Shown here: positions 1 through 64,000 of the stretch, piece by piece | Position numbering within the stretch: position 1 is the first letter of the stretch | How the letters are laid out: every line of letters starts with the position of its first letter | Source of the DNA: Patescibacteria group bacterium | GTDB taxonomy: Bacteria; Patescibacteriota; Minisyncoccia; Phycocordibacterales; UBA918 | Length of the DNA: 64,000 bases | Direction: 5' to 3' | NCBI GenBank assembly: GCA_019750255.1 | Contig: JAIEOU010000003.1 | Span: 19,350 to 83,349 of the forward strand | The notes under the pieces: model-generated | Seen by the model: only the letters and a program-made list of their open reading frames with translations | Databases searched by the model: none | What the model was told of the DNA's origin: nothing | Made by a program: the position numbers and the translations under genes

Positions 1-1999
1 CGCTTCCGCCCACCTTGACCGCAGTGACCGACCGCGACTCTCCGCAAAAATGATTGTCCATCCTGAAAACGAAATCTTTAGCCTCATCAGTCTTGGTAGC
101 CACGTGGTAAAACACGACCCTGGGTTTCGACAACTACTCGCTGACAGCGCGGTTCCCGAACACACATTTCATAGTGCCTTGCGCTGGGTGGTGATTGGCC
201 ACCACCGCAGCAAGCAGCGCTCCCGCTGGTGGGGAAGAGACATGCTTTCAAAGAACCCACCACTTGGTAGCGACCTCGCATACGGCACCACCTATCTGCT
301 CTCGCGCTTTACCCGCGACATCCGCAGTAGTACCGTTTTTTCCACCATCGCCAGCACCAACACCTTTAGCGATGAAATCGTTGGGGAAGTTGAAACTGCC
401 CTCTCCCGTCTCTCGGCCGCGAACGTACTCTTACTTGGCGATAGCGGGGTAGGGAAAATGGACCTGCTGGTATACGTACAAAAACGTCTCGACCAAGGAA
501 AATCTCTTGGTTCCATTACTGGATACAATCTCCACGTCCTTGATACCGCACGACTCTTTACCACGAGCCCGGACAAGCACACCTTTACCAACACCTTTTT
601 GTCTGTACTCACGGAAGCCGCCAATGCGGGTAACGTCGTAATTATCATCGAGGGTATCAGCGTCTTTATCAAAGAAGCTGAAGCGCTAGGAGTATTTATT
701 CCCGAACTCCTTGACCCATACCTCGCTTCACCGTCACTTCATATTATTGCAACCGACACCCCGGGAGCATTTCATGCCACACTCGAAACGCGCGGTGGCT
801 TTACCAGACGATTTGCCGAAATCACCCTCGAGGCCACCAGCCATGAAGGCACCCTCCGGGTACTCGAAAGTGTCGCTGTTGTAAACGAATCAGTCTACAA
901 CGTCCTCTTTACCTACCCGGCGCTTGAAGCCATCGCGCTGGGAGCTGACCGCTACATAGTGGAGGGTGTAATGCCAGGCAAAGCAGTAGAGCTCCTTATC
1001 GACATCGCCGGTAAAGCGGCGCACAGCAATCAACCGCTTATCACTGCCGACTTTGTGTACAGCACTCTTGGTGAGCGGACCGGTATTCCGGCCGGACCGA
1101 TTGACGCCAAAGAACGCGACCGCCTCCTCAATCTTGAAACCATTCTTCATGAGCGCGTGATTGGTCAAGACGCAGCTCTCCAGGCCGTTGCACGCACCAT
1201 GCGTCGTGCTCGCGCGGGAGTTCAAACTAGTGAACGTCCGATTGGTTCATTTTTATTTCTCGGCCCGACCGGTGTCGGAAAAACCGAAACCGCCAAAGCG
1301 CTCGCGCACGTATTCTTTGGCAATGAACAAAACATGCACCGGTTTGATATGACCGAATACAGCGAAGCTGGTTCACTTGCACGCCTCATCGGCAGCGCCG
1401 AATCATCAGGCGGACTTTGTGATGCCCTGCGAGAAAAGCCCTACGCCGTTGTACTCCTCGATGAATTTGAAAAAGCACACAAGACCGTACATGACCTGAT
1501 GCTCCAAATCCTCGACGAGGGCCGTTTCACCGACGCCCGCGGGGAAGTGGTGAACGCCCGTAACACCATTGTGGTAGCGACCAGTAATGCCGGGAGTGAC
1601 CTCATCATGCGCACCGTCGCGCAGCGCGGCGAGCTCGCTACCCTCGAGGCTGAAATTATTGACCACATCATAAACAGCGGCCTCTTCCGTCCCGAGCTCA
1701 TCAATCGTTTTGATAGTACCGTCATCTTTGAGCCACTTAATAAAGGAGCCCAGACTGAAGTGGCGCAGCTCTTCCTCCGCGAACTCGCAGATCGCATGAA
1801 AGAAAAAGGCTACACCCTCGCGATTACTTCTGACCTTATTGACGTAGTAGTTAAGGAAGGTTATCACCCTCAGTTTGGTGCTCGCCCCATGCGCCGTGCG
1901 GTACAGGACGTGGTCGAAGAAGCCATCGCCACCCGTATCATTGCAGGCACCACGAAACCTGGCGACACCATCACTCTCACCAAAGCCGACTTTGCCTAG
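1..1999 (+). CDS. ClpC/ClpB-family AAA+ ATPase, probably 5'-partial; D1 domain degenerate, D2 canonical
   Basis: The reading frame is open from the window start, and the ORF track gives Met at 50. D2 Walker A is FLFLGPTGVGKTE and Walker B is VVLLDEFEKAH. D1 has a Walker A-like LLLGDSGVGKM but its Walker B is replaced by IIIEGIS. The C-terminal Clp D2-small domain is present. Confidence 0.75.
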   Translation, partial: ASAHLDRSDRPRLSAKMIVHPENEIFSLISLGSHVVKHDPGFRQLLADSAVPEHTFHSALRWVVIGHHRSKQRSRWWGRDMLSKNPPLGSDLAYGTTYLLSRFTRDIRSSTVFSTIASTNTFSDEIVGEVETALSRLSAANVLLLGDSGVGKMDLLVYVQKRLDQGKSLGSITGYNLHVLDTARLFTTSPDKHTFTNTFLSVLTEAANAGNVVIIIEGISVFIKEAEALGVFIPELLDPYLASPSLHIIATDTPGAFHATLETRGGFTRRFAEITLEATSHEGTLRVLESVAVVNESVYNVLFTYPALEAIALGADRYIVEGVMPGKAVELLIDIAGKAAHSNQPLITADFVYSTLGERTGIPAGPIDAKERDRLLNLETILHERVIGQDAALQAVARTMRRARAGVQTSERPIGSFLFLGPTGVGKTETAKALAHVFFGNEQNMHRFDMTEYSEAGSLARLIGSAESSGGLCDALREKPYAVVLLDEFEKAHKTVHDLMLQILDEGRFTDARGEVVNARNTIVVATSNAGSDLIMRTVAQRGELATLEAEIIDHIINSGLFRPELINRFDSTVIFEPLNKGAQTEVAQLFLRELADRMKEKGYTLAITSDLIDVVVKEGYHPQFGARPMRRAVQDVVEEAIATRIIAGTTKPGDTITLTKADFA

Positions 2000-2068
2000 G
2001 AGACTTGTGGTCATCCAAACCCTGTGGCACTATGGCCGACAGTAAACCCAAGCAGCAGAGAGGTAGAC

Positions 2069-2254
2069 ATGGGTAGTCGTGGTGCCACACGCCATCATAT
2101 CTGTTATGGTTGCGGAAATATGGTGTCTCCCCGCAAAACACATAAGTGTCCAGGGAGGCCAGCACCCCCTATGGTGTACGCCGCCCGGAGCGAGACAGAC
2201 CCCAGTGTTCGTTCTTCTGAACAATCCGCAGCAACCAACAACAGCACTGAGTGA
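2069..2254 (+). CDS. Small (61 aa) putative zinc-ribbon protein, Cys-x2-Cys...His-x-Cys
   Basis: Internal ATG of ORF 2024..2254 preceded by the SD-like sequence agagaggtagac. Carries the motif CYGCGNMV-x6-HKC. Paralogous to the next ORF. Confidence 0.35.
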   Translation: MGSRGATRHHICYGCGNMVSPRKTHKCPGRPAPPMVYAARSETDPSVRSSEQSAATNNSTE

Positions 2255-2267
2255 CGGGAGACAGGTG

Positions 2268-2459
2268 ATGGGAAAAAACCAACGGGTGAAATGTTTGGGG
2301 TGCAAGCAGATGGTGCGAAATTTTTCTTCACACCACTGCACAGGTTACGTGGAAAAAAAACTGACTCCTCGTGCAGTGCGTAATGCACGACCCGTGCCGA
2401 ACACGGGTAAGGCCGCACATCCAAACAACCAAAAGCGGGGCACGGAAGGTTTACGCTAA
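2268..2459 (+). CDS. Small (63 aa) putative zinc-ribbon protein, tandem paralog of 2069..2254
   Basis: ATG at 2268 preceded by ggagacaggtg. Carries the motif CLGCKQMV-x6-HHC, with the same spacing as the upstream paralog. Confidence 0.35.
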   Translation: MGKNQRVKCLGCKQMVRNFSSHHCTGYVEKKLTPRAVRNARPVPNTGKAAHPNNQKRGTEGLR

Positions 2460-2478
2460 ACTTCAATCAGTCCCAATC

Positions 2479-2516
2479 GGCGGCACACTCTGCACAGAGG
2501 TGCCGCCCTTTTATTT
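2479..2516 (+). terminator. Rho-independent terminator
   Basis: Stem ggcggcac/gtgccgcc followed by cttttattt. Confidence 0.5.
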
Positions 2517-2577
2517 ACCCGCAACAACTACCACCGTCTGCCGGTAATTAAATTCATCACCATCCGTCATAACCAAC

Positions 2578-3699
2578 ATGACTACCATAACCCATAATCT
2601 TCGTGGCGCCCTCCTCGCATTCATACTGTTGCTTAGTGTTTTTATTACCAGCCCAGCAGCGGAAGCAAAAAGCCTGCCGCCCGTTATTACCGACAGCACC
2701 GACCTGGTAATCGGAGACAGCGTCTCGTGTCCCAACCTCACCCGCAGCCTCTCTCGTGGCATGCGTGACGAGAGGCAGGTACGCGCTCTTCAATCATTTC
2801 TCGCTACCCACTACTCGTACCCCGAGGCCGATCTCATCACTGGTTACTTTGGCCCCACTACCGAAGGTCTCGTGCGCCGTTTTCAAAGTGAAGCGGGAGT
2901 CCCGACTCTTGGCATGGTCGGCCCGCTTACTCGGGCCGCAATTGGCAAAGCCTGTGGTGCGAGCGGACCCGGACTCACCCTCACTAGTCCAAAAGCCGAC
3001 ACCGTATATGGTCTTGGTGATGACATCACGGTGACCTGGAACACCACTTCAACAGTAGCCTCGACCACGGGCATGTTTGTGCAGCTCGTAGCTGTCGATA
3101 CCAAGGAAATTATGAAATCAGAATTTGTAGAATACGCGAGCGGCACAGCTACTCTCAGTACCGATGAGTTTTGTAACGGAAATTTCTCTGACGCCATCTT
3201 CGGCGGTTGTGAAAATATTAAAGAGGCGCTAAAGGAAGGGAAGCTGCCGTTTAGAATCTACGCCGCTCTCTATACCCCCAAGGACACGTGCTTTGGTTTC
3301 TGTGCCTCTACCAGCTCTGCCACCATCCTCACCAAAACGATGGGTAACACGTTCCACATCGTCGATAGCGGAAGCAAGGACTTCAGTATCAGGAGCGCGT
3401 CTGGCAGTACACCCTTTGCCGCCGAGTTTCTGATTGGCAAAGAGGGAGAATTCAGCCTCGACTTTGGTGACGGAAAGAAGGCGAGCGTGACCGTACCCGG
3501 TATCCGCTGTATCACCACTCCCTGCAACACACCGGTAAAATCAGTTCCACACACCTACACCCGCCCCGGCACCTACGCTGCCACCCTTACACAAATCGTA
3601 AAGAACACCTGCGAAGGCAGCGGCGACACAGTCTGCGCCGCCTGGTACTCCAGGGAAGAGATGATTGGCACCATCACGGTTGAAGTGAAGAAACGCTAA
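2578..3699 (+). CDS. Secreted Cys-rich protein with a putative peptidoglycan-binding (PG_binding_1-like) domain
   Basis: N-terminal signal peptide MTTITHNLRGALLAFILLLSVFITSPAAEA. The segment RALQSFLATHYSYPEADLITGYFGPTTEGLVRRFQ resembles PG-binding domains. The mature part contains many Cys residues. Confidence 0.55.
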   Translation: MTTITHNLRGALLAFILLLSVFITSPAAEAKSLPPVITDSTDLVIGDSVSCPNLTRSLSRGMRDERQVRALQSFLATHYSYPEADLITGYFGPTTEGLVRRFQSEAGVPTLGMVGPLTRAAIGKACGASGPGLTLTSPKADTVYGLGDDITVTWNTTSTVASTTGMFVQLVAVDTKEIMKSEFVEYASGTATLSTDEFCNGNFSDAIFGGCENIKEALKEGKLPFRIYAALYTPKDTCFGFCASTSSATILTKTMGNTFHIVDSGSKDFSIRSASGSTPFAAEFLIGKEGEFSLDFGDGKKASVTVPGIRCITTPCNTPVKSVPHTYTRPGTYAATLTQIVKNTCEGSGDTVCAAWYSREEMIGTITVEVKKR

Positions 3700-3726
3700 C
3701 GATCCAGTCATAGTCCCCATAGCGGA

Positions 3727-3765
3727 AACAACCGGCACATCCCTACGGGATGTGCCGGTTGTTTC
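3727..3765 (+). terminator. Strong hairpin terminator
   Basis: Arms aaacaaccggcacatccc and gggatgtgccggttgttt with an 18-bp stem. Confidence 0.55.
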
Positions 3766-3832
3766 ATGCCCGCTTCACCTCCCGCCGGCCAATTGAACCT
3801 CAACCGGTTTCCTGCTAGGCTTCATCATATAT

Positions 3833-6562
3833 ATGATAAGCCGCAACGAAATCCGTGTCCGGGCCAGGGAATTTTCAAAAGAATGGGAACGTGAGGTAGA
3901 CGAGGATGCTGAAGCTAAAAGTTTTTGGGACGCTTTCTTTATGGTGTTTGGTGTTTCCCGTCGCCGCGTTGCTGCCTTTGAACACTTCGTCCACAAACAA
4001 GACGGCGGGCAAGGGTTCATAGATGTGCTGTGGCCGGGAGTAATGCTCGCCGAGCACAAGAGCCGCGGCAAGAGTTTGGACCGCGCCTTTAGCCAAGCCA
4101 AGGATTATTTTCCTGGCCTCAAAGACGCCGAGCTCCCACGGTATGTGGTCGTATCTGACTTTGCCCTTATTCGGGTCTACGATTTGGATAACGATACGGA
4201 AGTTGAGTTCTCACTTTCCGACCTCGACAAACACATCGAACTCTTTGGATTTATATCCGGCTACGAAGTGCGTAAGTACGAAGCGGAAGAAGAGGCGAGT
4301 ATAAAAGCAGCAGAGCTCATGGCGAAACTTCACGAAGCGATTGAAGTGACCGGCTATAGCGGGCACGACCTCGAAGTGTTTCTCGTGCGTATACTCTTTT
4401 GTCTCTTTGCCGATGACACCGAGATATTTGAAAAGGGGAGTTTCAGGAGGTACATCGAGCAGCGCACGAGCGAAGAAGGGAGCGACCTTGGATTTCGCCT
4501 CCTTGAACTTTTTGACGTCCTCAACACTCCCGACGCAAAGCGCCAAACCACGCTTGATGAACAGCTGTCCGAGTTCCCCTACATCAACGGCGCAATCTTT
4601 GCTGAACGAATCGGGTCAATCACCCTCGACCACAAAGCACGAGCAACTCTTCTCACGTGTTGTGCCTTTAACTGGTCGGGTATATCAGCAGCTATTTTCG
4701 GCTCACTCTTCCAGGGGGTAATGAATAAGCAAGAGCGTCGTGAACTAGGTGCTCACTATACAAGCGAGATCAATATCATGAAGGTGATTCAACCCCTTTT
4801 CCTCGATGAGCTCTACAACGAATTCGATGCCGCAAAGAAAAGCGCAAAGGCCCTCGATTCCTTCCACCAAAAACTGGCGAGCCTTACCTTCCTCGATCCA
4901 GCCTGCGGCTGTGGCAACTTCCTCGTTACCACCTATCGCGAGCTTCGTCGTCTCGAAATTCAGGTACTGTTGAAAAAGCGGAAGCACAATACGAACACTC
5001 TCCTCGCCTTCGGAGCCGGTGAACTTTCGCGCCTTCATGTAAACCAGTTTTACGGAATTGAGATTGAGGAGTTTCCTGCACTCGTTGCTCGTACTGCCAT
5101 GTACCTGGCCGACCACCAAATGACGCGTGAACTGCAAAAAGAGTTCGGGCAAGAGAAGGCCCGTATCCCACTACAGGAGCCGGCAACCATTGTGCACGGG
5201 AACGCTCTTACCATTGAGTGGGCAGAAGTAATTGCTCCGGAGAAACTTTCGTATATTATCGGCAACCCACCGTTTCTGGGCCAGACCTATCAAAGCAAAC
5301 AGCAGAAAGAAGAAGTCGCAAAGGTACTGTCGGGAATAAAGAAAACAGGCACGCTCGATTTCGTATCTGCGTGGTATGGGAAAGCTGCCGATCTAATGAA
5401 GCAAAATCCTAAGATACAGACTGCACTAGTATCAACTAATTCCATCACCCAAGGTGAGCAGGTGGGTATTCTTTGGAAGTATCTACTGGAGAATGGGGTA
5501 AAAATTAACTTCGCTCACCAGACTTTCCGCTGGACGAACGACGCAAAGGGCAAGGCGGCGGTACACTGCGTCATTGTCGGTTTTGCACTTTTCGATAAAC
5601 CTACCAAATGGCTTTATCTATACTCGAATATAGACGGTGAGGGAACGGAGGTAGGGGTTAAAAACATAAATCCATATCTTGTTGATGGACCAAATATTCT
5701 TCTTGAGAGCCGAAGCAAGCCGGTTTGTAAAGCACCAAAAATGATTCGAGGCAGCCAACCAACGGACGGGGGCAACCTTTTACTCACACAAGAAGAAAAG
5801 GACACACTTGTCATGAATGACCCATTGGTTGCAAAATTCATACGACCATTCTTGATGGGTAACGAATTTATTAATAATATTAAACGTTACTGTCTATGGC
5901 TCAAAGATTGTTCGCCAAATGAACTCAAGGAAATGCCTGAAGTAATGAGACGAATAGAATCCGTTCGTAAAGTTAGACTAGCAAGTAAGAAAGCAGCGAC
6001 CCAAAAGTTAGCGTCTTTACCATTTCTTTTTGGAGAAATTAGAACATCTGAATCATGTTACCTTGCAGTACCAACTGTCTCATCAGAGAACAGAAGTTAT
6101 ATTCCAATCGGATTTTTGCCCCCAGATGTTATTGCGGGAAATAAAATATATTTCATACCCAACGCAAATATTTTTAACTTTGGAATCCTGACTTCAAAGA
6201 TGCACATGGTCTGGACTCGATACACATGTGGCCGGCTGAAAAGTGATTACAACTACTCTAATAAAATTGTCTACAACAACTTCCCGTGGCCAGGGTGTGG
6301 TGCAAATGTCACTGACCTAAGTGTAGAAGCGAAAGAAAAAATCGAAGCCGCAGCGCAAGCAGTACTCGATGCTCGTGCCCAGTTCCCAAACTCATCCCTC
6401 GCCGATCTCTACGATCCACGCACCATGCCACCAGTACTCGTAAAAGCTCACGCCGCCCTCGACCGTGCCGTCGATGCCGCCTACAGCTACCGCGACACTG
6501 GCCTCGACGCCGACCGCATTGCTTTCTTGTTTGAGCGTTACCAAAAAATTATTAATTCTTAA
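3833..6562 (+). CDS. MmeI-family type IIL restriction-modification enzyme (fused endonuclease, N6-adenine methyltransferase and target-recognition domain)
   Basis: The N-terminus matches MmeI (MISRNEIRVRAREFSKEWE...AKSFWDAFFMVFGV...). A PD-ExK-like motif GFIDVLWPGVMLAEHK is present. MTase motif I is FLDPACGCGNFL and motif IV is GNPPFLG. Length is 909 aa versus MmeI at about 919 aa. Confidence 0.85.
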   Translation: MISRNEIRVRAREFSKEWEREVDEDAEAKSFWDAFFMVFGVSRRRVAAFEHFVHKQDGGQGFIDVLWPGVMLAEHKSRGKSLDRAFSQAKDYFPGLKDAELPRYVVVSDFALIRVYDLDNDTEVEFSLSDLDKHIELFGFISGYEVRKYEAEEEASIKAAELMAKLHEAIEVTGYSGHDLEVFLVRILFCLFADDTEIFEKGSFRRYIEQRTSEEGSDLGFRLLELFDVLNTPDAKRQTTLDEQLSEFPYINGAIFAERIGSITLDHKARATLLTCCAFNWSGISAAIFGSLFQGVMNKQERRELGAHYTSEINIMKVIQPLFLDELYNEFDAAKKSAKALDSFHQKLASLTFLDPACGCGNFLVTTYRELRRLEIQVLLKKRKHNTNTLLAFGAGELSRLHVNQFYGIEIEEFPALVARTAMYLADHQMTRELQKEFGQEKARIPLQEPATIVHGNALTIEWAEVIAPEKLSYIIGNPPFLGQTYQSKQQKEEVAKVLSGIKKTGTLDFVSAWYGKAADLMKQNPKIQTALVSTNSITQGEQVGILWKYLLENGVKINFAHQTFRWTNDAKGKAAVHCVIVGFALFDKPTKWLYLYSNIDGEGTEVGVKNINPYLVDGPNILLESRSKPVCKAPKMIRGSQPTDGGNLLLTQEEKDTLVMNDPLVAKFIRPFLMGNEFINNIKRYCLWLKDCSPNELKEMPEVMRRIESVRKVRLASKKAATQKLASLPFLFGEIRTSESCYLAVPTVSSENRSYIPIGFLPPDVIAGNKIYFIPNANIFNFGILTSKMHMVWTRYTCGRLKSDYNYSNKIVYNNFPWPGCGANVTDLSVEAKEKIEAAAQAVLDARAQFPNSSLADLYDPRTMPPVLVKAHAALDRAVDAAYSYRDTGLDADRIAFLFERYQKIINS

Positions 6563-6574
6563 ACGCAAAAAATA

Positions 6575-6605
6575 AACCAGCCACCGTTCGGTGGTTGGTT
6601 TTAAT
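6575..6605 (+). terminator. Rho-independent terminator after the RM gene
   Basis: Stem aaccagccacc/ggtggttggtt followed by ttaatttt. Confidence 0.5.
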
Positions 6606-6660
6606 TTTAAGCCGGTAACTTTTTTTGTGTTGCCACCTGCATCAGGGATAAGCCGACGAC

Positions 6661-7419
6661 CTACTTTCGTAGCGACGCAATCAGGGCATCGAGCTTCTCG
6701 TTTAAGTCACGCTCTTTGCGATCACTCTCTGGCTGATTGATGGCGCTCGAGGCCACGCCGATAATAATGCTGAGGAGCACAAACACCGTGGTGACAATAA
6801 AGCCGATGAAGAATAGGCCGGCCCAGGGATACACACTCATGAGTGGGCGCACTACATCGCTCCACGCATCCAGGGTCATGATTTGAAAAAGTGTAAAGAG
6901 GGCGTTGTCGAGATCGGCGAAGTGTTCCGGTGAAGCCGCGCGAAAGAATTTTACCGACAGCACGGCACAAACATACAAAATCACCGACAGCACACACATC
7001 ACGGCAAAGCTGCCCATGAGCGCCCGACCAATACCAGAGAGCACATCTCGGAACGAGGGTACAACACTAAGGAGCCGAAGAATACGAACTGCTCGCAAAG
7101 CCGATACGTTACCAAGTCCCGCAATGCCAAGGAGGGGAAGAAGCGTCACGAACACTACAGAGAAATCAAACCAGTTCCAACCGCTGCGGAAAAAACTGAG
7201 GCGAAAAACACTGATACGAAGTACGAGCTCGCTCACAAAGACAGCGAGGAACAGTTTATCAATCACAAGTAATGTTGGGCCGATACTGGTCATGACGGCA
7301 GGGTAGGTCTCGAGCGCGAGCGTAATCGCATTAAGCACGATTGCGGTGATGATGAATCGCTCAAACCACACATTTGAAACCAACGCTTGGAAAAAAGATG
7401 TCTTATTCATGCCCGACAT
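6661..7419 (-). CDS. Ion-transport protein, voltage-gated cation channel family (NaChBac/CavBac-like 6-TM)
   Basis: S4-like segment LRAVRILRLLSVVPSFRDV with regularly spaced Arg. Pore loop FTLFQIMTLDAWSDV followed by an S6 helix. Multiple TM helices. Confidence 0.7.
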   Translation of the reverse strand: MSGMNKTSFFQALVSNVWFERFIITAIVLNAITLALETYPAVMTSIGPTLLVIDKLFLAVFVSELVLRISVFRLSFFRSGWNWFDFSVVFVTLLPLLGIAGLGNVSALRAVRILRLLSVVPSFRDVLSGIGRALMGSFAVMCVLSVILYVCAVLSVKFFRAASPEHFADLDNALFTLFQIMTLDAWSDVVRPLMSVYPWAGLFFIGFIVTTVFVLLSIIIGVASSAINQPESDRKERDLNEKLDALIASLRK

Positions 7420-8030
7420 GGTACGACACCAGGTGGAATTCGACTAGTGCGACGATATGGGAAATGGTATTCAGAGAGACCTCACTGTTTTCGTGTGTAA
7501 TGAAACGCGAATTCCGACAGCTGGGGGAAGGTGCCACGGGACCACAGTACGCATGTACCGTATGCGGCCGTTAGTTCATTTTGGTCTGAGAGCGTACCAC
7601 TCGTCCGCCGCTATGTGTTCCATGGCTTGCCGAAGTCTCCAGCATTAGCCCATTACATATATACGTATAGGCGCAAAAGCCCTGGTATCTAAGCGAAGTA
7701 ACGTGAGGCGTGCTCCAAGCCCAAGAAACGTCCGTTCACACAAACCGTTACCTAACGTGGTTACACACCAAGCGCTGGCCGTGGCCGCGGAACAGTGTTT
7801 CATGCGAATACCGGAACAGCACTCTGACCTGCGTAACCATGATGACCGCGGGGTCAAAACGAGGGGGTCTGTTGACAGGGTCGTCAGTATTGCGTGTGGC
7901 TTGCTTTTTTAAATAAAGTATGCTATAGTTCTTGCAACCTTCGCGGTTATTATTGGCACGTAGACCTCTGCTCCACTTGTGTGGGCGTATCTAATAGGAA
8001 AGCGTGCCGCGATCTCATTTACACACATAT

Positions 8031-8297
8031 ATGTTAACGAAACGAGTAAAAGAAAACGTGCTTAAAAACACTCGCCGTCACGATAGTGATACGGGTTCAC
8101 CAGAGGCACAAGTAGCCCTCCTCACTCGTCAGATTGAAGAGCTCTCTACCCACCTCAAAAAGCACAAGAAGGATTTCCACTCACGTCGTGGTCTCCTCCA
8201 GATCGTGGCCGACCGCCGCAAGCAGCTCAATTACCTCGAGAAGAAAGATGAAAAAGCCTACAAGGCACTGATCAAGAAGCTCGGTATCAAGCGCTAA
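8031..8297 (+). CDS. rpsO: 30S ribosomal protein S15
   Basis: MLTKRVKENVLKNTRRHDSDTGSPEAQVALLTRQIEELSTHLKKHKKDFHSRRGLL... at 88 aa (internal Met of ORF 8004..8297). A TTGACA...TGcTATAGT promoter lies at about 7865-7930. Confidence 0.9.
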   Translation: MLTKRVKENVLKNTRRHDSDTGSPEAQVALLTRQIEELSTHLKKHKKDFHSRRGLLQIVADRRKQLNYLEKKDEKAYKALIKKLGIKR

Positions 8298-8305
8298 CCA
8301 GCGAC

Positions 8306-8413
8306 CCTAAAGCCCCATCTACTTTGTTGCCTACGTCGCTCGTGCCGCTCACCGTATCATCACAGGTACGGCTCGGACACTCGCTCGTCGGCGCCTCGTA
8401 GCTGGGGCTTTAT
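8306..8413 (+). promoter_or_regulatory. Structured RNA element immediately 3' of rpsO (long-range stem plus inner hairpins); candidate RNase III/terminator/leader structure
   Basis: taaagccccatctac (8306-8320) pairs with gtagctggggcttta (8399-8413) in 14 of 15 positions. There is an inner hairpin ccgtatcatcacaggtacgg. Confidence 0.3.
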
Positions 8414-8517
8414 CGTACGCTTGTTTCTGCGACCTGGAGCAACGGAAACATTTGGAGTATAGTAAGTACGCAGCGGAGATTTTAATAAACGAAGGACGTA
8501 ATTTACATAATAACTAT

Positions 8518-9150
8518 ATGGGAGTCATCAGACACCCCGATCAACGTGTAGCGATTTTAATTGATACACAGAACCTCTACCACAGTGCGAAGAACCTCTA
8601 CAAGTCCAAAGTAAATTTTGGAGCAGTGGTGAAGCAAGCGCTCGGAGGTCGCAAACTTATTCGCGCCGTGTCGTACGTGGTGAATACCGAAAGTGGGGAA
8701 GAGCAACCATTCTTTGAAGCCCTCGAGAAAGTCGGCATTGAAATTAAAACGAAGGACCTCCAAATCTTTTACGGGGGTGCGAAGAAAGCCGACTGGGATG
8801 TTGGTCTCGCGGTTGACGCCATCAAGCTTGCGCAAAAAGTTGACGCTATTATCTTAGCCTCTGGCGATGGTGACTTTGTCCCGATGGTGGAATACGTAAA
8901 GAGCCAGGGCTGCCAAGTTGAAGCAATTTCGTTTGGTCGTTCCTCATCATCAAAGTTGCGTGAAGTTGTTGACGACTTCATCGATATGGATGAACACCCT
9001 AGTGACTTCCTCATCAGCTACAAAGGTGGCCCGCGCCGAGCTTCATTGGCAGGTCGCACCGAAGGCAGAGGTGAGGGGTCGAGCCGCGCCAAGAATGAGC
9101 TCCGCAACGAAATCCAAAAAGTAGTTGGAACGGACACCGATAATCTTTAG
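8518..9150 (+). CDS. NYN-domain (LabA/YacP-like PIN-fold) putative ribonuclease
   Basis: MGVIRHPDQRVAILIDTQNLYHSAKNLY...AIILASGDGDFVPMVEYVKSQGCQVEAISF is typical of NYN/LabA. The start is taken at an internal ATG of ORF 8452..9150. Confidence 0.6.
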   Translation: MGVIRHPDQRVAILIDTQNLYHSAKNLYKSKVNFGAVVKQALGGRKLIRAVSYVVNTESGEEQPFFEALEKVGIEIKTKDLQIFYGGAKKADWDVGLAVDAIKLAQKVDAIILASGDGDFVPMVEYVKSQGCQVEAISFGRSSSSKLREVVDDFIDMDEHPSDFLISYKGGPRRASLAGRTEGRGEGSSRAKNELRNEIQKVVGTDTDNL

Positions 9151-9232
9151 GAGCAAAAATTTAAAACCGCCGCTATGGTAGGCTTGTCGCGGACTGTTAC
9201 ATCCCTAAAACGCACATGAGAAGGAAGGTGTG

Positions 9233-10096
9233 ATGCCGTTAATTCCTCGACCTGCCTACCGCCTCACAAAAGAGATAACCATTGTCGGCCATGATTTATT
9301 TGGTCGTCGAGCCAGTGTCGAATTAATTCCACATGAACTTTCCGGTATATATGTGGATGTTGGTAAAGACGAGCCGGTTCTCGTTACCCCCGAGAATCTC
9401 ACCAGCAGTCGGTGCTCACTACACTTCACCTGTGATGGGTTCAAGATTCGAAACATCGGACCACTGCTCGCACTGCGCTGGTGGGTTGACGGCTTCACCA
9501 TCAGGACCGCAACCGGGTGGCTGCCATTCGATGGTACCGCCCAGGTGTTTCTCGGGGCAGTACACCAGAGTGCCGCAGTAGCCGAAGAAGGCACTCTGCT
9601 GCCATTCGGTCTGCCACAGCCCTGGTGCCTCGGCGAAGCCACGGTGCACGCATGGATATTCATTTCAGAATCGGCTGAGTCTGATACCGACCTCAAGCTT
9701 ACTGTCGGTTACGACCGACTTAGGCACGCACACGGGGCAATGGCCATAAGCCATGAAAGGAAATTTTCCCGCGATGACTTTCCCGACATCGCGTGCGCAC
9801 GAGGCTTTGGCTACCCCCAGTCTCTGCGTCCACTGAGTGCCCTGGCTGCACGCAGTGGCCTCTGGCGACATCACCACCACTTCCTCTGGACAGACGCGCA
9901 AAGAGACGCCACCACCTGGGAGCTCGTAGTGGACGAGGCTCTTCGGCACCGTGAGCTTAACCTCCTCGCATGCCTGGCCAGCGCACTACCGCCGGGATAC
10001 TTTCCCATCGGAACGGTCACGTCCCTCAACGGCAGTCTCGCCAAGGAACTCAATATGGCAGCTCTACTGCACCGGATGGGACGAGCCCGAACTTGA
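9233..10096 (+). CDS. LpxC-like (UDP-3-O-acyl-GlcNAc deacetylase fold) protein, probably non-canonical
   Basis: WLPFDGTAQVFLGAV matches the LpxC E(V/I)PIMDGSAxPF motif. The N-terminal ITIVGHDLFGRRASVELIP aligns with LpxC GVGLHTGKKVTLTLRP. The region is about 62% GC versus a local value of about 50%. A strong SD aaggaagg precedes the ATG. Confidence 0.4.
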   Translation: MPLIPRPAYRLTKEITIVGHDLFGRRASVELIPHELSGIYVDVGKDEPVLVTPENLTSSRCSLHFTCDGFKIRNIGPLLALRWWVDGFTIRTATGWLPFDGTAQVFLGAVHQSAAVAEEGTLLPFGLPQPWCLGEATVHAWIFISESAESDTDLKLTVGYDRLRHAHGAMAISHERKFSRDDFPDIACARGFGYPQSLRPLSALAARSGLWRHHHHFLWTDAQRDATTWELVVDEALRHRELNLLACLASALPPGYFPIGTVTSLNGSLAKELNMAALLHRMGRART

Positions 10097-10205
10097 TGGA
10101 CTCCACTCTCGCGAAACAACAGTACACCGCCTGCGTTGCCCGAGTGGCACTGCAGGCGGTCGTTTGTTATGCTCGTAGTGTTATTCATATTTTATTGTCG
10201 GGTGG

Positions 10206-10263
10206 CAGGTGCGCGCGTACAGAGAGCGCACAATAGTCTGGCGCTTTTAAACGCGCGCACCTG
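10206..10263 (+). promoter_or_regulatory. pnp 5'-leader long hairpin (candidate RNase III autoregulatory site)
   Basis: A 13-bp stem caggtgcgcgcgt/acgcgcgcacctg encloses an inner hairpin, about 20 nt upstream of the pnp ATG. Confidence 0.35.
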
Positions 10264-10280
10264 CACCGAACAAACGTTTC

Positions 10281-12395
10281 ATGCAGAAAAAAACCTACGA
10301 GATTGAAGTGGGCGGGAAGCTACTGACAGCTGAATTCAACGACCTAGCTCCACAGGCGAGCGGCTCAGTGATGCTGCGCTACGGCGAGACCGTGGTTCTC
10401 GTGACGGCAGTGATGGGGCAGAAGAATGTACCGATGCCTTACTTTCCTCTCTCGGTAGAGTTTGAAGAAAAGTTTTATGCTGCCGGTGCAATCTTGGGTA
10501 GTCGCTTTGTTCGTCGTGAAGGGAAGCCGAGCGACGAGGCGGTCTTGTCGGCCCGAATTGTCGACCGGACCATTAGACCATTGTTTCCCGCTCACCTCCG
10601 CAAAGAGGTACAGGTGGTGGTGATGGTGCTGGCCATTGGTGAGGAAGACCCCGATCTGCTTGGCATCATCGGTGCCTCGCTGGCGCTCGGTGTTTCGGAT
10701 ATTCCGTGGATTGGTCCGGTTGCGGCGGCCCGAGTGACCCGCGCGGTTCATAGCGACGTGCTGGAGATTAATGCAAACTACAGCAGCCGCACTGAAGGGG
10801 CGACCGATTTTGAAGTGCTGGCGTGTGGCCGCTCCGGCAGTATTAATATGATTGAAACTTCCGCACGGGAGATGGATGAAGCGACGATCATCGCCGCGCT
10901 TGAGGCCGCTGCACCGGTACATGCTGCGCTTGAGGCTTGGCAGAAAAGTATTATTGCCGAGCGTGGTGTACCAAAGCGAGCTCACGCCGAGCCGCAATTT
11001 CCCGAGTTGCTTACGGAACACTTCGCTACGGCATTTCACGACCGTCTTTACAGCACCCTATTCTCGGGCACTACCGGCAAGAGTCACCTCTACACACTGA
11101 AAGACGAATTTGTTGCCAGTTGCGCTACCTCCCTCGCCGACCTCACCCCCGCACTGTGCGCAGACTTCTTCGAACACCAGCTTGACCAACTCATCCACAA
11201 GGGGGCGGTGGAGGAAGGAAAACGTGCTGACGGTCGACCGCTCGATGCCGTGCGTGAGATTTTTGCACAAGCCGGCGGCGTTTCTCCGGTACTGCATGGA
11301 AGTGGAATTTTCTACCGCGGCGAAACGCACCTCTTTTCTGCTCTGACCCTCGGGGGACCTGATGCAGCGCAACTCGTCGACACCATGGAAGAGCGTGACG
11401 CTAAAAAACGCTTCATGCACCACTACAACTTCCCGCCTTTTTCGGTGGGAGAGGTGGGTAAGGTGGGTGGTCAAAACCGCCGCATGATTGGGCACGGCGC
11501 ACTGGCGGAGAAGGCACTTGCCCCAGTGATTCCAAAGGCAGCCGACTTTCCGTATACGATTCGACTGGTCTCGGAAACCCTCTCGAGTAACGGATCAAGT
11601 TCCATGGCTTCGGTCTGTGCCTCCACTCTCGCATTAATGGACGGCGGAGTCCCTATTACACGACCCGTTGCGGGTATCGCTTCGGGTGTCATGTTCCACA
11701 ATGGAAAGTATGCGCTCCTTACTGACATTCAAGGACCAGAAGACGAATATGGCGACATGGACTTCAAGGTTGCTGGAACCAGCAACGGTATCACCGCCAT
11801 GCAAATGGACGTAAAAATAGAGGGTGTTCCAATTGCCATCCTTGGTGAAGCGTTAGAGAAGGCCCGCCTAGCCCGGCTAGCAATTCTCGCGGCCATGACC
11901 ACGGCAATCGCTGCCCCACGACGAACCATCTCGCCCCGTGCCCCAGAGATTGTGACACTACAGATACTCCCTGAACAAATAGGTCTCGTGATTGGCGGGG
12001 GTGGTAAGACTATTAACAGTATAAAGGCTGATGCTGGTGTAGAAGAAATTACTATCGAAGAAGATGGCCAGATATTTATAACTGGACGACGTGGTACGGC
12101 CGGTATTGCCGCGGACCGCATCCGCGCCCTGACTCGTCGGTACACTGTCGGAGAGCGAGTGAGCGCCACCATAACTAAACTCGCACCGTTTGGGGCGTTT
12201 GCTAAGATTGATGCGTATAATGACGGACTCATCCATATATCGGAAATTGCCGACGTGCACGTTGACACCGTCGAGGGACTTCTCATCGTTGGCGAAACCC
12301 TCCCGGTGATTATTTCCAAGGTTGAAAATGGAAAGATTGGTCTTTCTATTAAGCAGGCAGATGCGCAGTTTTACACCACGCGCACCCAACCTTAG
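10281..12395 (+). CDS. pnp: Polyribonucleotide nucleotidyltransferase (PNPase)
   Basis: 704 aa with two RNase PH domains, a KH domain (GGGGKTINSIK) and a C-terminal S1 domain. Confidence 0.95.
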   Translation: MQKKTYEIEVGGKLLTAEFNDLAPQASGSVMLRYGETVVLVTAVMGQKNVPMPYFPLSVEFEEKFYAAGAILGSRFVRREGKPSDEAVLSARIVDRTIRPLFPAHLRKEVQVVVMVLAIGEEDPDLLGIIGASLALGVSDIPWIGPVAAARVTRAVHSDVLEINANYSSRTEGATDFEVLACGRSGSINMIETSAREMDEATIIAALEAAAPVHAALEAWQKSIIAERGVPKRAHAEPQFPELLTEHFATAFHDRLYSTLFSGTTGKSHLYTLKDEFVASCATSLADLTPALCADFFEHQLDQLIHKGAVEEGKRADGRPLDAVREIFAQAGGVSPVLHGSGIFYRGETHLFSALTLGGPDAAQLVDTMEERDAKKRFMHHYNFPPFSVGEVGKVGGQNRRMIGHGALAEKALAPVIPKAADFPYTIRLVSETLSSNGSSSMASVCASTLALMDGGVPITRPVAGIASGVMFHNGKYALLTDIQGPEDEYGDMDFKVAGTSNGITAMQMDVKIEGVPIAILGEALEKARLARLAILAAMTTAIAAPRRTISPRAPEIVTLQILPEQIGLVIGGGGKTINSIKADAGVEEITIEEDGQIFITGRRGTAGIAADRIRALTRRYTVGERVSATITKLAPFGAFAKIDAYNDGLIHISEIADVHVDTVEGLLIVGETLPVIISKVENGKIGLSIKQADAQFYTTRTQP

Positions 12396-12454
12396 CTTCC
12401 GATTATTAACCTGCGTACGCCCCGACCGAGCCAAAGCGTGCGATACTAGAAGCA

Positions 12455-14164
12455 ATGGCCGAGTCGAAACCAACGATGCTCCCGCGAGTTCGTACCTTTG
12501 CGAGCGATCTAGAAAATGAACGCAAAAAGCGCGGCCTTGCCGCGCCCGTTGACGATGCGGCCTCGAAACCAAGCGCACCCGCTGATCCGACAAAAGTCCC
12601 CGTGCCGACCCCCCGCAAAGTCCCTACTCCTGTCGCCATCCCACCAGTTAGAACGGCAGAAGCTGGACCAAAGCCAATCAGTCATATCGTAGCGGCCGCA
12701 CCACGACCCACGAGCGTATCAGCTGCAGTACTGGCCACTCGCGCCGACGAAATGAAGAAAGAATCTGATGCGCGGCCTACTTCAGTCCCCTCGTTTCATG
12801 AGCTAATGAAACGAAGTGGGAAACCCCACGCTTCGCCCTCAGTAACTCCCGAACGCGGGGGTGTCATGGGCATTACCATAACCAATGATGAAAGTGGCGC
12901 CACCATCATCACCGACACCAAGGCTGATCGCTTTAAAGTTGCTCCCAGTATTTTTATATCAATAAAAAAATGGTGGGCAAAAAACCAGGCTGACCGCAAG
13001 GCCCGTCGGGCTCCTAAGTACGTTGTGCCCGAAACAGATCGTCGAAAGGGTATCATCCAACAAGCTACCTCACATAGCGGAAAGGCGATTACAGATGACC
13101 GCGCCCAGCTGCGTGACCAGGTTCTCCGACGCAATACACAGAAGGAACACGAGCCCGACACCACGAAGACGGGAAGCACCGAGGCCGGGTCTCGCCCGAG
13201 CGCACCACCTGATGATGGGGGAGTCGTAAACGTACAGGTAACACCAAAGCAACGTGGTGAGGAACGGCCACGACCAGTGCTGCCGCCGGTTGAGGTTCCT
13301 GCAGTTGTTCGTGCACCACTACCTCCACCCCCGCCACTGTCCATCCCTGTCGCCGTACCGCCGCCGGTTGTCGCTGCTGCCCCTTTGCGACCGACCCAAG
13401 AAGCGACGCCTATCACTGAAAAAAAAGTAACCGCAACCAGTGCCCCGGTGATTGCAATGAGGCAAGAGGCAGTAGGGCCAGAGACTCAGCTGCGGCCAAG
13501 CGCACCAACTGGTCGCCTTACCACTAACCTTCTCTCTGGCAGCGTGGTCGCTTTGATTGTATTTATTGCGGTCGGTGGCGTTGGCGTATACCGCTTCCTG
13601 AACACACCACCACCCCCGCCACCACCGGTATATGAGGGAGTGCTACTGAGCGCCCCGACGCTAAAAATTTCACTTCCGATACTCGACCGAGCCGCATTCA
13701 TGCAGTCTCTCGCAATTGCGAGCGATACCCGGTCCGTACCGGTCATTGAACTCTTCTTCATTAACGACACGGTTGTGGTACCATCTGCCGACCTCTTGTC
13801 ACTTTTCAGTCCCACCATTAATCAGAACTTGGCTCAAAATGTACGTTCAGTGGTCTTTGGTTGGTACAACAAAGACATCCCCTTTATGGTGCTTGATATC
13901 GCCGACCGCTCGAGCGTCTGGGGCGGACTCCTTAAAGAAGAAGCCAGGCTGCAAAGCACCCTAGCTCCGTTCTTCACTTTCCCAACCCCGCTTGATGGGG
14001 GGTTCATCGATCGTAAAATTAGCATCTACGACATCCGCCTCCTCGTCGACAAAACTGGCAACGAGCACCTCGCCTACAGTTTCATAAATGACAACACGGT
14101 GATTATCACTAAAAATCACGAGACGCTCTTGTTACTAGCTACCCTCGCAGGTGCCGGGAAGTAG
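12455..14164 (+). CDS. Hypothetical proline-rich single-pass membrane protein
   Basis: Long Pro/Ala-rich N-terminal region, a TM helix LLSGSVVALIVFIAVGGVGVYRFL, then a PPPPPPP run and a C-terminal globular domain. A leaderless-type promoter (gatact 7 nt upstream of the ATG) precedes it. Confidence 0.4.
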   Translation: MAESKPTMLPRVRTFASDLENERKKRGLAAPVDDAASKPSAPADPTKVPVPTPRKVPTPVAIPPVRTAEAGPKPISHIVAAAPRPTSVSAAVLATRADEMKKESDARPTSVPSFHELMKRSGKPHASPSVTPERGGVMGITITNDESGATIITDTKADRFKVAPSIFISIKKWWAKNQADRKARRAPKYVVPETDRRKGIIQQATSHSGKAITDDRAQLRDQVLRRNTQKEHEPDTTKTGSTEAGSRPSAPPDDGGVVNVQVTPKQRGEERPRPVLPPVEVPAVVRAPLPPPPPLSIPVAVPPPVVAAAPLRPTQEATPITEKKVTATSAPVIAMRQEAVGPETQLRPSAPTGRLTTNLLSGSVVALIVFIAVGGVGVYRFLNTPPPPPPPVYEGVLLSAPTLKISLPILDRAAFMQSLAIASDTRSVPVIELFFINDTVVVPSADLLSLFSPTINQNLAQNVRSVVFGWYNKDIPFMVLDIADRSSVWGGLLKEEARLQSTLAPFFTFPTPLDGGFIDRKISIYDIRLLVDKTGNEHLAYSFINDNTVIITKNHETLLLLATLAGAGK

Positions 14165-14181
14165 CGCTATACTGTTGGCAT

Positions 14182-14556
14182 ATGTTAGATACCACCACCT
14201 TTAAGCACGACCTCGAAACTAAACTTACATCGATCAGAAGCGCACTGTCTGGCATCGCCACGCACAACCCTGAAACCGATGACTGGGAAGCGCTTCCGGT
14301 TGGAGCAGAGTCCCCAGAACCTGATGAGAACGATGAAGCCGATGTGGTAGAAGAATGGAATGAACGCCGCGCTACCGTTTCGGTACTTGAAACTGATTAT
14401 CGTAATCTGACGCGAGCACTAGCGAAGATTGCTGATGGTTCGTACGGGCTCTGTGAGGTGTCAGGAGAACCAATCGAAGAAGCACGCTTGCATGCCAATC
14501 CTGCTGCCCGAACCTGCATCGCGCACCGTGAAGATGAAGGGAATCTGTCGCTATAA
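14182..14556 (+). CDS. DksA/TraR-family C4-type zinc-finger protein
   Basis: C-terminal GSYGLCEVSGEPIEEARLHANPAARTCIAH fits the DksA/TraR zinc-finger region (partly degenerate) after an acidic coiled-coil N-terminus. Confidence 0.55.
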   Translation: MLDTTTFKHDLETKLTSIRSALSGIATHNPETDDWEALPVGAESPEPDENDEADVVEEWNERRATVSVLETDYRNLTRALAKIADGSYGLCEVSGEPIEEARLHANPAARTCIAHREDEGNLSL

Positions 14557-14565
14557 AGAAACACT

Positions 14566-16080
14566 ATGTCGACCATCGCTCGCACACATACGATTCAACC
14601 AAGTGTGCTCGCTGGTACCGTCATAAGCGTGGAGGCGGATATTGCTCCGGGCCTCCACGCTTTTTCTGTAGTTGGTCTTGCCGGCAAGGCTACACTTGAA
14701 GCACGCGACCGAGTAAGTGCTGCCCTTAAACACAGTGGCTTTCCATCACCAAAAAGTCAGAATCAGAAAATCACCATATCCTTATCGCCAGCTGATGTTA
14801 AAAAGGATGGGCCTCTATTTGATTTACCAATAGCCATTGCCTATCTTGAAGCGGCCGGTGAACTTCCCTCACAAAGAGTACCGAGCATTCTGGTCGGCGA
14901 GCTCGGGCTCGATGGGACACTGCGCCCCGTTCGGGGTGTTCTATCGGTGGCCAAAGCGGCACTCGATGCGGGGTACCGTGATGTAATTGTTCCGATGGAA
15001 AACGCCACCGAAGCAGCACTTGTCTCTGGACTCTGTGTGCGGGGTGCGGCCACCCTTACCGACGTGGTGGCCTACCTTAAAGACAGCGTGGCGTACCCGC
15101 TCCCCTTAACTCCAGAAACTGAGATTGCTGCCAACTGGCACGAGGCGCCCGTTTCGTTTGCTGATGTCCGCGGTCAAGAAAGCGCCAAACGTGGTCTCAT
15201 CATCGCCGCCGCAGGTAGACACAACGCCATCCTCGTCGGCCCACCGGGGACAGGGAAGACTATGCTTGCGCGAGCCCTTCGCGGAATTCTCCCTCCACTC
15301 TCACGACAAGAAGCGCTTGAGGTATTAGCAATCCATTCCCTCGCCGCACCACTTTTTGAAGTCACAAGCCTCGCTCCCTTTAGAAGCCCCCACCATACCG
15401 CGTCGCATACGGCACTAGTGGGTGGGGGCACTGTTCCGCGACCCGGAGAAGTTACCCTCGCTCACAATGGCGTTCTCTTTATGGATGAGTTTCCAGAATT
15501 TGAACGGCGCGCACTTGATGCACTGCGTCAACCCCTGGAAGACCGCGTTGTGTCAATTGCGCGCGTGGGCGGGACGGCAGTATTTCCCGCTGACTTCATT
15601 TTAATCGCGGCCCTTAATCCATACCGGGGAAGTGAAGACGGCACCACCGATTTGGCGCGCGCCATGCACGATACCTATAACGGCAAAATATCCGGCCCGA
15701 TCCTCGACCGCATTGATTTATGGTTACCTGTGCTCCACGTAGATCATGCGAGTCTGACTGAAGCCAATCACGATCAGACTCAAACTACCGAGTCGCTCCG
15801 AATGGAAGTGAAAAGGGCGCGCGCCCGGCAGAGCGCACGGCTCGGAGAGCGAGGTATAACAACCAATAGCGCGATGACCGTCCGCGATATCGAAGAGACA
15901 GTCCCTTTGACCCTCGAGGTAAAAAACCTGCTCATCAACTCCGCCCAGAAGCTAAACCTCTCACCACGCAGCTTCCATCGCGTAATCAAAGTTGCCCGCA
16001 CTATCGCCGACCTTGATGATAAAGACGAAGTAGAGGTACCCCACCTCCTTGAAGCGCTGCAGTACCGCGTACGCGTGTAA
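14566..16080 (+). CDS. comM: YifB/ComM-family Mg-chelatase-like AAA+ ATPase
   Basis: N-terminal Lon-protease-like domain, then Walker A LVGPPGTGKTMLA, then a C-terminal Mg-chelatase ChlI domain. 504 aa. Confidence 0.85.
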   Translation: MSTIARTHTIQPSVLAGTVISVEADIAPGLHAFSVVGLAGKATLEARDRVSAALKHSGFPSPKSQNQKITISLSPADVKKDGPLFDLPIAIAYLEAAGELPSQRVPSILVGELGLDGTLRPVRGVLSVAKAALDAGYRDVIVPMENATEAALVSGLCVRGAATLTDVVAYLKDSVAYPLPLTPETEIAANWHEAPVSFADVRGQESAKRGLIIAAAGRHNAILVGPPGTGKTMLARALRGILPPLSRQEALEVLAIHSLAAPLFEVTSLAPFRSPHHTASHTALVGGGTVPRPGEVTLAHNGVLFMDEFPEFERRALDALRQPLEDRVVSIARVGGTAVFPADFILIAALNPYRGSEDGTTDLARAMHDTYNGKISGPILDRIDLWLPVLHVDHASLTEANHDQTQTTESLRMEVKRARARQSARLGERGITTNSAMTVRDIEETVPLTLEVKNLLINSAQKLNLSPRSFHRVIKVARTIADLDDKDEVEVPHLLEALQYRVRV

Positions 16081-16105
16081 TCTTTACTAGAAAAAATTGG
16101 AACAA

Positions 16106-16140
16106 AAAAGCCGGGAGTCCTGAGCGGACGCCCGGCTTTT
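16106..16140. terminator. Bidirectional terminator between convergent comM and the M23 peptidase gene
   Basis: aaaagccggg...cccggctttt. Confidence 0.55.
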
Positions 16141-16151
16141 ATACCCAGTTA

Positions 16152-17180
16152 CTAGAAGGGGTTCTTCGCGCCGCGAACTTCAAAGTGCAGGTGACTACCG
16201 GTTGAACGGCCGGTGTTACCAACGTAGCCAATCACTTCACCAGCTGCTACGGCAGCACCAACTCCCACCGCATTACTGCTGTTATGAGCATACAATGTCT
16301 GGGTACCGTTACTATGGCGCACCACTATGTAATTACCATAACCACCATTCCAGCCTCCGGTCTTGGCAACAATGACTTCTCCGGCGGCGGCGGCGCGGAT
16401 TGGCGCTCCGACGGCGGCAGCGAGGTCGACCGCATTAAAGCCGTGTATACCCTGCGTACGAAGTGACCCCGGAAGAGGATGAATAAAGCCCGTAGCACCG
16501 CCGCCCGCGGCTGCGGTTTTGGTACCACTTGTGGTCGTACGCTTAGGAGCGGGGACTGTGCCGCCAGGAATAATGATGGTTATTCCGGATTGTAAATCAC
16601 TTTCTGAAAGTTGGTTATACGCAAGGATTTCTTCAGCCTCACCACCGTAGGTCTTGGCAATCGACGCAATAGTATCGCCCCTCTTAATCTTATATTGAAC
16701 ACCAGGAATCGGTAGGATAACCAGAGAGTCTCCAGGACGTATAGACTTGGCGCTCGTAAGATCGTTTGCCCACAAAATGGTATTGCTGGTAACGCCAAAC
16801 ATTTCGGCAATCATAGAAAGGGAATCGCCCTCGCGCACCGTATAAACACTAATCTCTCCGCTGGTAAGACTGAGACTTGATACATCGTCAGCGCCAATCG
16901 GACCAGATGATACGAGCGCACCTTCTCTCACGATAATTTCAGCTCCTCCGCGTGCCCCTTGCGGATTCGGGTTTCTTTGCGCGGAAAGAAGCGGGACGTC
17001 GATGGCGCTCGTAGTAGCGGCTTCTTGCGGGCGAGCCGGTAGCGTAGAGGCGCCCTCGCCGAACAGGGCAGTGAGCACACCGGCCTGTACCGTAAGCGGG
17101 AGAACGATACAGAACGCAAGTAGGGCAAACAGCACCCGACGAGGGTAATGAGCGAGTGCGTATATCATCTGACGTGCCAT
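16152..17180 (-). CDS. LysM-domain-containing M23 family metallopeptidase
   Basis: N-terminal TM helix, two LysM repeats (GDSLSMIAEMFGV..., GDTIASIAKTYGG...), and a C-terminal M23 domain with HxxxD and GSHLHFEV motifs. Confidence 0.85.
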   Translation of the reverse strand: MARQMIYALAHYPRRVLFALLAFCIVLPLTVQAGVLTALFGEGASTLPARPQEAATTSAIDVPLLSAQRNPNPQGARGGAEIIVREGALVSSGPIGADDVSSLSLTSGEISVYTVREGDSLSMIAEMFGVTSNTILWANDLTSAKSIRPGDSLVILPIPGVQYKIKRGDTIASIAKTYGGEAEEILAYNQLSESDLQSGITIIIPGGTVPAPKRTTTSGTKTAAAGGGATGFIHPLPGSLRTQGIHGFNAVDLAAAVGAPIRAAAAGEVIVAKTGGWNGGYGNYIVVRHSNGTQTLYAHNSSNAVGVGAAVAAGEVIGYVGNTGRSTGSHLHFEVRGAKNPF

Positions 17181-17517
17181 GGCATTTCGTAAGCCAGCGT
17201 CGGAATCTTGTGGGCTAAGTTGAATACGAGAAGAATTATGGACTCACCGCAATACAATCACTACAGGAAATTTCGGAAAGAAAACAGAGCATGGAAGCTC
17301 TCTTTGGATACCTTCTATCGGTACGGGGGTAATTTTACCGCATGCACCCGAGGTGGCAATTGACGAGGCCCGACTTTTCCACTGTGTCAAAATGCACCTC
17401 ATTTAACCCTTAGCCTTAAGGCTGCATTATCTCTTGACTTGTACGTAATTACATTGCACTTTGATTATTCGTTACAGTTCTCTTGCGATTGCATCAATAT
17501 GCTATAGTGACGCGACC

Positions 17518-19476
17518 ATGAATGACGCCCCCTACTTAGCTGGCCTCAACAGCGCCCAAAGAGACGCGGTTTTAGCAACGGCCGGGCCGGTTTTGGTTCT
17601 GGCAGGGGCCGGATCGGGAAAAACCCGGGTGATTACTCACCGAATTGTCCATCTCGTACACCAAGGAACGGCGCCTCATAATATTCTTGCGGTAACTTTT
17701 ACTAATAAGGCCGCCGGGGAAATGCGCGAGCGTGTTGGTGCACTCCTCCAGAAGTTTCCACCAAGCGAGCGTGCGGTCATTGACTCACTGCCCGTCGTTA
17801 CCACCTTCCACGCGTTTGGTGTGAGGATGTTGCGCGAGTTTCATGAGGTGATGGGTTTGCGTAAGCACTTCACCATTCTCGACCGCAGCGACAGCCTGCG
17901 CGCCATAAAGCAGGGCCTCACGGAAGCCCAATACGACCCAAAAGAATTCGAACCACGAAAGGTGCTCGGAATGATTTCAAGGGCAAAAGGCGACGGCATG
18001 ACCCCGCTGTCATACCGCGATGCCGCAAGCTCCTACCCAGAGGAAGTGGCAGCGACGGTGTGGGGGAAGTACGAAGCGATTCTCGCCAAAGAACAATCAC
18101 TCGACTTCGATGATTTACTCCAGAAAACCTACCGCCTCCTTTCTGAACATCCGACCGTCCGCACGGTGCTGCAACAGCGCTTTGCCTACATCCATGTGGA
18201 CGAATACCAAGACACTAACCGGTTACAGTTTGATATCGTAAAGTTACTTGCTGGGGACGATCATAATATATGTGTCGTGGGAGATATCGACCAAAATATT
18301 TACTCTTGGCGTGGCGCGGATATAAAAAATGTCCTTCAATTTGAACGGAGTTTTCCTGGTGCGCGCACGATTGTGCTCGCTGAGAACTACCGCTCGACAG
18401 GCACCATCATCAGTGCCAGCAATGAAATCATAGCCAAAAACAAGAACCGAATTGAAAAGGAAGTGTTCACGAGTAACGGGGTGGGTGACAAAATCAGCTT
18501 ATTTGCTGCCATGAGTGGCGGTGACGAGGCAGATTACATTGCCCGGACAGCAGCTGAGTTAATCAAGACAGGCACAGCACCTTCCGAGGTCGCGGTATTG
18601 TATCGAACTAACTTTCAGTCTCGCTCACTGGAAGAAGCATTTCTGCGAAACAACATTCCTTATCAGTTACTAGGGACAAAATTCTTTGAACGCAGGGAAG
18701 TAAAAGATATTCTGTCTTATCTGCGGCTAGCACTTAACCCGGACAGCCAGAGCGACCTTGCCCGAGTGGTAAATGAGCCTGCTCGGGGGATTGGGAAAGT
18801 AACTCTACTTAAGCTCATCGAAGGCAAACGTAGTGAACTTTCTGGGAAGGTACGAGAAAAAGTTGATGAGTTTTATGCCATCATGACCAGCATCACTGAG
18901 GCCGCAAGCATCTCGACTCCGTCAGATCTCATCAAATTCATCATGAAGCGCTCGGGCTACGAAGCCATGCTGAAAGAGCAGGGGACCGAAGAAGATCTGG
19001 AGCGCCTTGAAAACCTGCGCGAGCTCGTGTCGGTCGCCACCCGGTATGACGACCTGGCGCCCGAGGACGCCGTTACAGCCCTTCTTGAACGAGCGGCACT
19101 CGAGAGCGATCAAGATGAATTAAAAAACCGAGACGAACAAGACGCGGTGCGGCTCATGACCATTCATGCCGCGAAGGGACTGGAGTTTTCACAGGTATTC
19201 ATTAGCGGACTAGAGGAAGGTCTTTTTCCCCACGAACGTCTCGATGATGCCCGTATTGACCACGAAGAAGAGCGCCGCTTGTTTTATGTAGCACTAACAA
19301 GAGCAAAGCATAAACTGCACCTTACGTACGCTCATTTGCGCACCATTTACGGTACTCAGCGGGTAAATGTACCCTCGTCGTTTCTAAACGACATCAGCTC
19401 TACCCATATTGAAATTGACCAAGGTGGCCGGTGGACCAATGGGTCGGGCTACGAGACCACTATCTATTTGGACTAG
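17518..19476 (+). CDS. UvrD/PcrA/Rep-family ATP-dependent DNA helicase
   Basis: Walker A AGAGSGKTRV and helicase motifs (DEYQDTN, TIHAAKGLEF). The start is taken at the internal ATG at 17518, which follows a tgctatagt extended -10. Confidence 0.85.
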   Translation: MNDAPYLAGLNSAQRDAVLATAGPVLVLAGAGSGKTRVITHRIVHLVHQGTAPHNILAVTFTNKAAGEMRERVGALLQKFPPSERAVIDSLPVVTTFHAFGVRMLREFHEVMGLRKHFTILDRSDSLRAIKQGLTEAQYDPKEFEPRKVLGMISRAKGDGMTPLSYRDAASSYPEEVAATVWGKYEAILAKEQSLDFDDLLQKTYRLLSEHPTVRTVLQQRFAYIHVDEYQDTNRLQFDIVKLLAGDDHNICVVGDIDQNIYSWRGADIKNVLQFERSFPGARTIVLAENYRSTGTIISASNEIIAKNKNRIEKEVFTSNGVGDKISLFAAMSGGDEADYIARTAAELIKTGTAPSEVAVLYRTNFQSRSLEEAFLRNNIPYQLLGTKFFERREVKDILSYLRLALNPDSQSDLARVVNEPARGIGKVTLLKLIEGKRSELSGKVREKVDEFYAIMTSITEAASISTPSDLIKFIMKRSGYEAMLKEQGTEEDLERLENLRELVSVATRYDDLAPEDAVTALLERAALESDQDELKNRDEQDAVRLMTIHAAKGLEFSQVFISGLEEGLFPHERLDDARIDHEEERRLFYVALTRAKHKLHLTYAHLRTIYGTQRVNVPSSFLNDISSTHIEIDQGGRWTNGSGYETTIYLD

Positions 19477-19483
19477 TATTAAT

Positions 19484-20284
19484 ATGAATGACCGCTTTGT
19501 TCATAAAAAATCGCTAGGACAACACTTTCTTAATAGTCCGGTAATTCCTAGAAAGCTGTGCGACGCAGCCGACCTCATTCCGGGGGAAACGGTTGTAGAA
19601 ATTGGCCCTGGTACCGGTGCGCTCACCGCAGTATTGCTTGAGCGCGGGGTAAAGGTCATCGCTATCGAAACCGACGAAAGGGCTATTCTGCACCTCGAGG
19701 AACGCTTCGCGACAGAAATAATGGCTAAAATGCTAGTCATATCGGCACAAGACGCTCGCGAACTTGATCTCACTCAGTTAGGTCTTCACAATCAGGAGTA
19801 TAAAGTGGTAGCGAATATCCCTTACTACCTCTCGGGGTTTCTCTTTCGGACGTTCTTAGAAAACACGCTTCAGCCCTCAACTCTGGTTTTTTTGGTACAG
19901 AAAGAGGTGGCGGAGCGCATTGCTCGCGCTAAAAAAGCCTCGCTCCTATCTCTGTCGGTAGCCGTGTTTGGTAACCCTACATATATATGTACTGTAAAGC
20001 GGGGCAACTTCACCCCGGCTCCCAAAGTGGACTCGGCTATTATCGCCGTCCGTGACATTTCACGGGAACGCCTTATGGATATCGACCCTCGCCACTTTTT
20101 TTACTTACTTCACTTAGGCTTCGGGCAAAAACGTAAACAATTGCTTGGCAACCTAACCGCGGCCTATGAACGAACCACCCTCGAGCGTATTTTCAACGAG
20201 CAGAAATTGAATCTCAACATAAGGGCAGAGGACTTGTCTGTACCGCAGTGGGTTACTCTAGTCCACGCCTTACCACCACAATAA
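19484..20284 (+). CDS. rsmA: 16S rRNA (adenine1518/1519-N6)-dimethyltransferase
   Basis: MNDRFVHKKSLGQHFL... with the SAM-binding motif VVEIGPGTGALT, typical of KsgA. Confidence 0.85.
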   Translation: MNDRFVHKKSLGQHFLNSPVIPRKLCDAADLIPGETVVEIGPGTGALTAVLLERGVKVIAIETDERAILHLEERFATEIMAKMLVISAQDARELDLTQLGLHNQEYKVVANIPYYLSGFLFRTFLENTLQPSTLVFLVQKEVAERIARAKKASLLSLSVAVFGNPTYICTVKRGNFTPAPKVDSAIIAVRDISRERLMDIDPRHFFYLLHLGFGQKRKQLLGNLTAAYERTTLERIFNEQKLNLNIRAEDLSVPQWVTLVHALPPQ

Positions 20285-20397
20285 GCACCTCTTTATCCTC
20301 AGTTATTGCCCTATGTACACTAAGTTCTCCCCAGCTTAATCACATCTTGTTCGGTGTTCGTACACGGGAAGGGCTTCGACACTGCTATACTTTACGT

Positions 20398-21294
20398 ATG
20401 TTAGGTGGCATTAATCCCCGAGTGCTCGGATCGAGCTTTATTGGCTTAGCGCTCGTGTGTGGTGCTTGGGTTCTCAATTCCTTGCGGACGGCTCCCACCA
20501 CACCCCCCGAAGCCGCGGTGTACCTCGTTCAGGAAAATGCTCCAGTTCGGAACGCTCTTTCAACAGAAGACCAGAACACTGACGGCATCGAGGACTGGAA
20601 GGAGCCGTTCCTGACTGCTGCGCCAGTTATCTTAAACACCAGTTCCAGCTCAAATGAGCGAACAGGCACCCTCACCGAACAGGTAGGGATTAACCTCATG
20701 GAAAGCATGCTGATGGCGGAGAGCTTTGGTGCGGCCGGTGCGTCAAATGAGCAGCTCATCAAAAATTCGACCGAGCAGGCTTTTCTTGCAAATCGGGACC
20801 GCATCTATACCAGTAGCGACATCACGGTACTAACAAACCCTGAATTAGCGTCCATCCGCGACTACGCGAATGCGGTTGCTTTGATTCTCTCTACGAATGA
20901 TGTAAAGGGCTCAAAAAACGAGCTGCTTCTTTTTGACGAAGCGGTGCGCACTGGTAACCAGCAACTATTTGCTCAGATTACCCGCAAGGCAGACATGTAT
21001 AAGATCTATCGTGACGAGCTCCTCAAACTGCCCGTTCCACTAACCTTAACCCAGGAACACTTACGTCTTATTAATGTTTTTAATGTCATGGAGGCCAATA
21101 TCAGATCTATGACTGAACTTGACACCGACCCGCTAAAGACGCTCGTCCGACTGGAAAACTACCAAGATGACACCACCGAACTCGGTTTGGCATTGAATTA
21201 TTTTTATACTGGAATTTCTAAATTCCCTGACCTCTTCTCACCAAACGATCCAGCTCTTGCCTTTACCACCTTTGGTCAGTTGCAACAACAATAA
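20398..21294 (+). CDS. Hypothetical N-terminally membrane-anchored protein, first gene of the T4SS-like operon
   Basis: Internal Met followed by TM helix SSFIGLALVCGAWVL. An extended -10 tgctatact lies 6 nt upstream (leaderless). Confidence 0.4.
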   Translation: MLGGINPRVLGSSFIGLALVCGAWVLNSLRTAPTTPPEAAVYLVQENAPVRNALSTEDQNTDGIEDWKEPFLTAAPVILNTSSSSNERTGTLTEQVGINLMESMLMAESFGAAGASNEQLIKNSTEQAFLANRDRIYTSSDITVLTNPELASIRDYANAVALILSTNDVKGSKNELLLFDEAVRTGNQQLFAQITRKADMYKIYRDELLKLPVPLTLTQEHLRLINVFNVMEANIRSMTELDTDPLKTLVRLENYQDDTTELGLALNYFYTGISKFPDLFSPNDPALAFTTFGQLQQQ

Positions 21295-21304
21295 GTAATG
21301 TTCT

Positions 21305-23035
21305 ATGAAAACTCTTAACTTTCACTATTTCAATAAGCTCGTCTTTGGTTTTGTCTTCGTCCTGTTTGCGTTTACTACGGTATATATTCCACAGGACCAC
21401 ACACCGAGAGCGGAGGCACAAAACGTTGACCCCGCAGCGGTAGTCCAGCGAGAACGAGGGTGGTTCCAGTCACTCCTCGACTCTGTAAGCTTGACCGGAA
21501 CCTTTAAATCGGGCCTTGCTTCACTTGGTATTAACACCGCACAGTGGAGCGTGACGAGCATATTAAACGGTCTGGCCTGGGCCGCAGCCAAAAACATCCT
21601 TTCGATGATTCAGCGCGATATTGTGCGCTGGATTAATTCTGGTTTCCAAGGGAGTCCCGCGTTTATCCAAGATCTGGGAGGGTTTATCACCAACATAGCC
21701 GACGAAACGGCGGGGCAGTTGATTCAAGAAATCGGCGGGCCCTTATCGTTCGTATGTTCGCCGTTTCAGTTAGACGTACGAATTGCTGTTGCCTCCGCCT
21801 ATAACCGTACCCGCGATAAGAATGCTCGGCGATGTACCCTCACCGGCGCTCTGCAGAATATTCAAAACTTTATCGGCGGCGATATGAATCAAGGTGGCTG
21901 GGATTCATGGATTAGAATTGTGCACCAACCACAGTCTTACACTCCGCTCGGCTCTGCCCTCGATGCGAGCGCAGAGCTTGGTATCCGAATTCGTACCGCT
22001 CAAGGTCGCGAGGTAAACCTGCTTAACTGGGGCGGGGGATTCATGTCGAGCAAGGTTTGCGAAACAGTACCAGGCCCAAGTGGTGACGAGGAAAAATGCC
22101 GTGTTTCAACACCAGGTAATGTTATTGCCAACCAACTCAACCGGAGTTTAGGTCTTGGCGACGAATCGCTCATAGCCGCCGATCAGATTAACGAAATCAT
22201 TGGCGCTCTGATGCAACAGATGGTGAAGCAAGTACTAACCGGGGCAGGGGGGCTCCTCGGTGCGGGCGGTGGACAAGGCAGTAACTCCAAGTACACTGAT
22301 CCTAATTTCAACGTTGACCTCTTTACCGCAAAGACAGAGATTCAGGCAAATAGTAACGAGGGTCGGAAACTAATGATTGAAGCCTTTGCTGCTGAAAGTG
22401 AATTCTTAGATTTAGCGCAGAGCTTTATCGTTCGATACCAAAATGAGTACTCTGCTGATGGTGCGGTACAGGCAAGAGCAGCCGCCGCTTACAATGAGGC
22501 TCGTGAAGTCTTACCAAAGATACAAGACAATCTCACAAAGCTGCAAGCTATCCTTGCCAACTTTGACAGCGCGCCGAATTCTCAGGTGCAACAACAAGTT
22601 CTCCAGGACTTCACCGCCCAGTTTGCTTCGTTTAGCAACCAAATTCAGGTTGACGCAGCGCGCGAGCGGTGGATATCCGCCTTTATTGGCATGGGACCTC
22701 GACCAACGCCAGTAGCAGACAGCGTACTCGATAGTGCGGGTGAGGCGCTTTCAATCGAGGAGCTGTATCTGGATCTCGTTAATTCGGCTATTGACCAATA
22801 CGAAACACTGACAAACCCCAGTCCCGCAGAAAAGGTGGCGTACAATGAGGCTTTCGCTATCCTACCTGACATTCAACGTAACGTAATTGATCTACGAGAC
22901 ATCATTGACGCTCTTAAGGCCGGCGACAATGATGCCGAGGCGGACTTTACAGCCATTAAGCCTGACCTCCACACTGAAGTGGAGGTGACAAAAGCCCGCG
23001 TTGACTGGGAAGCGGCGCTCGGTACTTTACCGTAA
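21305..23035 (+). CDS. Hypothetical secreted protein (signal peptide; Gln/Ala-rich C-terminal half)
   Basis: Signal peptide MKTLNFHYFNKLVFGFVFVLFAFTTVYIP. 576 aa. Confidence 0.45.
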   Translation: MKTLNFHYFNKLVFGFVFVLFAFTTVYIPQDHTPRAEAQNVDPAAVVQRERGWFQSLLDSVSLTGTFKSGLASLGINTAQWSVTSILNGLAWAAAKNILSMIQRDIVRWINSGFQGSPAFIQDLGGFITNIADETAGQLIQEIGGPLSFVCSPFQLDVRIAVASAYNRTRDKNARRCTLTGALQNIQNFIGGDMNQGGWDSWIRIVHQPQSYTPLGSALDASAELGIRIRTAQGREVNLLNWGGGFMSSKVCETVPGPSGDEEKCRVSTPGNVIANQLNRSLGLGDESLIAADQINEIIGALMQQMVKQVLTGAGGLLGAGGGQGSNSKYTDPNFNVDLFTAKTEIQANSNEGRKLMIEAFAAESEFLDLAQSFIVRYQNEYSADGAVQARAAAAYNEAREVLPKIQDNLTKLQAILANFDSAPNSQVQQQVLQDFTAQFASFSNQIQVDAARERWISAFIGMGPRPTPVADSVLDSAGEALSIEELYLDLVNSAIDQYETLTNPSPAEKVAYNEAFAILPDIQRNVIDLRDIIDALKAGDNDAEADFTAIKPDLHTEVEVTKARVDWEAALGTLP

Positions 23036-23053
23036 CAGCCGCACATCTCTTAC

Positions 23054-25273
23054 ATGACACGCCTGCGCCAGCTCAATTTTCTCTACTGCCTATCACTCTG
23101 TCTTGTAGTGCTGGTTTTGGTACTGCCAACCCTCGTGTCGGCTCAGCAGGGTGGTGCTCCTGTTACCGCCTCAGAACAAAACACGCTTATGATGCGGGTG
23201 CTCTGGTGGATAGTCGCATCCGTCTTTGGCGGCCTTACCTGGGCTACTGGTTTACTCCTCGACTATAGTATTAGGGAGCTGGTAATTAATTTCGGTAGCC
23301 TCTACCAAACCTCAGGTTTAGGAGTAGCAGTAAACAACCTCTGGGGAGTGGTGCGCGATCTATTCAACCTCACGTTTATCTTCGGGCTCATTTATATTGG
23401 GTTCCGCATGATTATCAATAGCGATGACAGCGGGGCCAAGAAGGCGATCGTTAACCTGATTATCGCGGCACTGCTCGTTAACTTCAGTCTGTTTATCACG
23501 AAAACCGTCATCGATTTTTCCAATATTGCAGCGGTCCAGATCACCCAAGTAATATACCGGGGCGGAACCGCCACCAACCAATCCATCAGTGTAGCGTTTG
23601 GTGTCCAGATGGGACTCTCGAGTCTCTGGGGACAGACCCAAGAGCAAGCAAATACAGCACGTCTACAAACAGGGGGAGATCTGCCAGGACAAGGGGGGCT
23701 GCTCTATATATTTGGGGCGATGATCCTCTTTTTGATTGCAGCATTTTGTTTTGCGGCGGGAGCAATACTCCTCTTTGTCCGCTTTATTGCCCTGAATATC
23801 ATGATGATTCTTTCTCCCATCATGTTCCTTGGCCGAGTGTTTGAACCACTGCAGACCTATTCCTCTGCCTATTGGAAGAAGTTCCTGAGCTACTGCTTTT
23901 TTGCCCCAGCGTTTCTTTTAATGCTGTATTTCTCTCTCTATATCCTCGGTCAATTCACTGGCTCTATCCGCAATTCAAGTGGCCTCGCGGCCGAGCTTGG
24001 TCCAGGCGCCACTGGAGTTAACGCAATTGCAGCACTGCTGATGTCAGGCGGGTTCCTGATCGCCTCAGTGCTGGTCGCGCAAAAGATGAGTGGGGCAGCC
24101 GGAAGCATGACGGTTAAGGTGGGAAACAACCTGCGCGAGCGGGGACAGCGTATGATTGGTGCCTCAACGTTTGGAGCTGGCGCCTACGTCGGCCAAAGGA
24201 CTCTCGGTCGCGCCAGTGCCCGACTGTCTGACTCAGATACCATGAAGAACTGGGCATCGAGAAACCCAACAATGGGTAGAGCTGCGCTCAAGGTTACAAG
24301 TGCAGTAGGGGATGCATCATTTGATGGACGCGCCGCTCTCGCGGCAGCAGGTGTTAAAGGTCTTGGTAGTGCAACCAAGGGAGGCTATGAAACGCGCATG
24401 AAGGAAGCCGCTAAATCTGATAGGGAGTTTGCTGATACTCTCGGTGAGCAAAAGCTTGCTGACGCGGCGACACAAGCCGGAAGAACAGAACGAGCTTCAC
24501 AAATTGCTCCGGCAATAGCCACGATTAAGGCCGACTCAACAACCGAAGGTACCGCTGGCTACGAACTTAAGCAGACAGAGACTAAGCAGGCGAATGCACG
24601 AACAGTCACCTTAGCGGCTAATAATGAATTGTCTTCGATACAGCAAAACAGTAGAGCAGCCCAAGAGCCAGAACTCCAGAAGATTGCACTCTACCAAGAA
24701 CAGTTAGCCGCTGCGACAGACCCGACAGTGATAGCGAGCCTTAAGGATAAAATTAAAGCCAGCACCGACAAAGCTAAGGAGATTGAAGGAAATTTTGATA
24801 CTGCCACTAAAGCAGCGCAACAGAAAGTTACTGCTGCCCAGGCAGCCGAAAAAGGTATCGAGGCTCAGATTAAGTCAATCAATGACAAAATTGCCAAACA
24901 AGCGGAAGCGCGGTTTACCTATGCTCGCCAACTTACACTCATTGAGAGCCGAAAAAAGAGTCGCGATCGCTACACCGTAAAACTTCCTCGTGCCGTTAGT
25001 GGTGGAGCGGGCGCGGCCGGAGCGGCAGCCGCAGGGGCAGGTTTGTACGCAGCTGGGACTGCCGGGGCAGGGGCACTGGCTCTTGGTAGTGTCGTAAATT
25101 CGTATGGTGAAAGCTATGGCGCTCAAGTGGAAGCGTTAGAAAAAACCTACGGCAAAGACGGGACTAAGAAAATAAAAGCTTCGGAGCAAAAGAATAAAAT
25201 GAAAGAGCTCGGTGAAGTTTTGAAAGAAGAAGGGGTGATACCTAAAGAAAAGAAAGCTGATAAGGATGATTAA
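23054..25273 (+). CDS. VirB6/TrbL-like polytopic membrane protein with long C-terminal coiled-coil/Ala-rich tail
   Basis: Signal peptide followed by at least 6 TM helices, then a hydrophilic region of about 350 aa (KAKEIEGNFDTATKAAQQKV...). This architecture is typical of monoderm T4SS VirB6 homologs. Confidence 0.5.
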   Translation: MTRLRQLNFLYCLSLCLVVLVLVLPTLVSAQQGGAPVTASEQNTLMMRVLWWIVASVFGGLTWATGLLLDYSIRELVINFGSLYQTSGLGVAVNNLWGVVRDLFNLTFIFGLIYIGFRMIINSDDSGAKKAIVNLIIAALLVNFSLFITKTVIDFSNIAAVQITQVIYRGGTATNQSISVAFGVQMGLSSLWGQTQEQANTARLQTGGDLPGQGGLLYIFGAMILFLIAAFCFAAGAILLFVRFIALNIMMILSPIMFLGRVFEPLQTYSSAYWKKFLSYCFFAPAFLLMLYFSLYILGQFTGSIRNSSGLAAELGPGATGVNAIAALLMSGGFLIASVLVAQKMSGAAGSMTVKVGNNLRERGQRMIGASTFGAGAYVGQRTLGRASARLSDSDTMKNWASRNPTMGRAALKVTSAVGDASFDGRAALAAAGVKGLGSATKGGYETRMKEAAKSDREFADTLGEQKLADAATQAGRTERASQIAPAIATIKADSTTEGTAGYELKQTETKQANARTVTLAANNELSSIQQNSRAAQEPELQKIALYQEQLAAATDPTVIASLKDKIKASTDKAKEIEGNFDTATKAAQQKVTAAQAAEKGIEAQIKSINDKIAKQAEARFTYARQLTLIESRKKSRDRYTVKLPRAVSGGAGAAGAAAAGAGLYAAGTAGAGALALGSVVNSYGESYGAQVEALEKTYGKDGTKKIKASEQKNKMKELGEVLKEEGVIPKEKKADKDD

Positions 25274-25282
25274 TATTCACCT

Positions 25283-25816
25283 ATGAACCCAACTATTGCT
25301 GACGAACGCCTCTATCAAATCACCGACCCTGCCTATCGCGACTACATTTTAAGTGGCGACACGACTGACCTGGCTATTATTCTTGGCTCGACCCATAACT
25401 TAGACGAGCAGGCAGTGGGAGTACTTGAGAATGCGATTGATCTTTATCTTTTATGGCTCCTCGACGCCACCGGCCTGGCGACATTTATTAGTCGTCAATG
25501 CGACCTCTCATTAGATGATGCCGCGGTACTGGTTGCCGCTATAGACCTTGCCCTACCTGAAGACGTTCTCCAAGCACACGCACACCCAGAGGCGATGTTA
25601 CAGGCAGCTCCGTCACCAACTATTGCCACCGAAATTGCCGCCACCGAAGCCGCACTTGCGCACATCTCAACCGTGCGCACGATGGCGCGCGACATGGAGG
25701 ACCTAAAGAGCCAAGCACCGCAGGATAATGCTATCTATAAATCATCTCAAGATACCATTCGGCCCGACAGCACACAGGCCGACACCTCTCGGTGGGGTAG
25801 TGGTGCTCAAAAGTAA
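25283..25816 (+). CDS. Hypothetical acidic protein
   Basis: ORF in the operon with no recognisable motif. Confidence 0.35.
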   Translation: MNPTIADERLYQITDPAYRDYILSGDTTDLAIILGSTHNLDEQAVGVLENAIDLYLLWLLDATGLATFISRQCDLSLDDAAVLVAAIDLALPEDVLQAHAHPEAMLQAAPSPTIATEIAATEAALAHISTVRTMARDMEDLKSQAPQDNAIYKSSQDTIRPDSTQADTSRWGSGAQK

Positions 25817-25886
25817 CGAACACATGGGGATACCGGGAGCCGCTTCGTCATATAACGGAGCGGCTCCATGTATAATGAACTAATCT

Positions 25887-26309
25887 ATGCGTTTTGAGGT
25901 TCCTCAGTTTATCGAGATCGAAGACCGCATCATAGGTCCTTTTAGTTGGCGTCAGTTTTTGTATTTAGGCGGCGGTCTGGGCATGGGAGTAGTGCTCTTT
26001 TTAACGACGCCCTTTATCGTTTTTCTTCTCATCGGCCTTCCTCTCGCCGTTCTGGCGCTGGCACTGGCTTTTTATCCAATAAATAATCGACCTTTTTCTT
26101 TCTTCTTGGAGGCGATGTTTAACTACTTCTACAACCATCGTCTCTATCTGTGGCGCCGCAAAGAGCAGGTAATCTATAAAAAGGAACCGGCCCCAAGCAC
26201 CGTGGTCGATGATCTTACCACCACAAGTACACAGAAGCCCCGACATCAGTCCATTTCCTCCCTGTCTCGCCAACTCGAACTGCAAGCACTCCAAAAAAAA
26301 GATTTATAA
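25887..26309 (+). CDS. PrgI/VirB3-like small 2-TM membrane protein
   Basis: RQFLYLGGGLGMGVVLFLTTPFIVFLLIGLPLAVLALALAF gives two adjacent TM helices. It lies immediately upstream of VirB4, the conserved VirB3/PrgI position. Confidence 0.45.
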   Translation: MRFEVPQFIEIEDRIIGPFSWRQFLYLGGGLGMGVVLFLTTPFIVFLLIGLPLAVLALALAFYPINNRPFSFFLEAMFNYFYNHRLYLWRRKEQVIYKKEPAPSTVVDDLTTTSTQKPRHQSISSLSRQLELQALQKKDL

Positions 26310-26312
26310 CCT

Positions 26313-26948
26313 ATGCCCAAAGCCACTCCAGCCAGCCAAGAATTCGTTAGTATTCGCGACATCCGCGAGGGTGTTGTGATGTTAAAAGGGGGACAGACGT
26401 GCAGCGTTCTACTGGCTTCTTCCATAAATTTTGCCTTAAAGTCACAAGACGAACAGCGTGCAATCTTGCTCCAGTTCCAAAACTTTCTCAACACGTTAGA
26501 TTTTTCAATTCAAATCTATGTACAATCTCGCCGCATGAACATCGAGCCCTACCTAGAGCTCTTACGAACACGAGAGGGGGATCAGGACAATGACCTGATG
26601 CGCGTACAGCTACGGGAATACATGGAGTTCGTCCGTACTTTTACCACCGAAGTCGACGTCATGACCAAAAGCTTCTTTGTTATAGTGCCTTACACACCAG
26701 CGCCACTTAATCTTTCAAAAAACCTGGGGTCATTCTTGGCGCAAGGCAAGTCAGCCCCCGCAACGACAGAGACGCGCTTCGAAGAACAGCGTGTTGCGCT
26801 TGAGCAGCGCATTGCGATTGTGAAGCAAGGACTCGATCGTATCGGCGTTCGCACGATTGCCCTTGGCAATGACGAGCTCGTTGAATTTTATTACCACATA
26901 TACAACCCCGGTGATCCTACCTCAAGCGCGCCCTCAGCCGACGTCTAA
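26313..26948 (+). CDS. VirB4/TrbE/CagE-family ATPase, N-terminal domain (separated from the ATPase domain by an in-frame TAA)
   Basis: IRDIREGVVMLKGGQTCSVLLASSINFALKSQDEQRAILLQFQNFLNTLDFSIQIYVQS matches the CagE_TrbE_VirB N-terminal pattern. It is in the same frame as 26958..28754. Confidence 0.55.
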   Translation: MPKATPASQEFVSIRDIREGVVMLKGGQTCSVLLASSINFALKSQDEQRAILLQFQNFLNTLDFSIQIYVQSRRMNIEPYLELLRTREGDQDNDLMRVQLREYMEFVRTFTTEVDVMTKSFFVIVPYTPAPLNLSKNLGSFLAQGKSAPATTETRFEEQRVALEQRIAIVKQGLDRIGVRTIALGNDELVEFYYHIYNPGDPTSSAPSADV

Positions 26949-26957
26949 TTAATAATT

Positions 26958-28754
26958 ATGGGTATTTTTGATATTTTAAAACCGTCACAGAAGAACGATA
27001 CCGTCACCGATTTGGCAGACCACCTCCTCACCATCACTGATGTGATTGCACCATCGGCGGTACAAATTGGACCTCGTAGCATCAGTATTGGTGGGGTAAA
27101 CGCGCGGGTTTTTTACGCCGTTGCCTACCCACGCTATCTGACCGACGGCTGGCTCCAGCCGGTGACAAACCTCGAGCGAGAACTCGATATATCTATTTTC
27201 ATTCACCCGGTCAACACGGCTGATATGTTGAAGAAGTTCCAGAAGAAAGTAGCCGAGGTACAGAGCCAGATTCACATGAAAGCCGACAAGGGTGAGGTGC
27301 GCGATCCTCAACTCGAAGCCGCCTACCAAAACCTTGAAGATTTGCGCGACAAGCTCCAGCAATCAGAAGAGCGCCTCTTTGATGTAGGCTTCTATATCAG
27401 TGTCTACGGCCAAGATGAAGCCGCGCTCAACAAGGCTGAAAATGAAATTAAAGGCCTTCTTGATTCTCGCCTTATATACATAAAGCCGGGTTACTTCCAG
27501 CAAGAGCCGGGAATGAAGAGTATTGTGCCGGTAGCACAAGACGAACTACTCGTTCATAGTAAATTTAACTCTTCACCGCTCTCTAGTTTTTTCCCGTTCA
27601 CGTCTTTCGATTTAACATCCGATAACGGCATCCTCTATGGCATCAATCGCCACAATTCCTCCTTGGTACTGTTTGACCGCTTTAGCCTTACAAACTACAA
27701 CTCGGTCACCTTTGCCACCTCTGGAGCAGGGAAGTCCTATGCACTGAAGCTGGAAATCTTACGATCGCTGATGTTCGGAACCGAAGTAATTGTGCTCGAC
27801 CCAGAACGCGAGTACGAATACCTGGCCGAAGCCACTGGTGGGCGCTTTTTCAACATCTCCCTTTCGTCTGACCACCACATCAATCCCTTTGACCTACCCG
27901 CCCCGCAAGAAGACGAAAACCCCCAAGACATCTTACGCAGTCACGTGGTTGAACTCATTGGTCTCTTTCGGTTGATGTTGGGCGGTCTCGCTCCTGAAGA
28001 AGAAACCATTATTGACCTCGCCATCCATGAAACCTACGCGCTTAAAGATATCTCTGGTGACACTGATTTTTCAAACCAAGAACCCCCACTTCTCTCTGAC
28101 TTTGAAATGGTACTTGCTGGCATGGACGGCAGCGCTTCCTTGATTACCCGCCTACAGAAGTACACATCGGGTACTTGGTCAGGCTTCATGAACAAAGCTA
28201 CCAATGTTGATATCAACCAGAAGTTTGTGGTGTTTTCACTACGTGATATGGAGGATGAACTCAAAACCATCGCGATGTACATTGTGACCAACTTCATTTG
28301 GAGTGCCGTTCGTCGCCGCCTGACCAAGCGCCTCCTTGTTATCGACGAGGCTTGGTGGATGATGAAGTCAGAAGATACGGCTTCATTCCTCTTTAGTCTA
28401 GCCAAACGAGGTCGTAAGTACTATTTGGGAATCGCGACAATTACCCAGGATGTCGATGACTTTCTTCGCTCTCCGTACGGAGTACCGATGATTACGAACT
28501 CTTCTATTCAGCTGCTCATGAAGCAATCACCAACAGCCATTGACAACATTCAGCGCACCTTCAATCTTACTGATGAAGAAAAGTTCTTACTTTTGGAGTC
28601 GGGGGTAGGGGAGGGAATATTCTTTGCCGGACTCAAGCACGTAGCCATAAAAATTATCGCCTCCTACACAGAAGATCAAATCATCACGTCTGACCCATCA
28701 CAATTACTACAAATTAAGCGTGCCCGTGCCGAGCTTCGTGCTGCTCGACCGTAG
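26958..28754 (+). CDS. VirB4/TrbE/CagE-family T4SS ATPase, C-terminal ATPase domain
   Basis: Walker A TFATSGAGKSYALK and Walker B LLVIDEAWWMM. C-terminal ITQDVDDF and other VirB4 motifs. 598 aa. Confidence 0.8.
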   Translation: MGIFDILKPSQKNDTVTDLADHLLTITDVIAPSAVQIGPRSISIGGVNARVFYAVAYPRYLTDGWLQPVTNLERELDISIFIHPVNTADMLKKFQKKVAEVQSQIHMKADKGEVRDPQLEAAYQNLEDLRDKLQQSEERLFDVGFYISVYGQDEAALNKAENEIKGLLDSRLIYIKPGYFQQEPGMKSIVPVAQDELLVHSKFNSSPLSSFFPFTSFDLTSDNGILYGINRHNSSLVLFDRFSLTNYNSVTFATSGAGKSYALKLEILRSLMFGTEVIVLDPEREYEYLAEATGGRFFNISLSSDHHINPFDLPAPQEDENPQDILRSHVVELIGLFRLMLGGLAPEEETIIDLAIHETYALKDISGDTDFSNQEPPLLSDFEMVLAGMDGSASLITRLQKYTSGTWSGFMNKATNVDINQKFVVFSLRDMEDELKTIAMYIVTNFIWSAVRRRLTKRLLVIDEAWWMMKSEDTASFLFSLAKRGRKYYLGIATITQDVDDFLRSPYGVPMITNSSIQLLMKQSPTAIDNIQRTFNLTDEEKFLLLESGVGEGIFFAGLKHVAIKIIASYTEDQIITSDPSQLLQIKRARAELRAARP

Positions 28755-28768
28755 TACAATAAGCGAAC

Positions 28769-29518
28769 ATGGCTGATCGCCGCCTGCAAGCCTCCCTAGA
28801 CCGCGCCCGCACTGGTCGACAGACCACAGACGAGCTTTTTAATGATGAATATGCTCGATCTGGTCTACAACCAACCAATGTGGTCGTCGATCGTAGATCG
28901 CCCCGCGCTCCTAATCGAACAGAGTCAGAAAAGTTAGACGAGGAGAAGGCTCTACAGGAGATGGCGGCGTTCGAACGAGCAGAGAAGACTCAACAATTGC
29001 GCCAACGATTTACTCAGCAGCCAACACAAACCAACGTCGGCCAGGCAGAGGAGGCAATCGACACCGCCGTAGCGTTACGTAGCCGAAGTGTTTTTGTATG
29101 GATGATGGGTTGGCACTGGTGGCAGTGGACCACCCTTCAATTATCAATCGGACTACTTTCGATTATGTTTCTCGGATTAGCGTACGGTCTTGAGAGTAGC
29201 TGGCTCGGAAGGGTCGTGGGTCGAGTGGCTGGTGCAGTTAATGCTGTCACTTCGTTTGTCGGGTTTGATTTTTCCCTGTTTAGCCCCGAAAATATGTTCT
29301 GGGTGCTCTATATATTCCTTCTGGGCATGATGTGGCTCAGTCTGTTCGCTACAGTAGTTACTTATATGTGTGTCCAGCATCGAGCCTTATCGGGGAAGAG
29401 AACTGGTCTAAAGTATGGCACGGTAGCCCTCGCGCTTATCGGGTACGCAGTACCAATTGCTAACTTATTTCCCTGGGTTGTGTTCTATATTTTGGTCATG
29501 ACTCGCTACCCACGGTAG
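28769..29518 (+). CDS. Hypothetical membrane protein (basic cytoplasmic N-terminus, about 4 TM)
   Basis: Hydrophobic helices from about aa 110 onward. Lies in the operon. Confidence 0.4.
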   Translation: MADRRLQASLDRARTGRQTTDELFNDEYARSGLQPTNVVVDRRSPRAPNRTESEKLDEEKALQEMAAFERAEKTQQLRQRFTQQPTQTNVGQAEEAIDTAVALRSRSVFVWMMGWHWWQWTTLQLSIGLLSIMFLGLAYGLESSWLGRVVGRVAGAVNAVTSFVGFDFSLFSPENMFWVLYIFLLGMMWLSLFATVVTYMCVQHRALSGKRTGLKYGTVALALIGYAVPIANLFPWVVFYILVMTRYPR

Positions 29519-29583
29519 CTGCCTCTGGTATTCGCAGCCCTCTGCCGTGTTCAAAAATAACATTTCTGAGCGGTCGTACTGGT

Positions 29584-30552
29584 ATGATTGATGGTATGAA
29601 GATTGTTGCTTTGGTTTTATTTTTCTTAAGTTTTTTCACCGCCCCGGTGGCATATGCTCAAGTTTCTGCAACCCCTTTCCTTAACCAGCTACAAATTGTT
29701 ACCGACCCACTATATCCCTCTCCACAGAGTGAGATAGGGGTAAATCTCAATGACTACGGATTAGCTGGCGCCGGCGGGACTATTGAATGGGTGGTCGACG
29801 GGGTTCGTCGTAGTGATTTGCACAATAAAAGATCTTTTACGATAACAACTGGCGCTACAGGCGTGCCGATGGTACTTGAAGCCATGATTACCCCCGCAAA
29901 CGGACCGCGCATGACCGCTCGCAACACTATTTCTCCGACCTATCTTGATCTAATTATCGAAGCCCAGACTCGTGTGCCGGGTTTTTATCTCGGTCGGGCT
30001 CTCCCTAGTATCGGTAGCGCCGTTAATGTGACCGCCCTCATAAATGGTACAGCTGTTTCACCGCGCGATTTACTATTTAGATGGCAAATGAACGAAACCG
30101 CCCTCCTCGGTGGACCTGTACAAGGACAGAACCAAGTTACCTTTACCATGCCACAAGGGGGAGCTACTCTAGGAGTCGTAGTAGAGAGGGTAGGTGGTGG
30201 TGTGATTGCGAGCAAAAATATATTTCTCCAGAATGCAGAACAGACGGTTCGTTTTTATGAGGTAAATAGTCTCTACGGGATGGCTAAGCGGTCGGCAGAG
30301 CGCCTATCTCTCATTGGTAACAGCACTACCGTAAGGGCGGAGCCGTTTCATCTCGATATCCGTACCTACAACAACCCCGACATCGCCACCTGGTCAAGCT
30401 CCGCAATTACTCTTTCTCAAGGCACAAACCCATATGAAGCGACCATCGTCCGGCAAGCTGGTTTAACTGGAGTTGGGGCGGTCGGTTTCCATGTACGCAA
30501 CGAAAATCAAATCCTACAAGGTAGCCAAGCAAGCCTCCAGGTGAGCTACTAA
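29584..30552 (+). CDS. Hypothetical secreted protein
   Basis: Signal peptide MIDGMKIVALVLFFLSFFTAPVAYAQ. Confidence 0.4.
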   Translation: MIDGMKIVALVLFFLSFFTAPVAYAQVSATPFLNQLQIVTDPLYPSPQSEIGVNLNDYGLAGAGGTIEWVVDGVRRSDLHNKRSFTITTGATGVPMVLEAMITPANGPRMTARNTISPTYLDLIIEAQTRVPGFYLGRALPSIGSAVNVTALINGTAVSPRDLLFRWQMNETALLGGPVQGQNQVTFTMPQGGATLGVVVERVGGGVIASKNIFLQNAEQTVRFYEVNSLYGMAKRSAERLSLIGNSTTVRAEPFHLDIRTYNNPDIATWSSSAITLSQGTNPYEATIVRQAGLTGVGAVGFHVRNENQILQGSQASLQVSY

Positions 30553-30556
30553 ACTT

Positions 30557-31753
30557 ATGAAAAAAACTTTTATTATCGCTGGCGCTGTCATTCTCGTACT
30601 CATGCTCGCGGGACTATGGATCTACATGATGTTTTTTGGTACACCACGGACGGTTGAGGAAGTTCTTCCCGACTTCGCGCTCTGGGGGGAGGATGGGATG
30701 CCGGTACAAATACCGGTGATAGCCCCCACCACTACCGCTCCTCTACCGATGGTAAATGTCAATGAAAAAGCTTTACGCCAACTGACGACACGGCCAGTGG
30801 CCGGCTACCGCGAAGTACTGAAGAGCGCTTCGTCCACTCCCGAGCTCTACTACGCTGAGGTGGGTACCGGTCACATCTACAGCATCAACCTCGAGACCGG
30901 TGCCGAGGTGCGCGTATCTGGCACCACCATTCCTGAGGCGGTACGCGCGGATTTTAGCAGTGACGGACGACATGTTGTGATTGCTTCTGGGTTTAGCCAG
31001 GGACACACCGCCACTATCGGGGAATTAGACGCAAGCACGGGAGCGCTTACTGAAGTACCGTTTACCGACACCTTAGGGGACTTCAGGATTACTGAGGGCG
31101 GGGACTTACTGTACACTCACCCCTCTAACACCCTGACAGGTAAAACATTCTCTCTTTCTAACCGAACCACCCGTACACTATTTACTCTACCGTTCCGTGA
31201 CGCCACCATATCTTGGGGCGAACGCGTTACCGACACCCATTTTGTTTACCCTCGTCCCACGATGGAACTAGAAGGGTTTGGCTATGCCATAAACAATGGC
31301 GGACTGACACGCCTGCCATTGTCTGGTTTTGGTTTTTCACTGTTCGGCAATGAGAGCTTGGTTGGTGCGAACTTTCTTGATAAGAACGATTTCGTATCTG
31401 TGTTCTATAACCGCTCGACCCGGAACCTTATTTCATCACCGGTCCGTCTCCTGCCAGAAAAGTGCACATTTGGAACTAAAAATAAAACCATAGTATGGTG
31501 TGGTGCTAGTTTACAAGCCACCGGCTTCGGCTTCCCTGACACCTGGTATACCGGGGAAGTGGGCTTCAGTGATGACATTTATGAAATTTCGCTTACATCG
31601 ACATCTAGTTCGCTGACACTAATTACAGATACTTTAATTGAAACCGGACGTGAAGTAGATATTGTTGACCTTCGCGTAAATCCGACTGAAACGCAACTGT
31701 ACTTTATTAACAAAAACGATTCATCACTCTGGGCCTATGATCTCTCGCGCTAG
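30557..31753 (+). CDS. Hypothetical bitopic membrane protein with beta-rich extracytoplasmic domain
   Basis: N-terminal TM helix IIAGAVILVLMLAGLWIYMMFF, followed by repeated beta-strand-like segments. Confidence 0.4.
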   Translation: MKKTFIIAGAVILVLMLAGLWIYMMFFGTPRTVEEVLPDFALWGEDGMPVQIPVIAPTTTAPLPMVNVNEKALRQLTTRPVAGYREVLKSASSTPELYYAEVGTGHIYSINLETGAEVRVSGTTIPEAVRADFSSDGRHVVIASGFSQGHTATIGELDASTGALTEVPFTDTLGDFRITEGGDLLYTHPSNTLTGKTFSLSNRTTRTLFTLPFRDATISWGERVTDTHFVYPRPTMELEGFGYAINNGGLTRLPLSGFGFSLFGNESLVGANFLDKNDFVSVFYNRSTRNLISSPVRLLPEKCTFGTKNKTIVWCGASLQATGFGFPDTWYTGEVGFSDDIYEISLTSTSSSLTLITDTLIETGREVDIVDLRVNPTETQLYFINKNDSSLWAYDLSR

Positions 31754-32486
31754 TTTCTTCTTAATTCCTTCTGCGCTTTTTATTGTCTTGTTGGTGACTC
31801 CTTTTTTGGGACTTGCTCAGTCCTTGACGTATCAGCCACTAGTGGGGATTCCCGGCATTAACAACACGGCCACTGACTTTAATCTTTATATAAATCAACT
31901 CTACTTCCTATCTATCAGCCTAGCCGCGCTTTTAGCGGTAATTAAAATTATTATTGGCGGAGTAAAGTGGATGCTATCCGACGGCCCTTCGGGTAAGTCT
32001 GGCGCAAAGGATGATATTCGTAGCGCTCTCCTTGGATTACTCCTCATTGTGTCGGCTGTTCTTATCCTTGGAACGATTAACCCCCAACTGCGTGACCTCA
32101 ACGTACTTGGTGGGGCACCAGCACTAAATCCGCTACCAAGCGCTGGGTCGCGATCAGTAGCCAATCCTACAAATCAGGCAGTTACTACTGAGCAGCAGAA
32201 TCTTTCTCAGAGTCCTGATAATCAGCAAGCGGTGGAGCAGGCCCTTGGTGTTAATCGCAATCAAGTTCAAACCGGAACCGATCGGGCTGGCTCTAACACT
32301 TTTTCTTACATAGTCGCAGATGCACCTCGAGAGGTAAAGAATGGTTTCATAAATGCCTGCATGAATGTGACGCAGGGCGGTGTAGGTACGACCAACACCA
32401 TCCGCACCGAATCGTTTAACGGGTTACAAATAATGTCTTGCTATCGCCAGGGCCCAAACAATACCCAATATCGAATCCAACTATAG
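31737..32486 (+). CDS. Pilin-like (VirB2/TrbC-like) protein with Gln-rich C-terminal extension
   Basis: Signal peptide, then two hydrophobic helices separated by a short loop (LYFLSISLAALLAVIKIIIGGVKW...ALLGLLLIVSAVLILGTI). Overlaps the upstream gene by 17 nt. Confidence 0.35.
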   Translation: MISRASFFLIPSALFIVLLVTPFLGLAQSLTYQPLVGIPGINNTATDFNLYINQLYFLSISLAALLAVIKIIIGGVKWMLSDGPSGKSGAKDDIRSALLGLLLIVSAVLILGTINPQLRDLNVLGGAPALNPLPSAGSRSVANPTNQAVTTEQQNLSQSPDNQQAVEQALGVNRNQVQTGTDRAGSNTFSYIVADAPREVKNGFINACMNVTQGGVGTTNTIRTESFNGLQIMSCYRQGPNNTQYRIQL

Positions 32487-32541
32487 CGTCTGCCAGCAGG
32501 TCTCTTCTACTCCTCTTTTTTCCTTTCTCAAACTTAAAGTG

Positions 32542-33270
32542 CTACCGGTGTTTCTTTACAACCAGCTCTTGGAGGACTGCCACCACGTTACTGACTACAA
32601 AGTAGAGAGCAATGGCGGCTGAGGTGGTGTAGCCCACGAAGAATATGAGCGGGGGGAGAATATACTTCATCTGCACCTGCATCATGCGCGCAATATCGTC
32701 CTTCATATCGGGGGTTTGACCAGGTTCTAGCGGGGGGAGGGGAGGCATAGCAAGTTTGACTTGAAAATACTGCGTTATGCCGGCCATAAGCGCGAGGATG
32801 AAACTGGCTTTTGTAATGTCTAAAATTCCGAGGAAATTCATGTTTACGATGTCTGGCACCGGAATAAATCCGTAAAGAAGAGCCGTATTGATCGTAGGCA
32901 GAGCCACACCGCCGCCACTATAAACTGAAAAGTAGAGTGCAATGAGAATTGGAATCTGGAGTAACATCACTGCGATGCCAGCAAACGGGTTCAGGCCAGC
33001 GTCTTTGTAGATAGCCATCATTGCCCGGGCCTGCTCTTCACGTTTATCTTTATACTCTTCTTTAAGCGCGTTGAGCTTTGGGGTAATCTCCCGCATGATG
33101 CGTTGAGTTTTAACCGCCTTTATAGAAAGTGGTAAAAGAATCGTCTTTACCACAATCACAAGCGCAATAATAGCCAAACCCACGTCACCACGGGGAAGAA
33201 TGTCAATAAATAAAACCAGTCCGTTATAGACCGGGTCAAAGAAAATCGTGTGCCAAATATAACTAAACAT
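32542..33270 (-). CDS. yidC: Membrane protein insertase YidC (short monoderm form)
   Basis: 242 aa with about 5 TM helices and a conserved YidC/Oxa1 core. Lies in the rpmH-rnpA-yidC arrangement. Confidence 0.85.
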   Translation of the reverse strand: MFSYIWHTIFFDPVYNGLVLFIDILPRGDVGLAIIALVIVVKTILLPLSIKAVKTQRIMREITPKLNALKEEYKDKREEQARAMMAIYKDAGLNPFAGIAVMLLQIPILIALYFSVYSGGGVALPTINTALLYGFIPVPDIVNMNFLGILDITKASFILALMAGITQYFQVKLAMPPLPPLEPGQTPDMKDDIARMMQVQMKYILPPLIFFVGYTTSAAIALYFVVSNVVAVLQELVVKKHR

Positions 33271-33284
33271 AAATATCGCCTATT

Positions 33285-33617
33285 CTACCGCTCTTTCAGG
33301 TAGCGTGAAAGGACCACATCGACGCTCGCATGCTGTTCAAGACGGGGAATACGCGCGAGTGGGGGCTTGGCTACCAAAATAACGACCCCTACGAGCCCCC
33401 GCTCCTTACCGAGACGCTCAAGGGCGGCGTAGAGTCGGCGCCGAATAGTGTTGCGTTCATGGGCTTTTTTGGCCACCTTTTTACTTACCACCACCGCACC
33501 CCGCAACCGGGCATGGGGAGTATACACAGCAGTCAACACGTCCGAGTGTTGTCGAGAGCCGCTTTTGAAATACTCGGAAAATTCAGGCCGGGAAAGGCGG
33601 TCTTGTTTAGACAACAT
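33285..33617 (-). CDS. rnpA: Ribonuclease P protein component
   Basis: 110 aa basic protein (SKKVAKKAHERNTIRRRL). Located between rpmH and yidC. Confidence 0.8.
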   Translation of the reverse strand: MLSKQDRLSRPEFSEYFKSGSRQHSDVLTAVYTPHARLRGAVVVSKKVAKKAHERNTIRRRLYAALERLGKERGLVGVVILVAKPPLARIPRLEQHASVDVVLSRYLKER

Positions 33618-33737
33618 AGGTCGAGGTCAGTATACAAGGATATATAATGAATACATAGTGCGAATGTATTTTCTTTGTATATCTGGTCGTAGCCGCAGGC
33701 TACAAAAAAGGCCCCTAAGGGCCCTTTTTGTTCTTCA

Positions 33738-33899
33738 TTATAACTTCGACTTCACCTTAGACTTCACGGTAAGCTGAGCGCGACCCTTGCGGCGACGGGC
33801 CTTAATGACCTTACTGCCGGCAGTGGTAGCACTACGCACGAGAAAACCGTGGGTGGTGGCGCGCTTTTGCTTCTTTGGTTGATAGGTTCGCTTTGACAT
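33738..33899 (-). CDS. rpmH: 50S ribosomal protein L34
   Basis: Manual translation of the minus strand gives [53 protein letters not shown]. This gene is absent from the ORF track, which reports a wrong-frame ORF 33764..33958. Confidence 0.8.
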
Positions 33900-34139
33900 A
33901 CTAGGCTGTGATTAGGTCGCACCACTATACATGAATATAAGAATAATTCAAATACCACCTATGTGGCCGCCCCGAAAGCGCGGTGGTGGGGGAGGTGACG
34001 TTTTCTGTTATACACAACTTATACACAGTTGCGAATTAATACAAAAAAACAGAGTCGCCGCATTTTATAAAATAACAATAAGTTTACAGTTACCCTCGGG
34101 AGCGTATAATGCTCTGTACTTGCCTTTACTTGTGCGTCT
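33900..34139. promoter_or_regulatory. Candidate oriC segment and dnaA promoter region
   Basis: Two tandem TTATACACA sequences at about 33996-34018 (1 mismatch to the DnaA box TTATCCACA) and a TATAAT box at about 34108. Bounded by rpmH and dnaA. Confidence 0.4.
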
Positions 34140-35525
34140 ATGAATCCACTTTCACATCCTTCACCAACCAACAGTATTGTTCGCACTGAACATATTGATG
34201 TGAAGAAATTGTGGGATGACGCCCTCGTCAAAATTGAACTGTCGATTACACCCGCAAATTTTAAAACCTGGTTTCGGGATACCCACATTGTCACGATCGA
34301 AGACAGCACCGTTACCCTCGGTGTTCCGAGCGTGTTTGTACGCGACTGGTTGTCGGATAAATTCCAGTCAATGATCCTCAAAACACTCCGAGACCTTTCA
34401 CCTTTTGTGCGGAGTGTAGAGTATGCCGTCGTTCAGCGTAGCGAACGCAAAAACGAAGGTTCAAAAACCCAAACCGTTAATGCCGCCCTCCCACTTGAGG
34501 ATTACTACATAAACAAAAGCGACAATTTAAACCCCCGGTACTCATTTGATACCTTTGTCGTTGGGCCATACAACGCTCTGGCACATGCTGCGGCAAAAAC
34601 CGTGGCCGACCGGCCTGGTATCGCCTATAATCCACTCTTCATATATGGTAAGACTGGTCACGGTAAGACTCATCTCATCCAAGCGGTGGGGAACCATATC
34701 AAAAAGACCGGAAAGAAAGTATTTTATGTGACAAGTGAACGCTTTGCGGTTGATTACTTTAACTCTCTTCAAAGCGGTTCCGCCAATAGCTTTAAGGATA
34801 AATACCGTCAATATGACGTTCTTATCATGGACGATGTGCAGTTCTTAGCAACTAAGGAAAAGACTCAGGAGGAGCTCTTCCATCTTTTTAACACCCTCCA
34901 CGACACCAATAAGCAAATTGTCTTCTCGAGCGATCAGCACCCAGCCCTACTCTCCGGTCTAGAAGAGCGGCTTAAGTCACGCTTTGTGCAGGGAATGATT
35001 GTTGATATTCCCACACCCGACCCGGAGTCACGCGTGGCTATTTTGCGCGCCAAGGCTGCTCAGAACAGCATTACTCTGTCTGATGACGTAGTTGAACACC
35101 TTGCTCACACTATTGAAGGCAATATTCGCGAACTTGAAGGGGCCTTAAATACGATTATGTGTCAGTCACAGCTCCTGGGGCGCATGGTATCGCTCGACGA
35201 GGTGAAGGCCATCATCAAGAACAATTCACGCCCACGCAAAACCCTAGCTATCACTGATGTGGTTGATAAAGTAGCTCGTTACTTTGATATTGATCAGGCC
35301 AGCATCTACGAAAAAACGCGTCGAAAGGAGGTGGTTCGGCCGCGCCAAATTATTATGTACATTTTGCGTGAAGATTTTCAGGTGTCATATCCCGCAATTG
35401 GGAAGAAACTAGGCGGTCGCGACCACACGACGGTAATCCACTCTTGCGAGAAGATAAAGGGGGAACTAAAAGAGAACCCTGACCTCGAAGAGGAAATATC
35501 CCAGATTCGATTACTTTTAAAATAA
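34140..35525 (+). CDS. dnaA: Chromosomal replication initiator protein DnaA
   Basis: AAA+ Walker A GKTGHGKTHL, DnaA box-binding C-terminal domain. 461 aa. Confidence 0.95.
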   Translation: MNPLSHPSPTNSIVRTEHIDVKKLWDDALVKIELSITPANFKTWFRDTHIVTIEDSTVTLGVPSVFVRDWLSDKFQSMILKTLRDLSPFVRSVEYAVVQRSERKNEGSKTQTVNAALPLEDYYINKSDNLNPRYSFDTFVVGPYNALAHAAAKTVADRPGIAYNPLFIYGKTGHGKTHLIQAVGNHIKKTGKKVFYVTSERFAVDYFNSLQSGSANSFKDKYRQYDVLIMDDVQFLATKEKTQEELFHLFNTLHDTNKQIVFSSDQHPALLSGLEERLKSRFVQGMIVDIPTPDPESRVAILRAKAAQNSITLSDDVVEHLAHTIEGNIRELEGALNTIMCQSQLLGRMVSLDEVKAIIKNNSRPRKTLAITDVVDKVARYFDIDQASIYEKTRRKEVVRPRQIIMYILREDFQVSYPAIGKKLGGRDHTTVIHSCEKIKGELKENPDLEEEISQIRLLLK

Positions 35526-35819
35526 CGCTTCCTTCTGGTAGCGTTATTTTATACCCAAACCCTGGGGATAAACGCCACATAAATCCTTTAATAGCTCTGT
35601 AGAAGTCTCCTAATTACTCAAAAAAATGCCTCTCTTCTGCCTTAGTTTTCCCCAGACGATAGCCAACAAAATATTTCTCCCCAGACACAAAAACACAATC
35701 ACCAGCTCCACCAACACTATACACAAGAATGCTCACTCATTTGCGCCTTAAAGTACAACATATAATCGAGATATGCACACTTCCACAGCCCTAATAATAG
35801 AGAGTAAAATACTTTTAAA
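35526..35819. promoter_or_regulatory. AT-rich dnaA-dnaN intergenic region with DnaA-box-like motifs (candidate DUE/oriC part)
   Basis: ctggggataaac and ctatacacaag approximate DnaA boxes. The region is low-GC. Confidence 0.3.
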
Positions 35820-36914
35820 ATGAAAATAACTACTCCTTATCCCACTCTTGTTCAAGCGCTCGATATCATTAGTCGGATTAGCACCAAACATGTTACGTTG
35901 CCGGTACTTCAGTGTGTCCTTATAAGTGTAGTTGATAAAAAGATTACCCTCAGAGCTACTAATCTTGAGATTAGTGTTGAGCTTACCCTTGATGGCGTGG
36001 TCGAAGACGATGGGATAATTGCCGTGCCGGCCCAGACACTACAGCAGAGTGTCCAGTTTTTAAATGAAAAGGATGTCACCTTGCGAGTGGAGGAAGGTGT
36101 GCTTGTTATTGAAGGGGCGCACACGCAGACCTCAATTAAATCAATTCCCCATGATGAGTTTCCAAATATCCATAAAATCGACACTGCGGGGGTAGTAGTG
36201 AATGCTGAAATGTTTGCGTATGGAATTAAAACCGTAGCGTTTGCGGCTTCACAGACCTCAATTAAACCAGAGCTCGGAAGTGTGTTTGTTCAACAGAAGC
36301 GCGAACATTCTCTTACGTTCGTTGCGACTGATTCATTTCGATTGATGGAAAAATCAGTTCCTCAAAAAGGGGTGGTACTGGCTCAGTCGTTCTTGTTGCC
36401 GCAGAAGAACGCTCTTGAGTTAGCACGTGTATGCGAAATTGTTGGTGGTACACCAACGTTAATCATTAACGAAAACCAGTGTAGTCTCGTTTTTGCTTCT
36501 GGGGTGTATATAAGCTCGCGTTTGGTTACTGGATCGTTTCCTGATTATGAACAAATCATACCGAAAGAATATGTGACCACCGTGACTATTCTTAAAGAAG
36601 ATCTGCAACGCGCGTTTAAGAAAACTAATATATTTCTTAATAAGTTTTTGCAGGTAGCTATTACACTTACTGAGAGACACCTCACGGTTTCAGCTACTAA
36701 CAGCGAGGTGGGTCACACTACCGATACGCTAAAGGCTCAGGTGGAGGGGCAAGAACTTAATCTTAGTTTCAATCAGCAGTACGTCATTGACCCGCTCTCC
36801 CATATTCAAGATGAGAGTCTGATTCTAAAGTTTGCTGGTATCGGTCGGCCACTCGTACTCCATGGCGTTACTGATCCAAGTTTGCGTTATCTAGTAATGC
36901 CGATGAATAAATAA
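35820..36914 (+). CDS. dnaN: DNA polymerase III beta sliding clamp
   Basis: 364 aa with three-domain beta-clamp pattern, immediately downstream of dnaA. Confidence 0.9.
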   Translation: MKITTPYPTLVQALDIISRISTKHVTLPVLQCVLISVVDKKITLRATNLEISVELTLDGVVEDDGIIAVPAQTLQQSVQFLNEKDVTLRVEEGVLVIEGAHTQTSIKSIPHDEFPNIHKIDTAGVVVNAEMFAYGIKTVAFAASQTSIKPELGSVFVQQKREHSLTFVATDSFRLMEKSVPQKGVVLAQSFLLPQKNALELARVCEIVGGTPTLIINENQCSLVFASGVYISSRLVTGSFPDYEQIIPKEYVTTVTILKEDLQRAFKKTNIFLNKFLQVAITLTERHLTVSATNSEVGHTTDTLKAQVEGQELNLSFNQQYVIDPLSHIQDESLILKFAGIGRPLVLHGVTDPSLRYLVMPMNK

Positions 36915-36917
36915 AGT

Positions 36918-37205
36918 ATGAAGCCGCGGCGAGGAGAGTTGGTAAAGGTGGGGAGTTTATTTGAGAAATATGCAAAGACGCTAAGGCCGCCCCAGCGTTC
37001 AGTAGAGAAGATGGCTTGTGAGGCCATACATGCGATTGTAGGCTGCGAACTAGCCGATGAGCAGGTTTCGTACACTGTAGCCACGAGAACGCTGTATATC
37101 AAAGCCCCGGCCCTTTTGCGGAGTGAGATTAAGCTACACAGTACTGAGATTTTGTCGGTACTGCGAGATCGCTTACCAAAGGAGCCACCACAAGTGTTGT
37201 TATAA
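36918..37205 (+). CDS. DUF721/DciA-like small protein downstream of dnaN
   Basis: 95 aa (VATRTLYIKAPALLRSEIKLHSTEIL). DUF721 is conserved next to dnaN. Confidence 0.4.
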   Translation: MKPRRGELVKVGSLFEKYAKTLRPPQRSVEKMACEAIHAIVGCELADEQVSYTVATRTLYIKAPALLRSEIKLHSTEILSVLRDRLPKEPPQVLL

Positions 37206-37231
37206 AAATCACCCCCTAAAGGGGTGATTTT
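37205..37231. terminator. Bidirectional terminator (convergent with PBP1A gene)
   Basis: aaaatcacccc ctaaa ggggtgatttt. Confidence 0.55.
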
Positions 37232-37232
37232 A

Positions 37233-39524
37233 TTAATCGTTATTATTTCGGCGATTGCGGCGAGGTGGATCTTCCTCCTCTTCCTCAGCGGCTGGTTCTT
37301 CCTCAGGGGTTACCTCGGGTGGCTTCATCTCACCGAAGGTGGCCACCTTCCAAGCTTGTACTGCCCACTCCCAATTTTCATAATGTGAGTCGTTACCAGG
37401 ATTGGTGGGGTAGGGGCCGTGGGGATCATTCTTGTTGACGTAGTGAAGGATAGAGTGAATGTTGTCATAGATGAGAGAGAGGTCAAGGTTATCGTTGCCA
37501 GAAGCAGCCAGAGATTCTTGGAGGGTGCTCAGGTTGACGTACTGTCCTGCAATGATTGGTTTTACTCCGGTTAGGTTTATTTCTGGTTGGGCAAACGTAT
37601 CTTTGTTTTCAGGATCAAGCTTTTTAAGTGCAATATCCATAAACTCTCGCCACATCGGAGTCACGATAAGACCAGAAAGACCTCCTCCCATGGGCTTATT
37701 GTCGTTATTTCCTACCCATATGCCGACAGCAATTGAAGGAGAATAGCCCATGAGCCAGGCGTCGCGGAGATTGTTGGTACTACCGGTTTTAGACGCTACG
37801 GCCTTGCCCGGGAAGTTTACGAGCGAGTTGGCACCCCAGAGTGGCGTACGAGCGACATTGTCAGAGAGTACGTCACTAATCATGAGGGTAACGTTTCTAT
37901 CCATTACTCGACTACTTTCAATCTGTGTTTCTTCAATCACAAGGCCACGATTATCTTCGATGCGGAGAATGCTGCGTGGTTTTGCTTTAACCCCTTCATT
38001 TCCAAAGACGCCGTAGGCGTAGGTCATATCAACAAGCTTTACTTCACCACCACCAAGCACCAGGGTTAGGCCATACCGCTCTGGATCGTTTAGGGTAGTA
38101 AGACCCATGTCGGCCGCGAGCTTAAGTGTGTCGCGAACCCCGGCGAGGTAAAGCACCTTTACCGCCGGAATGTTAAGAGACTGAGCGAGAGCATTTCGCA
38201 AACTAATCGGACCCAAGAATTTATTGTTGTAGTTATTGGGTGAGTAACAGGGAGATTCTGAACTTGTACTATCCGGAGGACAGTTTGGGGAGAATTGTGT
38301 GCGCACGTCGTACACGATGGTGTTTGGCAGATATCCTTTACTGAAGGCTGCGGCGTACGCAAATGGTTTAATGGCTGAACCTGGCTGCCGTTCGGCTGTC
38401 GCGATATTGAAGTTACCATCAATATCTTCGGCAAAGTAATCACGGGAACCGACCATGACGAGCAGGTCGCCTGTTTTAGGGTCGGTCGCCACTAGGCCGG
38501 CGTTGTTTGCCTTAAACCGATCAATATTAATTTCCCCTTTCTCGGCAACAATCCGCTCTGCTTCCTTCTGCAACTCCCAGTCCAGGGTAGTAATAACCCG
38601 CAGACCGCGTCCAGTGAGTGCCTCTTCGCCAAATTTTTCAACCAGCTGCTCGCGAATAAACATCACAAAGTGAGGGGCGCGAATGCCGGTTACTGCTTGG
38701 GGCTGAAATTCAGTTGTGGTAGAAACTGCCTCGTTATACTCCTCGTCGGTAATAAAACCGTTTATTTTCATCCTTTCAAGCACTAGCTTCTGTCGAGAAT
38801 CAAGCGCTTCGCGATGGCTGCCGTAGGGAGAAAGGTAGGTGGGGGCTTGGGGAAGGGCAGCCAGGTAGGCGGCTTCACCAAGGGTAACTTCGCTGGCTTT
38901 TTTAGCAAAGAATGCTTGAGCAGCTTCTTCTACTCCATAAATAGTGCCTCCGTAAGGTGACTCGTTTAGGTAGATGGATAGGATTTCATCTTTGGTGAGT
39001 ACGCGCTCAATTTTAACAGCGAGAATCGCTTCTTTAATTTTTCGCGTCAGGGTCTTTTCACTCTGTAGTACGGAGTTTTTAATGACCTGCTGAGTGATTG
39101 TTGATCCACCCTGGCCACCAAGCAGGTCGCCCTGACTAAAGTTAGCCAAACCGGCGCGCAAAATCGCGCGCGGCCGTATACCATGGTGATTATAGAACTG
39201 ATCGTCTTCAATTGCGATGGAGGCGTTCTTTAGATAGTGAGAAATTTCATTGAACGGAACAATGGTTCGACGCACATCCTGGCCGAGGTCATAGAGAACA
39301 ATTTCACCGGTACGGTCATAGATTTTGGTTGACTGGAGCACTCTGCGCTCCTCAAAGGCGGACAGGTCGGGGATGTCGAGGGTTGAAATCCAAACAAATA
39401 CTCCGGCTACCGTGAGGATGCTGAGCGCAAATACGAGAATTGCCCCGTCTATGATGATTTCTTTCCAATGAAGCCGACGGATTCGGCTGATGATACGGTG
39501 CGATAGCTTCATAAATATGGCCAC
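37233..39524 (-). CDS. Class A penicillin-binding protein (PBP1A-type glycosyltransferase/transpeptidase)
   Basis: N-terminal TM, a GT51 domain (EDDQFYNHHGI...), a transpeptidase SxxK motif (SAIKPF) and KTGS/T (KTGSTNN). 763 aa. Confidence 0.9.
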   Translation of the reverse strand: MAIFMKLSHRIISRIRRLHWKEIIIDGAILVFALSILTVAGVFVWISTLDIPDLSAFEERRVLQSTKIYDRTGEIVLYDLGQDVRRTIVPFNEISHYLKNASIAIEDDQFYNHHGIRPRAILRAGLANFSQGDLLGGQGGSTITQQVIKNSVLQSEKTLTRKIKEAILAVKIERVLTKDEILSIYLNESPYGGTIYGVEEAAQAFFAKKASEVTLGEAAYLAALPQAPTYLSPYGSHREALDSRQKLVLERMKINGFITDEEYNEAVSTTTEFQPQAVTGIRAPHFVMFIREQLVEKFGEEALTGRGLRVITTLDWELQKEAERIVAEKGEINIDRFKANNAGLVATDPKTGDLLVMVGSRDYFAEDIDGNFNIATAERQPGSAIKPFAYAAAFSKGYLPNTIVYDVRTQFSPNCPPDSTSSESPCYSPNNYNNKFLGPISLRNALAQSLNIPAVKVLYLAGVRDTLKLAADMGLTTLNDPERYGLTLVLGGGEVKLVDMTYAYGVFGNEGVKAKPRSILRIEDNRGLVIEETQIESSRVMDRNVTLMISDVLSDNVARTPLWGANSLVNFPGKAVASKTGSTNNLRDAWLMGYSPSIAVGIWVGNNDNKPMGGGLSGLIVTPMWREFMDIALKKLDPENKDTFAQPEINLTGVKPIIAGQYVNLSTLQESLAASGNDNLDLSLIYDNIHSILHYVNKNDPHGPYPTNPGNDSHYENWEWAVQAWKVATFGEMKPPEVTPEEEPAAEEEEEDPPRRNRRNNND

Positions 39525-39598
39525 ATATTAGCTCTATGGGCCAATGGTAGCATGAATTGTCTAGTCTCTTAACTACGCAGGTGTGCTAGAGTTATTTC

Positions 39599-40837
39599 AT
39601 GAAATTGTCAGAAGAACTCGCGCTCCGGGGCTTTATTCATCAGTTCTCGACGGAAACCTTAGCCGAGGTGTTCGATGGAGAGAAGCGGACAATTTATCAC
39701 GGGATTGACCCGAGCGCTGACTCGGCGCACGCCGGTAATTTTGTAAACTGGATGTTGCTTAAGCATCTCGCAGCAGCCGGACATAAGGTTGTCTTTTTGG
39801 TTGGGGGTGGTACGGGTATGATTGGGGACCCTAAGCCCGATGTTGAACGGCCGCTCTCTGCTCCCGAGGAAGTGGCCGCGCGCGTGATAAAAATTAAAGC
39901 CCAAGCCCAGCGACTACTTGGTAGTGAGATTGCGTTTGTAAATAATGACGACTGGCTATGCGAGCTCGGTTTGATTAGTTTTTTGCGCGACATCGGAAAA
40001 TACTTCACCGTTAACGAACTTATAAAAAAAGACGCGATTGCGACCCGACTGAGTTCTGAAACCGGTCTTTCGTACACTGAATTCGCGTACCCGCTATTGC
40101 AGGCGTACGACTTCCTGATGCTCTACCGCAGTCACGGAGCAACTGTTCAGGTTGGAGGGTCTGATCAGTGGGGCAATATTATTGCGGGGGTAGATTTGAT
40201 ACGGCGACTGGAGCGTGTAACTGCCTATGCTGTAACCGTCCCGCTTATTGTCGATAAGACGACTGGAAAGAAGTTTGGTAAAAGTGAAGGAAACGCCGTC
40301 TGGCTTGATGCTGAAAAAACCCCACCGTATGCCTTTTACCAATTTTGGTACAATGTAGCAGACGAGAACGTAATTGATTACCTTAAATTATTTACCTTCT
40401 TACCGCTTGAACAGATAGATGAAATTACACAAACACTCCTCAATAATCCTGGTGCACGAGCAGCTCAGCAAATTCTTGCGCATGAAATAACACGCTTTGT
40501 TCATGGCGAGGATGTGTCAATCGCAGTGGCGCGAGCGTCGGCATCTCTTTTTGGTGAGGTGGCAATTGCTGATTTGTCAGCCGATGAGCAAGTAGTTTTA
40601 CTTGCGAATGCTCCGGTCACTGCGCAGATTAGTGGAGTACTTCTCGTTGAGGCGCTCGTAGCTGCTGGGTTAGCTACCAGTAAGCGTGAGGCGCGTACAT
40701 TTATTGAAAGTGGCGCCATCGTTGTTAACGGACAAAAGGCCACCCAGGTAGAGGAGGTGCTTACGAAAGAAGCCTGTGGTGAGCTCGTCCATATTCGTCG
40801 TGGTAAGAAACAAGTGTCCCTCATTAAGCTCTCTTAA
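39599..40837 (+). CDS. tyrS: Tyrosine--tRNA ligase
   Basis: HIGH-type motif (GIDPSADSAHAGN), KMSKS-like KFGKSEG, and a C-terminal S4-like domain. 412 aa. Confidence 0.9.
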   Translation: MKLSEELALRGFIHQFSTETLAEVFDGEKRTIYHGIDPSADSAHAGNFVNWMLLKHLAAAGHKVVFLVGGGTGMIGDPKPDVERPLSAPEEVAARVIKIKAQAQRLLGSEIAFVNNDDWLCELGLISFLRDIGKYFTVNELIKKDAIATRLSSETGLSYTEFAYPLLQAYDFLMLYRSHGATVQVGGSDQWGNIIAGVDLIRRLERVTAYAVTVPLIVDKTTGKKFGKSEGNAVWLDAEKTPPYAFYQFWYNVADENVIDYLKLFTFLPLEQIDEITQTLLNNPGARAAQQILAHEITRFVHGEDVSIAVARASASLFGEVAIADLSADEQVVLLANAPVTAQISGVLLVEALVAAGLATSKREARTFIESGAIVVNGQKATQVEEVLTKEACGELVHIRRGKKQVSLIKLS

Positions 40838-40885
40838 ACATGACGAGCTACTCTCGTAAAGATTAGTCGTACTGAAGCACGAGAC

Positions 40886-40926
40886 AAAAAGCAGCGCGGC
40901 ACCGTTAGGTGCCGCGCTGCTTTTTA
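40886..40926. terminator. Bidirectional terminator between tyrS and the acidic-protein gene
   Basis: aaaaagcagcgcggcacc gttag ggtgccgcgctgcttttt, an 18-bp stem. Confidence 0.6.
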
Positions 40927-40929
40927 TTT

Positions 40930-41235
40930 TTAGAGCTCGTCTACGTCGTCAAAGGTGTCAAAATCGACATCCTCTGCATCCTCCTCGAGCGGCACGCCTT
41001 CTTCCGCCTTCTCCTCGTCGGTCTCTTCTTCCTCTTCCGCTACGGCCTCTTCGGTAATGTGTCCAAAGCCTTCAATATCTTCTGGTACTTCTTCTTCATC
41101 AACACCCACTTCGTCTAGAAGATCATCAGCTAATGTGGCTTCTTCATCGTCCATTTCTTCATCCGGAGCTAACTCATCATCGAATTGAAATAACATAGGT
41201 GTCTCTGTTTGGTTGTTATGGGTGAGTTTTAACAA
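40930..41235 (-). CDS. Highly acidic small protein (Asp/Glu-rich; possible DNA-mimic-like)
   Basis: 101 aa, about 45% D+E. Coding-like composition and its own terminator. Confidence 0.45.
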   Translation of the reverse strand: MLKLTHNNQTETPMLFQFDDELAPDEEMDDEEATLADDLLDEVGVDEEEVPEDIEGFGHITEEAVAEEEEETDEEKAEEGVPLEEDAEDVDFDTFDDVDEL

Positions 41236-41325
41236 AAAATACGCGACTCATCAAGTGACTTTCGTGTGGTTGGGTGTTTTGGTGCATTCGTTTACGAAGT
41301 GTGTATCCGTTTGCTGCCGGGTAGT

Positions 41326-41805
41326 TTACCTACCGGAAGCCAGGTGTGCAAGGCAGGTAATCCCAACGGCAATTGCGTCGTATTCGTCATCGTGGGCTTT
41401 TTCCGGAGCGTTCGCAATCAAGCGCTTCACCATACTAAATACGGCAGTTTTATCACTCGCGCCATAGCCTGTGACGGCCACTTTTACCTGCTGTGGGCTG
41501 TACTCGTGAACCAAGCAGCCATTACTCTGGCCGAGATAGAGCACCATACCGCGAGCCTGGGCAACATCAATAGCCGTCTTTACATTTTTATTAAAAAAGA
41601 GAGTTTCAATTGCAAGGTCCGTCGGTTCGTGCGCTTTTATAATGGTACTCAGTTCGTTTCCGAGCATCCCTAGACGCTCGGGGAGTGGGGTGCCTCGGGT
41701 ACTCGTGAGGCAGGTTGAGAAGACTAGGGTTTCTTTGCCAGCCACCCGATCAATAATAGCGACACCTAATCGATCAAAACCAGGATCAATAGCGAGGACA
41801 CGCAT
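41326..41805 (-). CDS. ruvC: Crossover junction endodeoxyribonuclease RuvC
   Basis: MRVLAIDPGFDRLGVAI... with a C-terminal catalytic Asp cluster. 159 aa. Confidence 0.85.
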   Translation of the reverse strand: MRVLAIDPGFDRLGVAIIDRVAGKETLVFSTCLTSTRGTPLPERLGMLGNELSTIIKAHEPTDLAIETLFFNKNVKTAIDVAQARGMVLYLGQSNGCLVHEYSPQQVKVAVTGYGASDKTAVFSMVKRLIANAPEKAHDDEYDAIAVGITCLAHLASGR

Positions 41806-41807
41806 AT

Positions 41808-42344
41808 TTACTCTCCGTCAGCAGTAGTATAGATATCTTGCACATCATCGAGCTCTTCCAGGGTTTCAACAAGATTGCCCAATGCCTCACCGTCACTGTC
41901 AGATAGGGTAAGGGGCGTCGTAGGGTAGTAACCCGAGGCACTTTTAGCGAATGCCCACACTGCTGAGCCGGGAGCGCCCAGTTGGTATCCCGCCTTCGTA
42001 AGTGCGTGGCGCACTTCCTGACTAGTGCGGTTGTTGTTGTCCGTCACTGCTGTAATAAGAAGAGCCGTACCACCTGGCCCAAAGGCTTCAAACAATACTT
42101 CGGTAAGGTTCGCGCCATCAGCTCCTTTGCCTTTAGCAACGGCACGGTCAATGTTTTCTTTGGGCATCGAATCTGCCTTAGCGCGCACAATCACGGCCGC
42201 GAGCCCGGGGGAGTTTACGTCACCCCCAGCCTTACGTGACTCCATGGTAATAAGCGCAGAGTGCTTGGAAAAGATTTTACTCTTCTGCGAATCACTCGCG
42301 GCTTTTTTGTGCTTAATCTTTGACCACTTGTTGTGTCCAGACAT
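41808..42344 (-). CDS. YebC/PmpR-family transcriptional regulator (short form)
   Basis: MSGHNKWSKIKHKKAASDSQKSKIF is the hallmark YebC N-terminus. Confidence 0.75.
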   Translation of the reverse strand: MSGHNKWSKIKHKKAASDSQKSKIFSKHSALITMESRKAGGDVNSPGLAAVIVRAKADSMPKENIDRAVAKGKGADGANLTEVLFEAFGPGGTALLITAVTDNNNRTSQEVRHALTKAGYQLGAPGSAVWAFAKSASGYYPTTPLTLSDSDGEALGNLVETLEELDDVQDIYTTADGE

Positions 42345-42346
42345 AG

Positions 42347-43348
42347 TTACATGCTGCCAAGGTGACTATACGCGGTGGCGCTGGCAATGCGACCGCGCGG
42401 GGTACGTTCAAGCAGGCCCTGGCGAATGAGATAGGGTTCAATCACGTCTTCAATCGTAGATTGTTCTTCACCGGTCGCTGCGGCGATGGTATTGAGACCA
42501 ACCGGTCCGCCCCCAAACTTATTAATGATAGCGTCAAGAACGGCGCGGTCGGGTGCGCCAAGACCAAGGGTATCAACTTCCAGTAGGGCAAAGGTACGGG
42601 CGACGATGTCAGAAGAGAGGTCTCCGCCTTCCAACTGGGCCATGTCACGGCAGCGCTTAAGTAAGTAGTTCGCGGTACGTGGCGTGGCGCGGCAGCGGGT
42701 GGCGATGTTGCGTACAACGTCGGGTGAAGCAGTAATACCCAACAGGCCGGCTGAGCGGGATAGGATCTGACCAATTTCATTCTCTGCATAAAACTCGAGG
42801 CGGAAGGTGCCTCCGGAAAAGCGTGATCGAAGTGGCGCCGAAAGAAGGGATATGCGGGTAGTGGCTGCTACTAAAGTAAACGGCGGCAGGTCGAGCTGCA
42901 CGGTGCGGGCTGACGGGCCTTTGCCGATAATAATGTCGAGGACGCCTGACTCCATGGCCGGGTAGAGGACTTCCTCGATGCTTTTAGATAGGCGGTGAAT
43001 TTCGTCGATAAATAACACATCACCAGGAGATAGGTTGGTTAAAATAGCCGCGAGGTCACCGACGCGCTCGATAGCTGGGCCGGAAGTGGTGCGCATGTTG
43101 GTGCCGAGGGTTTTTGCAATCAGGTGGGCGAGGGTGGTTTTACCAAGTCCTGGAGGGCCGTAGAGCAGGACGTGTTCAGCGGCATGGCCACGTTCGCGTG
43201 CGGCTGTAAGCAGGATACGAAGGTTTTCTTTTATTTTTGTCTGACCAACGTACTCTTCCCAGGTTTCAGGCCGAAGGGTGCGGTCGAGGCTGCCGCTGTC
43301 ATCACGGGTAATTGATTTGGCGGGGGAAGTGGTTGGTTTTGAGTCCAT
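42347..43348 (-). CDS. ruvB: Holliday junction branch migration ATPase RuvB
   Basis: Walker [15 protein letters not shown], sensor motifs and a winged-helix C-terminus. The start is taken at internal MDSKPTT; the ORF track extends to 43462 with a GTG. Confidence 0.85.
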
Positions 43349-43518
43349 AGTGAGTTTAGTATAACAAAAAACCACCCCAGAAGAGCAGCGAGAGTGTCGT
43401 ACTTGACATAGTGAATAGAGTATGCTAGTATAGCAATTAATTAGTTCTCGCGGTGTAGCCACACTCTAGTGGAAATACCGCTTTTTTATTGAGTGAGGAA
43501 TCCCTCACTTGATGATGT

Positions 43519-43662
43519 GTTCCAGACGATAACTCTCTAAGCAACGCGAGTGCGTTGCGAGGGGTCGGTGGCGCTCACTACGAGTGAGAGTGCGACCTAC
43601 TTTCTTAGCGCGGCATTCACTTTCAATGCGGAAGTTTTGCTTAGAGAGTTATATTCTGGAAC
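43519..43662. repeat. About 144-bp element bounded by 26-bp near-perfect inverted repeats (MITE-like, or a structured ncRNA)
   Basis: gttccagacgataactctctaagcaa ... ttgcttagagagttatattctggaac (24 of 26 complementary), enclosing about 90 nt of GC-rich hairpin-forming sequence. Confidence 0.35.
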
Positions 43663-43743
43663 GAACAATTGGTTACTAGCCGACTATAGCATATGGGTCA
43701 TCACTGTCGCCTTGACCGTAAAGTAATTATGTCACCAAAGTAA

Positions 43744-43784
43744 GAAAATCGCCGCAGTCACTATTGTGACTGCGGCGATTTTCT
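43744..43784 (-). terminator. pilB terminator
   Basis: gaaaatcgccgcagtcac tattg gtgactgcggcgattttc, an 18-bp stem just 3' of pilB. Confidence 0.6.
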
Positions 43785-43789
43785 TACGT

Positions 43790-45481
43790 TTATGTTTTTT
43801 GTACGTCGGTGGTCGCTCGCGGAAATTCGACCACGCGTTCGAGTTCATCAAACGACGTATCGCCACGCAGGACTTTTGCCATCCCGTCTTGCGTCATCGA
43901 TGGGATTTTCTGTTCCCGGGCGGCTTCAAGAATAACGTGCTCACGCGGATCACGCAGCAGGGCGGCCTCGACTGCGTCAGTCATTTGTATTGCTTCAAAA
44001 ATGCCGACCCGCCCCTTGTAACCCGTAAGTCCACAGTGGGCACAGCCAGGACCGGCCTCGTAAATACTAATCGGACGCACCATAGCTGGTGGTTCGGGAT
44101 GGTCGATCATTACACGCTCAATAATAGTGATTTCGTTAGCGGTCGCGGGGCGTTGTCTTTTACATTCGCTGCAAAGCAAGCGGACGAGGCGCTGCCCGAG
44201 CATTATGTTAATAGCACTTTTAAACGAACGGGGGTCCGCTCCGAGGTTGATAAGGCGAGGGAAGCCACCAACAGCATTGTTGGTATGGAGGGTGGTAAAT
44301 ACGAGGTGTCCTGTCTGTGCTGCCTGAAGCGCCGTCTCGGCCACCTCGCGGTCGCGGATTTCTCCAACCATAATGACATCGGGGTCTTGCCGCAAAATGG
44401 CACGCAGGCCAGAAGCGAAGGTGTAATCGTCACCTGTTTGTGTCTGTACAATTCCTTCCAGTCTGTATTCTACTGGGTTTTCAATGGTTATAATTTTACT
44501 AGCGCTCTCGTGCACCTCGCGCAAGAATGCATAGAGAGCGGTGGTCTTTCCTGAACCGGTAGGACCAGTGGTCACTATCATGCCGGTTTTTTTCCTGAGC
44601 TCAATTGCCATGATGCGGCTAATCGTGTCGTTGAGTTGAAGTTTATCTATATTGAAGCTCGCCACTGACGGATCAAGTAGACGCATCACAATAGACTCCC
44701 CAAGGGCGGCCGGAATCACTGAAACACGCACTTCAATCTCTCGCTCGCGGATGCTGAAGGTGAAACGCCCGTCCTGAGCACCAAGCTTTTTATTGAGTGT
44801 CATACCAGCTAGGAGCTTGAGGCGTGACATCAAGCGACCGTAGATGTAATTATCAATATCAAGGATATCGTGCAGTACACCGTCAAGTCGGTAGCGCATC
44901 CTGATGCCGGCTTCTTCTGGTTCAATGTGGATATCGGAGGCATCAAGGGCTAGCGCGCCGGCAAAAGCAAGCTCCAGCGTTTCGGTAATGCGCCGGGCAT
45001 TGCTGACCGCTCCTACTGTCCTCATTGTGCTCTGCACATCTTCTATTTGTCGGATATTGGCAGAAAGTTGGGCGATATCCTCCTCATCGAAATCAAAGGT
45101 TCCCTTCTTTTTTGCGGTCGTGGCATTAACATCTTTGTATCGTTCCCAGGCATGGTTGAGACTGTGCGAAGAACACATATATACCTGCGGGGTGAGTTTG
45201 CGTGCGGTAAGTGAATCAAGCACCATGGTAACCTCCGGCTGGTTCGGTGTACGGACGGCTATTTTTATCGTATTGCCATGGCGGTCGAAGACGACTAGAT
45301 TGGCTTTGCGGGCTACCGCTTCTGGTAGTTCGCCGAGTGCATTTGGGTTAAGAGTGTAGCCACGCAGGTTGATGTACTCGTACCCATATTGAGCGGCGAG
45401 CGTTTCGATGAGGCGCTCCTCCTCGGTGATGCGCAGGTCGGCAATGCGTGCATTTGTAAATGTGTCATTAAATTGTGGCAT
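43790..45481 (-). CDS. pilB: Type IV pilus assembly ATPase PilB (GspE family)
   Basis: Walker A TGPTGSGKTT and a tetracysteine motif CxxC...CxxC. 563 aa with an N-terminal GspII-like domain. Confidence 0.9.
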   Translation of the reverse strand: MPQFNDTFTNARIADLRITEEERLIETLAAQYGYEYINLRGYTLNPNALGELPEAVARKANLVVFDRHGNTIKIAVRTPNQPEVTMVLDSLTARKLTPQVYMCSSHSLNHAWERYKDVNATTAKKKGTFDFDEEDIAQLSANIRQIEDVQSTMRTVGAVSNARRITETLELAFAGALALDASDIHIEPEEAGIRMRYRLDGVLHDILDIDNYIYGRLMSRLKLLAGMTLNKKLGAQDGRFTFSIREREIEVRVSVIPAALGESIVMRLLDPSVASFNIDKLQLNDTISRIMAIELRKKTGMIVTTGPTGSGKTTALYAFLREVHESASKIITIENPVEYRLEGIVQTQTGDDYTFASGLRAILRQDPDVIMVGEIRDREVAETALQAAQTGHLVFTTLHTNNAVGGFPRLINLGADPRSFKSAINIMLGQRLVRLLCSECKRQRPATANEITIIERVMIDHPEPPAMVRPISIYEAGPGCAHCGLTGYKGRVGIFEAIQMTDAVEAALLRDPREHVILEAAREQKIPSMTQDGMAKVLRGDTSFDELERVVEFPRATTDVQKT

Positions 45482-45600
45482 GGGCGATATACAAAAATTG
45501 TAGCACGCGCCCCCTCTAGTTCGGCTTTGTTTACAAAATATAAATAAGGTTGTATAGTAAATTTTAGACCAGGTTCCCCTTGGTCAAATGACAGAAGGAG

Positions 45601-46041
45601 ATGACTCTAATGAAAGGTAGTACAGCGTTAAAGGCCCTCGGCCTGATTGGCCTCGGGCTTCAGCTGAGCGGTTGCGCAGCTTTGCCACTCGCTGTGGCGA
45701 TTGGCAGCAATGCGTTCTTGGCAGCCGGTGCAATTTCGGGAATGAACGCCCAAGAGCGTGCCTGCGCCAGCATGACTCCGGCCGAACGCCAACAGGCTTC
45801 GGTTCAGGACCGAATCGGTTGCGAGCGGGTATGGGCTCAGACCTCGGGATCAACAGCTCCTGATTGCGAGCGGGCTGATCGCCGGATCGCCGACTGGCGC
45901 CGCCAGTGGCGAGCGGACCCGAGTGCGCGGTTCGGGTACAATGCGAATGATGTCGGTTGCCCGTCGGTACAGCAGGCCTTTCGAGATCGGGGCATGACCC
46001 CACCGGGTGGGTTCACGTACGTCTCTACACCCCGACGCTAG
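45601..46041 (+). CDS. Hypothetical lipoprotein (GC-rich, probably foreign)
   Basis: Lipobox LQLSGC. A strong SD gaaggag lies 5 nt upstream. About 62% GC. Confidence 0.5.
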   Translation: MTLMKGSTALKALGLIGLGLQLSGCAALPLAVAIGSNAFLAAGAISGMNAQERACASMTPAERQQASVQDRIGCERVWAQTSGSTAPDCERADRRIADWRRQWRADPSARFGYNANDVGCPSVQQAFRDRGMTPPGGFTYVSTPRR

Positions 46042-46064
46042 CTGGTTTATGACGTATTCTAAAA

Positions 46065-46133
46065 CAGCAACTGAGCCGCCGCGATACAGAGCTCTGCCCA
46101 ATGGGTAACTCAATAATCGCGGCGGCTCGCCCT
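46065..46133 (+). terminator. Long hairpin downstream of the lipoprotein gene
   Basis: tgagccgccgcgata...atcgcggcggctcg with a 14-bp stem and large loop, followed by ccctattttta. Confidence 0.35.
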
Positions 46134-46158
46134 ATTTTTAATACATTCAAAATTTATT

Positions 46159-46590
46159 ATGACCACCATTTCTTCACTATCAGACCTCGAAAATGTTGCT
46201 ACTGATTTTCTCTCGAAGCTGACGGCTACAGAGAATGCAGCCACAGTAGTCGGTCTTGTGGGTGATCTTGGAGCAGGGAAGACTACGTTTGTGCAGATGC
46301 TGGCGCGGGAGCTCGGTGTGGTGGGTGCGGTAACGAGTCCGACCTATCTCATCATGCGTGAATACGAAACGGCACATCCGGTGTTCAAATACCTCGTGCA
46401 TATGGACGCTTATCGAATTGAGGACTTGAGTGAACTTGGGCCGCTACGGTTTGCTGAGGTGCTCGCTCGATCGGGGACACTCATCTGTATTGAGTGGGTG
46501 GACCGTATTAAAGACGCCCTTCCTGCAGATCTTTCCACTCTTACGTTTACCCTCAACTCCGATACTACCCGGACCATTGCGAGCTCGTAG
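46159..46590 (+). CDS. tsaE: tRNA threonylcarbamoyladenosine biosynthesis protein TsaE
   Basis: Walker A GDLGAGKTTFVQ, TSPTYLI and VHMDAYR motifs. 143 aa. Confidence 0.8.
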   Translation: MTTISSLSDLENVATDFLSKLTATENAATVVGLVGDLGAGKTTFVQMLARELGVVGAVTSPTYLIMREYETAHPVFKYLVHMDAYRIEDLSELGPLRFAEVLARSGTLICIEWVDRIKDALPADLSTLTFTLNSDTTRTIASS

Positions 46591-46719
46591 TGACAAGCCG
46601 ACAAAATACGAGCGATGCCGTATATTCGGCTAGACAGAAGTAGGTATGCACCACCTACCCACAACATTGATGTAATTGGTCAAGAATAGTAGGTGTGTCT
46701 AACGGGGTATACTGATGCT

Positions 46720-49107
46720 ATGAAGAAAGCTTCCGACACCCCGACTCTGGTCCTCCTCGACGCGCACGCGATCTTGCACCGAGCCTTTCACGCTCTTCCG
46801 GATTTCACCTCTCCGACCGGCGACCCGACCGGCGCCCTTTATGGTGTCGTTACCATGCTCTTGCGCATTATCGAAGAGTTCAAGCCCGAGTACATTGCTG
46901 CCTGTTACGACCTGCCCGAACCGACCTATCGCCATACCGCCTTTGCTGGCTACAAAGCCAAGCGGGAAAAGACTGACGATACCCTCGTGGCTCAAATTAA
47001 CCGTTCGCGCGATATTTTTGCAGCGTTTGGCATTCCTATCTATGAGGTGCCGGGCTTTGAAGCCGACGACATGCTAGGCACTATCGCGTATCAAACGAAG
47101 GGCGATAAAAACCTCAAGGTAATAATCGCTTCCGGGGACATGGACACCCTACAGTGTGTCGAAAAAAAACGCGTCCAGGTCTATACCCTAAAGAAGGGTA
47201 TTAAAGACACTATTTTATATGATGAAGCGACCGTAAAGGATCGCTTTGGTTTTCCGCCTACTCAGGTGCCGGACTACAAGGGTCTCCGTGGCGACACAAG
47301 CGACAATATTCCGGGCATCGTCGGTATTGGCGAGAAGACAGCGACCGAGCTTTTGGTTCAGTTTGGTGATCTCGACAGTATTTATAAAAAGCTTAAAAAA
47401 GACGAAGCCCAATTTCTAAAAGCCGGAGTAAAGGCACGCATGGTGGAGCTCTTAAAAAACGGGGAGGAAGAGGCCCGTTTTTCAAAAATGCTTGCCAGCA
47501 TCAGGACTGACGCACCAATCACGTTCGTGCTCGACGGTACCAACTGGCGCGTGCATGCTGTCCCCGAATCGATCCTCAAACTCTTTAGTGAGCTCGGCTT
47601 CCGCTCACTCACGGGTCGGGTTAAGACATTGTTCGACGTAACCGAGGAAGTTGCGGCGCGACCACTGCGTGGGGACGGTGATCCCGAGCTCGTAAGGAGG
47701 GCCGACATACTTTTATGGCTCCTTGAAAGCGAGCGAACGAATTCTTCCTTTGAAGACATTGCCGAGTACGGCCGAGCATTTTTTGAAACAACCGACCTTG
47801 CCGTTATTATGCAAAAACTCGAGGAACGGGTAGAGAAGGCGGGGTTGATGCCGATTTTTTCCACAATTGAACTGCCGCTGATGACAGTCCTTCGGCATAT
47901 GGAAGCAAATGGTATTTTGCTTGATGTTGATTACCTGAAAACGCTGTCGGTCACAATGCATACCGAACTGACGGAACTGGAGACTGCCATCTACGGCTTC
48001 GCTGGGGTGGTCTTCAATTTAAATTCACCAAAACAACTCGGTGACATCCTTTTTGATACTCTGGGTCTTAAGCCAAAAAATCAAAAGAAGACGGCCGGTG
48101 GTCAGCGCTCCACTAAGGAGTCAGAGCTTGAAAAGTTAGCGGGAGAGCACCCAATTATTGAAAAGATTTTGCGCTATCGAGAACTGCAGAAATTAGTTTC
48201 GACCTACGTCGATAGTTTACCTGGTTACGTCGCTAGCGATGGTCGACTCCATACGACCTTTATCCAGACTGGTGCAGCCACTGGTCGTATGGCCACCCAA
48301 AACCCGGGCCTCCAAAACATCCCGATTCGTACCATTGAGAGCAAGGCGATTCGTAAAGCGTTTGTGGCCGCGCCCGGATACAAAATAGTTTCCATCGACT
48401 ATTCCCAAATTGAACTGCGCATCGCTTCAATTCTCGCGCACGACCCTAGTCTCATTGATATTTTTCGACGCGGTGAGGATGTTCATACCGGGGTAGCTGT
48501 TCGTGTTTTTAAGGTCGACGCAACCGAGGTTACTAGTGAAATGCGGCGCAAGGCCAAGGTCATTAACTTCGGTATACTTTACGGCATGGGGGTAAACGCC
48601 CTGCGGGGAAATCTCGGTGAGGGTACAAGCCGGGAGGAAGCCCAAGAGTTCCTTAATGCCTACTTCCACACCTTCACGCGCCTGGCTGAGTATCTTGAAG
48701 AGACTAAAGAGTTCGCCCGCAAGCACGGCTATACCGAGACTCTCTTTGGCCGCCGCCGGCAGTTCCCGGGCATTACCTCGAGCGCACCCTTCCTGCGCGC
48801 GGCTGCCGAACGTATGGCCATCAACGCCCCGGTACAGGGTACGGCAGCGGACGTGATGCGCGTAGCGATGAATGAGGTCTATGACTATCTTGAAAAAGGG
48901 CAGAAGACTGGTGTGGTGCGGATGCTCCTCCAGGTCCACGACGAACTCCTTTTTGAGGTTAAAGAAGAGCTGCTCGATGCCGAACTGCCAAAACTTGCGG
49001 CGGTTATGGAGAACATCATGCGCGATAAGGAGACCTATGGGGTGCCACTCAAAGTCGATGTAGCGGTGGGACCGAATTGGTCGGAGTTAGAGGATTGGCA
49101 TAAATAG
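46720..49107 (+). CDS. polA: DNA polymerase I (5'-3' exonuclease plus polymerase; reduced 3'-5' exo region)
   Basis: N-terminal FEN-like domain, Pol A motifs (DYSQIELR, KxxxFGxxYG, VHDE). About 795 aa from the internal ATG of ORF 46693. Confidence 0.9.
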   Translation: MKKASDTPTLVLLDAHAILHRAFHALPDFTSPTGDPTGALYGVVTMLLRIIEEFKPEYIAACYDLPEPTYRHTAFAGYKAKREKTDDTLVAQINRSRDIFAAFGIPIYEVPGFEADDMLGTIAYQTKGDKNLKVIIASGDMDTLQCVEKKRVQVYTLKKGIKDTILYDEATVKDRFGFPPTQVPDYKGLRGDTSDNIPGIVGIGEKTATELLVQFGDLDSIYKKLKKDEAQFLKAGVKARMVELLKNGEEEARFSKMLASIRTDAPITFVLDGTNWRVHAVPESILKLFSELGFRSLTGRVKTLFDVTEEVAARPLRGDGDPELVRRADILLWLLESERTNSSFEDIAEYGRAFFETTDLAVIMQKLEERVEKAGLMPIFSTIELPLMTVLRHMEANGILLDVDYLKTLSVTMHTELTELETAIYGFAGVVFNLNSPKQLGDILFDTLGLKPKNQKKTAGGQRSTKESELEKLAGEHPIIEKILRYRELQKLVSTYVDSLPGYVASDGRLHTTFIQTGAATGRMATQNPGLQNIPIRTIESKAIRKAFVAAPGYKIVSIDYSQIELRIASILAHDPSLIDIFRRGEDVHTGVAVRVFKVDATEVTSEMRRKAKVINFGILYGMGVNALRGNLGEGTSREEAQEFLNAYFHTFTRLAEYLEETKEFARKHGYTETLFGRRRQFPGITSSAPFLRAAAERMAINAPVQGTAADVMRVAMNEVYDYLEKGQKTGVVRMLLQVHDELLFEVKEELLDAELPKLAAVMENIMRDKETYGVPLKVDVAVGPNWSELEDWHK

Positions 49108-49330
49108 TAAAAAGGCCCGACTCATTAGAGAAGGACCTTTCGTCGCCGATTGTCGAACCCCACAGGCGGCGGTTTCCTGTGGGGCGGAGGGCTTCCGTAG
49201 ATGCTCCGAGCCTCCCTAGGTCTCGTAGTCTGCACCCAGCGCTCCCACAACTGTGAAAACGGGACCACACGACTACATTAATACATTTTTTTATTCTGTC
49301 AATAGACAGGTTTTCTGCTAAAATAAACCC

Positions 49331-50041
49331 ATGCTTCACGTATTTTGCGGTAGTGACACAGTGGCCGTGCGCGTTAAGGCACTAGCTAAGCTCGCTCCTT
49401 TCGAAGAGGAAGGGATTGTGCCCGTGCGACTCGAGAGTGAGCAGTTTGAACCTGGAGTGCTTGAGCACCTGCTTGGGGGTGTTTCTCTTTTTGGTGAGGC
49501 GACGGTGTGTGTGCTTGATACTCCGTCGGAGGACGAACTGTTTCTGGAAACCGTTACCAAGAATTTGGCCGAACTCGCTACTTCCGCACACACCTTTGTG
49601 CTTATTGACACAGCTCCTCTGGCCGACTACCGCCGCGCTCTCCAAAAATCAGCTACCTCCTACACCGAAATTAAGGCCGAGGCGAAAGAGAAGAAAGACA
49701 CATTTGCCCTTGGAAACGCCTTTTCCCTTCGAGATAAAAAGGCATTATGGATTGTGCTTACGAAAGAGTTACGGAGCGGCACCCCGGTCGAAATGTTGGT
49801 CGGTTCACTGTGGTGGCAGCTTAAGTCTATGCGTTTGGCTGCATGCACGAACAATTTTGAAGAGGCGGGAATGAGTAAGTTCCCCTACGAAAAAGCTAAG
49901 GCGGCGCTCCGAAAATATTCACTACCTGAAGTAGAGCGGATGTCGCTTGCGTTGTTGAAGCTGTACCAGGCCGGACATGCTGAGAATAAAGAAAAAAAGG
50001 ATATGGCGGTAGGGTTGGAGAAGTGGGTGCTCAGGGTGTAA
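49331..50041 (+). CDS. holA: DNA polymerase III delta subunit-like protein (short)
   Basis: SLFGE and LWWQLK/LLKLYQAG helical pattern resembles HolA. It follows polA. The assignment is tentative. Confidence 0.4.
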   Translation: MLHVFCGSDTVAVRVKALAKLAPFEEEGIVPVRLESEQFEPGVLEHLLGGVSLFGEATVCVLDTPSEDELFLETVTKNLAELATSAHTFVLIDTAPLADYRRALQKSATSYTEIKAEAKEKKDTFALGNAFSLRDKKALWIVLTKELRSGTPVEMLVGSLWWQLKSMRLAACTNNFEEAGMSKFPYEKAKAALRKYSLPEVERMSLALLKLYQAGHAENKEKKDMAVGLEKWVLRV

Positions 50042-50089
50042 AAATGTTCCTGTGGAAAAATGAAAACCACCCCGTAAGGGTGCTTGTCT

Positions 50090-50500
50090 GTCGTCACGAG
50101 TCACTAAATATAATTGTTCGCTACGCTCCAAGTCTATTAAGTGCTCGCAGTTTGGCAGGAATCGACACGAGTTTCAAAGTTCGCTACGCTCTCTAAGAAC
50201 TCGTCGTCACGGCTCACCTGTTTCCTGCTCTGGGAAAGGAGCAGAAAACATGGCTCCGCTGTTCGATTAGAGCACGCACCTGCCGCAGGGCAGGTGCTCG
50301 AGCGGACTGTCCACACGAATCACTAAGTATATTTTACGCTTCGCTTAAATCTACTAAGTGTTCGCGACCCCGCCTCGCGGTTGCTGGCCCTGAGAAGGGG
50401 CCAGCAACATCGCTGCGGCTCGGACAAGCGCCGCACCTGCCATTGGGCAGGTGCTAAGAAAACAACCACACCAAATTTGGTGTGGTTGTTTTCTTGCGCT
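50090..50500. repeat. Repeat-rich tRNA-flanking region (family A 65-bp repeats, partial tRNA-Lys 3'-end copies, paired hairpins)
   Basis: cgaatcactaagtatattttacgcttcgcttaaatctactaagtgttcgcgacc (50306-50368) recurs at 54915-54975. A diverged copy lies at 50101-50155. gcacctgcc..ggcaggtgc hairpins occur twice. Confidence 0.5.
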
Positions 50501-50502
50501 TG

Positions 50503-50575
50503 TCCGCTCGGTTGGAATCGAACCAACGACCGTCTCCTTAAAAGGGAGCTGCTCTACCGACTGAGCTACGAGCGG
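50503..50575 (-). tRNA. tRNA-Lys (anticodon UUU)
   Basis: Manual fold: acceptor CCGCTCG/CGAGCGG, D-arm GCTCAGTCGGTAGAGC, anticodon loop CTTTTAA, T-arm GTTGGTTCGATTCCAAC. No encoded CCA. Confidence 0.7.
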
Positions 50576-50607
50576 ATACTCAAGTGAGTGCGATGACTAT
50601 ACCGCTT

Positions 50608-51006
50608 TTAAATCGGTAAATCAATCGCTAGGACCCCAGCGCCCGTGATGAAGAGCGAGAGTCCACACCCGAGAAGGAGAAGGTACATAAGCCGTGAGGG
50701 AATGCTCGGATGGGCAAAACGATCCCGCCATAGGAGCATCTTTACAGCGAGGGAGATTAAAATGAGAGCACCCAGTTGCGTGTAGGCACCAAGAGTGATC
50801 AGCGCGCCCGCAACCAGTTCGGCTAAAATCAGTAAGGCCACCGCAATCTTTGGAAAAGGGAATAGGGGAGCGTTAGTCACTAAGGCAATTTCTTGCCGCA
50901 GCCGTAGGTGGCGAATCCCAAGGATAATAAGGACGGCCCCAACAGTGACGCGTAAAATTGCGTAAGCAAAGAGGGCGAGCCATTGAATAGCAAAAAGGTT
51001 CAGCAT
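50608..51006 (-). CDS. DoxX-family membrane protein
   Basis: 132 aa with 4 TM helices in a DoxX-like pattern. Confidence 0.55.
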   Translation of the reverse strand: MLNLFAIQWLALFAYAILRVTVGAVLIILGIRHLRLRQEIALVTNAPLFPFPKIAVALLILAELVAGALITLGAYTQLGALILISLAVKMLLWRDRFAHPSIPSRLMYLLLLGCGLSLFITGAGVLAIDLPI

Positions 51007-51043
51007 GGATATGGAAGCAATTCTCTGCTAGTCTACCATCACA

Positions 51044-51529
51044 ATGATGCCGAATCGCTTTGTCATCCTCCACAATGTTCGCAGCGCGCACAATGTCGGG
51101 GCGATTTTTCGGACTGCCGATGCTGCGGGGGTTAGTGCCGTGTATCTGTGCGGCTACACCCCGACGCCGATTGATCGCTTTGGAAGACCAAATGAGAAGC
51201 TCGCTAAAACGGCCCTGGGTGCTGCTACCACCATGACATGGGAACACCACACCGAAACCACGGCTTTGGTCACTAAACTAAGAAGTGAGGGGGTGTACGT
51301 GGTCGCTGTAGAGCAAACCGAACAATCTGTCTCGCTGTTTAAAGCGACTATTCCAAACGACCGACCGGTAGCGTTTGTGCTCGGAAATGAAGTGCTGGGT
51401 GTACCCACGGAGGTCTGTGCGGCGGTAGATAGGGTTGTTGAGCTCCCTATGCTGGGTGAGAAGGAGTCGCTCAACGTGGCCGTCACTACCGGTATTGTTT
51501 TGTACCACGACCTGGAGCATCGCGTCTAA
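51044..51529 (+). CDS. SpoU/TrmH-family RNA 2'-O-methyltransferase (TrmL-like minimal SPOUT)
   Basis: HNVGAIFRTADAAG and LGNEVLGV...ESLNVAVTTGIVLY motifs. 161 aa. Confidence 0.75.
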   Translation: MMPNRFVILHNVRSAHNVGAIFRTADAAGVSAVYLCGYTPTPIDRFGRPNEKLAKTALGAATTMTWEHHTETTALVTKLRSEGVYVVAVEQTEQSVSLFKATIPNDRPVAFVLGNEVLGVPTEVCAAVDRVVELPMLGEKESLNVAVTTGIVLYHDLEHRV

Positions 51530-52797
51530 AGTCGGGCCAGTTCCTGCTGTACCACCTCAGCGTCACTCCATGGTTCCTTGGTATTATCGGGCCCCATGAT
51601 ATAGGGGTCGGTACCTTTGCCGCTAATGAGGACATGACCACCGTCGGCGCAGGCTTCAAGCGCGCTGCGGATAGCGGCGCGGCGGTCCATAATAATTTCG
51701 AGCTTCTGTTTATTCAGAATCCCTTTTTCCATGTCGTTAACAATCTTGCGCGGGTCCTCGTCGTAGGGATCTTCGTTCGTAAGGATAATACGCTCACAGT
51801 AGCGGTCGGCAATGCCGCCCATTTCCGGGCGCTTCCAGGTGTCGCGCCCACCACCAGTGTTGCCAAGGACACACACTTTCGGGGAATCTTTAAATGCTTG
51901 GTAGAGTTTCTCCAGAGAGTCGGGAGTGTGGGCGTAATCAACAACGGCAGTGACCCGTTTGCCCTCGCGGGTGGTGGTAGAAAACTGTTCAACCCGTCCG
52001 GCAATCGGCGGGGTGTCGTGGAGGGCGCGCTCAATGATTGAGAGCGAGACCCCAAGAGCACGAGTAAGGGTGATAGCAGCGAGCACATTGTAGACATTGA
52101 AGAGACCAATGAGCGGTACGCGCAGAGTAGTGTTGCCAATCACGAGGCTTGAGCCGTCCTTATGGAGGGTGTAGAGCGAGAGGTCGCGAAGAGAATAGGA
52201 AAGCGGGTGCTCAATTGGGAACTTAAGAAAGTCAGCCCCGTGCTCGTCGTCGACGTTCGCGACAATGTAGCGCGGTCGCTTGCTGCCGGTGGCCACGCGC
52301 GCTGCGATTGAGAGTTTGGCATTTTTGTAGTTTTCAAACGAACCGTGGGATTCGATGTGTTCGGGGGAGAGGTTGGTAAATACGAGGGCGTCGATATCCA
52401 GAAACCGGTGACGGTACTGCTTGGCTCCTTCAGAGGTCATCTCGACCACGGCGTGAGTACAGCCAGCGGCGACCGCGCGCGCGAGAAAGTGCTGGACGAA
52501 GAAGCGACCAGGCATGGTCATCTTAAACAGGTTGCGCTCAATCGTGTCACCAATCTTAAACTGGATGGTGGAGAGGGACGCCACCTTCTTTCCGTCTGCT
52601 TCAAGGATGCGGGCGATGATTTCGGTGGTCGATGATTTACCTTTGGTTCCGGTAACACCGATGAGTATGAGTCTGCGGCTCGGGTGACGAAAGCGTACGG
52701 CGGCCACATAAGCCATCACGTAATGGTAGTAGGGTTGAATAGCGGTAAAAATACGGCGCGGTAAAAATTTTCTCACAGCGTACAAAAGGTGTTCCAT
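51526..52797 (-). CDS. Mur ligase family protein (MurE-like, lacking the N-terminal domain)
   Basis: Walker-like GVTGTKGKSSTT, NVYNVLAA, and DYAHTPDSL in the C-terminal domain. 423 aa. Confidence 0.6.
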   Translation of the reverse strand: MEHLLYAVRKFLPRRIFTAIQPYYHYVMAYVAAVRFRHPSRRLILIGVTGTKGKSSTTEIIARILEADGKKVASLSTIQFKIGDTIERNLFKMTMPGRFFVQHFLARAVAAGCTHAVVEMTSEGAKQYRHRFLDIDALVFTNLSPEHIESHGSFENYKNAKLSIAARVATGSKRPRYIVANVDDEHGADFLKFPIEHPLSYSLRDLSLYTLHKDGSSLVIGNTTLRVPLIGLFNVYNVLAAITLTRALGVSLSIIERALHDTPPIAGRVEQFSTTTREGKRVTAVVDYAHTPDSLEKLYQAFKDSPKVCVLGNTGGGRDTWKRPEMGGIADRYCERIILTNEDPYDEDPRKIVNDMEKGILNKQKLEIIMDRRAAIRSALEACADGGHVLISGKGTDPYIMGPDNTKEPWSDAEVVQQELARL

Positions 52798-52870
52798 TCG
52801 ACTATTATAAGGGGAGGCGACACCCCCTGACCACTTACTGTGCGTACACCAGTGTTATGTGATGTTCAGT

Positions 52871-53434
52871 CTAGTTGGCGAGCTGGCGCAGGGCCTGCTT
52901 CACTAGATCGGTCGTATCGGTGTGGGTTGCGACGGCACGCACTGCACTCCGCGCGTCGGTGGGGCTGTAGCCAAGGGAAATGAGCACATCGATAGCATCA
53001 CTTTGCATACGATCTTGTGGGTCTAGCGGGGTCGCTACATGCTCGAGTTTGTCGTGGAGGAACTGCACAATATTTTCGGCGGTCTTCTTGCCAATTCCCG
53101 AGAGTTTGTGAAGCATCGTTGCGTCCTTCATTCTGATGGCCTCTGTCAAAATACTAATCTCAGCCTGGCTAAGGATTTGGAGTGCAGATTTCGGCCCAAT
53201 CTTGGGGATGGTGAGGAGGAGCTGGAAGAATTCAAGTTCGTGCGCGGTAGGGAAGCCGTAGAGATCGAGGGCAGTTTCGCGGACTGCCAGATAGGTGTGG
53301 AGATGGAGCGTGTCGCCCACATCGTACCCTGCCTTAAACGCATTCATATATATAAGATAGCCTACACCGTTAACATTAAGGACCAGATGAGTAATGCTAG
53401 TGCTTTCAACGGTGCCATGGAGCGAGCGAATCAT
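52871..53434 (-). CDS. ruvA: Holliday junction DNA helicase RuvA
   Basis: MIRSLHGTVE... with an OB domain, two HhH motifs (IPKIGPKSA, GIGKKTAENI) and a C-terminal domain. Confidence 0.85.
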   Translation of the reverse strand: MIRSLHGTVESTSITHLVLNVNGVGYLIYMNAFKAGYDVGDTLHLHTYLAVRETALDLYGFPTAHELEFFQLLLTIPKIGPKSALQILSQAEISILTEAIRMKDATMLHKLSGIGKKTAENIVQFLHDKLEHVATPLDPQDRMQSDAIDVLISLGYSPTDARSAVRAVATHTDTTDLVKQALRQLAN

Positions 53435-53528
53435 GCCCACTATTGTACCTCAAGAGCCAAGCGAGCGCTCTTCTGTCTTGCTTTTTTATGGATGGTGCGG
53501 TACAGTTCCATCACTTAAATCAATCAAT

Positions 53529-53792
53529 ATGCCAATTACCCGTGGAGCAAAGAAGGCCGTTCGTCAGCAAGCGCGCAAGCGTATCTTCAACATTCGTCGC
53601 AAGAATGTCTTGACTGACAGTGTGAAGGATGTACAGAAAGCTATCACTGCCGGTGATGGCGCAAAGGCAAAAGACCTATTGAGTAAGGCCTACCAGGCTA
53701 TCGATAAGGCCGAAAAGCGTGGTGTTATAAAGAAGAACACCGCAGCCCGCAAGAAGTCTCGTCTTACCGCCCGCGTCAAGGCAGCGAAGTAA
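53529..53792 (+). CDS. rpsT: 30S ribosomal protein S20
   Basis: MPITRGAKKAVRQQARKRIFNIRRKN... at 87 aa (internal ATG of ORF 53394..53792). Confidence 0.9.
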   Translation: MPITRGAKKAVRQQARKRIFNIRRKNVLTDSVKDVQKAITAGDGAKAKDLLSKAYQAIDKAEKRGVIKKNTAARKKSRLTARVKAAK

Positions 53793-53893
53793 AGACTAAG
53801 AACAAACATACAAAAGCAGCGGCACCTACGGTGCCGCTGCTTTTGTTAGGCACAATAAAACGAACGCCGCCGGGGTGAGCCGGCGGCGAATTT

Positions 53894-54304
53894 TTAAGGG
53901 CGAGTTTCAGAGCGGGAGGAGCAGCCGAGATGGAAGAGACCGATCAATTTCCCGGTTTCATCTTCAATGCGGACTCTGCCACCAATTTTGTACATGCTCT
54001 CTGGTACTTGTATTGTCGTCTCTGGCGCCAGCATACGAAACCAGTGTTGTTCATCCCCGCCCCGGCGACCAGGAAGTAGTCCCACAAACCGTGCTGTGAG
54101 AGTGACGGACGTGTTACGAATAGTAACGACGTTTGGGGTGCCGCTAGCGATGCACCCCCGCACCGTTATGTGCTCAGCGGGTGTCTCAAGCTGGAATGTT
54201 GTGTTGGCGAGGACCTGATGTCGTTCTTCCTGTCCTGCGTCACTGATGCAGCTGTAGATGTTACCCACGAATGCGAGGATAACAAGTAATACGACGATGC
54301 GCAT
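53894..54304 (-). CDS. Hypothetical secreted/lipoprotein
   Basis: Signal peptide MRIVVLLVILAFVGNIYSC. Confidence 0.35.
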   Translation of the reverse strand: MRIVVLLVILAFVGNIYSCISDAGQEERHQVLANTTFQLETPAEHITVRGCIASGTPNVVTIRNTSVTLTARFVGLLPGRRGGDEQHWFRMLAPETTIQVPESMYKIGGRVRIEDETGKLIGLFHLGCSSRSETRP

Positions 54305-54478
54305 GGGGACCTCCCGAGGTTGTTGTCCGTCTACGGCCTATCCTATGTCCATAAGGAATCGTTGTAAATAGGGCATTTTATGGAGACTTAATTGACCCGT
54401 GGTATAGATTGCTTCAATAGGATAAACGGCAGATGTCACAAGGGTGGATGTAAACCCAATGCCGAGCGGTAAAAATAG

Positions 54479-54814
54479 TTATTTTTTCCTATACGAAGTC
54501 CATAAGCAATCGAGCGCATCAGTTGCCATATGAAAAAGCAAACCCACTGCAATCATCTGAATGTAAACATTGGGAACAAATAGAAGTCCACCGTAAATAC
54601 AGATTGCAACATAGGAATGAAGCGGGTGAAACCCAATGCTGCAGCGATTGGGGTCAAAAATTGGTCTGGCAAGTAAATGGTCAAGATCAACCAACATAGT
54701 GGCAATCATTATGGTCCAGGCAATATGCCATTGTTCGTTAAAAAGAACCCAGGCTAGAAGACCGGGCGCGACAAAATGTAAGCTGTAGTGGATGACGGCT
54801 TGGAGCTTTGGCAT
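54479..54814 (-). CDS. Membrane-bound metal-dependent hydrolase-like protein (YdjM/DUF457-like)
   Basis: His/Asp-containing TM helices (LDHLL, HPLHS, HMATD). The start is taken at internal MPKLQ. Confidence 0.35.
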   Translation of the reverse strand: MPKLQAVIHYSLHFVAPGLLAWVLFNEQWHIAWTIMIATMLVDLDHLLARPIFDPNRCSIGFHPLHSYVAICIYGGLLFVPNVYIQMIAVGLLFHMATDALDCLWTSYRKK

Positions 54815-54889
54815 AAATTCACTATAGCAGGGGAGAGGCCTAGTAATCTTATTTTCGTTACTTAGGGATGCGGTCACGCATACAGAAAT

Positions 54890-55440
54890 TTAAAATGGAT
54901 GTGGATTCGGTCACGAATCACTAACTATATTTCATCGCTCCGCTTGAAATCTAGTAAGTGTTCTCGACCCCAGATCACTCGCCTCCGGCATCGCTGCGCT
55001 TTTCGAATCACAACATAAGACGCATTAAATCTGTGGATTCGGTCACTCTCATGGATACTTTGTTTCGCTTAGGCTCACAAATTATCTCATTCGCTCGACC
55101 CCCACTCGAGTCGCCCAACTTTCGCTTCGCTTCAGTCGGGTCCCCGCCGCTTCGGTTCGAATCCCACATCCCCGCGCTCGCACAAACAAAAAGAACCCTG
55201 CCGGGTTCTTTTTGGTGCTCGCGGAGGATGTGGGATTCGAAACTTACAGTTTCAGTACACCTTGTCACTATTTTGTTTCCTCTCCTCACAAAATAGTTGG
55301 CAAGGTCTTCGAATCCTTGCAACGCTTTTCTTTCAGAAAAGCTGCAACACATCCTTCTTGCCTCACTTCGTTCGTCTGCGGAGGATGTGGGATGACGTTC
55401 GGCTAGTGATAATAGGTCAGGGAGACTACTAAATTACGAA
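54890..55440. repeat. Repeat-rich region holding family A and family B repeat copies, two inverted tRNA-Ser 3'-end copies forming a palindrome (55148-55245), and a third partial copy at 55375
   Basis: ggattcggtcac...attcgctcgacccc (55031-55100) is similar to 57354-57425. gcggaggatgtgggattcgaa (55220-55240) is identical to the 3' end of tRNA-Ser at 57083-57105. Confidence 0.55.
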
Positions 55441-55444
55441 ATGA

Positions 55445-56308
55445 TTACGGATTACACCACTGACACTCTCCAGGTTCAGCCGAGTTTTTATTTTCTATGG
55501 GTTGGGTTTCTTGATAACTACATTTTTTACAACAACGTACTGTTTCTTTTACCAAATCGGTGGCTAACCCACAGCCATTACAAGGCAATCCCTTAACTAC
55601 ATCAGTAATAACAAAACCAGGAGTAGTGCATTTTGGGCATATACTTTTGCAGTTTTTTATGAGGTCAAGGGTAGCTTGCTTGATACCGTCCATTCGCTTT
55701 GGGCAACGGTGGGCTCGCATATCTGTTTCGATAAAAACAGACTTGGTGCTCCATTTTAATAAAAGCTTTTCAGACATTGTCCGCAAGTCGTCCTCTGTAG
55801 TAATTTCCTTGTAGATGTGTCTACTGCTCGTTTCTGACTGCCTCAAAATAACTCCTTGTTTTGGAAAACCCCACGAGCAAGCGACATCCACAGCTTCTTC
55901 GGGAGTATGTACAATTTGACTTCGAACTTGTGAGTTACTGTTACGGAAATGCCCGACAATTTCCAAATCATTTTTGATATCAATTAACACTACAATTTCA
56001 AGGTTACTTTGGACAAAAGGAATTGTAGGATGATTGCCGAAGCTGCCTTCGCTAGAAAACCCTAAATCCATCCCTGTTAGCATCATTGCTGCTTGAGCTT
56101 TTTTTCGAGCAGCTTCAAGTTGATTACCCGCCCGCTTTATATCTCTTGTAAACGTACCAAAGCGGTCAGTATTAAAATCGTGAGGAACTGTAATGGTAAT
56201 ACCGAGTCCCTCTTTTAATATAGGGGAAATAACACTTTCCTTATTATGCATTGTAGCCAGAACACCCGTTCTTTTTTCCCAATCCCCAATAATGTCCGTT
56301 GATGGCAT
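55445..56308 (-). CDS. Hypothetical protein with C-terminal Cys-rich (multi-CxxC) region, carried on the islet
   Basis: 287 aa. The C-terminal 80 aa contain CPKRM, CKSICPKC, CNGC, CCKKC and CQWC. AT-rich codon usage. Confidence 0.45.
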   Translation of the reverse strand: MPSTDIIGDWEKRTGVLATMHNKESVISPILKEGLGITITVPHDFNTDRFGTFTRDIKRAGNQLEAARKKAQAAMMLTGMDLGFSSEGSFGNHPTIPFVQSNLEIVVLIDIKNDLEIVGHFRNSNSQVRSQIVHTPEEAVDVACSWGFPKQGVILRQSETSSRHIYKEITTEDDLRTMSEKLLLKWSTKSVFIETDMRAHRCPKRMDGIKQATLDLIKNCKSICPKCTTPGFVITDVVKGLPCNGCGLATDLVKETVRCCKKCSYQETQPIENKNSAEPGECQWCNP

Positions 56309-56398
56309 TTATTGATTATAATGCTTGATTGCTTTCTGGACACCCTCTATTGTGTCTTATAAAAATATGATGAGCATAGCTACTTATTTGCGATAAAT

Positions 56399-56683
56399 TT
56401 AAAAATCAAACAATTCTCCTAGCATTGACTTATGTTTCTGTGTACCACCTCGGTTGTAATTATTATCATCGTCATCATCACGGTCATATTGCCGGCCATT
56501 CGTAGTATTGCTTTGAGGGTTACGGACTTGTTCTTGAGCTGGTTGTTGGGCACTGGTTTTCTCAATCAACTTATCTAGCTCCCCACGGTCTAACCAAACC
56601 CCACGACACTGCGGACAGTAATCGATTTCAACACCCTGTCGTTCAGATAGTAATAGCTGAGTATTATCATTTGGGCAGTTCAT
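56399..56683 (-). CDS. TFIIB-type zinc-ribbon domain protein with acidic/Gly-Arg tail
   Basis: MNCPNDNTQL...YCPQCRGVWLDRGELDKLIE is the zf-TFIIB-like pattern. The C-terminus is DDDDDNNYNRGG. Confidence 0.55.
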   Translation of the reverse strand: MNCPNDNTQLLLSERQGVEIDYCPQCRGVWLDRGELDKLIEKTSAQQPAQEQVRNPQSNTTNGRQYDRDDDDDNNYNRGGTQKHKSMLGELFDF

Positions 56684-57082
56684 ATTTTTTAAATTAATTT
56701 ACAAGACTAAACCAATAACAGAATTTAAAATTGATTGTATCAAGTCTAAAATCATAATTATAATTGCTTCTATTTGGTCAAAAATTGATGCGATTTGTTC
56801 CATACTTTATGCATTGATAATAACATGACAGATTTAAAAATAATAATTCTGTAAATTTACCCTTGAAATTACTCTAACTGCAATTTTAATACGCTTCATA
56901 ACAGTATCTATTCCAGCTAGCTTGCTATTGTAGTATTCGTATTTACATTCTGAGTTCCCACTCTAGGATTCGGACACGTCTCGCGTGCACTAGACCCTTT
57001 ACAAAGTTTCCGTGTCGCAGACGGGTACGGAAATCTTAAAAATTTTATGGCTTTAAATAAAGCTCTTCGTGCTAGCACGACT

Positions 57083-57172
57083 TGGCGGAGGATGTGGGAT
57101 TCGAACCCACGAGACCTTTTACAGTCTGGCGGTTTAGTAAACCGCTGCTTTCAACCACTCAGCCAATCCTCC
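57083..57172 (-). tRNA. tRNA-Ser-type (long variable arm, encoded CCA) with apparent anticodon ACU
   Basis: Manual fold: acceptor GGAGGAT/ATCCTCC, anticodon stem GCGGT/ACCGC, loop TTACTAA, 18-nt variable arm, T-arm GTGGGTTCGAATCCCAC, and 3' GCCA. Confidence 0.6.
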
Positions 57173-57289
57173 GAAGTTCGCCCGTTCAAAAGAACGGGGC
57201 GACCACTAGTATAGGGGTAAAAGGCGAAACTGTTAACAGGGGAGGGGAAAATGATAGAGGCAGAGTGTTTCGGTTACTCTGACGGATTT

Positions 57290-57480
57290 ATTCTACTTCG
57301 CTAGCGCTTCTTAGGGATTCGGTCCTTACTGGAGCAGTACTCCAATTTATAAAATAAGGATTCGGTCACGCTTATGGATATTTAGTTTCGCTTCGCTCAC
57401 AAAATAGCATTCGCTCGAACCCGCAGAGGGACTCTCTCCTTACAGGAGCAGTACCCCAATTGGCTCGTTTATTTCGCTAG
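57290..57480. repeat. Family B dispersed repeat copies between the two tRNA-Ser genes
   Basis: ggattcggtcacgcttatggatatttagtttcgcttcgctcacaaaatagcattcgctcgaaccc matches 55031-55100. A partial copy lies at 57310. Confidence 0.5.
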
Positions 57481-57594
57481 CTCATAAACGAGCTCAATCG
57501 GGCTTCGGATCCCTCCCGTGAGTGACTTTGAGTCACTCACTTCTCTCCGCGAACAAAAATGGCACCCAAGGGAGGGTGCTAATTTTTGTATTCG

Positions 57595-57681
57595 CGGAGA
57601 GAGAGGGATTCGAACCCTCGAAGAGCTTACACCCTTAACAGTTTTCAAGACTGCCGCCTTCAACCACTCAGCCATCTCTCC
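57595..57681 (-). tRNA. tRNA-Ser (anticodon UGA)
   Basis: Manual fold: acceptor GGAGAGA/TCTCTCC, anticodon stem GCAGT/ACTGT, loop CTTGAAA, long variable arm, T-arm GAGGGTTCGAATCCCTC. Confidence 0.7.
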
Positions 57682-57790
57682 AGATATGTTGTTGTCCGTA
57701 CTCTACTGCAGAGCTGCGCTCTACATTAGCAACAGATACTAGCAAAAACCACCTAAAAAGTACACCTGCCATATGCTACAATCTTTTTAA

Positions 57791-58258
57791 ATGGATACCC
57801 CGCGTGCTGTAAGTTGGGAAGCTCCCGAGTTTCACTACACCGAGAAAAAAGGTGACTGGTATTTTGCGGTCGCACTTATCGCTGCTGGTTGTGTGGTTGC
57901 GGCCCTTCTGTTGGGGAATACACTCTTTGCTTTACTGTCTGTCATCTCTGGCATTGCCCTCGCCATTGCAGCCGGCAAGCGGCCGCAGATTGTACCGTTT
58001 GCGGTAACTGTGCGAGGGGTGCGTATAGGTAGTGAGCTATACCCCTTTGGGCATCTCGCGGCGTACCATATTGATGAGGAAGATCCACGCGGCCCTCAAA
58101 TGATACTGCTCGCGAAGCGCAAGTTTATGCCCCTCCTTACCATGCCGCTCCCGGCTCAATATCTTGATGATATCGAGGACATCATGAAGGGTAAAATAGA
58201 AGAAAGATACCTCGAAGAGCCCTTCCTGCTAAAGGTACTGGAATATTTCGGATTTTAA
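57791..58258 (+). CDS. Hypothetical membrane protein
   Basis: Two TM helices near the N-terminus. 155 aa. Confidence 0.4.
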   Translation: MDTPRAVSWEAPEFHYTEKKGDWYFAVALIAAGCVVAALLLGNTLFALLSVISGIALAIAAGKRPQIVPFAVTVRGVRIGSELYPFGHLAAYHIDEEDPRGPQMILLAKRKFMPLLTMPLPAQYLDDIEDIMKGKIEERYLEEPFLLKVLEYFGF

Positions 58259-58299
58259 GGTATTATCGTGCTCACGTTGCATCTGTAGCGTGAAGAATC

Positions 58300-58372
58300 G
58301 CTCCCATAGTTTAATGGATAGAATGCAGGTTTGCGGTATCTGCGATCCAGGTTCGATTCCTGGTGGGAGCAC
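58300..58372 (+). tRNA. tRNA-Arg-like with apparent anticodon GCG
   Basis: Manual fold: acceptor GCTCCCA/TGGGAGC, anticodon stem CAGGT/ATCTG, loop TTGCGGT, T-arm CCAGGTTCGATTCCTGG. Highly similar to the tRNA-Arg(UCU) at 62374. Confidence 0.6.
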
Positions 58373-58615
58373 AAATCAGCCGACCCAAATGCGAATGCAT
58401 TTGGGTCGTTGCTGTTTGTAGCTCCCACCAGGAATCGAAAGACGCAAGCCGGGGACCCTTTGGGCCGGCGCGTCGGGGTCGAGAGTGCTTAGATTTTTAT
58501 GAGCAAAGCGAAATAAAAAGCTTAGTAACTCGTGACCGAATTTCCTCGTGGGTGTTACGTTATGTTGCTTGCATGTTCTAGCTCCATAACCTACCTATGT
58601 GCTATTCTTCCCGTC

Positions 58616-58996
58616 ATGAGAAGTATGGGTATAGATTACGGTACCAAGCGCGTCGGCGTTGCTTTAACCGACGAGTCGGGGCTTATGGGCTTTCCTCATG
58701 GGGTCCTGCCAAACGATGGGAAGCTTCTCGCGAGCCTCGTGGCACTTATAGAAACAAAAAAAGTTGGGCAGGTGGTGCTTGGGCATTCGGTAGGGAAGGA
58801 CGGTCAGCCCAATAAAGTGCAGGCAGCCATTGATGAATTGATAACCGACCTTACCCTAGCTGTCGGCATACCCATTCACCTTGAGCCCGAGCATTACTCG
58901 ACTCAGGCCGCGCTCAGACTGCAGGGAAGAAACGATGCAACGGATGCCGCCGCCGCGACCTTGCTGCTTAATAGCTTTTTGGAGCGAACCAACTAA
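58616..58996 (+). CDS. yqgF: Putative pre-16S rRNA nuclease / Holliday junction resolvase-like YqgF (RuvX)
   Basis: MGIDYGTKRVGVALTDE... and RuvC-like fold motifs. Confidence 0.8.
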   Translation: MRSMGIDYGTKRVGVALTDESGLMGFPHGVLPNDGKLLASLVALIETKKVGQVVLGHSVGKDGQPNKVQAAIDELITDLTLAVGIPIHLEPEHYSTQAALRLQGRNDATDAAAATLLLNSFLERTN

Positions 58997-59006
58997 CTTC
59001 CTCATT

Positions 59007-59339
59007 ATGGATACAATTTCATACGAACAATTTTCCGCCCTGGATATAAAAATCGGTCGTATCATAGCGGTCGAGGTGGTGCCCGAGGCCGACAAGCTTT
59101 TAAAACTCACTGTGGATGTGGGGGAAGAAACTGCTCGTCAGGTTGTCTCCGGTATCCGAAATTTTTTTGAAGACCCGCAGGTACTTGTGGGGAGGCAGTG
59201 TCCGTTTTTGGTAAACTTAGCCCCTCGGGTGATTAGAGGTCTTGAAAGTCAGGGAATGATCTTGGCAGCCGGCGATGGGGAATGCTTTGCACTGCTCCAT
59301 CCTCATCAAGATGTGCCTGTCGGCACCACGGTGCGGTAA
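59007..59339 (+). CDS. tRNA-binding domain protein (CsaA/Trbp111/EMAP-like OB fold)
   Basis: FSALDIKIGRIIAVEVVPEADKLLKLTVDVGEE..RQVVSGI matches the tRNA-binding OB domain. Internal ATG of ORF 58881. Confidence 0.7.
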   Translation: MDTISYEQFSALDIKIGRIIAVEVVPEADKLLKLTVDVGEETARQVVSGIRNFFEDPQVLVGRQCPFLVNLAPRVIRGLESQGMILAAGDGECFALLHPHQDVPVGTTVR

Positions 59340-59423
59340 GGGTGGGCACATTAAACGAAACGAGATGTGGGTTCAAGCCCTCGGTTGCGGTTAGAAGGAC
59401 GTATACTAAAGGCACATTCTCGT

Positions 59424-60518
59424 ATGAGCGTTCTTTCTTTTTTGTCGACATGTATTCCGCCTCCGCGCAGCCTTGCTTTGCCAAGTGTGGGTGTTGATAT
59501 TTCTGATACATCGATGAAGTACGTTGCTTTTGACGGTAGGCTCCGACCAGGGGCGAAGCAACAGCTACGATTTTGGGGTGACATCGATATCCCTGCCGAT
59601 GTACTGAGTCGTGGAGAAGTTAACGATGTGGCTAAACTGACGGCGGTACTCGCTGAATTTAAGGCTAAAACTGGGGCCGAATTTGTGCGCGTATCACTGC
59701 CGGAAGAGCGGGCGTATCTGTTTGAGACTGAAATTAAGCGCGACATACCGCTCGCTGAAATTCGAAATACCTTAGAGTTTCGACTAGAAGAAAACGTACC
59801 GATTCCATCACGCGAAGTATTTTTTGATTATGAAGTACTGCCTCACCATAGTAATGAACGGTCAGTGCAGGTTGTGGTAGCCGCCTATGCGCGAGACACT
59901 ATTTTGAAGTACCACGAGGCTTGTTTGGTTGCTGGATTAACGCCACTCTCGTTTGAAGTTGAGGCGCAAGCGATGGCTCATGCTGTAGTAGATAATAATG
60001 ACAAGGGGACAGTCATGATTGTCGACTTTGGAAAGACCCGAACTGGGGTGGGGATTGTGACAAACGGGACATTGATGTACACATCGACCATTGATATTGG
60101 TGGCGGAAATCTTTCGCAAGCGATGCGTAAAGTGCTTGGTGACCGTCCCGAAGAAGAACTTACCCAGATAAAAAATACGGAAGGACTGATCAGGGGCACC
60201 GATGATTCGCGCACACACGATGCCGTAATCACTACCGTGTCGGTGATTAAAGATGAGATTGCTGCTCGTATGCAGTACTGGCACGTAAAAGAAACACCGC
60301 ACCCTGCAAGGCGGATCAATACCATTATCTTATGCGGGGGAAGCGTTAACCTAAAAGGTCTGCCTGAGTACCTTAGTGAAACCCTCGGGGTTCCGTGCGA
60401 AAGAGCTAATGTGTGGCGCAACGTTTTTTCATTTGACGAAGAAGTGCCTCCAATAGAACGACGGTTTTCGTATGGCTTTGCCACCGCCATCGGGTTAGCA
60501 CTCCAGCGTGTCACCTAA
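59424..60518 (+). CDS. pilM: Type IV pilus assembly protein PilM (actin-like ATPase fold)
   Basis: GVDISDTSMKYVAF... and MIVDFGKTRTGVGIV pattern. Followed by pilN and pilO. The exact start is uncertain. Confidence 0.65.
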   Translation: MSVLSFLSTCIPPPRSLALPSVGVDISDTSMKYVAFDGRLRPGAKQQLRFWGDIDIPADVLSRGEVNDVAKLTAVLAEFKAKTGAEFVRVSLPEERAYLFETEIKRDIPLAEIRNTLEFRLEENVPIPSREVFFDYEVLPHHSNERSVQVVVAAYARDTILKYHEACLVAGLTPLSFEVEAQAMAHAVVDNNDKGTVMIVDFGKTRTGVGIVTNGTLMYTSTIDIGGGNLSQAMRKVLGDRPEEELTQIKNTEGLIRGTDDSRTHDAVITTVSVIKDEIAARMQYWHVKETPHPARRINTIILCGGSVNLKGLPEYLSETLGVPCERANVWRNVFSFDEEVPPIERRFSYGFATAIGLALQRVT

Positions 60519-60523
60519 TTACT

Positions 60524-61072
60524 ATGATAAATCTCATTCCTCCAGAAGCGCGGTCACGCATCCTTGTCGAATATTGGGTTCGAGTGGTGACGGCATGGCT
60601 CTCTCTCCTCGCGATTGCTGCAACGGTAGTAGGGGCGCTTTTGTTTCCAGCGTATGTACTTGTAACCTCGCAGGTAAAGAGCTCTGCCGCTGAAGCTGAT
60701 AAAGTTCGCGCACGAGTGGCTGAACTTGATACTACTACCAAGGTGCTCGATTCGGCTACTGAAGAGGCGCGAATGATTGTCGCCGCCGCACAAGAGCCCG
60801 TCCTTACGGAGGTCGTAGCGATTGTGGAAGGCTTGCTTCCGACCGGAGTTGAGGTTTCTGCGTATTCGCTCGCGCGACTGGGAGCTGGGGTTGCTCCTGT
60901 GGTTGTGCGCGGCACAGCGACTACTCGATCCGCCCTGGCAAGTTTTCGCGAAGGGTTGGTGAACCACCCGAAGATCGTAAAGGTTGATTTGCCAATCTCA
61001 AACTTTGCCAAAGACCGCGACCTTATTTTTACTGTTACTCTAACTATGAGTAGCACCACACCAGCACTATGA
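60524..61072 (+). CDS. pilN: Type IV pilus assembly protein PilN
   Basis: MINLIPPEAR N-terminus, then a single TM helix. 182 aa. Confidence 0.7.
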   Translation: MINLIPPEARSRILVEYWVRVVTAWLSLLAIAATVVGALLFPAYVLVTSQVKSSAAEADKVRARVAELDTTTKVLDSATEEARMIVAAAQEPVLTEVVAIVEGLLPTGVEVSAYSLARLGAGVAPVVVRGTATTRSALASFREGLVNHPKIVKVDLPISNFAKDRDLIFTVTLTMSSTTPAL

Positions 61073-61599
61073 CCCTCACACCCCGCACAAAACAATATTT
61101 CGTCTTAGCGCTACTGGTAGCAGCGACCGCTGTGCTCGCTGCACTTTATTTGCTTGTCCAGATTCGGGGGCAGGGAGCACGGCTCGAGGCGAATAGTATT
61201 GTGATTAATGAAAGTTCGGCACAGCTTGAAGCTACGACACGCTCGAAGCGCTTGATTGATGAAACCGAAGAAGAGCGGGCTATGCTCCGGCGGTCATTTT
61301 TCAAAGAGTCCTCAGACAGTCTTGATTTCTTGACGCAGCTCGAAACCCTGGCTCCGCAATTTGACCTTGAGCTCACCGAAATTATCCTTGAGGAGATAAG
61401 TAATCCGGCCACTCCAGGGAAAAGCGAAATGCTTTTTAGGTTTGGATATCGTGGGAGTAAATCAGCCGTGTTCGATTTCACTAAACTACTTGAGGTGTTG
61501 CCATATCACAGTCGTCTTCAATCCGTCACGCTCGAGTCAAAAAGTGACGAGGAGTGGGAGGGCCGGCTTGAGGTGCGTGTAACGGTCAAAACCTTATGA
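61069..61599 (+). CDS. pilO: Type IV pilus assembly protein PilO-like
   Basis: N-terminal TM helix plus coiled coil. Overlaps pilN by 4 nt. Confidence 0.55.
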   Translation: MTLTPRTKQYFVLALLVAATAVLAALYLLVQIRGQGARLEANSIVINESSAQLEATTRSKRLIDETEEERAMLRRSFFKESSDSLDFLTQLETLAPQFDLELTEIILEEISNPATPGKSEMLFRFGYRGSKSAVFDFTKLLEVLPYHSRLQSVTLESKSDEEWEGRLEVRVTVKTL

Positions 61600-62120
61600 A
61601 AATAACCCAAAAGAAAATCCTTCAAATGACGCGCAGCGTACTCCGGGGTGAGAAGTACTACGGTGAACATCTATTGCTGCACCCAACCCGGGAGTGGTCG
61701 CTTGGTATGCTGTGCTTCGTAGTGCTGTGTTTGGGCGGTTCCTGGTGGGCAGCTACTGTATATGTGCGCTATGTCGATGTGTCGACCCTTTTTGGTGAGG
61801 GAACCATAACGGAGGGGACAAAGTACCGCAGTGCCCAGGTAACACAAGCGCTCGAGGTCCTTGATTCTCGTGCTGTTCAGTATCAACAAATTTTGGGGCG
61901 CTACACCACCATGCCTGCACCGAGTGAGTCCGATGACCTAGGAGACAAGAGCGCGGCGACCGCTACGACAACCGAAAATGTTTCCGCTCCATCCGTGACC
62001 ACCACGGCTGATGTTCCAGCCTTAGATGACGAAATGGAAATTGTAGAGCCTGTAGTAGAAGAGGTGATACCTGTACCTGAAGAGGGTGTCGAACCAGGAG
62101 TTTCTACTTTGGTGTTTTAG
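61596..62120 (+). CDS. Hypothetical membrane protein, pilus-operon associated (PilP-like position)
   Basis: TM helix LGMLCFVVLCLGGSWWAATVYV and an acidic C-terminus. Overlaps pilO by 4 nt. Confidence 0.35.
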   Translation: MKITQKKILQMTRSVLRGEKYYGEHLLLHPTREWSLGMLCFVVLCLGGSWWAATVYVRYVDVSTLFGEGTITEGTKYRSAQVTQALEVLDSRAVQYQQILGRYTTMPAPSESDDLGDKSAATATTTENVSAPSVTTTADVPALDDEMEIVEPVVEEVIPVPEEGVEPGVSTLVF

Positions 62121-62373
62121 TTATCTCCACGAGGAGTGTCGACCCTTACAAGGTCGGCTGTGCGAGCAAGTGTGGCGCAGGTTACTAAGTGTCCTCACTA
62201 GCGTTGCTAGCTGCGAGCACTAAGTACCTGCTGCCCCAGCTCGACTATTTTTCTCGCTAGTAAGGGCGAGAAAAATAAGTCTGCGCTTCACTCCCGAGCA
62301 CGGAAGCAAAGCAGTTTGCTTCCTAAACAAAAGACACCCTTCTCCCGAAGGGTGTCTTTTGTTTACTCGTGTG

Positions 62374-62445
62374 TGCCTCCACCAGGAATCGAACCTAGAA
62401 TAACGGCTTAGAAGTCCGCAGTTATATCCATTTAACTATGGAGGC
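62374..62445 (-). tRNA. tRNA-Arg (anticodon UCU)
   Basis: Manual fold: acceptor GCCTCCA/TGGAGGC, anticodon loop CTTCTAA, T-arm CTAGGTTCGATTCCTGG. Hairpin terminators lie downstream. Confidence 0.65.
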
Positions 62446-62755
62446 GTAAGTGAAGCATAGCAAAAAGTAGTGATAAAGAGAAAGGGTGATGAGGGCCTTG
62501 TCTCGGGGTCACAAATTCGCATGCGCTCATAAGTGCCCGTGGACGCAGCTCGCGGCTAAGCACGCTTTGAAGGCGTGCTTAGCAACGCTCCGCTGTTGAC
62601 CAATGTTCAAGGAGCAAAGCGACTATGAAAATGTAAGGTGAATTGCGAAGCAAGAGAAGATGTCCTGGGGTAGAAATACTCTTGTGGTGCATGTCCCTCA
62701 TCGCTCCAGAAAACGCAACGACGCCGACACTCGCGTGTCGGCGTCGACGTTTCTG

Positions 62756-62828
62756 TGGGCGATGAGGGACTTGAACCCCCGACCTTTTCAGTGTAAATGA
62801 ATTGCTCTACCAGCTGAGCTAATCGCCC
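62756..62828 (-). tRNA. tRNA-Val (anticodon UAC)
   Basis: Manual fold: acceptor GGGCGAT/ATCGCCC, D-arm GCTCAGCTGGTAGAGC, anticodon loop TTTACAC, T-arm GGGGGTTCAAGTCCCTC. Confidence 0.7.
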
Positions 62829-62913
62829 GGAATCGGTGCTTCTGGTAGGGAGTATAGTACCTGTTTTTCAAATAATTTCAAATCGTCTCAGTTGCGCGTA
62901 TACTGTCACCCAT

Positions 62914-63186
62914 ATGATGGAGCTGTATTGTATTGTTTCCGGTCAGGTACAGGGTGTGCGTTACCGCACGTACCTTGAAAATGCGGCGACCGAGCTTAAG
63001 CTGTCAGGGTTCGTTCGTAATCTCGGAGACGGGACTGTAGAGGTGTGTGCACAAGGAGAAATGGACGTGCTTAAATCATTTATTGAGTACATCAATGAAG
63101 GATCCCTACAGGCGCGAGTCGATGGAGTGGACGCTACTTGGCGAACCCCGCGCACAACCTATTATGAATTCTCGGTGTTACACTAA
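62914..63186 (+). CDS. acyP: Acylphosphatase
   Basis: VSGQVQGVRYR...GFVRNLGDGTVEV...G is the classic acylphosphatase signature. 90 aa. Confidence 0.8.
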   Translation: MMELYCIVSGQVQGVRYRTYLENAATELKLSGFVRNLGDGTVEVCAQGEMDVLKSFIEYINEGSLQARVDGVDATWRTPRTTYYEFSVLH

Positions 63187-63204
63187 TCAACTACTTTCAT
63201 ACCT

Positions 63205-63885
63205 ATGACGCTCCCGACTTGTATTGGTTTTATTATGGATGGCAACCGTCGCTGGGCAGAGGCTCAGGGTAAAGAGCGTCTCGAGGGACACGCTGCTGGG
63301 GTGACGACGTTTGAAGAAGTGGTGCGCATGGTGGTTGAGAAAAAAATACCACACGCGGTCTTTTATGCGTTTTCCACGGAGAACTGGAAGCGCAGTCAGG
63401 TGGAAGTAGAGCATTTGCTCGGACTCTTTGAGCGTGGAATACAGCAGCTTAAAGCTAAGGTTCAAAATGACCTTGATCAGGTACGTGTCCGGTTCCTCGG
63501 ACGGCGAAGTGATTTTGGTGCGACACTGCAACGGCTTATGACGGAACTCGAAACCGAAAGTGCCCACCTGGCGGGAACAACCATATGGGTGGCCCTTTCT
63601 TATGGGGGGCAGGCCGAATTGCTCGCCGCCGTGAACGCAGCTATTGTAGAAGGGAAGCCTGTCGACGAAGAAGCCTTTAAACGTCATTTGTGGGGAGCGG
63701 AATTACCCGATGTAGATCTCCTTATTAGAACGAGTGGTGAGCACCGCCTGTCCAATTTCTTGCCGTGGCAGACAGCGTACAGCGAGCTGTTTTTCACCCC
63801 TACCCATTGGCCGGCGTTTACTAAAGACGAATTTGAGCGTATCCTCACACAGTACGCCGAGCGGCAGCGTCGCCTCGGTGCCTAA
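63205..63885 (+). CDS. uppS: Isoprenyl transferase (undecaprenyl diphosphate synthase)
   Basis: IMDGNRRWA, YAFSTENWKR and the C-terminal LIRTSGEHRLSNFLPWQTAYSELFF motifs. Confidence 0.9.
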   Translation: MTLPTCIGFIMDGNRRWAEAQGKERLEGHAAGVTTFEEVVRMVVEKKIPHAVFYAFSTENWKRSQVEVEHLLGLFERGIQQLKAKVQNDLDQVRVRFLGRRSDFGATLQRLMTELETESAHLAGTTIWVALSYGGQAELLAAVNAAIVEGKPVDEEAFKRHLWGAELPDVDLLIRTSGEHRLSNFLPWQTAYSELFFTPTHWPAFTKDEFERILTQYAERQRRLGA

Positions 63886-63892
63886 TGACTCT

Positions 63893-64000
63893 ATGGAACC
63901 CATCATAATTTTTGAAAATAACGACATCGTCGTGGTAAATAAATCAGCTGGTCTCTTGGTGCACGAGGATGGTTTTGACGATACACAGCCCACGCTCGTT
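63893..64000 (+). CDS. RluA-family pseudouridine synthase (3'-partial)
   Basis: MEPIIIFENNDIVVVNKSAGLLVHE. The gene runs off the window end. Confidence 0.55.
   Translation, partial: MEPIIIFENNDIVVVNKSAGLLVHEDGFDDTQPTLV

Follow-up and report, generated by a model that had tools for sequence, protein, structure and literature searches.

What does a type IV secretion system (T4SS)-like gene block do for a bacterium when no coupling protein, relaxase or VirB11 is encoded around it? The question is raised by a compact set of genes on contig JAIEOU010000003.1 of a Patescibacteria group bacterium from the class Paceibacteria, analysed here within a window of 64 kb, the whole stretch of DNA under study. 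The original prediction, made from the sequence alone, described the block as a monoderm-type T4SS-like machine and judged it unlikely to be a conjugation system; both statements agree with published work and with the analyses reported here, in which the VirB4, PrgI, VirB6 and VirB2-like pilin families were confirmed.

Genetic organization of the locus

The block is a run of packed genes on the forward strand (20398-32486, +) and comprises 11 genes, g1 to g11, both in the ORF list and in an independent gene call, rather than the 12 first counted. A 51-aa ORF at 25728-25883 is devoid of any homologue. The tight same-strand packing described earlier was borne out, with intergenic gaps of 3-70 nt (10, 18, 9, 70, 3, 9, 14, 65 and 4 nt) and one 17-nt overlap. 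The features are as follows.

20383..20391 (+): TGCTATACT, an extended -10 promoter box separated by 6 nt from the ATG of g1, read from the sequence
20398..21294 (+): g1, bitopic membrane protein, 298 aa, N-terminal TM helix
21305..23035 (+): g2, secreted 576-aa protein, signal peptide
23054..25273 (+): g3, extended VirB6/TrbL-like polytopic membrane protein, 739 aa (PF04610)
25283..25816 (+): g4, cytoplasmic 177-aa protein without TM helix
25871..25876 (+): TATAAT box, candidate internal promoter, 10 nt upstream of the g5 ATG
25887..26309 (+): g5, PrgI/VirB3-like small membrane protein, 140 aa (PF12666)
26313..26948 (+): g6, TrsD-like cytoplasmic protein, 211 aa (NCBIfam VirB4 N-terminal/TrsD models)
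26958..28754 (+): g7, VirB4 ATPase, 598 aa (NF045971, P-loop_TraG, 4AG5)
28769..29518 (+): g8, 249-aa membrane protein, 3-4 TM helices by hydropathy
29584..30552 (+): g9, secreted beta-rich protein, 322 aa, signal peptide
30557..31753 (+): g10, N-terminally anchored 398-aa protein, TM helix at residues 4-22
31337..32541 (+): tract of about 1.2 kb that varies between strains; it includes the final third of g10 and the pilin gene, and varies most in the pilin tail (from 32147)
31737..32486 (+): g11, putative VirB2-like pilin, signal peptide and two hydrophobic helices (PF18895, NF045849)

The start of g1 appears leaderless or near-leaderless, with TGCTATACT as its candidate promoter. This extended -10 box had been predicted at the same place and proved to be conserved: of 50 orthologous loci, 36 have a TGnTAnnnT box in the 45 nt ahead of g1, where the chance expectation, a rough estimate and not a calculated value, is about 3 %. 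The motif TAYAMT was found upstream of g1 in 44 of these 50 loci and upstream of most internal genes in 2-25 %. Shine-Dalgarno motifs are almost absent from the genome; a -10 box often stands 6-10 nt ahead of the ATG of a first gene. Two internal genes also stand out, g5 with a TAYAMT box in 44 of 73 orthologous loci (60 %) and g9 with a conserved -10 box in 40 % of loci. Since both are preceded by such boxes, the block probably comprises more than one transcription unit, and its transcription as a single unit seems unlikely.

VirB4 engine and pilin

Profile searches for the VirB4, TrbL, PrgI and pilin families returned g7, g3 and g5 as matches and g11 as a marginal one. The g7 product aligned with the CD1110-family VirB4 model NF045971 (6e-108, 362 bits, cutoff 325) over model positions 167-733 of 752, with the solved VirB4 C-terminal domain (PDB 4AG5, 7e-44), and with the Pfam families P-loop_TraG (2e-25) and AAA_10. 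Its Walker A GAGKS and Walker B DEAW motifs, already noted when a VirB4/TrbE ATPase was proposed, are present. The nearest VirB4 homologues (82-100 % identity) belong to records named Patescibacteria, Paceibacteria, Kaiserbacteria and Nomurabacteria.

Relative to the full-length VirB4 model, g7 is missing ~165 positions at its N-terminal end. The g6 product matched positions 128-244 of NF045975 (2.6e-8), positions 11-101 of NF045971 and the TrsD model NF041427, with PF26593 (TraC-like) as its precomputed Pfam match, and the VirB4 N-terminal region and TrsD were matched by 31/31 members of the g6 family. Together, g6 and g7 span positions 11-101 and 167-733 of the CD1110 VirB4 model; on these profile matches, g6 is read as the detached N-terminal domain of VirB4, encoded as a separate ORF. 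Its position also corrects the earlier picture of a PrgI/VirB3-like protein directly upstream of VirB4: the assignment of g5 stands (PF12666, 2.4e-9, 38 bits, cutoff 27; family found in 76 loci), but the 211-aa g6 lies in between. Likewise, g3 is a VirB6/TrbL-like protein as proposed (PF04610 TrbL, 1.4e-6, 28.6 bits, gathering cutoff 25.9), with 6-7 TM segments, but the 350-aa coiled-coil tail ascribed to it is a hydrophilic C-terminal tail of ~395 aa in which heptad periodicity is confined to residues 561-650.

The VirB2/TrbC-like two-helix pilin of the original prediction corresponds to g11, which scored just below the gathering score of PF18895 T4SS_pilin (7.4e-6, 26.4 bits versus 26.6) and matched NF045849, the Mbov_0395 pilin-like model, at 2.7e-5. 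The latter model was matched by 24 of 31 g11 orthologues (best 4.9e-10). These similarities point to a VirB2-like pilin resembling the pilin-like proteins of Mycoplasma ICEs. The C-terminal tail of g11 is variable, with 135 aa here and 13-284 aa among orthologues.

Accessory proteins

The six other products were examined by profile searches and, for some of them, structure prediction. Five signal-peptide or bitopic proteins had been described as belonging to no recognisable family; g9 and g10 could be linked to Ig-like and TolB-like folds, respectively. The g1 product carries a DxDxDGxxDW calcium-loop-like motif, and its extracellular domain is predicted to be an all-alpha 4-helix bundle, a fold on which its candidacy as VirB8 was rejected. 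In g2, a conserved, Cys-containing N-terminal domain with a WINSGFxGxPxF motif (low AF2 pLDDT) precedes two three-helix bundles (pLDDT >95 for residues 350-576); C151 and C177 are invariant and C265 nearly invariant in the alignment. A Foldseek search of g2 against PDB gave no match. With 5,828 50 %-cluster representatives at E<=1e-3, some containing F5/8 type C domains, g2 belongs to a large orphan family.

In the cytoplasmic g4, a disordered linker joins a helical N-terminal domain of ~95 aa to a short motif conserved at the C-terminus (VRTMxxD...); the protein had no match in Pfam or PDB, and an iterative HMM search found its family in 68 loci. Neither Pfam nor NCBIfam models matched g8, a fast-evolving protein whose N-terminal ~110 aa are charged and cytoplasmic. 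Its family was recovered from only 27 loci; most loci do have a gene in this place, between VirB4 and g9. The g9 protein, present in 78 loci, probably consists of tandem Ig-like domains, as suggested by a profile match to the Ig-like Hoc protein (1.6e-3) and by matches of its orthologues to BiPBP_C (8/30) and a PKD-like domain (1). Profile matches to about a dozen TolB propeller chains (E ~5e-5 to 1e-4), together with weak PD40 and DPPIV_N matches among orthologues, identify g10 as a putative membrane-anchored extracellular TolB-like beta-propeller. Any role proposed for g1, g2, g4, g8, g9 and g10 draws only on predicted folds or topology and on synteny.

Chromosomal position and variation

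The locus adjoins the replication origin, between ksgA and yidC-rnpA-rpmH-dnaA. A synteny comparison with 80 species-level relatives, whose VirB4 proteins are 67-85 % identical, revealed the same order, uvrD-ksgA-(g1 to g11)-yidC-rnpA-rpmH-dnaA(-dnaN), in all 80 loci as far as each contig reaches. The G+C content of the operon (0.49-0.52) matches that of its flanks. This fixed gene order indicates a vertically inherited core locus and not a mobile element.

The components of the locus differ in their pace of change. Compared with strain L088, identity was 91.6 % for VirB4, 80.8 % for g6 and 76.1 % for PrgI, and 93.7, 80.6 and 79.1 % for the housekeeping proteins DnaA, YidC and UvrD. It was far lower for g1 (41.5 %), g2 (45.2 %), VirB6 (39.7 %), g4 (38.1 %), g8 (31.3 %), g9 (42.5 %) and g10 (41.5 %), and this ranking recurs across the 80 loci. 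VirB4, TrsD and PrgI thus change at the slow pace of housekeeping genes such as DnaA, and the envelope parts evolve far faster; surface exposure does not explain the rapid change of the cytoplasmic g4 and the polytopic g8.

Variation at a finer scale was seen against a single Logan contig (L083), which may be a chimaera of co-occurring strains. From uvrD through g9, nucleotide identity was 99.7-100 %, and it was 99.86 % in yidC; in between, g10 fell to 91.1 %, its differences clustering at nt 780-1080 (residues ~262-360, the C-terminal third), and the first 410 nt of the pilin gene showed few changes (97.8 %). The segment 32147-32541 did not align, the pilin tail having been replaced outright. 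Contigs from four other samples stop at the start of g10, and another stops within the pilin gene. A diversity-generating retroelement was rejected as the source of this tract, because the window contains no second copy and the substitutions show a generic spectrum.

Comparison with known systems

The locus shares with the Patescibacteria-clade T4SS an MPF-FATA-type VirB4 with an adjacent TrsD homologue, PrgI/VirB3, VirB6 and a VirB2-like pilin, the lack of a relaxase or T4CP near virB4, and a chromosomal position beside ksgA, rnpA, rpmH, dnaA and dnaN. Nearly all ultra-small Patescibacteria have such a chromosomal cluster beside the replication origin. A survey of 3,035 Patescibacteria genomes reported TrsD, PrgI, VirB6, VirB2-like pilins and the missing relaxase, with relaxases missing from most clusters of the clade and, in Paceibacteria, a neighbourhood of ksgA, rnpA and dnaA (Quinonero-Coronel et al. 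2025, PMC12102498). A Saccharibacteria homologue was found by Tn-seq to be essential for epibiotic growth (Wang et al. 2023, PMC10633639), and the Patescibacteria T4SS has been reviewed (PMC12857230). The view of a largely undescribed system thus finds no support: the system, the missing relaxase and the dnaA-side position are already published, and the present finding is a correct rediscovery. The Saccharibacteria cluster (Southlakia epibionticum SEML1_0006-0019) nevertheless differs in gene order and accessory set. It has an array of six short pilins, versus one long variable-tailed pilin here; SEML1_0012 is NTF2-like in Wang's table, whereas the search of this operon gave no NTF2/VirB8-like protein. 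No lysozyme or peptidase comes after virB4 here; the operon has g1, g2, g9 and g10 instead.

Among mobile elements, the trs region of Staphylococcus pGO1/pSK41 (MPF-FATA subclass with TrsD and TrsE) likewise has a small separate TrsD directly upstream of VirB4, the two adjoining a VirB3-like TM protein. In contrast to this locus, pGO1 is a DNA-transferring plasmid that encodes a relaxase and a T4CP but no VirB2-like pilin, and its subclass has no recognisable VirB6 (PMC12102498). The Mycoplasma ICE (Mbov_0395 pilin-like, Mbov_0396 TM protein, Mbov_0397 VirB4) also combines VirB4 with a small two-helix pilin-like protein in wall-less or monoderm hosts; in addition to the pilin model shared by the 24 orthologues, NF045975 was matched by g6 and g7. 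Mycoplasma ICEs are mobile and carry TraG/T4CP and a DDE recombinase. Scores below the equivalog cutoffs (pilin 23.7 versus 40 bits; VirB4 254 versus 590) indicate a remote relationship. The Gram-positive pCF10 Prg/Pcf system and C. difficile CTn have in common with this locus a CD1110-type VirB4 (above cutoff), a member of the PrgI family and a VirB6-like protein of extended length, but possess a PrgK/CwlT-type hydrolase, VirB8-like PrgL/TcpC, a PcfC T4CP, a relaxase and surface adhesins, none of which were found in this operon. Helicobacter pylori ComB has VirB2-, VirB3-, VirB4- and VirB6-like parts and functions without coupling protein, VirB11 or relaxase. This part set resembles the present one, but ComB is of the diderm MPF-T type, with VirB7-10 as its outer-membrane core, and only a generic VirB4-family sequence relation was seen.

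Function of the apparatus

The locus is a vertically inherited, chromosomal, MPF-FATA-derived Patescibacteria T4SS in the arrangement typical of Paceibacteria, and it probably makes a pilus or conduit, driven by VirB4, through which the cell contacts its host. VirB4 (g7), its detached TrsD-like N-domain (g6), PrgI/VirB3 (g5) and the extended VirB6 (g3) constitute the inner-membrane engine, accompanied by the VirB2-like pilin (g11) and by six lineage-specific proteins (g1, g2, g4, g8, g9 and g10), mainly envelope proteins. A VirB2/VirB3/VirB4/VirB6 set with no nearby T4CP, relaxase or VirB11 probably represents the pilus-biogenesis half of a T4SS. In Gram-negative T4SSs, the pilin is dislocated by VirB4, and VirB3, VirB4 and VirB6 form the base of pilus assembly. 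Here, a pilin inserted by Sec/YidC would be pulled from the membrane by VirB4 and polymerised on a VirB6/VirB3 platform, the predicted product being a conjugative-type pilus or tube through the monoderm wall. In such a structure, g9, g10, g1 and g2 may be wall-spanning or tip parts. The surface-exposed parts that vary between strains, namely the tail of the pilin and the outward side of the g10 propeller, are proposed to touch the host cell that carries the bacterium. In Saccharibacteria, the homologous cluster, pilins included, is essential for epibiotic growth independently of ComEC (PMC10633639, PMC12857230), and in co-cultures of Patescibacteria the genes for T4SS pilins rank with the most strongly expressed ones of unknown function (PMC10936435). 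Conjugative self-transfer by the operon is unlikely.

The same parts could serve as a translocator of effectors or other proteins onto or into the host, with a distal VirD4-like T4CP or none, the pilin being a conduit and not an adhesive fibre; we consider this unlikely. Bordetella Ptl and Brucella VirB are T4SSs that work without a coupling protein. The operon has a complete membrane engine, the cytoplasmic g4 with its conserved C-terminal peptide motif could be an adaptor, and an export function was raised for the published systems (PMC10633639, PMC12857230). VirD4-like matches occur in 2,918 of 3,035 Patescibacteria genomes, mostly distant from virB4 (PMC12102498). In the 64-kb window, however, to which the absence of a T4CP applies, a Pfam scan of about 50 ORFs detected no T4CP, relaxase or VirB11, as originally stated, and no integrase; the only P-loop ORFs are ComM, UvrD, TsaE, ClpB, VirB4, DnaA, PilB and RuvB, with no second VirB4/VirD4/FtsK-type ATPase. 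A PF00437-family ATPase (43790-45481, -) was rejected as VirB11, being a PilB-type protein of 563 aa with an MshEN domain, from type IV pili. VirB8-like and VirB1-like subunits were not found in the operon. Protein translocation is further weakened by the lack of a candidate effector in or beside the operon, whose neighbours are housekeeping genes, by the sufficiency of Sec for export from a monoderm cell, and by Southlakia, where the T4CP homologue is dispensable and the T4SS genes essential, as PMC12102498 relates citing Wang 2023.

Import of DNA or nucleic acids in the manner of Helicobacter ComB or archaeal Ced, as a source of nucleotides and genes for a nucleotide-auxotrophic organism, is more doubtful still. 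The part set equals ComB minus its outer-membrane parts, g7 has a weak partial CedB match (2.3e-8), ComM is encoded 4.3 kb upstream of position 20398, where the operon begins, and ABY1-class T4SS loci adjoin comF, recG and radA (PMC12102498). Yet the CedB match is limited to the P-loop region (33 bits, cutoff 700), the DNA-metabolism genes on either side belong to the usual housekeeping set near the origin and are conserved in synteny, and a hypervariable pilin tail and propeller suit cell recognition better than DNA binding. Moreover, competence in Southlakia requires ComEC and type IV pili, and deletion of comEC leaves viability intact, whereas the T4SS is essential (PMC10633639, PMC12857230). 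Finally, an ordinary conjugative element (ICE or integrated plasmid), with relaxase and T4CP beyond the window, is largely refuted and highly improbable. The best models do come from Firmicutes/Mollicutes elements (CD1110-type VirB4, TrsD, PrgI, Mbov_0395 pilin-like), and some Patescibacteria have relaxases (109 in 103 genomes; PMC12102498), but the fixed oriC-side position and gene order in relatives and the flank-like composition argue against mobility, as does the lack of an integrase, flanking repeats or a nearby tRNA insertion site in the window. The conservation of VirB4 comes close to that of DnaA, the housekeeping protein with the highest identity in the comparison, as would suit a core role in the cell, and exchange of VirB4 between classes is rare (PMC12102498).

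Significance

With the system itself known, the undescribed remainder narrows to the identity of the accessory subunits g1, g2, g4, g8, g9 and g10. No description of g1, g2, g9 or g10 was found in the publications consulted, and PMC12102498 contains no mention of TolB. New here are the predicted TolB-like propeller of g10, the probable Ig-like domains of g9, the predicted 4-helix bundle of g1, the likeness of the pilin to Mycoplasma ICE pilin-like proteins, the contrast in evolutionary rates and the strain-variable tract. The outward-facing parts of this apparatus, especially the putative g10 propeller and the pilin tail, differ sharply between near-identical strains.

Gene content and transcriptional layout

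The T4SS-like genes, numbered g1 to g11 along the + strand, are accompanied by a promoter-like box and by one rejected gene candidate:

20398-32486 (+), operon of 11 ORFs
20383-20391, extended -10 box TGCTATACT, 6 nt 5' of the g1 ATG
25728-25883, 51-aa ORF considered as a twelfth gene, with no homologue in 80 related loci

Genes called independently on a near-identical public contig likewise number 11, one fewer than originally predicted. Successive genes are separated by gaps of 10, 18, 9, 70, 3, 9, 14, 65 and 4 nt, with one 17-nt overlap.

The extended -10 box proposed before the ATG at 20398 was found in place, and the g1 promoter was judged by comparative conservation across orthologous loci. 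Such a box occurs upstream of g1 in 36 of 50 loci, and a TAYAMT box in 44 of 50, against a chance level for a -10 box of roughly 3 % (estimated, not computed). In the same analysis, most internal genes have an upstream box in 2-25 % of loci. The g1 promoter, lacking a -35 match, was missed by a simple sigma-70 scan. Conserved boxes before g5 (60 % of loci) and g9 (40 %) fall in the two longest gaps, of 70 and 65 nt, a pattern that makes three transcription units likely. Shine-Dalgarno motifs are near absent genome-wide, as seen in the regions upstream of start codons in the window, and a TAnnnT box, often TGnTAnnnT, ends 6-10 nt before the ATG of many first-in-operon genes, suggesting that leaderless transcripts may be the norm in this genome. 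Examples of the box precede dksA, tyrS, mur, the DUF6671 gene and an ORF at 49331.

The VirB4-centred engine

The predicted VirB4/TrbE ATPase was borne out by several profile searches. The 598-aa g7 product scored 362 bits against the CD1110-type VirB4 model of NCBIfam (NF045971, cutoff 325), matched P-loop_TraG (2e-25) and AAA_10 in Pfam, and aligned with 4AG5, the solved VirB4 C-terminal domain, at 7e-44. Walker A (GAGKS) and Walker B (DEAW) are both present, so that g7 is a VirB4-family ATPase with intact nucleotide-binding motifs, the hallmark by which a T4SS was recognised. The best curated model is of the MPF-FATA type, which would fit a place in the Patescibacteria clade. Among 8,000 VirB4 homologues, the best 120 are 82-100 % identical and, wherever named, are assigned to Patescibacteria, Paceibacteria, Kaiserbacteria or Nomurabacteria; a protein of the NCBI 'Patescibacteria group bacterium' is 100 % identical, and those named Kaiserbacteria, Nomurabacteria or Paceibacteria are 82-85 % identical.

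The 140-aa g5 product matches PrgI (Pfam). It had been placed directly upstream of VirB4, but the 211-aa g6 sits between the two. This protein matches the VirB4 N-terminal region (positions 128-244 of NF045975 and 11-101 of NF045971) as well as TrsD, both matches being recovered in all 31 orthologues tested, and g7 begins at position 167 of the CD1110 model. VirB4 is therefore encoded in two pieces, a TrsD-like N-domain and an ATPase, as in the pGO1 subclass. The kinship of g6 with the VirB4 N-terminus was visible only with NCBIfam models; hhalign of g6 with g7 and searches of g6 against PDB sequences gave no signal.

The 739-aa g3 product matches TrbL/VirB6 above the Pfam gathering score, as predicted. 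Its supposed 350-aa coiled-coil tail did not hold, since heptad periodicity is confined to residues 561-650 of a hydrophilic tail of ~395 residues. The TrsD homologue (g6), PrgI (g5), VirB6 (g3) and the pilin (g11) all lie within 5 kb of virB4, the arrangement that marks the Patescibacteria clade.

Pilin and accessory subunits

With a signal peptide (residues 1-27), two hydrophobic helices (55-73 and 96-114) and a 135-aa tail, the 249-aa g11 product has the signal peptide and two-helix topology of VirB2/TrbC pilins, and it scores 26.4 bits against T4SS_pilin PF18895 (gathering score 26.6). Tail length varies from 13 to 284 aa among orthologues. The Mycoplasma ICE pilin-like family NF045849 was matched by 24 of 31 pilin orthologues (best E 4.9e-10), g11 of the window itself staying below the 40-bit cutoff; g11 thus resembles Mbov_0395-like proteins of Mycoplasma ICEs. 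VirB2-like pilins have been suggested to be borrowed from diderm systems (PMC12102498); the present similarity suggests that they may not be foreign to monoderm MPF-FATA systems.

The remaining products are mostly envelope proteins. The g10 product combines an N-terminal anchor with a TolB-like β-propeller, its profile matching about a dozen TolB chains (E ~5e-5 to 1e-4). A signal peptide and probable Ig-like β-sandwiches make up g9 (profile match to Hoc, 1.6e-3; BiPBP_C matched by 8 of 30 orthologues). The secreted g2 product has a conserved, Cys-containing N-domain poorly modelled by AF2, followed by two confident three-helix bundles; its family comprises 5,828 50 %-cluster representatives, and some relatives have F5/8 type C domains at their C-terminal end. 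For g2, Foldseek returned no PDB hit at E<=1e-3 and profile searches of PDB gave coiled-coil noise only. The cytoplasmic g4 product consists of a helical N-domain, a disordered linker and a short C-terminal motif, and occurs in 68 loci; the polytopic, very divergent g8 was detected in 27. Profiles of g1 and g4 matched nothing in PDB, and all-against-all hhalign of the operon families revealed no paralogues above 5 % probability.

No VirB8-like protein, bitopic with an NTF2-like domain (PrgL/TraM/TcpC), was found among g1, g9 and g10: an all-alpha 4-helix bundle is predicted for g1, the bitopic candidate, g10 is TolB-like and g9 Ig-like. Pfam and NCBIfam likewise detected no VirB1-like hydrolase domain in g1-g11. 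Two further ORFs of the window touch on these subunits:

16152-17180 (-), LysM-LysM-Peptidase_M23 gene, 3.2 kb upstream of the operon, its position kept in relatives
12455-14164, Pro-rich 569-aa ORF with a single TM segment, upstream of dksA and comM

In Paceibacteria specifically, virB4 is associated with VirB1-like, M23 and LysM proteins (PMC12102498), and the LysM-LysM-M23 peptidase may stand in for the cell-wall hydrolase. The 569-aa ORF carries at its N-terminus a motif, P-x-(V/L)-RT(M/F)xxD, also present near the C-terminus of g4 (25283-25816), which may be a common docking peptide.

Genomic context and conservation

The operon is flanked by uvrD-ksgA on one side and yidC-rnpA-rpmH-dnaA-dnaN on the other. 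Cumulative GC skew is lowest at 34-36 kb, and the DnaA-box-like sequence TTATACACA occurs twice, at 34008 and 34019; together these place the putative oriC about 2 kb from the operon end. The synteny comparison called for by the original prediction was run with one genome per species and comprised 80 loci with VirB4 67-85 % identical. The order uvrD-ksgA-[g1..g11]-yidC-rnpA-dnaA-dnaN was found in all of them, each as far as its contig reaches, with the pilin gene located between g9 and g10 in more distant loci. Operon G+C matches that of the flanks. This chromosomal position near dnaA, dnaN, rnpA, rpmH and ksgA, with neither relaxase nor T4CP gene next to virB4, is the pattern reported for Paceibacteria (PMC12102498). 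The operon is a vertically inherited core locus and not an island.

Left of the dnaA region (1-32486), almost every gene, those of the operon included, is encoded on the + strand and faces the putative origin; transcription of the operon would therefore run head-on against replication, an orientation kept in the 80 loci. Many TPA assemblies named 'uncultured Candidatus Saccharibacteria bacterium' (L002, L009, L013 and others) hold a Paceibacteria-type locus with VirB4 67-84 % identical, and these names look like placeholder misassignments.

Evolutionary rates and strain variability

Comparison with strain L088 clearly separated two rate groups: the engine is highly conserved, and the envelope set evolves fast.

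Amino-acid identity to strain L088
Engine: VirB4 91.6 %; g6 80.8 %; PrgI 76.1 %
Housekeeping: DnaA 93.7 %; YidC 80.6 %; UvrD 79.1 %
Envelope/accessory: g1 41.5 %; g2 45.2 %; VirB6 39.7 %; g4 38.1 %; g8 31.3 %; g9 42.5 %; g10 41.5 %

A finer picture came from L083, a near-identical strain represented by a Logan contig from one short-read assembly, possibly a chimaera. From uvrD through g9, nucleotide identity with the window is 99.7-100 %. It falls to 91 % in g10, with changes concentrated in nt 780-1080 (amino acids ~262-360), and is 97.8 % in the 5' part of the pilin gene; unrelated sequence replaces the pilin tail (window 32147-32541), and yidC is again 99.86 % identical. The variable tract thus covers about 1.2 kb:

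31337-32541, 3' third of g10 and the pilin gene

In four other samples the contigs break off where g10 begins, and one NCBI contig stops within the pilin gene, as would be expected from population-level polymorphism. A diversity-generating retroelement was considered and rejected: the window holds no template repeat, no reverse transcriptase was matched in the Pfam scans, and substitutions follow a generic spectrum that peaks at third codon positions, with indels also present. The g10/pilin variation is allele replacement, and the tract likely marks a host-contact surface.

Other features of the window

A complete MmeI-type restriction-modification enzyme and an ORF-poor gap were found upstream of the operon, and two tRNA genes downstream:

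3833-6562 (+), MmeI-type enzyme of 909 aa with all five MmeI domains
7420-8450, ~1 kb with no ORF of at least 100 aa, between a voltage-gated-type ion channel gene (-) and an NYN-domain gene (+); no Rfam match even at E<=1
57083-57172 (-), Ser-type tRNA with a long variable arm and the anticodon loop TTACTAA, giving anticodon ACU where GCU is usual
58300-58372, nearby tRNA-Arg, with GCG rather than ACG

To our knowledge, bacteria do not usually have a tRNA-Ser with A34.

Missing transfer genes and possible functions

Pfam scanning of ~50 ORFs across the whole 64-kb window detected no coupling protein, relaxase (MOB) domain, integrase or VirB11. A Walker-A census of ORFs of at least 150 aa returned only ComM, UvrD, TsaE, ClpB, VirB4, DnaA, PilB and RuvB; within the window, no T4CP family (VirD4/TraG/TcpA) was matched in Pfam and no P-loop ORF was left unassigned. 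The predicted lack of VirD4/TraG, relaxase and VirB11 in these 64 kb was therefore upheld. One PF00437 ATPase was examined as a possible VirB11 and proved to belong to type IV pili, of which a second gene group was present:

43790-45481 (-), 563-aa ATPase with an MshEN domain, PilB
59367-62120 (+), type IV pilus genes: PilM (59367-60518), then three small ORFs with no Pfam match, which could be PilN, PilO or PilP analogues

Given the PilB-like ATPase (MshEN and T2SSE) and PilM, the organism has both T4P and T4SS.

Ordinary conjugation, which the original prediction had already thought improbable, is very unlikely, since neither relaxase nor T4CP was found in the window, no integrase accompanies the genes, and their position is fixed in the 80 relatives. 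Protein translocation may take place through a distal T4CP; T4CP-like genes lie mostly far from virB4 in the Patescibacteria clade (PMC12102498). DNA import in the manner of ComB/Ced may also be envisaged by analogy of composition, together with a weak P-loop match of g7 to CedB (33 bits, for a 700-bit cutoff).

Beyond the parts list, topology, synteny and rate pattern, which were directly observed, VirB2, VirB3, VirB4 and VirB6 without T4CP, VirB11 and relaxase would correspond to the half of a T4SS that builds the pilus. VirB4 together with TrsD would dock on PrgI and VirB6, pull pilin out of the membrane and assemble it into a polymer. Wall-spanning or tip parts would come from g9, g10, g1 and g2, and contact with the host would be made by the variable tail of the pilin and the variable face of the propeller. 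Pilus biogenesis is suggested here from general knowledge of T4SSs and from the observed strain variability. A more specific proposal, possible and on balance rather doubtful, is that the Paceibacteria T4SS builds a VirB2-type filament, that the swappable C-terminal surface domain of the pilin and the variable face of the membrane-anchored, TolB-like g10 form a recombining host-specificity cassette setting the docking host, and that a branch of monoderm MPF-FATA systems had VirB2-like pilins ancestrally and did not borrow them from diderms. Such a cassette would be much like phage receptor-binding proteins.

Relation to known systems and significance

The composition of this system, originally held to be largely undescribed, has been published. 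Its VirB4 clade, nested in MPF-FATA, occurs in 2,407 of 3,035 Patescibacteria assemblies and is associated with TrsD, PrgI/VirB3, VirB6 and VirB2-like pilins and with almost no relaxases (PMC12102498). In Southlakia, a cluster including pilins and lacking coupling and relaxase proteins is essential for epibiotic growth by Tn-seq (PMC10633639), an essentiality that a review stresses to be independent of ComEC (PMC12857230). In Patescibacteria co-cultures, genes for T4SS pilins rank with the most strongly expressed of those without known function (PMC10936435). The feature is real, correctly recognised and already known; both the first observation and its main interpretation are therefore a rediscovery of earlier reports (PMC12102498, PMC10633639), so that no new kind of system is described.

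Added here are folds assigned to three accessory subunits, the clear rate difference between engine and envelope genes, the resemblance of the pilin to those of Mycoplasma ICEs, and a cassette of g10 propeller and pilin tail that varies between strains, all of which are leads for experiments. We know of no T4SS other than that of Patescibacteria that is essential for its own carrier. The system therefore matters for understanding the life of a large share of uncultivated bacteria on other cells.

Follow-up and report, generated by a model that had tools for sequence, protein, structure and literature searches.

Is the virB4 gene at this locus broken by a stop codon, or are two genes present? 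In the window (the whole stretch of DNA analysed here, 64,000 nucleotides long), two open reading frames (ORFs) on the forward strand, at 26313..26948 and 26958..28754, share one reading frame (the start coordinate mod 3 is 0 for both) and are parted by a gap of 9 nt. The junction reads TAA TTA ATA ATT ATG, with the ATG at 26958 and no second stop codon in the spacer (TTAATAATT, forward strand, 26949..26957). These readings of a preliminary description are confirmed in the sequence. However, its presentation of the pair as a single gene cut in two by one in-frame TAA misleads, because the frame is shared in related loci no more often than by chance. Our analysis indicates that they are very probably two intact, co-transcribed genes of the chromosomal type IV secretion cluster of a Patescibacteria genome of the Paceibacteria/Parcubacteria type, with the TAA an ordinary stop codon and the shared frame a coincidence. 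The upstream gene encodes a TrsD-like protein of 211 aa, the equivalent of the front half of the N-terminal domain of VirB4; its TAA (26946..26948, forward strand) is taken as a genuine stop codon from the ORF itself and from homologous genes, which also stop. The downstream gene encodes a VirB4-family ATPase of 598 aa, which comprises the second half of the N-terminal domain and the ATPase C-terminal domain, and lacks the first ~170–190 residues of canonical VirB4.

The predicted 598-aa product is a VirB4-family type IV secretion ATPase, as judged by its profile match, Walker motifs and cluster context. It matched the NCBIfam model NF045971 (VirB4-like, conju_CD1110) with 362.1 bits, above the cut-off of 325 (E = 5.9e-108), over profile positions 167–733 of 752. 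The proteobacterial VirB4 models (TIGR00929 and F-type TraC) matched it significantly, yet under their own cut-offs, and its Pfam matches were P-loop_TraG, AAA_10 and DUF87. As described previously, this piece carries both Walker A (SGAGKS, 27720..27737, residues 255–260) and Walker B (LLVIDEAW, 28332..28355, residues 459–466), each on the forward strand. Residues G256, G258, K259 and S260 of the former and D463, E464, A465 and W466 of the latter are invariant in alignments A2 and A3, and so is the start Met. Residues 219–578 align to residues 5–389 of the solved VirB4 C-terminal domain 4AG5 (E = 1.2e-40), and residues 248–552 match TrwK 446–741. The AF2 model of this piece had a mean pLDDT of 41 (47 homologues, 82–100% identity) and was unfit for a fold search. 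The ATPase polypeptide does not carry a complete N-terminal domain; CD1110 positions 2–168 are covered by the 211-aa ORF, which is a gene apart.

The predicted protein of 211 aa is homologous both to canonical VirB4, over the first ~170–190 residues of the latter, and to the TrsD/TraD proteins of the plasmids pGO1 and pSK41. The window protein itself matched NF045971 at positions 11–101, so that both pieces are VirB4-related. Its homologues matched positions 4–177 of 792 in TIGR00929 VirB4_CagE, 2–168 of 752 in CD1110, 100–277 in VirB4_plasma and 12–200 of 201 in the TrsD model. On the TrsD/TraD model NF041427, the cut-off of which is 200 bits, the window protein scored 17.9 bits and the nine stand-alone homologues shown individually scored 23.0–32.6 bits; the model was matched by 50 of 50 homologues (best E = 2e-8), and over nearly its full length in three of the nine. 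Since these scores lie far under the cut-off, the homology to plasmid TrsD is remote and does not amount to membership of the NCBI subfamily. Database records assign the Pfam family PF26593 'TraC-like' to the identical protein P0001, to every one of the 120 homologues listed and to the N part of a fused relative, P0142; our local Pfam scan of the 211-aa piece gave no family, even at E ≤ 1. Its AF2 model (pLDDT 77.8) had PDB fold matches with E ≤ 0.002 only to TrwK/VirB4 chains (14 matches, E = 6e-5 to 2e-3), the next match having an E of 0.24, and a search of PDB sequences with the profile of the 211-aa piece gave nothing, even at E ≤ 10.

On these alignments, the break falls midway through the N-terminal domain of VirB4 rather than at the boundary with the ATPase domain, where it had been placed previously. 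The N-terminal domain of TrwK comprises residues 15–400 (PMC9259494), and the 598-aa piece retains ~215 residues ahead of the region that aligns to the solved C-terminal domain; the break is thus mid-domain, near position 170–190. A CagE/TrbE pattern had also been assigned to the N-terminal piece, but Pfam CagE_TrbE_VirB (PF03135) is on record for P0386, a homologue of the ATPase piece, and not for the 211-aa piece. We also considered whether the split parts two internal repeats of the N-terminal domain. In hhalign comparisons the E value was 0.37 for the shallow profile and 0.22 when the diverse profile was used, so the sequences lend this idea no support and we abandoned it. The order of secondary-structure elements in the 211-aa model resembles that of residues 35–177 of the 598-aa piece.

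The ATPase gene shares a type IV secretion cluster with VirB3-like and VirB6-like genes, all on the forward strand. A VirB6/TrbL-like polytopic membrane protein is encoded at 23054..25273 (Pfam PF04610 TrbL, E = 1.4e-6, 28.6 bits, cut-off 25.9), and a PrgI/VirB3-like protein at 25887..26309 (Pfam PF12666 PrgI, E = 2.4e-9, 38 bits, cut-off 27). The stop of the latter gene lies 3 nt ahead of the TrsD-like start, giving the order prgI/virB3-like, trsD-like, virB4. The cluster ends with a VirB2-like type IV secretion pilin at 31737..32486 (Pfam PF18895 T4SS_pilin, E = 7.4e-6), which at 26.4 bits is just below the cut-off of 26.6; it also matched NCBIfam NF045849 (E = 2.7e-5).

A comparison with orthologous loci, which the preliminary description had proposed as a check, covered the window and 79 related Patescibacteria loci with upstream DNA, 80 loci in all. 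Two separate, adjacent genes were found in 79 of the 79 related loci. Where a sense codon in relatives would have pointed to an artefact in the window, the relatives were found to have a stop as well: TAA in 61 of the 80 loci, TAG in 16 and TGA in three. The two genes occupy the three possible relative frames in 22, 35 and 23 loci, so that the in-frame layout of the window recurs in 22 of 80, about the number expected by chance. In the relatives the spacer is between 1 and 497 nt long (median ~5 nt), and in four of them it contains an inserted gene. Because frame, stop codon and spacer all vary across a conserved split, the shared frame in the window is a coincidence and the two genes are old. 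The junction accommodates spacers as long as ~500 nt, and a mobile cassette can lie within them.

The lengths of the proteins tell the same story. In every related locus the TrsD-like ORF is 206–272 aa long, and in 78 of 79 it does not exceed 232 aa. Homologues of the 211-aa piece are stand-alone proteins of 207–213 aa in all 120 cases among the matches listed, and those of the 598-aa piece are stand-alone proteins of 595–602 aa among the best 120. When the best 150 representatives of 50%-identity clusters of the 211-aa piece were considered, 149 were stand-alone and one was fused. This fused relative, P0142 (797 aa), gives one continuous alignment to TIGR00929 positions 18–725.

Both genes are under purifying selection, and the two-gene state is conserved across the clade. 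In the least saturated pair, L034–L041, each of the two genes had a dN/dS ratio of 0.05. Median values were 0.31 for the TrsD-like gene and 0.11 for the ATPase gene, the former evolving faster, but most pairs are saturated: dS was about 0.9 or more in all but one of the 21 pairs and >1.1 in 14 of 21, so that only the ratio of the least diverged pair is reliable.

The natural two-polypeptide VirB4, one of several possibilities offered in the preliminary description, is therefore the one that stands, being borne out by the split in all related loci, the stand-alone homologues and purifying selection. On the same three grounds a pseudogene, a sequencing error and read-through, which had been offered beside it, are rejected.

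The alternative that survives best is that the TrsD-like protein, having arisen from the VirB4 N-terminus, is an independent subunit that would do more than simply complete the VirB4 N-terminal domain, with a separate function such as that of an adaptor from PrgI/VirB3 or a VirB8-like protein to the ATPase, or with a different stoichiometry. It would fit the faster evolution of the TrsD-like gene, the gaps of 45–497 nt that uncouple the two genes in 13 loci, and the 100–230 extra residues carried by some cluster representatives (lengths of 295–443 aa); furthermore, TrsD homologues of Gracilibacteria are not adjacent to virB4 (PMC12102498). However, the two pieces are collinear with full-length VirB4 profiles, a fused relative exists and the genes are adjacent in all of the 79 loci examined, and we regard this alternative as unlikely.

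Programmed read-through or recoding of the stop codon, yielding a fused VirB4 of ~814 aa beside or in place of the two products, would be favoured by the in-frame window spacer, free of a second stop, and by the existence of P0142. Nevertheless, it is very improbable. The in-frame layout is not conserved, in some of the in-frame loci the first stop is followed by another in the same frame (L002 and L012 among them, both with TAA TAA), and the spacers reach 497 nt and can contain other genes. Furthermore, no stop context is conserved, the stop codon and spacer varying between loci, and ordinary genes of the window end in TAA more often than in either other stop codon (24 of 43).

A recent nonsense mutation, by which a sense codon changed to TAA, pseudogenised a full-length virB4 and left the system without its ATPase, is suggested at first sight by two ORFs in one frame with only one stop and three sense codons between them, but is scarcely conceivable given stops in 80 of 80 homologous loci, at identities down to 43% for the 211-aa piece and 67% for the 598-aa piece, in three relative frames with three stop codons, the invariant start Met of the ATPase piece, dN/dS ratios well under 1 for both genes, and homologues of each piece that stand alone among the matches listed. 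A false stop introduced into one gene by sequencing or assembly error, a concern here since the genome is a metagenome-assembled one, is just as hard to credit, since the identical 211-aa protein P0001 is on record from both NCBI and Logan assemblies, relatives from other sources, at 91% identity, have the same length (one of them, P0003, was seen on 15 contigs) and 79 independent assemblies show the two-gene structure.

The missing Shine-Dalgarno motif ahead of the ATG at 26958 had been noted previously. The motif is indeed absent from the spacer, but this is not specific to the gene: only four of the 43 long ORFs in the window have one, compared with a background of 11%. Its absence at the 598-aa ORF is a genome-wide trait and is uninformative.

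The two-gene arrangement of TrsD-like protein and VirB4 is already known. Quinonero-Coronel et al. 2025 (Microb Genom, PMC12102498) reported that TrsD outnumbers all other type IV secretion components of Patescibacteria, with 2,272 homologues, of which 1,664 adjoin virB4; it was noted to resemble the VirB4 N-terminus remotely and was treated as a separate component. A relaxase is missing from most Patescibacteria clusters, and the essential genes listed for Ca. Southlakia epibionticum include its TrsD homologue (PMC12102498), the essential cluster of this organism being given as SEML1_0006–0019 (Wang et al. 2023, PMC10633639). The expressions 'split', 'truncated' and 'two genes' do not occur in PMC12102498, and the word 'TrsD' is absent from the main text of Guglielmini et al. 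2014 (PMC4027160). Like the window, the published Patescibacteria system includes PrgI/VirB3, TrsD-like, VirB4, VirB6 and VirB2-like pilin components, lies on the chromosome near dnaA, dnaN, yidC and ksgA, and has the TrsD-like gene immediately upstream of virB4. We found no substantive difference between them, and the window is another instance of this system.

The single-chain VirB4s (TrwK of R388, the CD1110 family and F-type TraC) are collinear over the whole profile with the 211-aa and 598-aa pieces taken together, and share with the window Walker A and B and a homologous C-terminal domain (4AG5, TrwK). They are single polypeptides of ~750–820 aa, whereas the window has two, of 211 and 598 aa.

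The plasmids pGO1 and pSK41 are staphylococcal conjugative plasmids and represent one subclass of the monoderm MPF_FATA conjugation class. In pSK41, as in the window, a gene for a small protein is followed by trsD (227 aa), a 14-nt gap and a VirB4-like ATPase of 672 aa. The ATPases begin at equivalent points, window residues 28–566 aligning to pSK41 residues 36–617 (23% identity, E = 6e-34). Among all pSK41 ORFs the profile of the 211-aa piece found trsD only (E = 6e-7), and with a 162-sequence profile pSK41 TrsD aligned to the 211-aa piece end to end (hhalign E = 3e-5, 172 columns), although identity is very low (~17%). With a shallow alignment of the 211-aa piece the match was weak (hhalign E = 0.011), and it becomes convincing only with the larger profile. 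In pSK41 the start of the ATPase gene is served by an obvious Shine-Dalgarno motif (GAAGGGAG), unlike its counterpart in the window, and pSK41 is annotated with relaxase and coupling-protein genes, unlike most Patescibacteria clusters, which are relaxase-less (PMC12102498).

Since pSK41/pGO1-type plasmids and Patescibacteria have the same break point, one ancient fission of VirB4 within its N-terminal domain is suggested, which the whole Patescibacteria system would have inherited and only rarely reversed (P0142). In this scenario the amount of N-terminal module on each ATPase could be varied by the cell through a detachable half-domain, and the TrsD-like protein would be an adaptor for regulated assembly and not a passive domain fragment. 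We regard the scenario as unlikely.

For the two intact genes that we favour, the TrsD-like protein would bind the ATPase non-covalently and so complete the VirB4 N-terminal domain. In R388, the VirB4 N-terminal domain makes the contact with VirB3, the contact with the VirB8 tail and the VirB4 dimer interface, and VirB3 is bound only by the central VirB4 subunit of each dimer. The tight spacing in the window, 3 nt after prgI and 9 nt before virB4, may let translation of the three proteins couple even without a Shine-Dalgarno motif; such coupling cannot be obligatory, because of the 13 loci in which the genes lie 45 nt or more apart.

To the published description we add small points only, namely the mid-domain break, the break-point match with pSK41 TrsD/TrsE, the tolerance of spacers of up to ~500 nt that can contain a mobile cassette and the rare fused form, and these leave current understanding unchanged. 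For annotation, a "hypothetical protein" of 211 aa that shares its frame with a "TraC" of 598 aa in a Patescibacteria genome does not signify a broken virB4, and the secretion system should not be counted as inactive on that account. Epibiotic growth is reported to depend on the type IV system, as an essential one, in the single cultivated relative tested (PMC10633639, as cited in PMC12102498).

The upstream open reading frame (26313..26948, + strand) encodes 211 amino acids and ends in TAA (26946-26948), and after nine bases (26949-26957, TTA ATA ATT) the downstream frame (26958..28754, + strand; 598 aa) starts with ATG at 26958. The two genes share one reading frame and are tightly packed: three nucleotides separate the prgI stop from the upstream gene, and nine separate its stop from virB4. 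Walker A (SGAGKS, 27720-27737, +) and Walker B (LLVIDEAW, 28332-28355, +) were both located inside the downstream gene. Re-reading of the sequence thus bears out the preliminary description of a VirB4 split by a single in-frame TAA, with both Walker motifs downstream. That description left four readings of the split, namely a natural two-polypeptide VirB4, stop-codon read-through, a sequencing error and a recent nonsense mutation; the comparative data show the first to be right and reject the other three.

Whether the split is conserved was to be decided by alignment with related loci, and it is. Our scan, at one genome per species, covered 80 Patescibacteria loci with a relative of the downstream piece at 67–85% identity; upstream DNA was sufficient in 79 of them, and junction counts refer to these 79 plus the window. 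In 79 of 79 loci, as in the window, the upstream homologue is a separate frame (206–272 aa; at most 232 aa in 78) that stops before the ATPase gene. Relative to the upstream gene, the ATPase starts in frame 0 in 22 loci, +1 in 35 and +2 in 23, which is not significantly different from uniform (chi-square about 3.9, 2 d.f.), and that the two genes of the window share a frame is a matter of chance. The upstream stop codon is TAA in 61, TAG in 16 and TGA in three; the spacer is 1 nt (TAAtATG) in 14, has a median of about 5 nt and reaches 45–497 nt in 13. Such variation in frame, stop codon and spacer excludes conserved read-through. An assembly error is excluded by the split in 79 of 79 loci and by a protein identical to the upstream piece recorded in both NCBI and Logan assemblies; a 211-aa form at 91% identity is also present on 15 contigs.

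At E <= 1e-3 the upstream piece has 3,598 homologues; every one of the 120 listed is 207–213 aa long. Among the best 150 of 2,025 matching representatives of 50%-identity clusters, 149 stand alone (112–443 aa) and one is fused; the best 120 homologues of the downstream piece are 595–602 aa long. In the least saturated pair of loci (L034 and L041, dS about 0.4), dN/dS (Nei-Gojobori) is 0.05 for each gene. A recent nonsense mutation is excluded by the conserved split, the stand-alone homologues and this low ratio. The TrsD-like upstream gene has changed more quickly than its ATPase neighbor (69% versus 85% identity in locus L001; median dN/dS 0.31 versus 0.11, most pairs being saturated).

In the single fused protein, P0142 (797 aa; L081:544-2937, contig CAZTUR010000004.1 of the MAG GCA_964615945.1), the linker ...NPATIEKRGEVIGRQGMGGVAS... 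connects a TrsD-like part (46% identity) to an ATPase part (55% identity); its gene lies downstream of prgI, near dnaA. P0142 comes from a single contig of a single sample and may thus be either a true re-fusion or an artefact of assembly.

The downstream piece matches the NCBIfam model NF045971 (VirB4-like conjugal transfer ATPase, CD1110 family) with 362 bits against a curated cut-off of 325, covering only profile positions 167–733 of 752, and Pfam recognizes P-loop_TraG, AAA_10 and DUF87. Judged by these profiles, it is a VirB4-family ATPase without the first part of the N-terminal domain. Residues 5–389 of 4AG5, a crystallised VirB4 C-terminal domain, align to its residues 219–578 (E 1.2e-40), and residues 446–741 of TrwK, the VirB4 of R388, to 248–552. 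Since TrwK has its N-terminal domain at residues 15–400, with the C-terminal domain beginning at about 400 (PMC9259494), the downstream piece retains some 200 N-terminal-domain residues. These alignments thus put the break near VirB4_CagE profile position 180–190, midway through the N-terminal domain, and not at the border of the ATPase domain as first described. The CagE/TrbE domain, first assigned to the upstream piece, is recorded by Pfam (CagE_TrbE_VirB) for P0386, a homologue of the downstream piece, instead.

The upstream piece matches NF045971 at positions 11–101, a mycoplasma VirB4 model at 128–244 of 894 and, weakly, a 201-position TrsD/TraD model. All 50 homologues tested match these three models (best E 7.5e-13, 1.8e-7 and 2e-8, respectively), and 24 of the 50 match TIGR00929 VirB4_CagE; individual matches cover positions 4–177 of 792 in TIGR00929, 2–168 of 752 in CD1110 and 12–200 of 201 in TrsD. 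A PDB fold search with its AF2 model (mean pLDDT 77.8) returned 14 matches (E 6e-5 to 2e-3; TM-score 0.49–0.58, normalised to the query), all TrwK/VirB4 chains of R388, the next match being unrelated (E 0.24). The piece is a remote TrsD/TraD homologue, well below the NCBIfam cut-off, and the profile and fold matches make the two frames together collinear with full-length VirB4. Precomputed annotation assigns Pfam PF26593 'TraC-like' to an identical protein and all listed homologues, whereas our local Pfam-A scan of 26313-26945 found no family even at E <= 1, a tool or library-version discrepancy.

The plasmid prototype, staphylococcal pSK41 (NC_005024), has the same layout: trsD (227 aa, 25886-26569), 14 nt, and then a 672-aa VirB4-like ATPase. 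Residues 36–617 of that ATPase align with residues 28–566 of the downstream piece (23% identity, E 6e-34), nearly from both starts, so that the break points are equivalent. Among all pSK41 frames, trsD was the sole match to a 162-sequence profile of the upstream piece (E 6e-7), and hhalign aligned the two over 172 columns (E 3e-5, probability 73%).

In four loci (L032:2975-3419, L037:5515-6000, L038:5504-6000 and L042:4315-4756) an insert of 442–497 nt with a complete frame for a 123–133-aa protein of the 23S_rRNA_IVP family (PF05635, E 2e-19 to 2e-38; weaker bAvd-like matches) lies between the trsD-like gene and virB4, which indicates that the two tolerate uncoupling. Inverted repeats, read by eye, apparently flank the insert frame in L037, L038 and L042, and the insert looks like a small mobile cassette. 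Shorter inserts without a frame occupy the same junction in L020, L028, L030, L039, L056, L058, L065, L076 and L080 (spacers of 45–249 nt). Palindromes or repeated motifs occur in some, such as 'cgaaattcgaaacaaatccgaa ... ttcggatttcgtacttcggatttc' in L076, and the inserts may be what is left of the cassette or miniature forms of it.

The ATG at 26958 indeed has no Shine-Dalgarno motif, as first described; this is uninformative, because AGGA, GGAG or GAGG occurs within 20 nt upstream of only four of 43 long frames in the window, against a background of 11%. No such motif was found at any short-spacer junction in the relatives, and initiation in this organism apparently does not depend on Shine-Dalgarno pairing. 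TATAAT-like boxes lie 5–12 nt upstream of many start codons in the window (for example, + strand, 14566, 17518, 20398, 46720 and 57791; minus-strand genes, 42347-43348, 51526-52797, 52871-53434 and 55445-56308), which suggests that many mRNAs of this genome are leaderless.

The secretion cluster also includes VirB6/TrbL (23054-25273), PrgI/VirB3 (25887-26309) and a VirB2-like pilin (31737-32486). Six further frames (348, 576, 177, 249, 322 and 398 aa; 20248-23035, 25283-25816 and 28769-31753) have no Pfam match, nor do the five scanned against NCBIfam (all except 20248-21294) match a family there; the VirB8-like and cell-wall-hydrolase components that a monoderm system should have are presumably among the six. 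A uvrD-like helicase gene (17461-19476) and ksgA (19409-20284) lie upstream, and yidC (32542-33270, minus strand), dnaA (34140-35525) and dnaN (35820-36914) downstream. The cluster thus stands beside replication-origin-type genes (17461-36914), in agreement with the origin-proximal chromosomal placement described for Patescibacteria (PMC12102498).

Quinonero-Coronel et al. (PMC12102498) regard TrsD as its own component, remotely homologous to the N-terminus of VirB4. Of all type IV secretion components that they recovered in Patescibacteria, it is the most abundant: they count 2,272 homologues, of which 1,664 are associated with VirB4, and state that the homologue in Ca. Southlakia epibionticum ML1 has been listed as essential. 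Wang et al. 2023 (PMC10633639) report the essential cluster in Ca. Southlakia epibionticum. [quoted passage not shown] The TrsD-like protein would pack on the N-terminal part of the ATPase and rebuild this domain, and the short spacers would favor translational coupling among PrgI, the TrsD-like protein and VirB4. Our comparisons establish two conserved genes under selection, jointly collinear with VirB4. The Patescibacteria system normally has this two-gene arrangement, which has been published and is therefore already known; in annotation, a trsD-like and virB4 pair should not be taken for a broken virB4.

Follow-up and report, generated by a model that had tools for sequence, protein, structure and literature searches.

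Inverted copies of the tRNA 3' end follow several tRNA genes in a 64,000-nucleotide stretch of Patescibacteria DNA, here called the window, which belongs to a genome of Kaiserbacteria/Paceibacteria type. The pattern has the look of a new type of insertion targeted to tRNAs rather than of an RNA maturation signal. Cassettes at tRNA T-loops occur across a group of ultra-small (CPR) bacteria. The chances are about even that the inverted copy is a DNA-level part of small non-autonomous hairpin cassettes that insert and accumulate at the tRNA T-loop. An earlier note on the window had proposed four possible roles for the complementarity, among which a footprint of site-specific recombination at tRNA ends is the best supported, by displaced direct copies, by insertion differences bounded at the T-loop and by arrays with cargo genes. 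Literature searches did not find a prior description in CPR bacteria.

Inverted copies at four tRNA genes of the window

The earlier note described an inverted copy of the tRNA 3' end at tRNA-Lys, tRNA-Arg(GCG), tRNA-Val and tRNA-Ser(UGA). All four inverted repeats exist, although several of the coordinates were off by one, and three of them are far beyond chance (Table 1). At tRNA-Arg(GCG) the 19 nt are exact, as claimed, with the first arm shifted by one position (58352-58370 against 58421-58439); the repeat reaches 29 nt at 86% around the terminator hairpin and has an alignment score of 38. The tRNA-Val repeat, likewise displaced by one in the note, is exact over 12 nt (62692-62703 against 62759-62770) and reaches 30 nt at 77% with a score of 30. 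For tRNA-Ser(UGA) the arm and counter-arm were recovered (57542-57559 against 57585-57602, 18 nt at 89%, 12 nt exact, score 21), but a second hairpin had been overlooked. This hairpin is followed by the complement of the T-stem and T-loop, giving a three-way junction in the fold.

The tRNA-Lys case is weaker. Instead of the 14-16 exact nucleotides reported, 11 were measured, and the reverse complement of 50419-50432 matches at 12 of 14 positions. Just four paired bases (50503-50506) lie inside the tRNA, the remainder being trailer, and the alignment score of the tRNA part only, 12, is at shuffle level. By our own arithmetic, chance alone should give about two inverted repeats of 11 nt within 150 nt per 64 kb, and the Lys case alone is therefore not significant. 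The two hairpins described between its arms are present, both nested inside the inverted repeat.

Table 1. Coordinates of tRNA genes, hairpins, copies of tRNA 3' ends and modules in the window
Feature	Position	Strand	Basis or remark
Lys acceptor 3' end and trailer, inverted copy	50417..50432	+	exact core 50422-50432 pairs with 50496-50506
Lys trailer second hairpin, GCACCTGCC-ATTG-GGCAGGTGC	50433..50454		second copy at 50276-50297
Lys trailer perfect 20+20 nt palindrome: A-tract, GC stem, T-tract	50456..50495		terminator-like in both directions; inverted-repeat search, sequence
tRNA-Lys(UUU), CCA not encoded	50503..50575	-	ARAGORN, Rfam
M3-type repeat copy	54903..54971	-	ends beside degenerate tRNA-Ser T-loop fragment
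Inverted copy of displaced unit, without attached tRNA	55156..55171	+	16 nt exact against 55226-55241
Displaced unit, terminator-type hairpin	55187..55214
tRNA-Ser(ACU) T54-to-3'-end segment, displaced direct copy	55219..55241	-	22/23
Module M1, distal islet end: ACCTTGCC..GACAAGGT-GTACTGA-AAC-TGTAA-GTT	55242..55306	-
Low-GC islet, tRNA-Ser(ACU) to module M1	55307..57082	-	M1 abuts displaced tRNA 3' fragment
Islet: inverted T part	55307..55316
Islet: hairpin 2	55317..55347
Islet: partial direct copy	55376..55393
Islet cargo: DUF6671 gene	55445..56308
Islet cargo: Zn-ribbon gene	56399..56683
tRNA-Ser(ACU), CCA encoded	57083..57172	-	trailer without adjacent inverted copy; ARAGORN, Rfam
Ser(UGA) module M2: GCCCGATTGAG-stem-GAGCTAGCGAA-stem-CCAATTGGGG-TACTG-CTCC-TGTAA-GGAG	57433..57503	-
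Ser(UGA) T-loop and T-stem 3' strand, inverted copy (TTCGGATCCCTC)	57504..57515	+	1 mismatch
Ser(UGA) hairpin 2, divides inverted copy into acceptor part and T part	57518..57540		fold, sequence
Ser(UGA) acceptor 3' strand and discriminator, inverted copy (TCTCTCCGCGAA)	57541..57553	+
Ser(UGA) trailer terminator hairpin	57556..57590		core 57560-57581; terminator-like on both strands
tRNA-Ser(UGA)	57595..57681	-	ARAGORN, Rfam
tRNA-Arg(GCG)	58300..58371	+	ARAGORN, Rfam; segment A (T54 to discriminator) = 58352-58371
Arg(GCG) trailer terminator hairpin	58381..58408		terminator-like on both strands
Arg(GCG) 3' end inverted copy A'	58420..58439	-	19 nt exact; ends exactly at complement of T54
Arg(GCG) further hairpin, GACGCAAGCCGGGG..CCGGCGCGTC	58442..58475		conserved in L019, L021, L017
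Arg(GCG) module M3: GGGGTCGAG-stem-GAGCAAAGCGAA-stem-CGTGAC	58476..58536	+
Arg(GCG) segment A, degenerate direct copy (CGAATTTCCTCGTGGGTG)	58537..58554	+	sequence, alignment with relatives
tRNA-Arg(UCU)	62374..62445	-	ARAGORN
Val segment A, degenerate direct copy (GACAAGGCCCTCATCACCC)	62484..62502	-	15/17; sequence
Val 3' end inverted copy	62688..62703	+	exact core 62692-62703
Val trailer terminator hairpin	62719..62746		terminator-like on both strands
tRNA-Val(UAC)	62756..62828	-	ARAGORN, Rfam

A low-GC islet of 1.84 kb, of which M1 forms the end, separates tRNA-Ser(ACU) from the direct copy of its 3' segment. A PDB sequence search with the DUF6671 protein of the islet gave no match. Other M3-type copies lie at about 50095-50150, 50314-50371, 55035-55100 and 57330-57430. 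The trailer of tRNA-Arg(UCU) contains a terminator (62324-62365) and a hairpin of the hairpin-2 family (62302-62323), with no clear inverted copy.

Recurrence at tRNA genes of related genomes

The tRNA 3' ends of the window and of 47 related genomes were aligned with their trailers, applying a cut-off score of at least 20. This score was reached with the own trailer by 50/142 tRNAs, compared with 3/142 for the trailer of another tRNA species and 7/142 for the tRNA 5' end against its own leader. The survey of further tRNA loci suggested in the earlier note shows that the inverted-copy rule recurs among relatives. The effect is specific to tRNA neighbourhoods. Extended flank palindromes were present at 49% of 57 hairpins beside a tRNA 3' end but at only 8% of 285 other hairpins, where the high scorers are mostly displaced tRNA-fragment units.

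Direct copies are also common. Within 600 nt downstream of 140 tRNAs from the same genomes, an exact copy of at least 12 nt was found in direct orientation for 50 and in inverted orientation for 37, whereas upstream the numbers were 4 and 0. For 92 tRNAs in metagenome loci the counts were 45 direct and 29 inverted downstream, and 1 and 0 upstream. The copy starts cluster at T54, the first base of the T-loop, plus or minus two positions. A direct copy accompanies the inverted one in 44/54 tRNAs (81%), compared with 11/87 tRNAs that lack an inverted copy.

Locus layout and the conserved module

Typically the order at a locus is tRNA(1-53) - A - bidirectional terminator - A' - module M - A - older trailer. 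Here A is the tRNA segment from T54 to the discriminator, A' is its inverted copy, often divided by a second hairpin, and the last A is the displaced direct copy, so that the tRNA 3' end is present as a direct-inverted-direct triple with its boundary at T54. Module M is conserved and has three parts: a long hairpin, a GTACTGA motif, and a small hairpin whose loop is TGTAA. The modules are about 60 nt long, in units of mostly 110-170 nt. One module family is found at many tRNA species: tRNAs of 23 anticodon species are followed by M at a distance of 85-140 nt, in one orientation throughout, and hairpin modules between the copies are common to at least 23 tRNA species. In L124 the M copies beside tRNA-Lys and tRNA-Leu are identical, while the flanks are particular to each locus.

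A search of the window and eight related loci against all Rfam families matched tRNAs only, and the modules are therefore not a known RNA family. Comparison of the folding energies and G.U counts of sense and antisense M gave no clear strand (p = 0.08), and G.U contributes 3-5% of the pairs in M stems. One conserved position in M is C.A in the sense and G.U in the antisense strand.

Several other identities were considered and dropped. M has the wrong spacing for a promoter and no consistent cloverleaf that would mark a degenerate tRNA. Its left flank is not the T-stem 5' strand plus T-loop, because AGAGG and the T-loop variants AATCGAA and ACTTGAA prove a true reverse complement. A retroviral-type primer-binding site does not fit, as the inverted copy follows the trailer of the gene and not CCA. 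For a hammerhead or other ribozyme the core motifs are absent and there is no Rfam match, and restriction-fragment shuffling at TTCGAA was discarded because tRNAs with TTCAA T-loops behave alike.

Insertions, arrays and cargo among relatives

Filled and empty sites with precise boundaries were found among relatives. Loci L017 and L007 contain a block of about 150-165 nt, A - terminator - A'(hairpin 2) - M1, that is absent from the window, L019 and L021; a copy of TTCGATTCCTGGCGAGAGCAC marks either end of the block, and its flanks are homologous on both sides. Loci L025 and L047 share 96-100% identity through a tRNA-Ser and its unit, and the homology stops exactly after the inverted T-loop (..GATTCGAAG), beyond which modules and genes differ.

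Unlike units also accrete in tandem. Arrays in relatives have the order A - terminator - A' - M - A - terminator - A' - M, with different terminators after the first and third copies, and L010 carries two unlike units in tandem without any tRNA. Versions with cargo are present in L141, L098 and L079 in addition to the window.

Pfam searches of 36 window ORFs revealed no integrase or transposase. The genes inside or beside the window arrays and 20 further window ORFs, searched with Pfam and NCBIfam, gave the DUF6671 and Zn-ribbon cargo and no recombinase; no integrase was seen among the cargo ORFs, which were Pfam-scanned or read as translations. A phmmer search of 2770 ORFs from 1.4 Mb of array-bearing loci, of low sensitivity and with approximate XerD-like and IS200-TnpA-like probe sequences, returned no credible match. 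One scan of viral contigs for the 15-nt M1 motif yielded 21 matches, all chance and none with the module, and therefore no evidence for a phage attP. A free or circular form of the unit was not seen in any data examined.

A model of cassette insertion at the T-loop

If the units are cassettes, a new one would enter at the T-loop and supply a replacement 3' end and terminator. The tRNA gene would thereby stay intact, and the old 3' end would be pushed downstream, as with tRNA-integrating islands. The inverted copy would exist because the end of the unit is a long hairpin, A - terminator - A'. When single-stranded, this hairpin might rebuild a duplex mimic of the 3' part of the tRNA gene, comparable to integron attC and CTX phage attP. 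Template switching would keep the arms A and A' matched, and the enzyme would presumably act in trans.

Several points speak against the cassette reading. No recombinase was found in the window ORFs or in the 1.4 Mb of loci, and canonical integration predicts no inverted copy. One module family is present at no fewer than 23 tRNA species, yet A and A' match each local tRNA. The repeat copies in the window are at most 89% identical and therefore old, so that activity in this genome is no more than putative. An ancient element of benefit to the host, evolving in concert, could also mimic several of these patterns.

A bolder form of the cassette reading, possible but rather doubtful, takes the units as the integrated form of an undescribed Patescibacteria cassette system guided by structure rather than sequence. 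In its mobile state the cassette would be a rod-like and largely self-complementary mini-circle of about 110-170 nt, larger with a gene, in the order M hairpin, A:A' stem, terminator hairpin. Mobilised by a trans-acting enzyme, and probably in the form of a folded DNA single strand, it would recombine with the T-loop that all tRNA genes share, so that any of them could serve as target. A tRNA gene with its inverted fragment would then be an integron-like platform that stores small genes.

Comparison with tRNA islands and integron cassettes

When a genomic island enters a tRNA gene, the gene is split and then restored, and a displaced fragment is left to mark the island end; the recognised crossover subsites are the anticodon loop, the T loop and the T/acceptor junction (PMC4383910). 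Measured against the Islander principle and the sublocations of Williams 2002, the units share an intact tRNA, an inserted segment and a displaced direct 3' fragment that starts in the T-loop, as well as tandem accretion and, in some insertions, cargo genes. The displaced fragment lies downstream (50/140 tRNAs, against 4 upstream), in the window for tRNA-Ser(ACU) and, as degenerate copies, for tRNA-Arg(GCG) and tRNA-Val, and its start at T54 plus or minus 2 is a recognised subsite. No integrase was detected inside the insertions, judged from the cargo ORFs and the XerD-like screen of limited sensitivity. Direct fragment, tandem accretion and cargo are thus known island features, whereas the inverted copy added by every unit, the small size without integrase and the one module family at so many tRNA species set the units apart.

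Integron attC sites and the CTX phage attP hairpin are recombined as folded single strands (PMC5027507, PMC4792948). The units resemble them, as a likeness only: their palindromes of 60-140 nt are imperfect and vary in sequence but keep conserved bulges, and a hairpin could rebuild a duplex target mimic. As in attC arrays, new units appear to enter proximally while older ones move distally, and some cassettes carry a single small gene. The attC boxes RYYYAAC...GTTRRRY are absent from the outer palindrome ends, which have the reversed arrangement, with GTTCGA.. outermost on the 5' side and ..TCGAAC outermost on the 3' side. No IntI, Xer or other tyrosine recombinase gene was found near units in the 1.4 Mb screen, again of limited sensitivity. 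In contrast to attC, the platform is a tRNA gene, and the involvement of single strands is putative.

Template switching, RNA pairing and other explanations

The arms are almost pure Watson-Crick. Their internal mismatches are 6 G.T and 5 A.C in 735 aligned positions, with no G.U asymmetry, and by this sequence record the arms seem to behave as DNA rather than RNA. In seven type-A palindromes both partners have changed in 12 pairs, a number reached in 0/500 shuffles, and the paired cells make up 92%; the palindromes are kept up in displaced units as well.

Template-switch mutations are documented to create and maintain hairpins (PMC8794818), and their products share with the units perfectly reverse-complementary arms and compensatory changes of several bases. 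This leads to the question whether neutral template switching alone, without any mobile cassette, could suffice. The terminator hairpin would nucleate fold-back copying, with the constrained tRNA side as template for the free distal side. Replication from the dnaA-side origin meets 5/6 window tRNAs head-on, an orientation in which forks could be more prone to stall at tRNA 3' ends. Such switching likely contributes to the matching of A and A'. As the whole explanation it is unlikely: the other hairpins of these genomes are unaffected (8% against 49%), and conserved bulges are not erased. Nor can the process create 60-nt modules common to 23 tRNA species or unlike tandem units, or account for insertions with foreign terminators and cargo.

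A second alternative places the function in the primary transcript, where the inverted copy would pair with the T-loop, T-stem and acceptor 3' strand, and would slow or prevent maturation, tag read-through transcripts for decay or form a processing site. The sequestering of the acceptor 3' strand proposed in the earlier note is weakly supported and would apply to read-through RNA, in which the long helix is predicted to be strongly favoured (tRNA-Arg(GCG) -24.7, tRNA-Val -13.0, tRNA-Ser(UGA) -12.0 and tRNA-Lys -5.5 kcal/mol), and only there. The co-fold of tRNA and trailer suggested in that note gives the helix with read-through, but transcripts ending at the U-tract are predicted to have zero tRNA-trailer pairs. 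Intrinsic terminators, with a GC-rich hairpin and T-run, were predicted on both strands at tRNA-Arg(GCG), tRNA-Val and tRNA-Ser(UGA), and the distal arm lies beyond them. The terminator role is accordingly limited to the inner hairpin, of which the inverted copy is not part; these hairpins resemble bidirectional intrinsic terminators in their A-tract, GC stem, T-tract and both-strand scoring, but the palindrome takes in another 20-30 nt of either flank and so reaches into the tRNA body, which termination does not need. Conservation of the pairing across species, double-sided changes, conserved bulges and specificity for tRNAs would suit an RNA helix. Such covariation is not decisive for RNA, because template switching would yield paired changes too, and neither G.U tolerance on the transcribed strand only nor strand asymmetry was seen. 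Moreover, palindromes persist without an attached tRNA (window 55156-55241, L010 and the displaced units in L017 and L007), the pattern is patchy among close relatives, and the third, direct copy and the M modules are left unexplained. The RNA reading is thus regarded as quite improbable.

REP/BIME elements of enterobacteria are extragenic palindromic units in alternating orientation with two alternating linker motifs, sited at the 3' ends of transcription units and overlapping terminator function. The units described here likewise show inverted palindromes that alternate with two linker types at gene 3' ends, and they could be an ancient, vertically inherited mosaic element that benefits the host as insulator, bidirectional terminator or binding site (structural DNA or RNA) and is homogenised by gene conversion. 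Two identical M copies in L124, 890 nt apart beside tRNA-Lys and tRNA-Leu and with locus-specific flanks, would fit gene conversion, and no transposase in cis was found in the 1.4 Mb screen; for a RAYT-type gene, no IS200-like probe match was obtained in these 1.4 Mb of array-bearing loci. However, units are present, absent or replaced between relatives at 96-100% identity, arrays contain cargo genes, tRNA-less arrays exist and no benefit was identified. In contrast to REP/BIME, the repeated unit is tRNA-derived and locus-specific, with direct displaced copies and cargo; the motif before the small hairpin is GTAC and not the REP-type GTAG. An element of this type is judged as improbable as the RNA helix.

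Tandem inversion duplication, by snap-back at the terminator and then at the T-arm, would triplicate the tRNA 3' end; the direct-inverted-direct triple is its hallmark and both junction regions are quasi-palindromic, but it is very improbable, being contradicted by the ancestral trailer that follows the third copy in place of a copy of the first terminator, and by the conserved module at the second junction. Chance or assembly artefact, although adequate for the 11 nt of tRNA-Lys alone, has a negligible probability: the pattern recurs, at contig-internal sites and with covarying sequences, in 47 genomes that were assembled independently, and also in over 70 metagenome contigs drawn from many studies.

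Implications

The loci call for caution in RNA-structure inference, since strong covariation and large predicted energies are found where a DNA-level explanation fits better. Finders of tRNA-fragment islands, terminator predictors and non-coding RNA screens would misread such loci if the architecture is not known. If the cassette reading is true, it would provide a model of integrase-less, possibly structure-guided insertion at the universal T-loop. It would also account for much variable intergenic DNA and for small gene islets such as that at 55.2-57.1 kb of the window, and the tRNA genes of a large, uncultured, genome-reduced lineage would be docking platforms for tiny hairpin cassettes.

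Inverted repeats at the tRNA genes of the window

Six tRNA genes lie within 50.5-62.8 kb of the window, and an earlier note on this sequence had claimed inverted copies of the tRNA 3' ends at four of them. The repeats were located at all four loci, although several of the coordinates first given were off by one. At every locus, the entire trailer forms a long quasi-palindrome whose center is the inner hairpin's loop. The copies at Arg-GCG, Val, and Ser-UGA were borne out; the arm and counter-arm described for Ser-UGA exist, but a second hairpin and the complement of the T-stem and T-loop had been overlooked. At Lys, the "exact complement" of 14-16 nt was overstated, because only 11 nt are exact and 4 of these lie inside the tRNA; taken alone, this repeat is not significant. 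The observation is real at Arg-GCG, Val, and Ser-UGA and weak at Lys, the site of the earlier note's own coordinates.

Coordinates of tRNA genes (ARAGORN and Rfam), inverted repeats, and array elements in the window
Feature	Position	Strand	Detail
tRNA-Lys(UUU)	50503-50575	-	
Lys, inverted repeat	50422-50432 vs 50496-50506		
Displaced unit, inverted copy	55156-55171		
Displaced unit, terminator hairpin	55187-55214		
Direct copy after islet of tRNA-Ser(ACU)	55219-55241		22/23
M1 module at islet end	55242-55306		
tRNA-Ser(ACU)	57083-57172	-	
Ser-UGA, T-stem and T-loop complement	57504-57515		
Ser-UGA, second hairpin	57518-57540		splits the inverted copy
Ser-UGA, acceptor complement	57541-57553		
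Ser-UGA, inverted repeat	57542-57559 vs 57585-57602		18 nt at 89%
tRNA-Ser(UGA)	57595-57681	-	
tRNA-Arg(GCG)	58300-58371	+	
Arg-GCG, inverted repeat	58352-58370 vs 58421-58439		19 nt exact; 29 nt at 86%
Arg-GCG, enclosed hairpin	58381-58408		
Arg-GCG, M3 module	58476-58536		after a further hairpin
Arg-GCG, direct copy	58537-58554		degenerate
tRNA-Arg(UCU)	62374-62445	-	
Val, direct copy	62484-62502		degenerate
Val, inverted repeat	62692-62703 vs 62759-62770		12 nt exact; 30 nt at 77%
Val, enclosed hairpin	62719-62746		
tRNA-Val(UAC)	62756-62828	-	

CCA is encoded solely by tRNA-Ser(ACU) and not by the other five genes. Its anticodon, with A34, is unusual in bacteria, where GCU is expected, and its trailer AGTCGTGCTAGCACG recurs at the tRNA-Ser(UGA) genes in L002 and L007, which likewise encode CCA (L numbers denote the compared loci of related genomes and metagenome contigs).

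Judged from gene content (including RuvA/B/C, YqgF, PilM/N/O, PilB, Mur ligase, S20, UppS, DnaA, and DnaN) and from PilM relatives at 55-64% identity, the window belongs to the Kaiserbacteria/Paceibacteria part of Patescibacteria. The region 33300-37000 is probably the replication origin region; dnaA (34140-35525) and dnaN (35820-36914) lie at the cumulative GC skew minimum, about 34-36 kb. All six tRNA genes lie to the right of dnaA/dnaN, five of them on the minus strand, in head-on orientation to replication. Between ruvB and pilB (43519-43662), two 26-nt arms with 92% complementarity form an inverted repeat around a 92-nt spacer; it is not tRNA-related. An NYN-domain protein and a T4SS-pilin-like protein are also encoded (8452-9150 and 31737-32486), and 7 of 20 window ORFs scanned had no Pfam match (9230-10096, 20248-21294, 25283-25816, 26313-26948, 28769-29518, 29584-30552, and 30557-31753).

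Inverted copies in related genomes

The survey covered the regions around PilM in 47 related genomes, giving 142 tRNAs in total with the window. For each tRNA, the terminal 26 nt at the 3' end were reverse-complemented and aligned to trailers, with the 5' end against its own leader as comparison. The inverted-copy rule proposed earlier stood out clearly: the 3' end scored at least 20 against its own trailer in 50/142 cases (at least 24 in 34), well above the 3/142 (one at 24) obtained with the trailer of another tRNA species. The 5' end reached these scores against its own leader in 7/142 and zero cases, respectively. The sequence of the distal copy follows the tRNA of its own genome, and the complement of T54 is very often the exact end point of the inverted copy. 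When seven type-A palindromes were aligned, 92% of the cells were paired and 12 pairs carried changes on both sides, 3 of them inside the tRNA-derived part, a level reached in 0/500 shuffles.

Architecture of the arrays

Trailer folding and flank searches identified the inverted copy as one element of a modular array with the order tRNA(1-53) - A - terminator - A' - M - A - terminator - A' ..., where A is the tRNA segment from T54, the first T-loop base, to the discriminator, A' its inverted copy, and M a conserved hairpin module. A' is often interrupted by a second hairpin (hairpin 2) of the dispersed family (G)YAAGCAAC-CTGC-GTTGCTTRCG. M1 has the form AAGGTTGCC - inner stem - GACAACCT - GTACTGA - NNN - TGTAA - N'N'N', its final small hairpin pairing with the first bases of the direct copy after it, and M2 and M3 are variants on this plan. 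An inverted copy was found in 54/141 tRNAs, and a downstream direct copy accompanied 44 of these 54 versus 11 of the remaining 87; M was in the opposite orientation in none of the 141. Among exact copies 12 nt or longer, 50 direct and 37 inverted ones lay downstream versus 4 and 0 upstream, with starts at T54 plus or minus 2. A metagenome scan for the M1 core yielded at least about 75 genuine modules among the matches listed; for 49 of the about 75 listed, a tRNA on the same strand lies no more than 700 nt upstream, mostly at 85-140 nt, and these tRNAs represent 23 anticodon species.

The full array grammar is present in the window itself. After tRNA-Ser(ACU), a low-GC islet of 1.84 kb with two genes ends in M1, and the direct copy, terminator, and inverted copy (55156-55241) make up an entire displaced unit that lacks a tRNA. 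The islet cargo (55445-56683, minus strand) encodes a 94-aa Zn-ribbon protein of the TFIIB type and a 287-aa DUF6671 protein that is rich in Cys at its C-terminus; NCBIfam gave no match for either, and the DUF6671 protein matched no PDB sequence.

Position 6 of the M1 outer stem is conserved as non-Watson-Crick in modules of L069-L188 and L001-L047 (tRNA-sense strand: C.A 59, U-A 30, U.G 14, C-G 9). Read on the antisense strand, C.A becomes a G.U wobble. The position may mark the strand or be extrahelical. One terminator family, G(A/C)GTACAAAAAT.AGCACCC...GGGTGC.ATTTTTGTTCG, adjoins many different tRNAs (L003 5481-5530, L036, L039, L141, and window 57556-57594, among others); its AGTACA is an inverted repeat of the TGTACT ending M, so that segment A is flanked by TGTACT ... 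AGTACA. Modules also occur 3' of T-arm-plus-acceptor-like ends uncalled by ARAGORN (L136 about 8700-9000, minus strand; L153 about 1650-1800), which may represent tRNAs with introns, tmRNA, or decayed genes. Tandem M modules lie 93 nt apart in L188 (about 6870-7060), with no recognizable tRNA-derived segment between them, and 185 nt apart in L182 (130-500). Some direct copies after M (L149, L153, L182) have an extra short insertion directly after the T-loop, e.g. TCGATACGCGAAGCGGTCCCC.

Probable turnover of units among relatives

L017 and L007 carry a block of ~150-165 nt (A - terminator - A' - hairpin 2 - M1) that is absent in the window, L019, and L021. It is located between the T-stem 5' part and a second copy of TTCGATTCCTGGCGAGAGCAC, past which the sequence is homologous to the window's own trailer. 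Between L025 and L047, identity is 96-100% over a stretch that begins upstream of tRNA-Ser and takes in the unit; homology ends exactly after the inverted T-loop (..GATTCGAAG), is followed by different modules and different small genes, and returns 0.7-1.1 kb further on. L010, without an intact tRNA, has two tandem units that share neither terminator, second hairpin, nor module. In L124, the M copies next to tRNA-Lys and tRNA-Leu are identical, and the flanks of each are specific to its locus. Cargo includes a 152-aa ORF with near-consensus -35 and -10 hexamers in front of it and a duplicated block of ~110 nt at its flanks (L141), a P-loop protein (L098), and a 453-aa protein whose hydrophobic N-terminus, judged by eye, is signal-peptide-like (L079). 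With filled and empty sites, T-loop boundaries, and stacked units, a recombination footprint at tRNA ends is the best supported of the roles suggested in the earlier note.

RNA helix or DNA feature

Scored for intrinsic termination, the inner hairpins qualify on both strands, which makes the terminator role also suggested partly right; the inverted copy itself lies outside the terminator. Sequestration of the acceptor strand in an alternative RNA helix is possible in read-through transcripts only: in silico, the long helix would be preferred in read-through RNA, by -5.5 to -24.7 kcal/mol, but transcripts ending at the U-tract have no tRNA-trailer pairs. Further against an RNA helix, the arms are nearly pure Watson-Crick, with internal mismatches of 6 G.T versus 5 A.C in 735 positions, G.U accounts for 3-5% of the pairs in M without a clear strand preference, and the palindromes are kept in units lacking a tRNA. 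Because of these features and the bidirectional terminators, a DNA-level origin of the inverted copies is favored.

Generic hairpin growth was rejected, as an extended flank palindrome occurs in 49% of 57 perfect-stem hairpins lying no more than 25 nt from a tRNA 3' end versus 8% of 285 others in the same genomes, the high scorers among the latter being mostly displaced tRNA-fragment units. Tandem inversion duplication was rejected because the third copy precedes the ancestral trailer, not a copy of the first terminator.

Proposed mechanism

Islands in tRNA genes restore the gene and leave a displaced fragment marking the island end, and the T loop is a recognized crossover subsite (PMC4383910). 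The layout described here fits gene restoration with a displaced fragment at the element end. Unlike such islands, the units are about 110-170 nt, hit many tRNA species, and all have an inverted copy inside. No integrase was found with Pfam in 36 window ORFs or in a low-sensitivity phmmer screen of 2770 ORFs from 1.4 Mb of array-bearing loci. No prior description of tRNA-end cassette arrays was found in the literature on CPR bacteria, and Rfam returned tRNAs only, with no family for the array elements, in the window and 8 related loci.

We propose a circular unit of the order A - terminator - A' - M; opening it just 5' of A and integrating it at G53/T54 would give exactly the array order observed. 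Under this model, a long hairpin would have the inverted copy as its second arm and, when single-stranded, would rebuild a duplex mimic of the 3' part of the tRNA gene. Such a target mimic resembles integron attC sites and CTX phage attP, in resemblance rather than membership, and template switching plausibly keeps the arms matched (PMC8794818). Of the explanations considered, a principle like that of island integration into tRNA genes is the likeliest for the arrays.
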